A DNA stretch of 64,000 bases from Pocillopora damicornis (Eukaryota), in contig NW_020847248.1 in assembly GCF_003704095.1 (NCBI RefSeq), positions 930,001 to 994,000 on the forward strand. The letters run 5' to 3'. The position numbers and the translations under genes are program-made. This document shows, piece after piece, positions 1 to 64,000 of this stretch. Numbering within the stretch: the stretch's first letter is position 1; each line of letters begins with the position of its first letter. The notes below the pieces were generated by a model that was not told where the DNA came from, did no database searches, and was given only the letters and a program-made list of their open reading frames with translations.

Positions 1-11123: not shown

Positions 11124-14100
11124 TGATCAGGTCGAGCCCCATACAGACCACTAACTATCACAGTTCATCTGACCATACGACTGTTCATGATTCTGTATCA
11201 CAAAGACCATCTCTGGATAGTTCTCTCAGCATTCATGAAACGAATGTTTAAATACACAAAAGAAAACTACATTTTTGTTTCTAAGTTCTCTGAGCAACAA
11301 GAATGTAGTACACGGGTTATTGTCTGTCTGTACTGGAATGGCTGATGTGGCATTTCCCATTGTGGTAACTAAAGCACTGCTGGATAGGGCATCCCATACG
11401 GCATCATCGTATTTGCCATCCAGAACATCATGGTACCGCAGGTGGAGTGAAACCGGTCGTTGGTGGTGGCAGCATACTGTACTGGTTTACTGGTGGCGCA
11501 GGTATATAGGGTACTGGCGATGGTATTCCAACCTGGTTTATCTCGGAAGGTGGTCCTGCATTAATCTCTCGTACGTAAGTTGGGTTCCCAAGACTGTCAG
11601 ATGTCAGTCCTTAGTCTGTTTGTCCTTGTCTTGCCCGTTGAGGGCGACCTTGGTTACTAGCATCCTCTTCCATGCTTGTTTCTCCACCAATGGCTTGAGG
11701 GTTTTTAGTCGTTGGTACTTCATCAGGAGAATCAGTGATGATAGCACTTGCCTCAATTTGGCCTGACACCCCATCAGAATTGACATTTGGGGGGTTTGGT
11801 TCTACTCCCACTGCTTCTTTGCTTGCGGACTGTACCTGTATCTGGGATTGATCATTGCCATCATTTCCCGGTGATAGGTAATGGTGTGAGAAGTCGGGAA
11901 GGCCTGATTCTGATCTCGCGTCATACACAGGGCTTCCCTCTCCTTTTCTTGCAATCACCACATGAATTTCATCTTCCCAGAAGGCACGGAGTTTTCCAAG
12001 TCCACTGCAAGGGGTGAGGTTGCGGACTTGGACACGATCTCCCACTTGCAGTGCTGAAGATCTCACTCGTTTGTCGTGATTCCTTTTTCCTCTAATGGCA
12101 CTTTTCGTGGCAGATTTCAATGCGAGTGAGTANNNNNNNNNNNNNNNNNNNNNNNNNNNNNNNNNNNNNNNNNNNNNNNNNNNNNNNNNNNNNNNNNNNN
12201 NNNNNNNNNNNNNNNNNNNNNNNNNNNNNNNNTTTCTTCATGGAGTTCACGGTATACAGTGCGTCGGAATTTCTGTGGTAGAACTATCTTCTGATTACGA
12301 TGCAGGATGCCACTCTTCTTGTCTACATGAAGTTTGTGCCACTCATTCAGGAGCTTGCGAACCAACGGCGATTCTTTTCGTTTCTGTCCAACTGTCGGCT
12401 TCTGATTTGCTTTGATGACTTTCAGGACGCGCCCAATGTGAGGTTCTTCTTTCTGTGCTCTCACTATATCCACCACTTCTACTTGATTGCAGCTTGCTTG
12501 TGATGGAATGCCTACCTGATGGAGCTCCCCGTCGTCATCAGTCAGGGCCATCAACCAAATTGAGTCCCCACTTGATAATGTCTGAATTCCACAGATTGAG
12601 GCCTGCAAGCTTTCAGGAACTACTCTCTCAGTACAACTATCCATGTAGTTCTTGAAGTCAGCAGGTATCCTGGAAAGACTGTCAGCATCAGTGTTCCACT
12701 TGCCTGGTCTGTACCGTATTTCAAAGTTGAAGTCCGCGAGGTCTCCAACCCACCTCAATCCTGTGGCATTTAGTTTGGCAGACGTTAACACATAAGTTAA
12801 GGGATTGTTGTCTGTGTATACCACAAATTCAGGGGTGTAGTAGAGGTAATCCCTGGACTGTTCTGTCACTGCCCATTTCAAGGCTAGGAATTCCAGCTTG
12901 CCTGAATGCATATGATAGTTGCGTTCTGATGGAGTCAGAGTTCTTGATGCATAGGCGATAACTCGTGTAGAGCCATTCTGATTTTGGTACAAAACCGCAC
13001 CTAGGCCATCCTGTGACGCATCAGTATGTACTATAAATGGTGCATCGTAATCTGGGTACGCCAGCACAGGGGGTGACGTCATGTGATCTATCAAGACCTC
13101 TAATGCTGACTGGTGCTGGGTCTCCCACTCCACTGGTGATGAAGATGATACTTGCCCACTGTTTCCCCTTGGACTATGTTTAGTGGAGGTGACATTCTTC
13201 TTCTTTCGCAGGTCAAGGCTGAGAAGATCATAAATGGGTTTCGCTGTTTGTGCAAAATGTTTGATATGACGACGGTACACACCAAGAAGACCCATGAGTC
13301 TTCTCACTTCTCCAACTGTTCGTGGTCTTAAGTTCGTCATTNNNNNNNNNNNNNNNNNNNNNNNNNNNNNNNNNNNNNNNNNNNNNNNNNNNNNNNNNNN
13401 NNNNNNNNNNNNNNNNNNNNNNNNNNNNNNNNNNNNNNNNNNNNNNNNNNNNNNNNNNNNNNNNNNNNNNNNNNNNNNNNNNNNNNNNNNNNNNNNNNNN
13501 NNNNNNNNNNNNNNNNNNNNNNNNNNNNNNNNNNNNNNNNNNNNNNNNNNNNNNNNNNNNNNNNNNNNNNNNNNNNNNNNNNNNNNNNNNNNNNNNNNNN
13601 NNNNNNNNNNNNNNNNNNNNNNNNNNNNNNNNNNNNNNNNNNNNNNNNNNNNNNNNNNNNNNNNNNNNNNNNNNNNNNNNNNNNNNNNNNNNNNNNNNNN
13701 NNNNNNNNNNNNNNNNNNNNNNNNNNNNNNNNNNNNNNNNNNNNNNNNNNNNNNNNNNNNNNNNNNNNNNNNNNNNNNNNNNNNNNNNNNNNNNNNNNNN
13801 NNNNNNNNNNNNNNNNNNNNNNNNNNNNNNNNNNNNNNNNNNNNNNNNNNNNNNNNNNNNNNNNNNNNNNNNNNNNNNNNNNNNNNNNNNNNNNNNNNNN
13901 NNNNNNNNNNNNNNNNNNNNNNNNNNNNNNNNNNNNNNNNNNNNNNNNNNNNNNNNNNNNNNNNNNNNNNNNNNNNNNNNNNNNNNNNNNNNNNNNNNNN
14001 NNNNNNNNNNNNNNNNNNNNNNNNNNNNNNNNNNAAAGTAATTCTTCTGAACTGGCTGGTCACTAGTCATCTTAAATATCCATTTCTAACTCTGAGATGC

Positions 14101-14263
14101 AGCCAACATCATTGTCACTCATCGCAAATGCTTCTGCTTCTTCCAACAACAACTGCTTTGCTTGCTCCTTTTGTTCTGCTGTCAGTCCACTCAAATCAAC
14201 TTCTGGTGACTAAGACAAGTTACTCTCAATTTTCTCAGTTAGTTTATGTTCTTCGCAGGGCAG
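11124..14263 (-). mobile_element. Ty3/Gypsy retrotransposon copy 3, inverted relative to copy 2, interrupted by gaps
   Basis: Reverse complement of ~6985-10872; RNase H region open at 12233-13341; ~180-bp internal deletion at ~11902. Confidence 0.95.
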
Positions 14264-14422
14264 NNNNNNNNNNNNNNNNNNNNNNNNNNNNNNNNNNNNN
14301 NNNNNNNNNNNNNNNNNNNNNNNNNNNNNNNNNNNNNNNNNNNNNNNNNNNNNNNNNNNNNNNCAATAAAAAAGTTGTGGGATAATCTTATGTTCAGTTG
14401 GTAACGAATACACATGGAAAAC

Positions 14423-14888
14423 CTAAAATCGTGTGGGTATTGTGTAACTTAACACCAGATGCGCCACAACCTTCATCGGCTTCTTAAGCTCCACGTTTTG
14501 TGTCAGGGCAGGGAGCTGCATGGACGTATGCTTTTCTTCCCGAACAGAATTCCGATTGGCTCCACCATGCTGCAGTCCTCCTGTCCCCTTATTTGAGAGG
14601 CTCTCTTGTATTGTAAAGTTATTTACAGAATTCCTATTATTCGACAAACCTAGACAGTATTTGTTGTCAGGTTTCTTTCCTGTTTTACCTGTATTTTGGT
14701 CATCTTTGCTAAAATTTTTACCGTGGATTCTGTTGTTTCCAGAATCGCTTTGATCCTGCACTTTGCTATCGCTATTGACAACTACATCTTGGCTAAAGTG
14801 TAGCTCTTGGCCTGGGTCCCTATCGCCGTATTCCACATTATTCATCACCTGGGCTTGTTCATCACCTACATTTGCGCCATTACTCCGC
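14423..14888 (-). CDS. Cytoplasmic-tail exon of YWTD-SEA-TM receptor, copy B
   Basis: ttctag acceptor at 14888 is phase 2, matching the TM exon donor (YKR|RSNGANVGDEQAQVMNNVEY...); N/D/S/K-rich; stop at 14423, or a 1-bp frameshift near 14485 leading to a phase-1 donor. Confidence 0.75.
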
Positions 14889-15180
14889 CTAGAAGTAAAC
14901 AGAGCTAAATATGAGTCAAGTAATTATATAAACTATACTACTGACTCAATTCAAGACAAAAATGAATTTAAACAGCCGTTGAAATTGAACTGCAGAGACA
15001 CTGATCATTATAAGGATATCTTTTATAAGTAAGTGAAGTCCACTAATGTAGACAAAAGCTATATTTATCTATAATCAATTCCTAAGGAAGTGAATTTCAA
15101 ATTTGACTGAGTAGTATGAACAGATGAATGAGAAATGACTGAATAATTTAAATAAAAAGGCATTTAAAATAATTTCATAC

Positions 15181-15582
15181 CTTTTGTACAAGATGATCAC
15201 GATAATGATAACGATTCCACTTGCGATTATTCCTGCTGTTATCAAAGCAATGGTTCCCTTTTTCGACGACACGATGGGGAGTTCCGTATAATTACAAAAT
15301 TTTTCGAATGATGGAGGGTTACAGTTTACATATATAACCTTGTATCCACCTAAATGTTTGCTGATATAGTAGACACCCTTTTGCACGATATAATCCAAAG
15401 TGCTGTTTTTAATTACCATACGGGATGAATTGGATTGGGTTTGAAGAATAAGTGAAAAAACCACTTCAGTATGATTCAGAACTGAAGACTCTCCGGGTTG
15501 CTTTAGGACTCTGATCTGAGCTGAACTGGCGTTGGAATCATTTGGAAAGATGCTGCATAACTGCTTTGCAATGGATGTGCTT
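15181..15582 (-). CDS. SEA-like C-terminal half plus transmembrane exon, receptor copy B
   Basis: tcgacag acceptor, AAAAG|gtatg donor; TEVVFSLILQTQ..VIKNSTLDYIVQ..ISKHLGGYKVIYVN then TM IALITAGIIASGIVIIIVIILYKR. Confidence 0.8.
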
Positions 15583-16464
15583 CTGTCGAGAAGGAAAGGA
15601 AATACGGTTGTTTTACATACCTTATGCTAAAGCATTATCATGTGGTGGTTGCACATTGCTTTATATTCAAGTTCCACATTCAGGTGCACTGAGTCAGAGC
15701 AATCAAGCACACTTGGTCACAGTGTTGGGTTCCCTCTGCCCCCTTGTCAAGTGAGGCAGTCACTTTAATTCGTCCATACGGGAAATAGCTTTGATGCTTC
15801 CCTTTTTTAATTATCAATGGTGTTTTCGCTCTGATGGGCATGCCTTCCCATGTTGGGTTTCCATAAATATTACTATATAGCAAGAAAATTTCAAACTATA
15901 ACGGTAATATACCAAAACGGAAATCATTTCNNNNNNNNNNNNNNNNNNNNNNNNNNNNNNNNNNNNNNNNNNNNNNNNNNNNNNNNNNNNNNNNNNNNNN
16001 NNNNNNNNNNNNNNNNNNNNNNNNNNNNNNNNNNNNNNNNNNNNNNNNNNNNNNNNNNNNNNNNNNNNNNNNNNNNNNNNNNNNNNNNNNNNNNNNNNNN
16101 NNNNNNNNNNNNNNNNNNNNNNNNNNNNNNNNNNNNNNNNNNNNNNNNNNNNNNNNNNNNNNNNNNNNNNNNNNNNNNNNNNNNNNNNNNNNNNNNNNNN
16201 NNNNNNNNNNNNNNNNNNNNNNNNNNNNNNNNNNNNNNNNNNNNNNNNNNNNNNNNNNNNNNNNNNNNNNNNNNNNNNNNNNNNNNNNNNNNNNNNNNNN
16301 NNNNNNNNNNNNNNNNNNNNNNNNNNNNNNNNNNNNNNNNNNNNNNNNNNNNNNNNNNNNNNNNNNNNNNNNNNNNNNNNNNNNGGAGCGGGAGATGGGG
16401 GTGAGGGTCAGAGGATATTTTTTTTTGTTACGATGAAATGTACTTCAAAAGAAAATTAGAATAC

Positions 16465-17162
16465 CTCTTCCATTTTCATTTCCAATGTAATACTGACAGC
16501 CACCAGATCTATTTAAAAAGAAATTTGATTTGGCTAATTACAACTGGTGAACCAATATCTTTGTGGGTAATGCAGTGATAATTGATGGTTAAAAAATGTT
16601 TGTTTCGTTCTTTTATTTTCAGAGAAAATAGTGGAGTACCGACTTTGAGTGCCTCTTGGCTACTAAAGTTTATAGTTTAAAGTTTCATACAGGGTTAAAT
16701 TAAAAAATCGGAGTAGGAAGAACAACAAACAATTTCTACTTACTCAGAGGTTGCCTTGATCCATCTAACACAGTAATTCCATGTATTTCAGGGAAAGACA
16801 GGTCGAGATTTCCAAGATATTCTAGGCTTGTTTTGTCCACCAGCCGAATTTTTTTTGCTTTTTTATCAGACAAGTACACAGTTCCGTTGTGAAGTGCTAT
16901 AGCGACCAGTTGACTGTTAGTTATCTCTTTTGATAGTTTTCGATTGCGTCCGTCCAGATCAGCTCTGCCGACCACACCGGTGCCCAAACCAGCGTCGACC
17001 CAATAAATTGCGCTCTTTGAATCAGCGTAGTCTACTATTACGCCATTTACCCACTGCAAGGGGAAACTGGAACTATTTTCCACAATGGTGACCCTTTCCT
17101 TCCCGTCTAAGGTGGCTCTCTCAATTTTAGGATTTGAACCCCAATCTGTCCAGAAAATGTAC
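16465..17162 (-). CDS. Receptor copy B: second YWTD exon (16744-17162) and 44-nt exon (16465-16508)
   Basis: YIFWTDWGSNPKIERATLDG..AIYWVDAG..VYLSD LDLR class B repeats; canonical splice sites; the 83-nt exon falls in gap 15931-16383. Confidence 0.85.
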
Positions 17163-17594
17163 CTGTAGGATTTGTTTCGTCAATTCTGTGTTATTCCTCT
17201 TGACAACAATTAATTTCAAGGTGTTAATATTGTACTAAAAGCCCTGATTATTTAACGAGGAGCAGTACAGTTAGCAAATAGTTTTTAAGGCGATTGGCTG
17301 ATCTATCCTGCTGAGAGGCAGTTACGGCTCCATATCAGNNNNNNNNNNNNNNNNNNNNNNNNNNNNNNNNNNNNNNNNNNNNNNNNNNNNNNNNNNNNNN
17401 NNNNNNNNNNNNNNNNNNNNNNNNNNNNNNNNNNNNNNTGAAACGAGTAGTTGTAAATAGGACCTGACCTGGTCCTATTTACAACTACTCGTTTCAGTAG
17501 TCTTCTTAGTTGCGAGGATCTCTTAATTTCATCTCTCCACCGCAGTGCAAATATATGAATTTTCATATATCTAAAATCATCATTAATTTCATAC

Positions 17595-20500
17595 TTTTTG
17601 CGCCAGATAAATACGCCAGCGATAATGATAACGATAACGATTCCACTTGTGACTGTTCCTGCTGTTGTTGAATCAATGGTTCCCTTTTTCGACGACACTC
17701 CTTTCGTAACCTCCTCTCCATTGATATCCTTGGGGAGTTCCGTATAATTACAAAAATTTTCGAATGATGGAGGGTTACAGTTTACATATATAACCTTGTA
17801 TCCACCTAAATGTTTGCTGATATAGTAGACACTCTTTTGCACGATATAATCCAAAGTGCTGTTTTTTATTACCATACGGTATGAATTGGATTGGGTTCGA
17901 AGAATGAGTGAAAAAACAACTTCAGTATGATTCAGAACTGAAGACTCTCCGGGTTGCTTTAGGACTCTGATCTGAGCTGAACTGGCGTTGGAATCATTTG
18001 GTAAGATGCTGCATAACTGCTTTTCAATGGTTGTGTTTCTGTCAAGAAGGAAAGGATATCTCGATGTTTTACATATCTTATGCTAAAGCATGATCATGTG
18101 GTGGTTGCACATTGCTTTACATTCAAGTTCCACATTCAGGTGCACTGACTCAGAGCAGTCAAGTACACTTGGTCACTGTGTTGGGTTCCCCCTGCCTCCT
18201 AGTCAAGTGAGGCAGTCACTTTAATTCGTCCATACCGGAAATAGCTTTAATGCTTCCTTTTTTCTAATTATCAATGGTGTTTTCGCTCTGATGGGCATGC
18301 CTTCCTATGTTGGGTTTCCATAAATATTACTATATAGCAAGAAAATTTCAAACTTCAACGGTAATATACCAAAACGGGAATCATTTCATTTCCACAAACA
18401 GTGTTTGCAATACCTTGATTTGCAACTGCATGTATCCTCATAGCAGTAGTCTCTTATCCCTTTCACGACTGCTTGTTTAAATTTCTCTTCCTCCCACTGA
18501 TAGACATATTTTAATACATTCTTATAAGTTATTAAAATAGACAAAAAGGAGTAGGTTCTTCAACATACTTATCTTATTATAATATCGATACTTCGTCCTT
18601 TAGTCAGTAAACCCCTTGACTGCCCAACCTTAAGGGACCCTGCTTAGGAGTTATGTGCCCAACAGACCGTGCCTGGAGTATTTAGGCTACAACCGCTTAG
18701 TAAAGCTGGGAATGACCTCTCATGTGATGACTTTTGGATCACCCCTCAGCAGCAAAGCAAATTCCAGATAGTTCAAGGAACAGATATAGCTGCAATGGCC
18801 AGTATTACTTGTAACAGTATCATAGAAGTCCAAAAGAGCAGACAATTGTGTTCGAGCGAAAGCAAAAGACACCAGCCATTAATTATTCGCTGGGAGCGGG
18901 AGATGGGGGTGAGGGTTAGAGGATTTCTTTTTTGTTGCGATGAAATGTACTTCAAAAGAAAATTAAAACACCTCTTCCATTTTCATTTCCAATGTAATAC
19001 TGACAGCCACCAGATCTATTTAAAAAGAAGTTTGATTTGGCTAATTACAACTGGTGAACCAATATCTTTGTGGGTAATGCAGTGATAATTGATGGTTCAA
19101 AAATGTTTGTTTCGTTCTTTTATTTTCAAAGAAAATAGTCGAGTGTCGACTTTGAGTGCCCCTTGGCTACTAAAAAATGTTCTCTTATACTTGTGACTGA
19201 AGGTGTATTGCTGTCTTTTCCTGCAGCTTTTTAGAAATGTATGCCATGAAACATTCTTCTACATGGAAATTTAAAACACGTTTTCCTGAACTGATTGTAC
19301 GAAAAAAAAATTAAATTGTTCCACATTGAGGATTTTATTGTACACGACTAAATTTATCTTGAAAATAGTTTAAGTCTCCTTTACAGTGTTTATAGTTTAA
19401 AGTTTCATATAGGGTTAAATTAAAAAATCGAAGTAGGAAGAACAACAAACAATTTTTACTTACTTAGAGGTTGCCTTGATCCGTCTGATACGGTAATTCC
19501 ATGTATTTCAGGGAAAGACAGGTCGAGATTTCCAAGATATTCAAGGTTTGTTTTGTCCACCAGCCGAATTTTTTTTGCTCTGTTATCAGACAAGTAGACA
19601 GTCCCGTTGTGAAGTGTTATAGCGACCAGATGACTGTTAGTTATCTTTTTTGATAGTTTTTGATTGCGTCCGTCCAGATCAGCTCTACCGACCACACCCG
19701 GACCAGCGTCGACCCAATAAATTACGCTCTCTGAATCAGCGTAGTCTACTATTACACCATTTACCCACTGCAAAGGGAAACTGGAACTCGCTTCTACAAT
19801 GGTGACCCTTTCCTTCCCGTCTAAGGTGGCTCTCTCAATTTTAGGATTTGAACCCCAATCTGTCCAGAAAATGTACCTGTAAGATTTGATTCATTAATTT
19901 TGTGTTATTCCTCTTGACAGCAATTAATTTCAGGGTGTTAATATTAGAAAAAAGGACCTGATTATTTAACGAAGAGCAGTAAATTGTTAATAATTGTCAA
20001 GGCGATTGGCTAACCTATCCTGCTGATAAAAAATAACCAAAATTTCAAGGGCACGCTAGAAAAATGCGTCACGTCGGGAGTCAGGTGATACTTTATTATT
20101 TTGCCCATTTGGTTGCGAAGAGACGACTTTTGCAGCAACTCTCTCACGCCATTAGAGCAAATTGTACAAAACATGTAACAGAGAAACGTGATTCACCACT
20201 AATGAAAAAAGTGCACTTTGGATGATTTCACGTCTTCAATGCTATACCCTGAAGCGTTGAGAACACCGTCCTAGGGAAGTGGTTGAACAAAAAAAGAAAT
20301 AACAAAGAAAAAGAATTAAAAAAGGTCTATCCTAAGTGTCAAAATTAGACGTTTCCTAGTTATATCGAGCTTCTCAGTTCGTAAGTTGTGATTTCAATAC
20401 TTAAAGTACATATAACTTCTCCTTACTCACCCATTGACCGAATCAGCAGCAATACCTCGAGGCTTGTCAATGTCTCGGTCAAACAGTATCTTTCTGTCAC

Positions 20501-20824
20501 TTCCGTCAACCTTCGCCATTTCTATTCGGTTGTTGGTTGTATCCGTCCAAAATATGTCTTTGCTAATCCAGTCTATGGCTATTCCTTCCACTCTACCGAC
20601 GCCTTTCGTCACATTTTCTTTTATGTTCGTCTGGAGATCCATTCTTTTAATGGTGCCACCCCCAAAGTCACTCCAATAGATATAATTGTCCTCTACGTCC
20701 ACTGCAATGGCAAAGACCCGTCCAATATCTTGCGCTACAACACTAGAAGCGGTTTTCCCAGCGGACAGGTTGATACTATTTATGGCATTCCCAACACTAT
20801 AGTACAAGCATGGCTCTTCACACG
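17595..20824 (-). CDS. YWTD beta-propeller-SEA-like-TM receptor, copy A; exons 20824-20431, 19876-19464, 19015-18972, 18496-18414, 18038-17595
   Basis: All junctions are GT-AG and phase-compatible (1,2,1,0,2,2); motifs IYWSD, IFWTD, IFWTDW, IYWVD, VYLSD; then LVAVSITLEMKMEE|WEEEKFKQAVVKGIRDYC; TM GIVIVIIIAGVFIWRK. Confidence 0.88.
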
Positions 20825-21670
20825 CTGTGAGGAGAGGAGAATAGCTAATTCAAAAATTCCACAAGATAACTGGTGAATGGGAAGCAGTACAGTAGAGAAA
20901 ATCAAATGGATTTGCCATCCGCCAGAACTTTAATATATGAACTTTAATATATTTCAAATCGAAAAGTTCTTCACGCGGAAATGAAACTTCCCCAGAAAAA
21001 GTCGCTAAACCCAATGAAATTACCGTCGATAGGAAATTCGCTAGCGTAAGGTGTATACAAAGAGCTTATCTACTCTCAAGAAAGGGTAGTTATCGATTTC
21101 CACGTTTAATCAAAGTACTGAGTATTTCACGCAAATACAATACAACGACTTATTGCGATTTATAATACCCGAGATACGACGAGCGGCCTGATNNNNNNNN
21201 NNNNNNNNNNNNNNNNNNNNNNNNNNNNNNNNNNNNNNNNNNNNNNNNNNNNNNNNNNNNNNNNNNNNNNNNNNNNNNNNNNNNNNNNNNNNATAAACAC
21301 CATAAATGAGACTTTAATCTACTTTCAAGACAAATTGAGTCGTTTACCCTAAAATCCTCAATGCGGAACAATTTAAATTTTTTTTCTTATACAATCAATT
21401 CAGGAAAACGCGCTTTAAATTTCCATTTAGAAGAATGTTTTATGGTACACATTTCAAAAAAGCCGCAGGGAAATCAGCAATACACCTTCAGTCACAAGTA
21501 TTAGAGGACTCTTTTATTAGTAAAAAGGCACTCAAAGTCGATGCATAACTATTTTTATCTGAAAATACAAAACGAAACAAACATTTTTGAACCATGATTA
21601 TCACTGCATTATCCACAAAGTTATTGGTTCACCAGTTTTAATTAACCAAATCAAATCTCTTTTTTAGTAG

Positions 21671-22937
21671 ATCTGGTGGCTGTCAGTATTACATTGGAAA
21701 TGAAAATGGAAGAGGTATTCTAATTTTCTTTTGAGGTACATTTCATCGTAACGCAAAGAAAATCATCTGACCCTCACCTTATCTCCCGCTCCTGGCGAAA
21801 AATTAATGTTTGGTGCCTTTCGCTTTCGCTCGGACACAATTGTCTGCCCTTTTGGACTTCTATGATGCTGCTACATGTAGCACTGGTTATTGCAGCTATA
21901 TATGTTCACTGAACTATCTGGAATTTGCTTGGCTGTGGAGGGGTGATCCAAAAGTCATCACATGAGAGGTCATTCCCGGCTTTGCTAAGCAATTGCAGCC
22001 TAAATACCCCAGGCACGACCAGTTAGGCACAGTACTCCTAAGCAGAGTTCGTTAAGGTTGGGCAGTTAAGGGGTTTGCTGGCTGACTAAAGGTCGAAGTT
22101 TTAATATTACTATAAGATAAGTTTGAAGATCCTACTCCATATTTTAATGAAATAATAATGATATTAAAATGTATTAAAATATGTTCATCAGTGGGAGGAA
22201 GATAAATTTAAACAGGCAGTCGTGAAAGGGATAAGAGACTACTGCTATGAGGATACATGCAGTTACAAATCAAGGTATTGCAAACGTTGTGGAAATTAAA
22301 TGATTTTCATTTTGATATATTAGCGTTGTAGTTTAGAATTTTCTTGCTATATAGTGATATTTATGGAAACCCAACATGGGAAGGCATGCCCATCACAGCG
22401 AAAACACCATTCATAACTAGAAAAAAGGAAGCATTCAAGCTATTTCGCATATGGACGAATTAAAGTGATTGCCACACTTGACCAGGGGGCGGGGGGAACC
22501 CAACACAGTGACCATGTGTACTTGACTGCTCTGACTCAGTGCACCTGAATGTGGAGCTTGAAGATAAAGCAGTGTGCAACCACTACATGATCATTCTTTA
22601 GCCAAAGACGTGTAAAACATCGTGATATCCTTTCCTTCTCAACAGAAACACAACCCTTGCAAAACAGTTATGCAGCATCTTTCCAAATGATTCCGAAGCC
22701 AGTTCAGCTCAGATCAGAGTCCTAAAGCAACCTGGAGGGTCTTCAGTGCTGAATCATACTGAAGTGGTTTTTTCACTTATTCTTCAAACCCAATCCAATT
22801 TATCCCGTATGGTAATTAAAAACAGCACTTTGGATTATATTGTACAAAAGAGTGTCTACTATATCAGCAAACATTTAGGTGGTTACAAGGTTATATATGT
22901 AAATTGTAACCCTCCATCATTCGAAAAATTTTGTAAT
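21671..22937 (+). CDS. Inverted copy C of the receptor; exons 21671-21714, 22192-22274, 22646-gap
   Basis: Reverse-complement paralogue of ~17750-19290 with intact splice sites; 23001-23191 mirrors the post-TM intron at ~14945-15130. Confidence 0.8.
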
Positions 22938-23308
22938 NNNNNNNNNNNNNNNNNNNNNNNNNNNNNNNNNNNNNNNNNNNNNNNNNNNNNNNNNNNNNNN
23001 TCATCTGTTCATACTACTCAGTCAAATTCAAAATTCATATCCCTAGGATATGATTGTAGATAAATATAACTTTTGTCTACGTTAGTGGACTTCACTTACT
23101 TATAAAATGATATCCTTATGATGATCAGTGCCTCTGCAGTTCAATTTCAACGGCTCCCTTTCTGTTTCAATTCATTTTTGTCTTGAATTGANNNNNNNNN
23201 NNNNNNNNNNNNNNNNNNNNNNNNNNNNNNNNNNNNNNNNNNNNNNNNNNNNNNNNNNNNNNNNNNNNNNNNNNNNNNNNNNNNNNNNNNNTGTACAGGA
23301 ACAGAAAC

Positions 23309-23467
23309 CTGAAATTTTGATCTTTCAGGTCGAAATAAATAGGTAGAATCTCTCCTGACGTCCTGAGCAGTATTTATCATGAAATTAAGAACGAGGTAAA
23401 CAAAAATTGTGGCTATTGAGTGTCTTAAACTGGGCGAAGAAGGCAGCGCTAAAAATATAGCCGCCAT
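23309..23467 (-). CDS. Possible first exon of an unidentified gene (hydrophobic N-terminus)
   Basis: aagATGGCGGC start context; MAAIFLALPSSPSLRHSIATIFVYLVLNFMINTAQ; CAG|gtttct donor; adjacent to a gap. Confidence 0.35.
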
Positions 23468-23497
23468 CTTGAGCCACGTCACGGCACCAAAAACCAA

Positions 23498-23775
23498 TGT
23501 AATGTCACTATAGACTGTCATGACTTGCAGCTAGGAAAAGAGATTGCCAAGGCTATCCGTGCAACAACTACTGGAGGTTTTGGCTGGTGTGCAATCAATG
23601 GCATTTGAACATGAAGGAAGAGTTGAAATTGCCTGTAATGTTGAAGCTTCAAAGGTATGCTTCTTCTTCGCCTTGGAGTCTCTGTGACTCAGTTGTGGAG
23701 CATACATAGTTGGAAGGTGTGTGATGTCATATTCCCGCTGCCTCTGATTTCATGGAGGCGAGACTAAAAAACATG
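23498..23775 (+). pseudogene. FTCDNL1: Formiminotransferase N-terminal subdomain protein (FTCDNL1-like) fragment
   Basis: CNVTIDCHDLQLGKEIAKAIRATTTGG/LAGVQSMAFEHEGRVEIACNVEA with a +1 frameshift at ~23580, later MEARLKNM; 5'-truncated. Confidence 0.75.
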
Positions 23776-23949
23776 TCGCTCTAGCTCACAGGGCCACCTA
23801 CTCGAGTCCAAGAATTTGAGATGGGGAATTCAAAAGCTGTGGGACAGGTGAAAGGTTGAAACTTTGAGAAAGGTCCGTCTATCATTCAACACTCATGCTA
23901 GTAAAGAATTTTGATATTAATTTGCAGAAAGTACCAGATTAACTTATTC

Positions 23950-26520
23950 TAACTGGAAGAAACCTGAGCAAGTTGATCGGTTTATATGGGAGCCTTTTCT
24001 ATTCAATACCTATACAGGCAAAACATTTTGATATCTATTGGCTGGAAGTACTGGCTTATGTTACTCTTTACAGGAAGAAACACTTGCATGTTGGTCATGA
24101 CTTTAAACATAAGAGGTGGCTCTTGGAGGAATCGGTTTGTTATGGCTCTGAAAAGAGCTGTTTTATTATAGAGCTCTTCTGTTTTTCTCCAATGACTTGC
24201 TGCTGTGGGTACTTCCAAACTTGCAAAATAAGGTAAGGAAATTCAGTTGGGCCAACAAACTAAAAGTATCATAGTTTTTAATATGTGCAATAATTACACA
24301 GAATTATTTTGTATTGCTGTGCAATGCTCTGAAATGTCCTGTAAGATATTTAAGTTTTACATTACTTTTATCCTTCTTCCTGATTGTTGGTGCATGTGGC
24401 TATCCTGTCTCAATCCTCATCCAACTTTTTAGTGTACGATCTATCGGTTGGGTGGAGGTTGTGCACTCAACTTTCTATTTTCTTACTCCATGACCTGAAT
24501 TGTGTATTTGGAGCTCTTGCCAACCCTTTTGTGTGCGACGATGAAACATTCATGGCAGTTCATGGTTTTTTTTCAACAGGCTGGCAATTTGCATCAGAAA
24601 TACTGCCGCATTTTTCCTAGCAACTGGGGTAAACGGTGTGCGAGAGCTGCAAAAAAAGAATTTTGAGAATTATTATTATTCATTATAATTATTAATATCG
24701 ATATAATCCAGTTCTTTAATGTTGGTTTACAAGATTATTGACCTACCATGTATTTAGGGAGTTATATCTTCGTCAAAGTGCACCACTCTGAAAAATTTTG
24801 CCCATTTCCTTGCCTTCTCTTGGAATTGCTGAGGAGGTAGATGTTGTTCCTCGCTTGGTTGCACTTCTAGAGCTGAAAATAGCTCAGAAAATCCTTGGAA
24901 TTGACATTAACCTTTTCAAATTTTTCTGCTCTTCTTTAATTACAAAATGATATTTTCCCTTTTAGAAAATTAAAAATATATGCTATCTCTTCAAAACCAT
25001 TTCTATTTTTGTGCACATTGTAAGATATGAAGAACTTAAATACCTTCCACAGTTTTTCCACATTCTTGTAGGAGGTCATCCCCTGATTTTGCCTTCAGCT
25101 CCAAATCTTGAAGTATGTTGAGCAGATCTTTACCTAAGTCAAATTTGAAAGTGTTCATTAGAATCATTATGGCTCCTTCAGGAGCTAGTTGTTTACAAGC
25201 AAATCTGATTCTCCAAGTAATTGCAGTCAAAGAGAAAGTTTAAGCCTTGCAATTCTATAAATTATAATATCCTGATGTTTTTATTTGACTGCCATCTAGT
25301 CTTTTCTATTGTATTTAGGATGTGGTAGTAAGAAATATAAAGGTGAAGGTGGCTACATGATTGTGCAAACCACTCAAGTCAAGGAGGTATGAAGCTTTGT
25401 CCATTGCCAATCCAACAAAATCATCATGCCCAAATTCTGAAGGAAAATCTCGCTATGAATATTGAAGAAATACTTAAGGGCACATCACTCAAAAATAGAA
25501 ATGAAAGTTTATTGATCAAGTCAACAATTGAACTGTTACATAAAAAATACATTATTTATTCTTGAAAGTCTGCAGAATAAAATAAAATGTCTTAATGAAA
25601 ATATTCTTCATAAATATCAGTATTATTTCCCTCAAGTTTTGAAATAGGAATTGGACTTTATTTTAAACCACTGAGAATACTTACAGCTGTACTGTCTCCA
25701 TGATCATCTCCCTCACTGTCACAGTCATATGGATGTTTACAATATTCCTAGAAAATATAACTAAAATTGCATAGCTCATTTATGCTTTGATCACCAGAAG
25801 AAAGGTTAACTTTTCTCTGACAAAAGACTTGAAGTGAGTAATATTTCAGTCATATTTCACAAGTACCTCTCTATAAATTCTTGCAAGCCTTCTTTTTCAG
25901 ACCTAGAAATGAATGTTCAAATCACAAAGTTAATTGCATGAAAGAATATTCACCAAATTATTTCTCAAGGCTTCCTATGGGAATAATTTCTCCAGTGTTC
26001 AGAGTGTCACATAAACCATTTGAATTATCATTTCTACCCTAAAAGTATCACTTTGCCTTTCTGATAATACCAGTGCTGGACATGCGGTTCAGATTCACAT
26101 TATAGTGAGGAAATGTGCATTTGATCAACAGCTGAAACTCATGGAAGGAAACCTTCACTGCACTGGCAGTTGCTAGATTTTTTCATTATATTGGAATTAT
26201 TAAAGAACATTAATTATTTAAACCATCAAATGCAAGCAAAGATTAAGGATTCTTCTTGGACAATACCTTGTAGTATCCAGTAAACAATCAAAGAAAACTT
26301 TTACACTTTGAGCCAGAGTTTCACAGTTTCAATGAAGTACAGACATTATCTCTTTAGAGTCCTCCACAGTTTCATCTTGGCTCTCCCCTAAATAATTAAC
26401 ATGGGGCATAAAAGTGATAACTTCCTGATTTCCTGTTCTACTGTAATAGGAATTGTGATGATTTTAAAATTATCATCAATGACATTATCATTACAGTGTC
26501 ATATAATATGGCCACATTGG
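23950..26520 (-). pseudogene. Degenerate multi-exon gene remnant, product not recognised
   Basis: Alternating coding-like blocks and short AT-rich introns with minus-strand donor/acceptor motifs (e.g. ~24745-24870, ~25043-25453, ~25685-25748); in-frame stops. Confidence 0.3.
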
Positions 26521-27114
26521 CTCTAGTAAAAAAAAAAATGCGTTCACTAACACCTATAGTACTGGTGTATAAATTTCTGTTGATGAGTATCTTTAGGGGC
26601 ACTAATTTTCAGATATTTTAATATTATAACAAAATCTTTATNNNNNNNNNNNNNNNNNNNNNNNNNNNNNNNNNNNNNNNNNNNNNNNNNNNNNNNNNNN
26701 NNNNNNNNNNNNNNNNNNNNNNNNNNNNNNNNNNNNNNNNNTCTCCAAATCTGGATACAGAACAGGTAGGCAACGAAAGCGGACTTATCATGCTTCAGGC
26801 TAATTCTAAAAAAGAAATGGTAAGTAATGCGAAGCAACCACGATCACCAACCCTCTTGGATGTAAGTTGTTCAAGATCAGCAACAATGCTTTGAATGGCA
26901 CTTGGAGATGATGCAAGATGCAAGCCAACTCAACATTCAAAGCCTTTTGTGGCACAGACAACGTTTCAACGCATTGTTGGTCAGAAAAATATTCATTTGA
27001 AGAGTATGTCAGATAAAGAATTCAACTGCAACTTTAAAGAATTGACTCCAGAACATTTGGAGTATCTAACCATAGTTAATAAAGCAAACTGGTTTAGACA
27101 GAAATTCTAAACCC

Positions 27115-27794
27115 CAGACTATCATCAATCATCAACTCAAATTCTGGAAGCATTACCGCACTTTTCTTTTGTAATAGAAGTCTATTCTCTAGTTCTTGGA
27201 CTGTCCATTCCTGCAATGTTTTCAAAGTTTTTACTCTTTTACAGAGGTCTCTGAAGCTACCATAGTATTTCTAGAGGCTCTCTGTAACAGGTTTGTCTTC
27301 TACCACAGATTTCAATGGACATGCAACAGGTCTCACCATGTCATGACTTCTCTTAGGCATACTGAAAGTTGGCAAGGCTCCAAACTTTGGTGTTTTTTTG
27401 GCCATCTTTTCCAATTGAATTGAAATAAAAATAAAAGAAAAGTGATGTGTAACAACAATCTGTAAAAGAATATAAAGTTCAAACACGAATGAGACATCAT
27501 TTATGTGGCCAGTCATGTTTACATGGATACCAGATATGTTTATTACAGACAACTCAAGCACTTACATGTCTCATATCATCAGGTTCGAAATGTTTCTCAC
27601 ATGTAAACACCTTGCCATTATCGATCTGATTTTGGAAGTCTTTGTCAATGACTCATCTTCATCAGCTCATTTGGCCACTCTTCCTGCCACTTCTTGTATT
27701 CTGCATTTCGTGGTGAGTACAGTTTAAAGATACCAATCCCTTTAGTTCTACGGCATGTACCGCAACCAAACACCGAACAGTTGTCACCAGGCAT
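27115..27794 (-). mobile_element. 5' fragment of a THAP-domain (P-element/THAP9-like) transposase gene
   Basis: MPGDNCSVFGCGTCRRTKGIGIFKL..W..VFTCEKHF..(intron)..FGALPT C2CH THAP motif; paralogous to ~35680-36280. Confidence 0.85.
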
Positions 27795-28014
27795 TCTATT
27801 TTCAATACAACGAACTCAGAAAACGATTCCAGTCAAAAGAACTACATTGTGAAGCTTTAAAAACAGGTCAGTTCAACTCTAACTCTTTGAACGACGCCAT
27901 ATTGGATTTGTGTGTGCATGGTCATTGTCACGTGGCTTTGAATAAAGAAGACGATAACCGGTTCTTTGAAGTTTACTGCATTTCATGACCAGTTTGCTTT
28001 ATTAACTATGATCT

Positions 28015-28527
28015 AATCCAACATTCCATTGGTAGTGGAAGTTTTGGCCAATGCTACAAGCAAGTTACAGCAGGATCGCCGTTATTGTGAAGGAAATGAC
28101 ACACAATAACAATGCTGGAGAGAAGGGATTATAACTGCATTGGGGGATCATGCCAATCTCCCAATGTTGTTTGGAGTAGTTACAAAGAGCTTGCCCTTAT
28201 GCCATGTTCCACAGTTCCATGGCGTCAACCAAGAAAGCGCTACTCTTCATCAGGCTGCAAGCAAAAACCTGCTTAATCCAACAGATTGTATTTGACTGTT
28301 TATAAAGATAACTTCCACCTTGAGCTATGTTCATTCAAAAGGCTACCTTCACAAAGACATAAAAGCTAACAATGTAGTATTGGAAAGAGAGTCCAACTCT
28401 GCAAAATATAACCTGATTCTTATTCATTTTGATAAAAGCACCATCCTCAAAACAAAGTTCATCCTGCCGTTCAAGAAAGATCTATTTAGCCCTAGAAGTC
28501 CCAAAAGAAAGACATAACAGTGTTGCT
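28015..28527 (+). pseudogene. Protein kinase domain pseudogene fragment
   Basis: IGSGSFGQCY, VIVKEM, LGDHANLPMLFGV, YVHSKGYLHKDIKANNVVL, LIHFDKS (degenerate DFG); frameshifts and stops. Confidence 0.85.
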
Positions 28528-28627
28528 NNNNNNNNNNNNNNNNNNNNNNNNNNNNNNNNNNNNNNNNNNNNNNNNNNNNNNNNNNNNNNNNNNNNNNNNN
28601 NNNNNNNNNNNNNNNNNNNNNNNNNNN

Positions 28628-29380
28628 CTGTATGTTCTTGAGGTTTGGCCAAGCCGGATGAGATTGAGTTACAAAAGGTAATATTTTCATGCGTGCGCGC
28701 TATTTTTTTTTTTTTTTTTAAAGTATCAGTCTCTCCCGCAGAAAATAACTCCAGAGATTCGTTTGTCAAAATCTTATTCTAGGTATTCTCTATTCTTTAA
28801 GCATATCTGAAAGTCTGTACGTTTTTTTAATAAACGTTGAGCGTGACGAATTTGGTACTAGGAGGCGTAAGGCTTCTCCTTTCGCGAATCCCGTATTCAC
28901 GCGTTTAAGTGTATGACATGGAAAATAGTTCGTGTATTAGAAGGTCGCTGCCTCTTTGGAATGCGTTTGCATATCAAGGGGCGATACCCCGTTAAATAAC
29001 TCACGAATTTGATATTATTCACACAGCCATCGGCTGTGTGTGTAACTGCTGTCAAATAAATAGATTCTCGGGCAAGACTGCAGTTTCGATTCTTTCTGAA
29101 TCTCTTCAATTGCCTCCTAACAACGAATTTGTCAAGGAGGAATAACAGGAGTCGCACAGGCCCGCAAACACTTTTTAACTTTCGAAGGAACGGAAACAGA
29201 CAGTGAATTTCCATTATATAACACATTTATTCACGCTATCATGCTGCTACCAGAGATGTTCACTCGACCACGACAGAATAGAAATGACTTATTTTTCGTT
29301 TTACCACCATGATGCAACGCAATCAGAGTGCGCACACCGCCTGGAGTTTAAGAGTCACATGCATGTCTTAGGCCTGTTCT

Positions 29381-29416
<36 letters not shown>

Positions 29417-30184
29417 TTTGGCNNNNNNNNNNNNNNNNNNNNNNNNNNNNNNNNNNNNNNNNNNNNNNNNNNNNNNNNNNNNNNNNNNNNNNNNNNNNNN
29501 NNNNNNNNNNNNNNNNNNNNNNTGGCAAAGCCGGATGAGATTGTGTTACAAAAGGTAATATTTTCATGTGTGCGCGGAAAGTATCAGTCTCTCCCGCAGA
29601 AAATAACTCCAGAGATACGTTTGTCAAAACCTTATTCTAGATATTCTCTATTCTTTAAGCATATTTGAAACTCTGTACGTTTTTTTAATAGACGTTGAGC
29701 GTGACGAATTTGGTACTAGGAGGCGTAAGGCTTCTCCTTTCGCGAATCCCGTATTCACGCGTTTAAGTGTATGACATGGAAAATAGTTCGTGTATCAGAA
29801 GGTCGCTGCCTCTTTAGAATGCGTTTTGCATATCAAGGGACGATTCCCCGTTAAATAACTCACGAATTTGATATTATTCACACAGCCATCGGCTGTGTGT
29901 GTAGATTCTCGGGCAAGACTGCAGTTTCGATTCTTTCTGAATCTCTTCAATTGCCTCCTAACTACGAATTTGTCAAGGAGGAATAATGGGAGTCGTACAG
30001 GCCCGCAAACACTTTTTAACTTTCGAAGGAACGGCAACAGACAATGAATTTCCATTAAATTTCACGTTTATTCACGATATCTTGCTGCTACCAGAGATGT
30101 TCACTCGACCACGACAGGGTGCAAATCAGACTTATTTTTCGTTTTACGACCATGATGCAACGCAATCAGAGTGCGCACACCGCC
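28628..30184. repeat. Direct duplication, ~28650-29341 versus ~29525-30184, separated by a gap
   Basis: Co-linear near-identical sequence with small indels. Confidence 0.85.
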
Positions 30185-31354
30185 TGAGAACAACCGGTGG
30201 AGGTAGATGGTCGTATAGATCATCACCATGTGTCACAAATCCTATTTCGGTGTCATATCCGGGATTCTCAAACGCAGCCACTCGTGGCTCAGGACCATCA
30301 CTGTTTCTTTTGTAAGAAAAAGGGACACCGGGAATTTTTACCCTTTTGAAAGAAGAAAAAAAGAGAAATGGATCAAGAAATATTGCAAAGAAACAAATTG
30401 TGCTACTTGATTCTAGTTTTAGTTACATTTCAATATTTTCAGAGTTTTTTCCCTAATAGGCCTCCAGTGATAGTTACTAGCTACCGTTATTCATTCTTAG
30501 TTGACAACGAGCTGAACAATTGCGTTGAATTCATTATTTCCTCACAGGGTTTCGCTTAAGAGTGATTCTTTGGGAGCCACACGATACACCCTCTTGTGTT
30601 AAGATTACTAGATTTTTGCTGCTATGTAAGAATAAATGCTCCTTTTCGATTGTTTTTATTGTAAATGCATCGCCTCCAGGGTATGTTTTTCTTACGTTTA
30701 TAAGGAAAAAAAGCGGAAATTCTCTCATTACATTACGTATCAACCTCAATTATCCACACTTTCACTTCGTGTGTGATCTCCATTTCAGTCATAGCTGTCT
30801 AGCAGCTGAGTACATGTTGGGTTTTTCTGGTTTTAGTTCCCTTTTTTTGTATTTTTTATGAAATATATGTCAAAGTGGATTTATTTTCTGATTCAGCGTT
30901 GTAGATGTTTGGTAGGATACTCTTTTGTGTTTTCCTCTTTGGTTCCAGTAAGTATTTTAATTCAAGTTCGTCATTGTGTGCGAACCGTTGCGAAGTCAAT
31001 GCTAAAAACGTGAGTTCATGTCAACTTCTGTTATGCCGATTGACTCTGTGAAGCAGAGGTTCTCGGCGGAAGTTTTCGACTTGAAAACTTAGCGAAATCA
31101 GCCACAAAAGTTGTGTCCACTGAAGTTTACTTATCGATACATTCGTGGGTGATAATCATTAGCCTTGGTAGCCGGTTAACATTGACTTTATTGACGAGAT
31201 TCCTATCTATTCGACTTGATCCTTGAATCACATTGTTTGTTTGTATGAACAGCTGCAGCAATTGTATGTAATGGCCATAGTCTACAATACCAAAAACTGA
31301 AGTCTCCTTGTTTCAGATCCTAAGAGCCAGCCATTGCTACTTCAGGCGTTTGAA

Positions 31355-32384
31355 ATGGAAAGAGCATTTTCAAACTTGTCTGACTCTGAATGTACAAACT
31401 GCTCTGACGACTACTCTCAAGTACAGTGGACGTTGACATTCGCCTCAGTAATTAATAACCTTATCTATGATCGGCATTGCTGGCGCCATTGTGGGAACGC
31501 TAGGAAATGGCCTCGTCTTGCTGGCCATCCAAAGGAACGTCAAATTTCGTTTAGTTCCAGACTTCTTGATCTTCAGCCTTTCAACAGCTGACTTGCTAGT
31601 ATCAGGAATATATATGCCTTTTGACGTAAAAAATACAATTTGCTATCCAGTTCTGAAAAACAATGCCACATACACCATGATAACGAAATCTGTAGGCAAG
31701 TTAGCCTTGCTTGCTTCCATCGTCAATGTGGTTGGAATTACAATAGATCGTCTCACGGCAATCCGACGTGGCCATTACCATTACCACTACCAAAAACTAA
31801 TGACGAAGACGTTTGCTTTTTCTTACATATCTGTCACCTGGTTGACATCTGCAATCATTGCTGCTGTCTATTCATTCCCAGAAACCAACCAAAAATTTTT
31901 CTCGTGGATTTATTGCAAGACACTACTTTTAGCTACGATTTTCATGTACTCATATATTTTAAGGGTTGCACATGCGCAGCGTATTAGAATTGTGGCGATG
32001 CTACATCGAGACAACGAAGATAGATTTAGCAAGCAAACTCCTGTTTGCTTAGAAGATAAAGCAACGAAGACATTAAAGGAAAGCAAAGCTGCAAAAACAT
32101 TTGCAATTGTGGTTGGTGCCTTTGTAGTGACATGGATTCCGCTCATATTCTACCCATCAATTGCCCCATGGTCCGAAAGCTGGTACTACGAAGGCTTCGA
32201 ATGGGCCAAAACTTTCTCACTATGGAACTCCTTCCTAAATCGGTACATTTACTTTGCCAGAAACAGGCGATATAGGCAAACGACCTTGCAAATGCTCAAA
32301 ACTATTCAGTGCTGGCCACGTCTCCCTGCTCACCAGTCTCAAGTCGGCGTGGAAATATATGGAGAAACAACACCTAACAACTGA
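31355..32384 (+). pseudogene. Intronless rhodopsin-class GPCR (amine/adenosine-receptor-like), frameshifted copy
   Basis: GN (TM1), LSTADL, IDR, KAAKTFAIVVGAFVVTWIP, NSFLNRYIY; 4-bp insertion at ~31450 relative to the paralogue disconnects ATG 31355; NPxxY changed to NRYIY. Confidence 0.85.
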
Positions 32385-33353
32385 CTTGCTGCTACCCTTG
32401 ATCTCCTACAAACTCTTTCATTTAGTTTGACGGCTACTCTTTCATTGATGACTCTGGCCACCAATTTCGATGCGAAATTCCAACTTCTCCGGAAAATGCA
32501 GTGAGAACTAATTTAAGTTTGAAAAATACACTTTGTACGTGGAGCAACACCTCCATTTTACGTTTGCCATATTTCTCTTCAATCATTTCACCATCCACCT
32601 CCTCCCACCCCCTGTGATAGCACTTCAGCGATGGTGGGGCTTGACTACACACAAGACGTACTACGATCGACAGACAGACTTGATTGGTAAAGATGACGAT
32701 ATACTACTTTTGTTAAATCACTACCTTGATAACCACATCTCACCAAGCCAGATATGGCATGTCTTGGAAATCGTCCAACTATTAAGTAGGCTAACTAATA
32801 AGGGGTGGAAAGGAAATTTATTGTCATCTAAATCTCTGGGCACTGCTGGGCCTTTCTATTCTGAATATTGGCTTCCCTACACAATGGCTATCATCCAAAT
32901 ATTGCCCTTTCAAAGTATTTGAAATAAAAAAATTGTCTTTTTTTTTCTTTTAGAAATGACGTATTTATTTAAATCTATTTCCTTCGAGTGCTTTTTAAAT
33001 GCCGCCACGTGCCTTTGTCGCAACATGACTGAGAAATACTGATCATAATTGATCACTAATGATCACAAGACTCATTCCATTACACTATGCATCGCAAATT
33101 GCCTCTTTTATTATATTTAACTAAAATCTCTTGAAAACAGGTTGAATTCGACTATCTCGTATGTGGACTATGTCAGAAGAGGTGCAAAAGCAAGAGCGGG
33201 CTGAAACGACACCAAACGGCTAAACACAGAGACTACACAAGAACAATAACAGATTCCGTAAAGCGAAGCGGAGAGGAACAATATAGAGACTTAACCTTTG
33301 AGGTTTATTCAGGAATCGTTGAGAAGGCCAAAGTTAAAATTGTTGAAAAGAAA

Positions 33354-34224
33354 ATGAAGCCAAATTTGGTCAGAGAAGAAAAAAGTTCCTACCACAACAG
33401 TCCAGTAGACTCACAAGACTCTGCTGCAGATTTCAGTGAAATTCAAATCATCTATAAGCGCTTGGTGAAGTCTGGAAACGCTGAAAGATTTTATGCTAGT
33501 TTCTACTCTACAATAGTTTCGAATGCAGTTAAATATTTTCAGGGATTGTCGAGGAATGCTGCAACACTGCTATCTACCAAGGTTGCTGACTGTATGTTAG
33601 TGCACAGCAAGGAGAAAGTGGAAAACTCTGATCTAAGTACGTGTCCCATTAGCTAAACTTTCGGATGAAGAACAAGCTGGATTACAGTACATAGGAGGAT
33701 ATGTTCTCTATAAACTTCATAAGAAACTTGCAAATACTAGTAAATCATGGGAAAGTGAGCAGGCAATCTCCATACTCAAGGCTGGGAAATCAGAAGACCA
33801 GAATGTTATAGAAAGCCAGACGTTAACTTCATCTCTAAATCGTGGTGGTTTATGGGCAATAACAAAGAATGCCCAAACAATTTTTGAGAGAACTGAACAC
33901 TATTTTAGGGATATCACTTCTAAGACTAATTTACAAAAGCTTGAGTTCTCTTGTGTTATATCAAGATCTATTCATGATGTTGATTTAGTGTCAGCATACA
34001 TTTTAATGTTGTCTGATGTTGAACTGATAGTCCAAAGTGGTGTTGCCAAAGATGTATTACATAACATCATACAAATGTATGTCAGAGTACATTCATTCTC
34101 TTTTGCAAACAACATTATCCAGAAACACAAGATGAAATTAAAACAGTTAAAATCCAAAGCACTTCGTAAGGAAATAAGCAGAGCCTCTAAAGAATCTGAT
34201 CAAGAAAGGCCATTTGGTCCATAA
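33354..34224 (+). pseudogene. Second (convergent) ORF of the P-like element
   Basis: ERFYASFYS..EQAGLQYIGGYVLYKL..LNRGGLW..ERTEHYFR..YVRVHSFSFA; frameshift near 33650. Confidence 0.65.
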
Positions 34225-34755
34225 ATTCAACCATCCTGTAATGTTAAAAATTGTATTTTTGACTCTCCAAGAACAATAACATGCATGCTTTGCATTGATG
34301 CAAATTTAGATACAAATACTATGTCCACTTAAAGATGTGAAGCATTAACTTATGAAATGTACATCATAGAGAAATGTTGCAGTTGTGTGAAAATTATTCA
34401 CAAAACAATATCTATACTGTTTTCTTATATATAAGGCTAGAGTGACCCATTTCTATTGCTTTATTAATATCGTAACAACCAAAAGCTGGTTTTTGTCCTT
34501 GTTGATAGTGGTATTTGAATAAATGTAAGCCTTCATATCCATACCATGTTGGTCATCTTTTAATAATATTGTTCTCATGTCTAAATTTAGTACCTCAATT
34601 TCATCACTATTACTTAATCAGAACTGGAGCTATATTGAACGCATCACCTAATGACATTGTTATGTCTGTGATAAAGATAACTCATCATAGTAGTAACAAC
34701 CCAGTTATTGTACACATGCCAAAATATTGAGATTATTGTAATCTATGAAATCTTA

Positions 34756-36285
34756 TTACTGCTTTTTTCTCTTGGGCACTGGGTCATTTGAAACATTGAC
34801 CCATGATTTGTCTCTGTCTTTTCTTCCACGTGTATTTCCAGATTGACAGGAAACAGCTCACTGTACCCTGATGGTATTGTTGTTATAACCAAACATCTTC
34901 ATGTAAGGATTGTCATTTCTTTTTCCCAGTTTCCTTTGGTTCCCAAAGTATTCTTCTGGGGGATCTTGACAAAACCTCTCTGTTAAGACATACCCTACAC
35001 CTTCATTTAGAAGAAACTTTGTTGCCTCTATGACTGAATGTGCAGTAATCTGTAAGCCCTCATACGTCTGCCAGGATAGGAACATCTTACTTCTGGCATT
35101 CTGAGAGAAATTACCAGGGCAACTAGCTATGCTATCTTTCCAGTCTCTCAGTAAACCAAGGAAGTCATTTGTCAACCAGAGAAATCTTGGGTCATTCACA
35201 GATGAGTAAGGTGCTAGAAATGGCTTCCTCTTCCTAAGAGTTCAGCATATTTGAGCCTCTGCATCTGTAATGTGAGTTTGATTCGTTGTGGTGCTGTCTG
35301 TGATACTGGTGAAAATAAATGTGCGGGCTCATTCAGTTTCTGTTTAGCCTTGTGAATGAGTTCAGATCTATGTGAATACTGGTAACAACTTGAACACTTT
35401 TCACCATGTTCAAACAAAACCGTACAACTATGAGTTCTCCAATATTCTTTATGCGGAAATGAATTGAAATCACCATCATTGTCAATGAACAATGGATCAA
35501 TAGACTTTGGAATTAAATGATGGACTATATTTCTGGATAATTCAAATAGTTCCACACCAGGACAGATATATAGGCTGTTGATATTTCGTAAAAGTTCAGA
35601 CACTGTAATATTATAAACAGATTTTAAGTTTGTAGTATGTATCTCTTGGTCTTCTGAAAGGAGCCATCCATAGACAGAAATTGTAAACCCTAGACTATCA
35701 TCAATCATCAACTCAAATTCTGGAAGCATTACTGCACTTTTCTTTTGTAATATAAGTCTATCCTCTAGTTCCTGGACTGTCCATTCCTGCTATGTTTTCA
35801 AAGTTTTTACTCGTTTACAGAGGTCACTGAAGCTTCTATAGTATTTCTGGTGGCTCTCTGTAACAGGTTTGTCTTGTACCACAGATCTCAATGGACGTGC
35901 AACAGGTTTCACCGTGTCATGACTTCTCTTTGGCATATTGAAAGTTGGCAAGGCTCCAAACTTTGGTCTTGTTTTCGCGATTGAACTGAAATAAAAATAA
36001 AAGAAAAGCGATCTGTAACAACAATCTGTATAAGAATATAAAGTTCAAACCCGAATCAGGGAGACATCATTTTTGTGGCCGGTCGTGTTTACATGGATAC
36101 CAGATATGTTTATTACAGACAACTCGAGTACTTACATGTCTCTATATCGTCAGGATCGAAATGTTTCTCACATGTAAACACCTTGCCATTATCGATCTGA
36201 TTTTGGAAGTCTTTGTCGATGACTCTCGTCTTTGTCGGCTCATTTAGCCACTCTTCTCGCCACTTCTTGTATTCTGCAATTCGTG
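34756..36285 (-). pseudogene. THAP9/P-element transposase pseudogene with central deletion
   Basis: THAP remnant TCEKHF, CxxC region, abrupt junction at ~35215 into [36 protein letters not shown] (RNase H-like C-terminal motif). Confidence 0.88.
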
Positions 36286-36357
36286 GGATTGGGTAACCAC
36301 CCCCCTACGTTACCGAAATAAAATAAATTGTATTGTATTGTATTGTATTGTATTGTA
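36286..36357 (+). repeat. 3' tail of a non-LTR retroelement ending in (TATTG)n
   Basis: ggtaaccacccccctacgttacc hairpin, then aataaaataaa and 5-6 TATTG units. Confidence 0.5.
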
Positions 36358-48545: not shown

Positions 48546-51500
48546 CCCGTATGAACCTGAAATTTATCGATGAAATTGGTCAACAGGCTTCACTCCTGCA
48601 ACCGTCTATACAAGGGACTTAAGTGCGGCGTTATTTCTTCAACTTGAATTTATAAACGATATAACCTCTTACTTTTGAAACGTAGAAAGAATTCGTGTTT
48701 CTTGCACGAACATTAACGAAGCTAGAGCTGATTTTCTTCATAGCTTGATGTATATGATTTGTCACGGTTCGAATTTTTCTTTTGCTCGAGTCCTCGCGCC
48801 TCGTGTGTACACTTACGGTAAAATCACGGCAGACGAAGCCTTGACTTATGTGTAAGTCCTTGATAATGAAAGATGGTTTAGTGGATAAACAACTTACCTA
48901 TCTGAAGTAAATGCCATCGACGATATGTCTTGATCCTTTGGCTCCAAGCAATGATTTCTTCCAAATCAACGAATATGAGTGAAAAATTTTAGCTTTAGGA
49001 CAGACGTAAGTCCTCCACGTCGTCAATCCATTAGAGCTGTTACACGAAGGCGAATGACGACAGTGATAAATATTAAATAAGTCACGAGAATAGTAACCCA
49101 CTTAGGAGTAGTTATTTTTGTTTCTTTCGGCCACGGAAACCACTTCAATGAGCGGTTCCTGTAAAAGGCGATCTGTAATTAAATGCTTTGTCTAAAAGAA
49201 GCGCTCAACCATGAACCACGCTACACTGCAACACTTCAGTTCAAAAGGACAAAGACAACCCGTAGAAATACCTATACACAGCATTTTTTTTGAATAATTG
49301 TATCCTGAAGTCATTTGCTAAGTGCAGTGCTGTAAGGTTAATGCTGAACGTTATTGTAGCCGCTTTTGAGAGCTTTAAAGCCCCTTCCTGTCCGTAGATG
49401 ATTAACCCAAACTGAGGGAGAAAATAATGAAACGGGAGCTGTAAATGGTTTTTGAAAACTGCTTTTTCCTAGTCAGGTTCCATTTCCATTAAAAAAGACA
49501 AAGATAAACAAATTCTTGTTATGCACTCTTTGATATTATATTGAAGACAAAAGCTAACCATAAGATAAATATAGAATCCATACTAAGGGGGCAGATATTG
49601 AAAGTAGCAGCTTTCTATAATTTCTTTAGAAAGTAAATACCAATACCAAAAAATTAAGTTACTATTAGCAACATATGCTTTGCGGCATTGGCTCTATTTT
49701 CAAAGGTGCCTGAATACCGTACAGGTTTCTTTCCTTGCGATTTTTCATAATTTGTTGCGCATTCCCCATGACATATAAAATAAAATAAGGCTGCATGAGA
49801 ATGTTGGTGCAGCAAAAAAAGCGTGATAAGGCCATTGATTTAATTGAGATTTTTGGGGGGTTATTTCTTCGTTGACTGGAAAGTTCTGAGAAAAGCTAAG
49901 AATTTACCGTATAGTTAGTTTGACATTATGTTGCTATCTGAGTGCTTTACGAATCTATTCAGACCATTTGATTCGTCAGAATGATTTTTTTTGCCTTGTC
50001 TTAACCGTGGGTAGCAGGTAAAAGCCCGCACATAAGCAGTAGATTAACAACTTATGGCCATTTTTCTCAGAAAAAATTACAGCAGTTTTACTACCCAAGG
50101 CTGTTATCTAGGCTCTAAACGAATGTAAGTGGCGAATGATTTCACAATAATAACTCTTCGAATAAACACATTGTTTTAAATCTCACCGGTCGCAAAAATT
50201 TAACTTTTTCTCCTGACTCTTGGTAAAAGATCACTGGATAAGCTTTTTCCTAGGTCACCTTACATCCAAAAGGATGATGTGAGATGCAAGACTATGTCTG
50301 GTTTTTCTTTAAATTCACAATTATGCATTGTTCTTCACCAAGATGCATTCGAAGCAATATCAGTTGATAGGGCCAATGAATAACCAGTCTATCTAATTTC
50401 GACAGTAATAAGAAGTGACTGCGGCACGGAATGTCAAGAACTTTTGACTCGGTCGAGCACGGCCCGGAAAGCGAATACATTATGGAACAAAGAATCAATA
50501 AATTCCTTCATGGTTTTATAACTTTCTACAGGAAGTTGATTGAAAGCGACTGAATACTTCACTACTCTGGTAAGATCTTTTAATCACTTGGGCTATTTAT
50601 GATCGACATACCATCGCGGTTCTTCTCTAAAAGGATGGAAAACTTCGTAAATTCGGTAGGTGTAACACGCAAAAATTGGTGACTATCAAGATGAAGTCTC
50701 ATCGTAAATTCTTGCAGCCTCCATTTCAGAGAAAACCTGTCAATGCTTACGCGACGGAAAGGAAAAAGGGCCAGGAAACAAAAACAAAAAACAAAAAACT
50801 TCAAAGCAAAACAAACAAACAAACAACAAAAAAAAACATTTTTCCTGTTGAAAATATCAGGACTTTTGGTTGTTTGTAATTTATCTTGGAGTGATTGTTT
50901 CAATATCATCGGGATCTTTTTTTGGCCTTCGGCCTTCGAAAAGCAGCAAGCATTGTAAGAAAAAATCGATTAGCGGCGAAGGATGTTTCAGTGAAAATTC
51001 AAATGGGGAAAGGGCGCGCTTAAAGCAGCGTTGGGGGAATTTTCTTCTACATTAATGAGCATTTCGCTGCCAACAAGTGATGAAGATGAATCCAGTAAAT
51101 AGAGCGACAAATGAATAAGTAAAGAAATGCGTAAGTAGAGTTAAAGAGCCAGTCATAACATGCTATAATTCAACTACAAAGACAAACCATAGGGTCATTG
51201 GCTTCGCAGTTGAAGTTATACAGTTTATTTTACAAAATAAAAATAAGTACAAAAATAGATCTAAGCGAAAATCCAGAGAGCAATCGATAATTGCAAAGCT
51301 AGCCACTCGTTAGCCTAGCTTCGTTGGAACTTAGGAAAGCATCGCAGCCTCCCATCCGCTCCCCTCGAAAAAAAGACTTCATTGCTCCTTGATTGAGTGT
51401 CTCAAAGGAGACGATCCTCTAGATTTTGCTCCTAATGAAAATATTTCGGCCATTATTTATCAAAAAGAATAAAAAACCAAACAATAAAAAAACAAAAGTA

Positions 51501-52509
51501 GTTGGTTAATATACGAATTTTGTCGGTCATTATCCCAGGCAATCCCGAGGAATCCTGATTTGTTTCATATACAGATAGGTACATTTCCCTGCTAAACTTT
51601 CTAGAGCGTTTAAGCAGCTACTGAATAATACTTGTTTATACTGCCATAGCATAGTATATCTGCTCTGCAGTGTTAAGTATTAATTCAATCATTACTTTTA
51701 AATATATCACTTTCATCTGTTGATGATGTGCTGGTCTATCATTCCCTTTCTATCGTTTAAATATTTTTTTTCTCACTCTTTTCCCTTTCCCTCTGTAAAA
51801 ACTTTGGACCTATGTCACTGATAACACAAACCCTGAAGATTTATTTTTCCTAAGGCTGTTTGGAGCCACTGCTATCAAGTTATTCCTTCCTTTTATCCTG
51901 CTTTTTCTCAGTTCTTTCGACCTAACCTGTTCGATTATTGTAAATATGGTTACATCTGAATTCATAACCACTCCACCTACGTATAAGAAATAAAATGAAA
52001 AAGGATAATCACAGTACACTTTTGTTTTAAAGGTAAATAGACGATTTAAAAAAAGTGTAATACTCCACATTATTTAAAAAAAAATGGGTATTCTGTACTT
52101 GACCTTCGAAGAATAATATCCAGTTGTTGTATTCTTTAAAACCTTAGTAAAAAGTGCAAAACTGGGTTACCTTCGCTACTGATACTCGTAGTTATTTTCA
52201 ATTTTTTTCACCCTTTCAGATAGCGTCAGCGCTAGCACTAAGGGCAGTAAAGAAAATTACTTCAGCATCAAACATGGCAGTAGTAATAGTTACGTGGTAG
52301 CAATTACAAAAGTTGTGGAAAAGTTAATAGTGGGGGAAAATAAAGGCATTATCAGTGTTTTACTAGTGAAACTAGTAGCCTTACGATTGGTGGCACTAAT
52401 AACAGAAACCAATAATTAATTTATCTAGGTCCTGGTTCATTGGTCAAAATAGTTGCAAAAGATGTTGCGCCAAAACATGTACCAAAACGTGTTGTACAAG
52501 CTCTTGTGC

Positions 52510-52722
52510 AAGGATCTCAACGGTGTAAACCGTTACACCGAAAAACGACAAAAAACAAATAAGTAGTCGTTAGGCGTAAACATTGACAAATGTTAACCAT
52601 TAGTCGTTACAAAAAAACAAAATGTAAACATTTTTCCTCCCATAGCAACGGAAAGAAATTAAGCGGCTGTTGTGAAATGTTAACCGTTTGCCGTAAAAGC
52701 CACCACCCCATTGAGACCCCCT
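52510..52722. mobile_element. Probable MITE downstream of the SRCR receptor stop codon
   Basis: Imperfect TIRs aaggatctcaacgg / ccattgagaccccct; internal repeated aaatgttaacc and cgtta motifs. Confidence 0.45.
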
Positions 52723-52802
52723 TTAAGGTTTAATCAATTTTAATTAATTAAGTGTCCTCTAAGGTGTCTAATTGGCGCTGACTAAATCCAGGGAATATCG
52801 AT

Positions 52803-53364
52803 TTAAGATTGTGATTGATCATTAGGCTGTTTGTTCTCTTCCAAAATCACCGCGGTCCGTCCACCATCATTTCCTGTCAGTGTTTGGTATCGGTCTTCTT
52901 CTTTTTCCTTTTCATTTGCCGTATGGTCATTCTTGGCTTCTTTTTCTTTACCAAAAGACAAAGAAACGTATCGTGGATCTTCTTGTTTGGATGCTTCCCC
53001 CTGAACAATGATTTCCACGAACTCTGGCTTTGCTTCTTTATCGTCTGGAAGTGGTTCCTTCTTGGGCAGCTCGCCTGGGGAAGCGTAGCTTTGATCAACG
53101 GACTCACCGTTAGCCTCGTCTCGTTTGATATCCTCGGAAGAGGACATTTTAGTCATACCTATCTCAGCATAGATTGGATTGGACACTCCACTGGCCTCTG
53201 TCGTTTCTTGAAACGGAGAGAAGACCTCCGGATGTATGTCGTCGTAGTCTCCAGTACCGGCGCCGTCGTATCCCGGATTTTCAAAGGCCGTGGTGCGACG
53301 TTTCGACTCGTCCTCGTCTACTTCTCTCACATAAGGCAAGTTTAATTTACCTGTCCTCTTCATT
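52803..53364 (-). CDS. Terminal cytoplasmic exon with FENPGY and NPIY motifs
   Basis: Phase-2 acceptor matches TM exon donor WYFR|MKR; acidic tail rich in tyrosine motifs. Confidence 0.85.
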
Positions 53365-56300
53365 CTAATAAAAATCAATTAAGACAAATGAATGAATGAA
53401 TGAGGATGTTTAAATGTTGAGGATAGTTGATGTGATATTACGTTATGACGAGAGTTGATACACTCTGCAAATAATTATTGTATCGTATATAAAACCCGAT
53501 TTCTTTTGTGCAGCCGGAAGAGCAAGATAATCTCAATGTGAGTAGTGAACTTTTCTACATAAGAATCTTACTCACCTGAAATACCAGACGGCCAAGGCAA
53601 CCGTGATGAGAACAAGCCCCAAAGCTACGACTACCCCAGTAATCACTCCTGCATTCGATCGTCCGGATTGTGGCGCGGGCGTGGATTTTATGACTGATTT
53701 CTGTTTAACTGAGAGTACATCCCCTCCATTTTTACGTCCAATTGCCGCTGCGTTCTTTTTGGTCACATCAGCGACGAATGAAGCTGACACCGGCTCAGGT
53801 TCGCCTCTTTTAACCACAGCATACTCAACTTGGGTTCCTTCATCAACTTCTTTTGGATCAGAGGGAATGTAGATGTCTTCTTGTGTAAACGGGCCATTTA
53901 CAGCGCGTTTGACGATAGACGCAGGGCTGATAAATTAAAATTATTGATAAGACATTGATAAACGAATTGCTGAATGAAATAAATGATAAAGAACGAGTTG
54001 GTTAGGGAAGCAGACTTATCAGTTTCAGGGTGCATATAACCACCAATATCCTGGTAGTGAACACTAATTAGTAGACAGGCAGACATGTAGGTAGGTAACT
54101 GAATGGGTAACTGAGCAGATTTCATAGGTAACGGACTGCGTGGTTACTTGAATAAAATTTATTGCGTAATTAGTTGGTAAATATAAATGTGCGGTGTACT
54201 TTTGTATTATGAAAGCTGAAGTTTCGAGCGTTAGCCTTTCGCCATTCGCTCTAATGAAGGGCCGGAACGCTCGAAACGTCAGCTTTGAAACTTTTTACGG
54301 TGGCCAATTTACTTTATCAACTCATTTGATAATACCTAATTACCCTTTTGTTCTCTCCCACCGACGCAGCACCACAGTTTGTTGAGAAACTTCCCCCCTT
54401 TAAATAGGCGGTGGCCTGGTAAATCGGTAGAAGGTGGCTAAATACGTAAGAGGGAAGGTAAATAGGCGTATTTCGCAAATAATTCCTACCTTTTGCTAAA
54501 AAGGCATGAGTCAGGGTTCGCATTGCATTCTTTATTTAGTGCTACCACAATTGAGCGTGTGAAGACTGTTAGATTGAACTAAAAAGATATAAACAAATAA
54601 GTTGACATCGCGATTACGAAGTCTCAGGGAGAGAGTGCGTTTACGACATAATGAAACTCAAAGGAAATCTCCCCAAAATTTTCAATTACGGGGTGGACCT
54701 TGATTAGAGTGATGCAAAAACTTTGTTTGCTGTTTCGTTTCACGCTAAGCTTGGTGATGGGACTATCGTAATAAATTAAGGGAATTAATTGCTTTGTAAC
54801 GCACAGGGGAGAAAACCTTAAAGGTACCTTTTTGTTTAATTTTAAAGCAGCAACCTGCAAATTAAGATTGAAATTTTCCGTGTTCTGATCAGCTCGATAC
54901 AGCTTCTTTACCCGAACATGGCTGGTTAAAAGAACTTGAAGAAATATTGCGATAAACAGTTGGGATGATATTTCGAATTTACCAAGACAGAGATTGAGGG
55001 TTTTTCTTCCTAATTTCCTTGCTCCTTGTTGATAAGCACAGATAAATTTATTAAAGACAGCAAAAACCCTACGAGCTCGTACAATTTGTCGTCTTTGAAT
55101 TTAAGCCAAATGGAACAAGGCATCATGTCATTACCCAATACATAACAAAAAAACGGCATTACAGAAAGTCAAGACAGACGAAATTTTGGACAGCGCGCGC
55201 GCTATTTGTAATTTGCACTCGCGTTACATAAAAAATGCACTAATTTACAGCCAATCAGAAGTGCGTTTTTTTTTCATGTATATCATCAATTTTCGAAATG
55301 AAAATTTTGAGAACTTCATGTCAAATACGTAGACACCCAGTGGGGTGTATTTTATGAAGATGAACAAAGGCTAAAGTGTAATTCTTGACTAACCTCCGCT
55401 AAAGGCACCGCTAGTACCAACTGGACCGTTTCTTCTTCTGCATCAATGAAATATTGACTAAGTAAGTAAGAATTCGCCTCTTAACCTATCCTAGCCTGCC
55501 ATTTTACTTATTTGTTGGCAGAAAGAGCGAAAAAGTGGGGACGCGAATTAAAAACGGTGGGACTCAACCTCATAACGCAGTCGTAACCCTAACGGTCACA
55601 ACCTACGTTTTTCGTTCCCTCGCTCTTTCGCTCTTCTTCTTTGACAAAAAGCCAAGGACAGGCCAAACTAAGTCACATTTTAAAATGATGAATCAAAGAC
55701 GTTCATAGAGACTTGAAAAACAGTTAGTCATCAGCTTGGTTTACATAAAAAGAAAAACTAAGGAAAATGAATAAAATAATAAAATAAACAAACAAAGATA
55801 GTAAAAACGTAAACTATAAATAACAAACAGAAACACTAATTTTTTTCTTTTAAGGAAGTTTTAAGAGTTAAATTTTTTATAAAGAATATATATATGAGGT
55901 TGTGTCTCGAATTTTCACAATTACACAATTGCACCTTTACACAGATTCTGACTCACCTATATCAACCGAGCAAGTTGGACCCCCAAAGTACCCCACACAG
56001 CGGCAATGGAACTTTTTATTGACTGCAGGTTCAGATATGCACGTGGCTCCGTTCATACAAGGCACGCTGGCACAGTAGTCAATAGGCGTTGTAGGGGGTG
56101 CTGTGGTCGTCGTAGGCGGCGGCCAAACCACAACTGACGGTGAGCAATTCTGTCCATCGTTTGTGATATTCGGGCAATCACATTTGTATCCAGATGGAAT
56201 TTTGAAGCAGAGGTGCGTGCAGCTGTTTTTACTACATGGATGAATTGCTAAAAAAGAAATAAATTAAACCTAAGAGACTGAAAACCGCAGCTAGAGGTCT

Positions 56301-59300
56301 ATTCAGACAATGGTTGTTCAAGTGCTTCAAAACAATTTTAGACGAACTTGGAAGGTATCCGCAAAAGACGAATGAGATGAGAGTAAAAAAAATGTGACAA
56401 GATAGTCAAATTTATTCTCGCTTTGTGCCAAAGTTAATTAGGAGGGAAACGAATGGCCCCTAAAAAAAATTTATACGGCTTCGTGATATCATGATACTGT
56501 CATAAGAAATACTCACTTTCTTGTTCATAACGACCTTTTTTGACTGCAATTCCCCTTTGTCCATGCAGCCCAGAAACCTCAACTGAAACATCAGCATAGT
56601 TGGTCTTGTTGACTCGCAGAACCATTGCATGCCATAACGTTTCACCCCAATATAAGTATTGGTCATCGACAGCAATTCCATGTGGTTGTAAGAACAAGAA
56701 GACATTTTGAAGAACCGTATGGATAGAGTTGTTTCCGGAATCGAGATCGATGTAGAAGATGGCGGACTCGTCGTAGCTCACAAAGTATATGCGGTTAAAT
56801 GGAACGTCAAGGGTGATATACAAGGCATCAAAAGGTCTATCGAAGGAGGTGTTTCCCAGTGCAATTGTTGCTCTGTTTGATCCATCTAGTTGCGCGCTTT
56901 CAATAAAACCTAGAGCCGACCAGTACATGTACCTGGAAAAGAAACATTCTTCAAGATAAGGAAAAGAGTTTTTTCCTAAAGCCTTCCTGTTATTTCTCGC
57001 TTGAGCTGATTTTAAAAATTCGAAGTTAAGTTCACTTTATTGCAGATCAAGAGCACGAAATCAATTGTTGCGCCTCTTTTGCAAAATTCAAATTTCATAT
57101 CTTCGATGGCGAAACGACAAAGAAAGATGGATATAAAAAGTAGGAGCCGAATTATAGTACCTTTTCTTTACACTTAGATTCGAGTCATCAATCCGATCAA
57201 TAAAGCCAGCCTCAGTTTAACGTGCAACCATACAGAGATATGTATGTAAACGATGGCAATACCATGGCCTATCTTTGTAGTTTCCTGACATTTATGTCAT
57301 TCAGCATCGATATACAATGTGTTAAAAATAAACTCCGTCTGTTTTATTCTTCTCGATACATTTCAGCCTAAAAACCCATTGAACTAAATATTGCTCAAAA
57401 CTTTGCATTGTTCTGAACTAATTTACGTTTTTATTGTCGCATTAAACAAAAGCTAAGACTGACATAATCCATTGACATTCGTTACGTCACTCTCCAAAAT
57501 TATTTTGTTAGTCACAGACGATAATAGGAGTCAAACGCGATAAAAAAATGCATTCTGCCTTAACAGTTCTAAGAACAGTTATCCGAAGTGCGTTGAGAAC
57601 ACTTGAACTCAAAGTACTAACATTGATTTTATGATGCCATAAATTTGACTTTAGAAATTGTTTTAATTTTATTTGAGTGGTTCAACTCTGAGTCACCGTT
57701 CAAAATGGGTGGAAGACGATAAAATCAGGTCGTTGAGAATCAAAGGTGACCACGATCGCTTAACAGAGGTGAAAAATTGCAGTGCTAAAAGGGAAAAATT
57801 TCGAGACTTTGACCGATCGCTTAATACAGGGTGACTCGTTAGTACGGTGCCGCTTAATACAGGTTTGATTGTACACTGTAACTGCGACAATGAAAGTTTA
57901 ACCTACCCTCGAGTCGTATCCAAAACAATGTCCTGCGGTGATGGTTTCGGGTCAGAAATCAGCACTTTCCAGTTATCACCGTTGAGATTCGAGACTTCGA
58001 TAGTACCTTCGTCACTGTTTATCCAAAACACATTTCGTCCCACAAGATCCAAACCAATTGCCGTTGGTGAACCGTTATTACGTATTACTTCGTACATCTC
58101 TCCATTAAATTTGGATCGAGCGATCATGCCCAGGGAGGGTTCAGTCCAATAGATACGGTCTTCGAATGGATCAAAAGCTACTCTAGTGGGATTTTGTACA
58201 TTAGAAATTGGTAAAGGAGTCAGAATATCCCTAGTCAGCTCAGAGTAAGAAATCTTCTGGGAAAAGATATCAGCAACAAATATGACGTCACCAAGAGTAC
58301 CTAGAGGTAAAAGGAGGCATAAATTAGTTTATCAAAGGGAGAAAACACACGATAGAAAGTAGACTTGTATGAAGCCACTTGGTCCAGTCACTTATCAGTG
58401 AAGATGGAAATCTGGATCTGGCTATCATGTCATGGTGTAGCATTCAAAATGAACAAAAGCACTCACTCGTATAGATGTTGGGTATGTGTAATCATTGTAA
58501 GACGAGGGCGACGTTTAAGTCAGAGGGTTGTTCAGTTCCTTGCAATGGAACCAAGGTTGATGAAGCCTAGTTGCCTTGACAATTACGTCATGATTACGTC
58601 TTAGATTTGTCGCCTAAAACCACACCTGGAAACCTTCACTAATTGTACATGACCATGAAATATGACAAGAACAGGAAAGATATGGTGTCTTTTACAAGTC
58701 ATAAACTAAACACAATACACAAATAAACCTACAGGTTTTTCCATCTTCTTTTAGTACCATTCCAGACTTACACCTGCACTTCTGGTCATTTGGAGTCACT
58801 AGGCAGAGCTGTTCACATCCACCGTTATTCTGACATAGTGCTTCATCTGTAAAAGAAAAGTTTAATAAATTATTGGTTCTTGCTTAGCGTGCATATATCG
58901 AGTTATGGGTACACGCAGGAAGTTTAGATAGCACGAGACAAGCGTATGAGTTGCTCGAGGCGCCACTAGCTTTAGCTTGTTAAATTATTGTACGAGTCCT
59001 CTTTCAATTCTAGTTCTGTTAATCAGGTATCACAAAATTTAAAACTCAAAAGCAACTCGGCTGAGACGGGATTTTGCAAGGAAGTGTTGGTAATTTATTC
59101 AAACAAGCGCGACATCTACTGGCCAACTGATTATTTTTTTGTTTTTCCACAACAGTATATTACGAAAGTTAGTGCACCTCTCCACAAAATTAATTGGCTT
59201 AGTTTTTATTTTCACGCCGTAACTTCAAGAGGGGGCAGTTGAGCTAGTCCATGATTAGAAGTTCATTTGGTTTTAATTCCTAGAATTTACCTAGCACGTG

Positions 59301-62300
59301 ATCAAATATCAAGTGTTTTTTTCGTTAACAACATCAGCAACAGAGATTTCCGATAACCCATCGTTTCTAATATTGGGTCTTTTTAATTCTTTTATGAGAG
59401 ACCCAGCCTGTTTCACAGAAGTCCTGGTGGATAGCGGTATCAAAATTCTGTTCTTTGTCAGTCGTGTTTCCTTTCAAGATCGAGATGTTAGTAGTTTAAA
59501 AAGTCAAATAATAAGAAATTCAGACAACTAAACAGAATGGTGTGCGATTTTAGCGAATACCTGCACTTCTACGTCTTAAGATTCAAATTCTGACTTATGG
59601 TTTTGAGGTCGTTCAGCTACCTAGTCTTACGATGATATGATATAATTACCAGGAGTTATCATAGAGTTGTGTGCATATATCGCCGACGGATCCCCCAGAT
59701 CAGCAATCATCTCTTGAGCAACTGGGTTGTCTGTAATATTTGCTTTGAATACGGCACCAGTAAACTTTCCGTCACCCGAAGAAGTCCAATACAGCGTATT
59801 GTTTATTAGTGTCAGTCCTCTAGGGTGATGGAGATTTCCGGAAATAAATGTGCGGACCTCTTTATTGTCCAGATTGATGTAACGTATGAAGTCATGGGTT
59901 TGGTCAGAAAAGTACAAGCGCTTGTTAGGTTTATCCAGTGCTAAGTTAATGTATGTATAACTTAGAACGAAGGGCATAGTTGCGATAAGCATCTGGTTTT
60001 GTCCATCCATATCGGCTCGATGAATTGTCGTATTGATTAATCCATGCGATACATAATATATGTACCTGTTCGAGACAAATCAAATCAAAATAAAACAATA
60101 GCAATGTGAAGTATATGAAATATTTAAATAAAATTATTTTTCTATTTATAAATCGCTGGCGATCCTTGAAATTTGATTGGCTTTCATCGGTGCGATTTAT
60201 TCAAGAATCGCACCATTTTTACTCCAGCCAATGAGAAAGTGTTACAAAAAACACATGACTTTTAAGACTATTTAAAGTAACAAATCGAATTGCAGGAATA
60301 TGAATGACAACTTTTGCACATTTTTACAAAATCAGCTCAGTACTGGATCAAAACATTTTTTTCATACAGACTGAAAAATCCTTTCTTTAAGTGGCTAAAT
60401 CTTGCGATTTTAAAATGACTGTAATAACGTGATGATCAAACTGCGTGTTGAACAATTTTGGTCAGATAGAATACTTGTGATTTCAAATCAAACTCGCGTT
60501 GCGCACTCGTTCGATTTCGAAATCACGCGCATTATTTCAGAGCCAATAATATACATAAAAATTTTCAGTTGGCTCATTGGTTGAGAACACGCTAATTAAT
60601 CCCAAACAGCGCAGGAAGATGTAATTGAATGCAGAAAGTTAAAATTAAAATCTTTCTTGATTTTTTTTGTGATTTCGCGACAGGTGAGTCGCGAAATCAT
60701 AACAAAGTAATGGTAAAAAAATTCAAAATACCTAACAAAATTGGATTTTGAACACTTATCGAGGAATATTTCAATACAATAGCACCACTTCATGTCTTAA
60801 AAATTTTATCACTCTTGCCTAGAGATTTCATCAAGTCTTTCTTGATGCAAAGTGGATTATTTTGAGAAAAGTATCTGTAATAAAAACTTCTGGTGACAAC
60901 AATTGAATCATATAAACCGTTATTCTTATAATGACCAAAATTTTAACCGTTCGTCGTAATTCGATTCCATCACCCCATCAACTTTCTCTCTCAAAAGTGT
61001 ATACCGCGGATAAGCATAAAGACTCTTTCACACCTAATTCGGTGAAGCTTACCTTGATTCAATGTCTAAGACGATCCCTTGAGGAAACTCTACGTCAATT
61101 AGAACCGCTTGATAGGTTCCGTCAAGAGAGGCAACTCTAATATTATCGGCGTAAAAGTCAGCAAAGTAGATGTTCCTTCCAACAGTGTCTATTTGTACAC
61201 CCGTTAGGAAATAGTCTCTGAGAACTATTTCATCCGTGCCATTATGTATGGAAGCTCTTCTAATTTCTCCATAGTAATCTGTCCAATACATCTGTTCCTC
61301 TTTGAAATCGTAGGCTACTGCGATTGGCTTAGAGTTGAGTGTAATCCTTAAAGGAATCGGCTGTGCAGTAGAATTGGGCGGAGGCAGAGGCTGAAAGTGG
61401 CAGAGTTTGCGATTGTCATCGCAAAATAGCAAGAAATCATCTGCATCTGTGGAAGTGCATATAAATGAAAAATATGTGTCTGTGAGACAACTTTTAACCT
61501 AGTGAAACCACTCGAGAAAGGAGATGTAACCTACAATTACTCATCACGCAAGGAGAGAGAATAATTTCTTCCGACTTCGTGACTAGGAAAATGGGATTAG
61601 CTCTGGCTCCCTGGCCGAGGAGCAGATTAATTAGCTTTTTAGTCAATCTTCGAACAGTTAAGTTACTCTTTGGAATCTCAAAATTCCGATGACGGATATG
61701 AAAGTTTATGGTACTATGTACTTTATCAAATACTGAAATATGTGTCACTATATATGTTTAGTCTCATGCTTTGATCCCAAAAAATCAATGCTCGACTAGC
61801 AGACAGCCACTTCGCGCCTACTAATGTCTAACTTTTGACACAGCCGAGCTTTAAGAATAAAATTCTTACCTGGACTTCGAGTATCATTCGTGCATATGAC
61901 CGATGCATCTTCCTCGTGAAAGCAGTAGCCGATTACATTCCATCCTTTGTGCTGACAATCCTCGATTGAACTTTCAGTACCTAAACATTCCACATCTGCC
62001 AACCAGATGTGACCATTTCCTTCACCAAAAATAGCGTCCGTGGGAGCACTCAAAGCCTCCCGATAACCAAGTTCACGACACACAACGTCTGCATCCTTTT
62101 TATCCCAGGAATCGTCACAAATAGTTCCCCAGTGGCCATCATGAAATATCTCCACTCTTCCCTCACCCTCACGTATTCCGTCAGCTAGTCTCAGTATTTG
62201 ACCTGAGGAAAAAACGTTAATTTAGTGGATGTTACAATGATGGAAAGGGTTTTTTTCTTGTAAAAGTCTTTAAAGCGAATATACAGGGTAAATAATGTGC

Positions 62301-63171
62301 ATAAACAGAGTTCATCGTTACACCATGAGCTGTAAGAGAGTTTTGTAAATTGAGTCTCAAAATATGAAAAGCAATTTTGCTTTTGTTATCTTTTAATTTC
62401 TCGTGGGGAGTTTCAGACTAAAGTCATCTGTCATGCTGCGTGGAATAATGACTTGTTCTCGTGGTAAGGCCGGTAAACTTTTCTTTTTTTCTCATAAAAG
62501 GTTCTGTCGTTACGCAAAATGGAACGGACTTTACTTTCAGTCATCTTTGAAGTTTTTTTTGCGACCGACTAGTTTAGCCACTACGTCATTAAAAAGAAGA
62601 AAATTTCCACACTGCCATTTGGCGGAATTTTTAAATTTCTGTTTTCTAATATTTAATTTTACCAGCTTCTGGCTTACCTTGCCTTGGCAATGGAGTGTAT
62701 TTGCAGACTACACCAACGTCATCAGAGTGGAGGCAGTTCTGACTTCCCCACCCACCATGGCGACATCCTGCAATGCTTTCTTCGTCGCCAACACAATGCA
62801 CATCATCTAGCCAAATCTTGTCTGGTGTACTATATCCATCGTACCAACCGCAGCAGTGTGTACTCCAAGCACCTTCAGTATACCCCAGCATACGGCAAAT
62901 GACGTTTGCTTCCTCGATTCCCCAATCGTCATCGCATATGGTTCCCCAAGTACCGTTAAGGAAGAGTTCCACTCTTCCTTGATTTGACGTGATTCCAGAT
63001 CTTAAGCGAACCTTTAATTCTGGGCCAAGAGTAGGCAAAAAATCCTTAGTAATTTATTGTGGTCTCGTTAATACAACGCTATTCTGATATTTGCGATATG
63101 TAAAAAAATAAGACGATTGACTAAAATCATAATAAACTCACCCGGATGTGGTCCGGGAGAAAGTGTTGGGC
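52803..63171 (-). CDS. SRCR/LRP-like type I receptor (2xSRCR, 2xYWTD propeller, EGF, SEA-like, TM, NPxY tail); 5' end not identified
   Basis: Phase-compatible GT-AG exons: 63171-63142, 63019-62678, 62202-61870, 61446-61053, 60065-59650, 58846-58733, 58300-57907, 56932-56517, 56247-55957, 55437-55394, 54578-54490, 53926-53576, 53364-52803. Confidence 0.9.
53576..53926 (-). CDS. SEA-like C-terminal half plus TM exon of the SRCR receptor
   Basis: TQVEYAVV..VSASFVADVTKKNAAAIGRKNGGDVLSV; TM AGVITGVVVALGLVLITVALAVWYFR. Confidence 0.85.
54212..54402 (+). repeat. Hammerhead-ribozyme-containing short retroelement (Penelope/retrozyme-type), degenerate inverted HHR pair
   Basis: aaagctgaagtttcgagcgtt versus aacgctcgaaacgtcagcttt (21-bp inverted, 1 mismatch); core ctaatgaag..GAAACGTC with CTGAnGA mutated. 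Confidence 0.7.
55957..56247 (-). CDS. EGF-mucin-EGF exon of the SRCR receptor
   Basis: PCSKNSCTHLCFKIPSGYKCDCP..NC; PPPTTTTAPPTT; CASVPCMNGATC..FHCRCVGYFGGPTC. Confidence 0.88.
56517..58300 (-). CDS. Second YWTD propeller (exons 58300-57907 and 56932-56517)
   Basis: IYWTE, VFWIN, MYWSA, IYFVS, LYWGE repeats. Confidence 0.88.
57693..57875 (-). mobile_element. Tc1/mariner-type MITE fragment in an intron
   Basis: tacaatcaaacctgtattaagcggcac terminus with internal repeated cgcttaa(t)acag motifs. Confidence 0.45.
59650..61446 (-). CDS. First YWTD propeller (exons 61446-61053 and 60065-59650)
   Basis: MYWTD, IYFAD, LYFSD, LYWTS repeats. Confidence 0.88.
61870..63019 (-). CDS. Two SRCR domain exons (63019-62678 and 62202-61870)
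   Basis: GRVE..WGTICDD.W...A.V.CR.LG..IWL.DV.C.G.E.SI..C.H.GW...C.H.ED..V.C in both. Confidence 0.95.
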
Positions 63172-64000
63172 CTTTAAAATGAAAAGCATAAAGCAGAACA
63201 GATTAGCTGTAAAATTCTAAATAAAACACACTAATGTTATTTTAATCCATTTTCCAGTCTCCTAGAGAAAACCTTATCGATGGCTTGTTAATGACCAAGC
63301 TCGAGGGCCGTATTTCTAGGGAATTTTGGCTCGAGGTCGGGCTAGTAGGGCCAATATTCCTCGGTGCCTTTCAAGCAAGCGATGTTAGCCTGTAGCTTGT
63401 TGTACTGCACTTGAACTAGACTTGTAAAATTTGACTCTTCCTGGTGTCGAGAACAAAAATACACGACTCGAACTATAACCTAATCTGTGGAAACGGCCCA
63501 TATGGCAAAGTCCCGACCATATAATTCAGAATTATGAATAAAAGAATCTTAAACGTTCATAGAGATTATCATGAAAGTAAAAAACTCACAAACCGAATCC
63601 TTGGCCTAATGTTTCATTAAAGTGTCAGGCAGAAAGCTGACAGGCAGAAATCGGGACCAAAAAGCTTGAAGCAAATACCCAGTAGTAACAAACTCAATTT
63701 CGCAGGAGATGGAGTATGCTCAACCATACCATTACTCTCAATGCTATTTCATACTCAAGAAAACAATACCATACATCATTTAAAATAGAACCACGACTAG
63801 GCTCTGTTGTTGAGATATACTCGTGCCAAAGGTCTACAAACTGTGTTTACCTTCAGGAGAAGGAACAGAGTCATTTCTGCAGACAACTCCTGCGTCTTCG
63901 CTATGGAAGCAATTATGCATCTCCCAGCCATCGTGCTGACAAGCCGCAATGGTGTGCTCATCACCGCGGCACTTAACATTATCCATTAAAATGGGAAACG

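Follow-up and report, generated by a model that had tools for sequence, protein, structure and literature searches.

Receptors of the LDL-receptor family (LRP4, LRP5/6, LRP2) are among the closest described systems for two neighbouring genes, A and B, in a 64,000-nt stretch of the Pocillopora damicornis genome (contig NW_020847248.1, positions 930,001-994,000; hereafter the window, whose own numbering is used throughout). Shared with that family are YWTD propeller-EGF units, the position of LDLR intron 10, a single transmembrane (TM) segment and, in A, an FxNPxY tail. The differences are the SRCR domains and eroded YWTD repeats of A, a SEA-like stalk, the death domain of Pocillopora B, and the lack of LDLa repeats, which holds for the full-length B-type proteins P0002, P0004 and P0039 and for the visible part of A only, its 5′ end lying outside the window. 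A preliminary description of this DNA had remarked on SRCR plus YWTD without LDLa; the combination is confirmed in spliced RNA, and the LDLa absence extends as far as A is visible.

Several receptors have a SEA-like domain next to the membrane (CELSR1, PCDH15 MAD12, CDH23 MAD28, MUC16, GPR126, IA-2, Notch HD, KIAA1549). The coral module resembles it in fold, as far as B is modelled, and in its membrane-proximal place. It differs in that no match appears at the sequence level, the neighbouring domain in the coral genes is an EGF or propeller, not a cadherin or LNR, and a cysteine pair follows the first helix. Passages of one study put a basic site in the SEA-like loop of KIAA1549 and Notch, comparable to that of the A-type loop (PMC13570299). 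Cnidarian SRCR receptors (SR-I-like, DMBT1-like) are, like A, type I membrane proteins with SRCR domains in tandem. According to Neubauer et al. (PMC5119243), cnidarian SR-I has SRCR only and DMBT-like proteins have CUB; the text mentions no YWTD, propeller or SEA, and the two LDL rows read, of three in the supplement, are MAM-LDL-CUB proteins. Unlike SRCR-only scavenger receptor class I, A also has propellers, EGF and a juxtamembrane module. Death-domain proteins (TNFRSF, UNC5, p75, MyD88) have the C-terminal death domain of the B models. B differs from this group in its ectodomain, made of a propeller and SEA with neither TNFR cysteine-rich repeats nor Ig/TSP, and in having no ZU5/UPA or TIR; a TNFR cysteine-rich ectodomain is absent from the B-type proteins P0001 and P0002. 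Paired immune receptors (KIR, LILR, CEACAM, CD300), like A and B in this assembly, are adjacent genes (here 9.7 kb apart) with related ectodomains and differing tails. Passages of PMC3533184 define such pairs by very similar ectodomains, whereas A and B are 24-27% identical there and differ in length and domain content, with no ITIM/ITAM contrast shown. Literature searches turned up neither SRCR-YWTD-EGF-SEA-TM-NPxY nor YWTD-SEA-TM-death domain as a domain combination.

On balance, and with some reserve, we favour reading A and B as two old subfamilies of one coral LRP-like type I receptor family with a SEA-like stalk and swappable tails, A endocytic and B signalling, as distant paralogues and no matched pair. 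A full account of microbe and symbiont uptake and sensing in corals is lacking; A is an expressed SRCR/LRP hybrid candidate with conserved uptake motifs, and B a related candidate receptor that may have gained its death domain recently.

Gene A

Gene A is a single open frame of 1257 aa (Pfam: two SRCR, Ldl_recept_b, EGF) in 13 exons on the minus strand (63171-52803), with canonical AG/GT ends in the exon models. RNA contigs from four runs of four studies join 12/12 introns, 11 of them in every run and 54578-55394 in three. A further joint, 63170-63850, present in 4/4 runs, leads to an additional exon whose 3′ part (63851..64000, -) encodes a third SRCR domain (Pfam SRCR E 2.6e-11), and the gene runs on past the window.

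Downstream of that exon lie a 30-nt Pro-rich linker exon (63142..63171) and two SRCR exons (62678..63019, Pfam SRCR E 1.6e-29; 61870..62202, E 1.3e-32), all phase 1-1. YWTD propeller 1 (59650..61446; Ldl_recept_b E 0.0076 and 5.8e-08), with eroded repeats, is split into exons 61446-61053 (394 nt, 1-2) and 60065-59650 (416 nt, 2-1). After an LRP-type EGF exon (58733..58846, phase 1-1; Pfam FXa_inhibition E 1.5e-11), propeller 2 (56517..58300, also found by Pfam) has exons 58300-57907 (394 nt, 1-2) and 56932-56517 (416 nt, 2-1), and one phase 1-1 exon (55957..56247, Pfam) holds EGF, a Pro/Thr linker and EGF. The juxtamembrane module comprises exon 1 (55394..55437, 44 nt, phase 1-0), with the first strand of a putative SEA-like domain; exon 2 (54490..54578, 89 nt, phase 0-2), with the first helix and two cysteines; and exon 3 (53576..53926, phase 2-2), with a loop bearing a conserved Lys-Arg site, the rest of the putative domain, a linker and the TM helix. 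A tail exon of 186 aa (52803..53364) and a 3′ UTR (51161..52802; AATAAA at 51229), which ends near a poly(A)-like loose end of RNA, complete the gene on the same strand.

Full-length A protein was found neither among 706 candidates (A TM-exon search, proteins of 204-2000 aa) nor among the 20 matches of 7999 scored (mixed-alignment search, proteins up to 2000 aa). Since A may exceed 2000 aa, this absence is weak evidence.

Gene B

The neighbouring YWTD receptor, gene B, lies on the same strand, its start (43088) 9.7 kb from the A stop (52803). One GPCR lies between them, a rhodopsin-type single exon interrupted by an N gap (47528..48051, -), with an inverted second copy at 31452-32384 (+). The B signal-peptide exon (43028..43088, -; 61 nt, phase 0-1) matches the N-terminus of P0002. 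The rest of B has no single clean gene in this assembly, which holds two to three exon copies scattered across N gaps, one of them inverted. Copy 1 (17595..20824, -) has propeller exons 20824-20431 and 19876-19464 and module exons 19015-18972 (44 nt, 1-0), 18496-18414 (83 nt, 0-2) and 18038-17595 (TM, 2-2), the last 99% identical to P0001; its tail is lost in an N gap. Copy 2 (14423..17162, -) has exons 17162-16744, 16508-16465 (44 nt) and 15582-15181 (TM), its 83-nt exon presumably falling inside the N gap at 15931-16384. Its tail exon starts at 14888 and either uses an internal donor after 14689 or reads through to a stop at 14423. Copy 3 (21671..22937, +), between N gaps, is inverted and contains the 44-nt and 83-nt exons with a fragment of the TM exon.

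A tail add-on (2480..4752, -), 151/157 identical to P0001, has exons 4752-4708 and 3707-3576 (both phase 1-1) and exon 2952-2480, the last with a death domain. The path from TM exon to death domain crosses assembly gaps and a Ty3/gypsy-like element of ~8 kb, present in fragments of both orientations and interrupted by N gaps (6280..14263; self-matches, and ORFs assigned by eye to protease, RT/RNase H and integrase). An orphan Tudor-like exon also lies in this interval (5419-5634). In this assembly the same path combines exons nearer P0002, namely the tail start and the 45-nt exon, with exons nearer P0001.

Module homology and fold

The preliminary description had proposed that A and B share a three-exon module, and the peptides it quoted all lie where it placed them. 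Exon models with AG/GT ends bear out the shared 44-nt (1-0), 83/89-nt (0-2) and TM (2-2) exons in both genes. The precise length varies, being 47 and 92-95 nt in further A-type genes whose phases are unchanged, and we judge the 44-nt match to be partly luck. A-type loci of other hosts retain the 1-0, 0-2, 2-2 phases, as read for both small exons in L003 and L006 and for the second in L001, L002, L004 and L008.

The two modules, which might have proved unrelated, are homologous by alignment and profile comparison. They are identical at 24/121 positions, with global z of 3.8-5.2 and local z of 1.8-4.7 (1000 shuffles). HHalign gave 88% for the TM-exon part, reached by 0/100 column shuffles, and 92% for the whole module (score 43, with 0/100 shuffles as good and the highest of them at 20). 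A profile of B rows gave the A module 11.0 bits, the best of 932 reported shuffles reaching 6.0.

As modelled (pLDDT 78, pTM 0.78), the B module is a SEA/ferredoxin-like domain with a beta-alpha-beta-beta-alpha-beta fold. Its structural matches are CELSR1 (Z 8.9, rmsd 2.2, 96 aligned), Nup54 (8.7), PCDH15 MAD12 (8.4), MUC16 SEA (7.1), CDH23 (6.9), GPR126 (6.4) and IA-2 (6.2), values near the background ceiling of 7-8, yet the SEA-like/ferredoxin class and Nup54 account for all of the 12 best rows. The SEA/ferredoxin fold expected for both modules is thus found in the B model, and from its HHalign value to B and a language-model lead of 0.79 we infer that the A module is SEA-like too; language-model matches for both modules fall below 0.9. 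In further searches, Pfam SEA (PF01390) hit 0/24 module rows up to E 1, Foldseek with the B model returned nothing at E 0.001, and the module profile found one irrelevant match (E 0.36) among solved structures. The whole-length P0001 model was poor (pLDDT 45).

Canonical MUC1-type SEA domains carry an autoproteolytic G-S motif, which is absent from the module alignment. The module loop has Lys-Arg or Arg-Arg in 9/9 A-type proteins and 6/6 loci read, and the aligned place has neither in any of 21 B-type proteins. Strict furin sites include a P4 Arg, which the A-type dibasic site mostly lacks.

Propellers, relatives and the origin of the cassette

The first propeller exon is 394 nt, phase 1-2, in both A propellers and in B. 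A phase-2 intron in the propellers had been offered as a sign of A/B kinship; it is present, but we discarded it as such a sign because it is family-wide. The exon ends map to about LDLR 526-529, putting the intron at LDLR Gly529/Phe530, which is human LDLR intron 10 (c.1586+1, Gly529_Phe530, in passages of PMC9291778). Nor is any special closeness of the propellers supported. The best solved relatives of A propeller 2 are LRP4, LRP2 and LRP6; this propeller and that of B score 31 bits against each other, and 62 and 94 bits against human LRP6 propeller 1. By these scores the propellers show no sign of A/B sisterhood.

Desmophyllum P0039, a B-type protein, reads propeller-EGF-EGF-module-TM and is collinear with the C-terminal half of A over 489 columns (24% identity, E 7.5e-34); the A-type transcript L007 is likewise collinear (546 columns, 24%). 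The EGF-EGF exon is in A and in this B-type protein and is missing from pocilloporid B, whose propeller has no EGF after it. The collinearity of P0039 favours an old duplication of the whole cassette, and we regard old A/B paralogy as likely from these comparisons.

An unlikely alternative is that no whole cassette was duplicated and a mobile (EGF)-SEA-TM block joined unrelated LRP fragments separately, A and B being adjacent by chance or in a region that collects pieces. The propeller scores and the family-wide intron fit this, as do the upstream exons, symmetrical phase 1-1 units of which B lost one cleanly, and the SEA-like stalks of many unrelated receptors (in passages of PMC6586460). However, the collinear order recurs in both subfamilies, and such propeller scores would be expected, too, if A and B lineages had both evolved fast. 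In addition, of 22 matches among 1.84 billion representatives, 21 were A- or B-type and none showed a third architecture, although most are single exons in unplaced context; P0024, with cystatin-like repeats by eye, was removed from the 22.

A tree of 28 modules, containing no outgroup SEA or LRP sequences, splits A from B (support 100/99) into separate clades, each expanded on its own. The family sets were gathered with a mixed A+B profile and are biased to members resembling both; the Stylophora B-type entry is isoform X2. B-type scans gave 0/89 metagenome stretches and 0/48 viral, and A-type modules were in 0/345 viral contigs. The relatives in Pocillopora verrucosa, Stylophora and Desmophyllum are annotated only as uncharacterized or hypothetical.

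Cytoplasmic tails

The A tail contains six tyrosine motifs (FENPGY, another NPxY and four of Yxx-hydrophobic type), each of which recurs in L001. L003 has NPxF, and NPxY is in 0/7 B-type tails. The A-type tail of L007 has neither NPxY nor a Yxx motif; therefore, uptake is not a family-wide trait.

The contrast of tails drawn earlier stands: the death domain encoded at the B tail is real (Pfam E 8.2e-10). Its best solved matches are MyD88 (E 6.6e-07) and UNC5B (1.6e-06), whose scores are tied, followed by p75 (0.023). Among seven B-type proteins with tails only P0001 and P0002 have the domain, both from P. verrucosa. In their gene models it is on the same chain as the receptor, and in this assembly the exon phases fit without a stop. 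Read-through past the B internal donor is open for 88 codons and shares 24-25 of 59-60 residues with the tails of P0003/P0004, which lack a death domain, above all 1000 shuffles. We infer from this that the Pocillopora death domain was added by splicing from a donor within a last exon that is older and lacked the domain. Here an internal splice donor would have provided a receptor with its signalling tail, and may have left a decoy form behind.

It is distinctly unlikely that B is no death receptor, its death-domain exons being a neighbouring gene or rare splice form fused by the models, and B, as in Stylophora and Desmophyllum, terminating with the read-through. Five of seven B-type tails do lack the domain, the read-through is open, and the retrotransposon, N gaps and Tudor-like exon intervene at a junction read from DNA and gene models. 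Against this, both P. verrucosa models lie on a single 31-Mb contig and each has its own death domain (70/101 identical), as expected if the whole unit was duplicated; the joined frame has fitting phases and no stop; and the death-domain exons start in phase 1 with no start codon of their own seen.

Very unlikely is a functional pair for one ligand, removed by A through uptake and signalled by B through its death domain, together since an old tandem duplication, which would suit two same-strand neighbours with a common cassette, YWTD propellers and contrasting tails but not such divergent ectodomains, separately expanded module clades, propellers whose scores against human LRP6 exceed their score against one another and which share an intron with human LDLR, or a death domain confined to two Pocillopora tails. 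Of the ancient tandem paralogues and uptake/death-signalling pair first proposed, the paralogy is likely, on the homologous modules, the adjacency and the P0039 cassette; the ancient pair is not upheld.

Proposed working

For two old subfamilies of one receptor family, the core would be YWTD propeller, EGF, EGF, SEA-like ferredoxin domain and TM. A would have acquired another propeller together with three or more SRCR domains, and pocilloporid B would have dropped the EGF-EGF exon. A may act as a capture-and-uptake receptor, its SRCR domains and propellers binding cargo. A proprotein convertase could cut the Lys-Arg in the SEA loop, after which the ectodomain would stay attached by non-covalent contacts, as it does in Notch and KIAA1549. 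The FxNPxY, NPxY and Yxx-hydrophobic motifs would drive clathrin uptake and sorting. B would be short, with one propeller and a SEA stalk that is richer in cysteine and stays uncut. Its older tail was probably disordered, often with tyrosine motifs; in Pocillopora the internal donor in the last exon would then have added a death domain of MyD88/UNC5/p75 type. Ligand-driven clustering of B could recruit death-domain adaptors.

A bolder extension, which we consider very doubtful, has coral LRP-derived receptors built on a SEA switch with exchangeable tails. Pocillopora B would have captured a MyD88-like death domain and would signal directly, with no TIR step, to a platform of IRAK/NF-kB or caspase type, with the read-through form as a decoy, while convertase-cut A clears or sheds the same ligand, a sensor-and-sink for microbes or symbionts. 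If paralogy alone holds, A and B are a further example of domain shuffling in cnidarians.

Elsewhere in the window, an orphan tail-exon start with FENPGY (30144..30351, -; tblastn 40% over 47 aa, E 0.004), with no TM exon nearby, is by this match a remnant of another A-type copy.

Gene A

Gene A, the SRCR/YWTD/EGF receptor, is real and expressed. On the minus strand its 13 exons, all with canonical splice sites, span 63171-52803 and form a single open frame of 1257 residues, and all 12 introns are joined by RNA contigs (four runs from four studies; one intron in three of the four runs only). The contigs also link the gene upstream to a further exon, ending near 63850, that encodes a third SRCR domain, and carry its 3′ UTR to about 51160-51195. 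Pfam calls two SRCR domains, EGF domains and, in the propeller exons, Ldl_recept_b, weakly in two of the four. The order is at least three SRCR domains, propeller, EGF, propeller, EGF, Pro/Thr linker, EGF, juxtamembrane module, transmembrane (TM) segment and tail; LDLa is absent from the visible part of the gene, whose 5′ end extends beyond the window. Six tyrosine motifs mark the tail: FENPGY, another NPxY and four of the Yxx-hydrophobic type. The tail of L001, an A-type locus, is 46% identical and retains every one of them. Two in-frame insertions in the RNA contigs, 9 nt in the module loop (53805-53807; two of four runs) and 15 nt in the Pro/Thr linker (56096; three of four runs), are length variation among colonies or species.

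The shared module

Gene B, the neighbouring YWTD receptor, shares with gene A a module of three exons, whose lengths and phases (44 nt, 1-0; 89 or 83 nt, 0-2; TM exon, 2-2) are as the preliminary description had them. The two modules are identical at 24 of 121 residues (global z 3.8-5.2, local z 1.8-4.7). Searched against 1.84 billion representatives, a mixed TM-exon profile found 22 proteins, 12 A-type, nine B-type and one spurious, which was dropped. With the TM helix removed, the A and B family profiles match at 88% over the TM-exon part and 92% over the whole module, values approached by none of 100 column shuffles; these family sets are biased by the mixed query, of which the pairwise z test is independent.

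A SEA/ferredoxin-like fold had been expected for both modules. For B it is borne out by a predicted model (pLDDT 78, 24-row alignment), whose best match among 48,161 solved chains is CELSR1 (Z 8.9, rmsd 2.2, 96 aligned), with Nup54 (8.7), PCDH15 MAD12 (8.4) and MUC16 SEA (7.1) next and CDH23 (6.9), GPR126 (6.4) and IA-2 (6.2) lower; for A we infer a SEA-like fold. Foldseek gave no match at E 0.001, Pfam SEA matched none of the 24 module rows, and language-model matches to SEA and KIAA1549 clusters (0.77-0.81) serve as leads only. Such stalks are found in many unrelated receptors, several being proteolytic switches (PMC6586460, citing Pei and Grishin 2017).

After the second module exon, gene A has a Lys-Arg or Arg-Arg site, shared by all nine A-type proteins covering it and all six loci read. 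None of 21 B-type proteins has one at the corresponding alignment position; they carry a cysteine two residues further on. P0028 has Lys-Arg four residues before the corresponding position. The strict furin consensus includes a P4 Arg, missing from most A-type sites, so cleavage of the A stalk here is putative. Furin-like enzymes cut KIAA1549 and Notch within SEA-like domains (PMC13570299).

Relationship of genes A and B

The strongest new evidence for paralogy is P0039, a Desmophyllum pertusum protein with signal peptide, propeller, two EGF domains, B-type module and TM segment. It is collinear with the C-terminal half of A (489 columns, 24%, E 7.5e-34), as is a spliced A-type contig, L007. 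The EGF-EGF part is a single phase 1-1 exon in A and is missing from pocilloporid B. Eight A-type loci were confirmed among 409 stretches; they keep the module phases, with exons of 47 and 92-95 nt where found, and an EGF pair precedes the module in L003, L006, L007 and L008.

Of the earlier proposal of ancient tandem paralogues, the old paralogy is likely; the propellers lend it nothing. Their phase-2 intron, taken as a sign of kinship, is uninformative because it maps to intron 10 of human LDLR (c.1586+1, Gly529/Phe530; PMC9291778). The first half of A propeller 2 scores 31 bits against the B propeller and 62 against human LRP6 propeller 1, to which the B propeller scores 94. Separate shuffling, which we regard as unlikely, could explain why each is closer to LRP6 than to the other; rapid divergence along both lineages could also produce these scores. 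Duplication of the whole cassette, before Pocillopora and Desmophyllum split, is the probable course. An unrooted tree of 28 modules divides A from B at 100/99 and, having no outgroup, does not reach the question of sisterhood.

Gene B and its probable death-domain tail

The signal-peptide exon of gene B (43088-43028) lies 9.7 kb past the A stop, with a single-exon GPCR between. Within 22937-14423 the remaining exons are present two to three times over; the TM exon matches a protein of Pocillopora verrucosa at 99% identity. The death domain (2952-2480, Pfam E 8.2e-10) stands on the far side of a gypsy-like element; its best solved-structure matches are MyD88 and UNC5B, almost tied. A predicted join of 15582-15181, 14888-14689, 4752-4708, 3707-3576 and 2952-2480 keeps an open frame. 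P. verrucosa has two B-type proteins, P0001 and P0002, on one 31-Mb contig, each with propeller, module, TM segment and its own death domain (70/101 identical). That the death domain's link to gene B is an artefact appears improbable, and would be compatible with the other readings. The first three exons of the join are closer to P0002 and the last two to P0001, so gene B in the window is probably a mosaic of copies. The P0001 model lacks a signal peptide and starts partway into the propeller; possibly one of the P. verrucosa copies is incomplete or damaged.

Two of the seven B-type proteins with tails have a death domain (one of the seven, P0032, may be cut short). In the window the B tail exon stays open for 88 codons beyond an internal donor (14688-14423, minus strand). 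This read-through resembles the death-domain-free tails of P0003 (25/60 identical) and Stylophora P0004 (24/59) beyond all 1000 shuffles, with a frame shift near the end, and is a possible death-domain-free isoform; Stylophora may have an isoform with the domain. In the simplest order the death-domain-free form would be older and the domain added later, and both splice forms are perhaps alive. Repeated Tyr-Glu-x-hydrophobic motifs in the death-domain-free tails of P0004, P0032 and P0034 suggest tyrosine-based signalling.

The presumed tail intron contains an orphan 72-residue ORF (5419-5634, minus strand) that ends at a possible donor; its Tudor/chromo/MBT matches (E about 0.001) fall below the cut-off. 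A tandem acceptor precedes the 44-nt exon (21668-21671, plus strand), and some proteins have one extra residue at that joint (P0002 and P0004 compared with P0001 and P0003).

Function

In paired receptors the ligand-binding regions are very much alike and the signals opposed (PMC3533184), whereas A and B are 24-27% identical in their ectodomains and differ in domain content. Each branch has multiplied on its own: one assembly has six A-type loci at 53-89%, some of which may be alleles, and P. verrucosa has two B-type copies. A further sign for A is the 5′ portion of an orphan A-type tail exon (30144-30351, minus strand) with phase-2 acceptor and FENPGY, which runs into a repeat and has no TM exon nearby. 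Tails vary inside each branch (L007 lacks NPxY; P0004, P0032 and P0034 have tyrosine motifs). The suggested uptake/signalling pair is therefore not supported, and a functional pair kept to this day is decidedly improbable. In the flanks of the eight A-type loci, too short to judge synteny, neither a B match nor a death-domain match was seen. A-type copies L006/L007 and L001/L003 differ in having tails with or without NPxY; true pairs may be better sought inside each subfamily.

A and B are LRP-like receptors with a SEA-like stalk; a literature search, with most subscription papers outside its coverage, found no paper on either architecture. A cnidarian scavenger-receptor survey does not mention YWTD, propeller or SEA in its text, section 12 or supplement (two of three LDL rows included, figure 2 excluded; PMC5119243). 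In the part of PMC8260672 consulted, coral death domains are noted for NLRs and NF-kB, not for receptors like these.

NPxY and Yxx motifs have established roles in the LDLR family. On balance we favour a reading in which A would serve uptake and B signalling. A would capture ligands multivalently through SRCR domains and propellers, mature by convertase cleavage in the stalk and, through its tyrosine motifs, enter clathrin uptake and sorting. B would carry one propeller upon an uncut stalk, and in Pocillopora clustering would bring death domains together and recruit an adaptor.

Assembly of the window

The window has 17 N gaps, and many gap-flanking stretches recur at 74-96% identity, some inverted. 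Alleles or tandem copies are assembled side by side, so we are unsure of the order below about 48 kb. Ty3/gypsy-like retrotransposon pieces (6280-14263 and 127-754) lie in both orientations, 94-96% alike and interrupted by N gaps. ORFs at 33135-36304 resemble, by eye, zinc-finger and THAP/P-element-type transposase fragments. The rhodopsin-type GPCR between A and B (47528-48051, minus strand) has an inverted second copy at 31452-32384 (plus strand; 88% DNA identity), whose frame is apparently shifted at its start.
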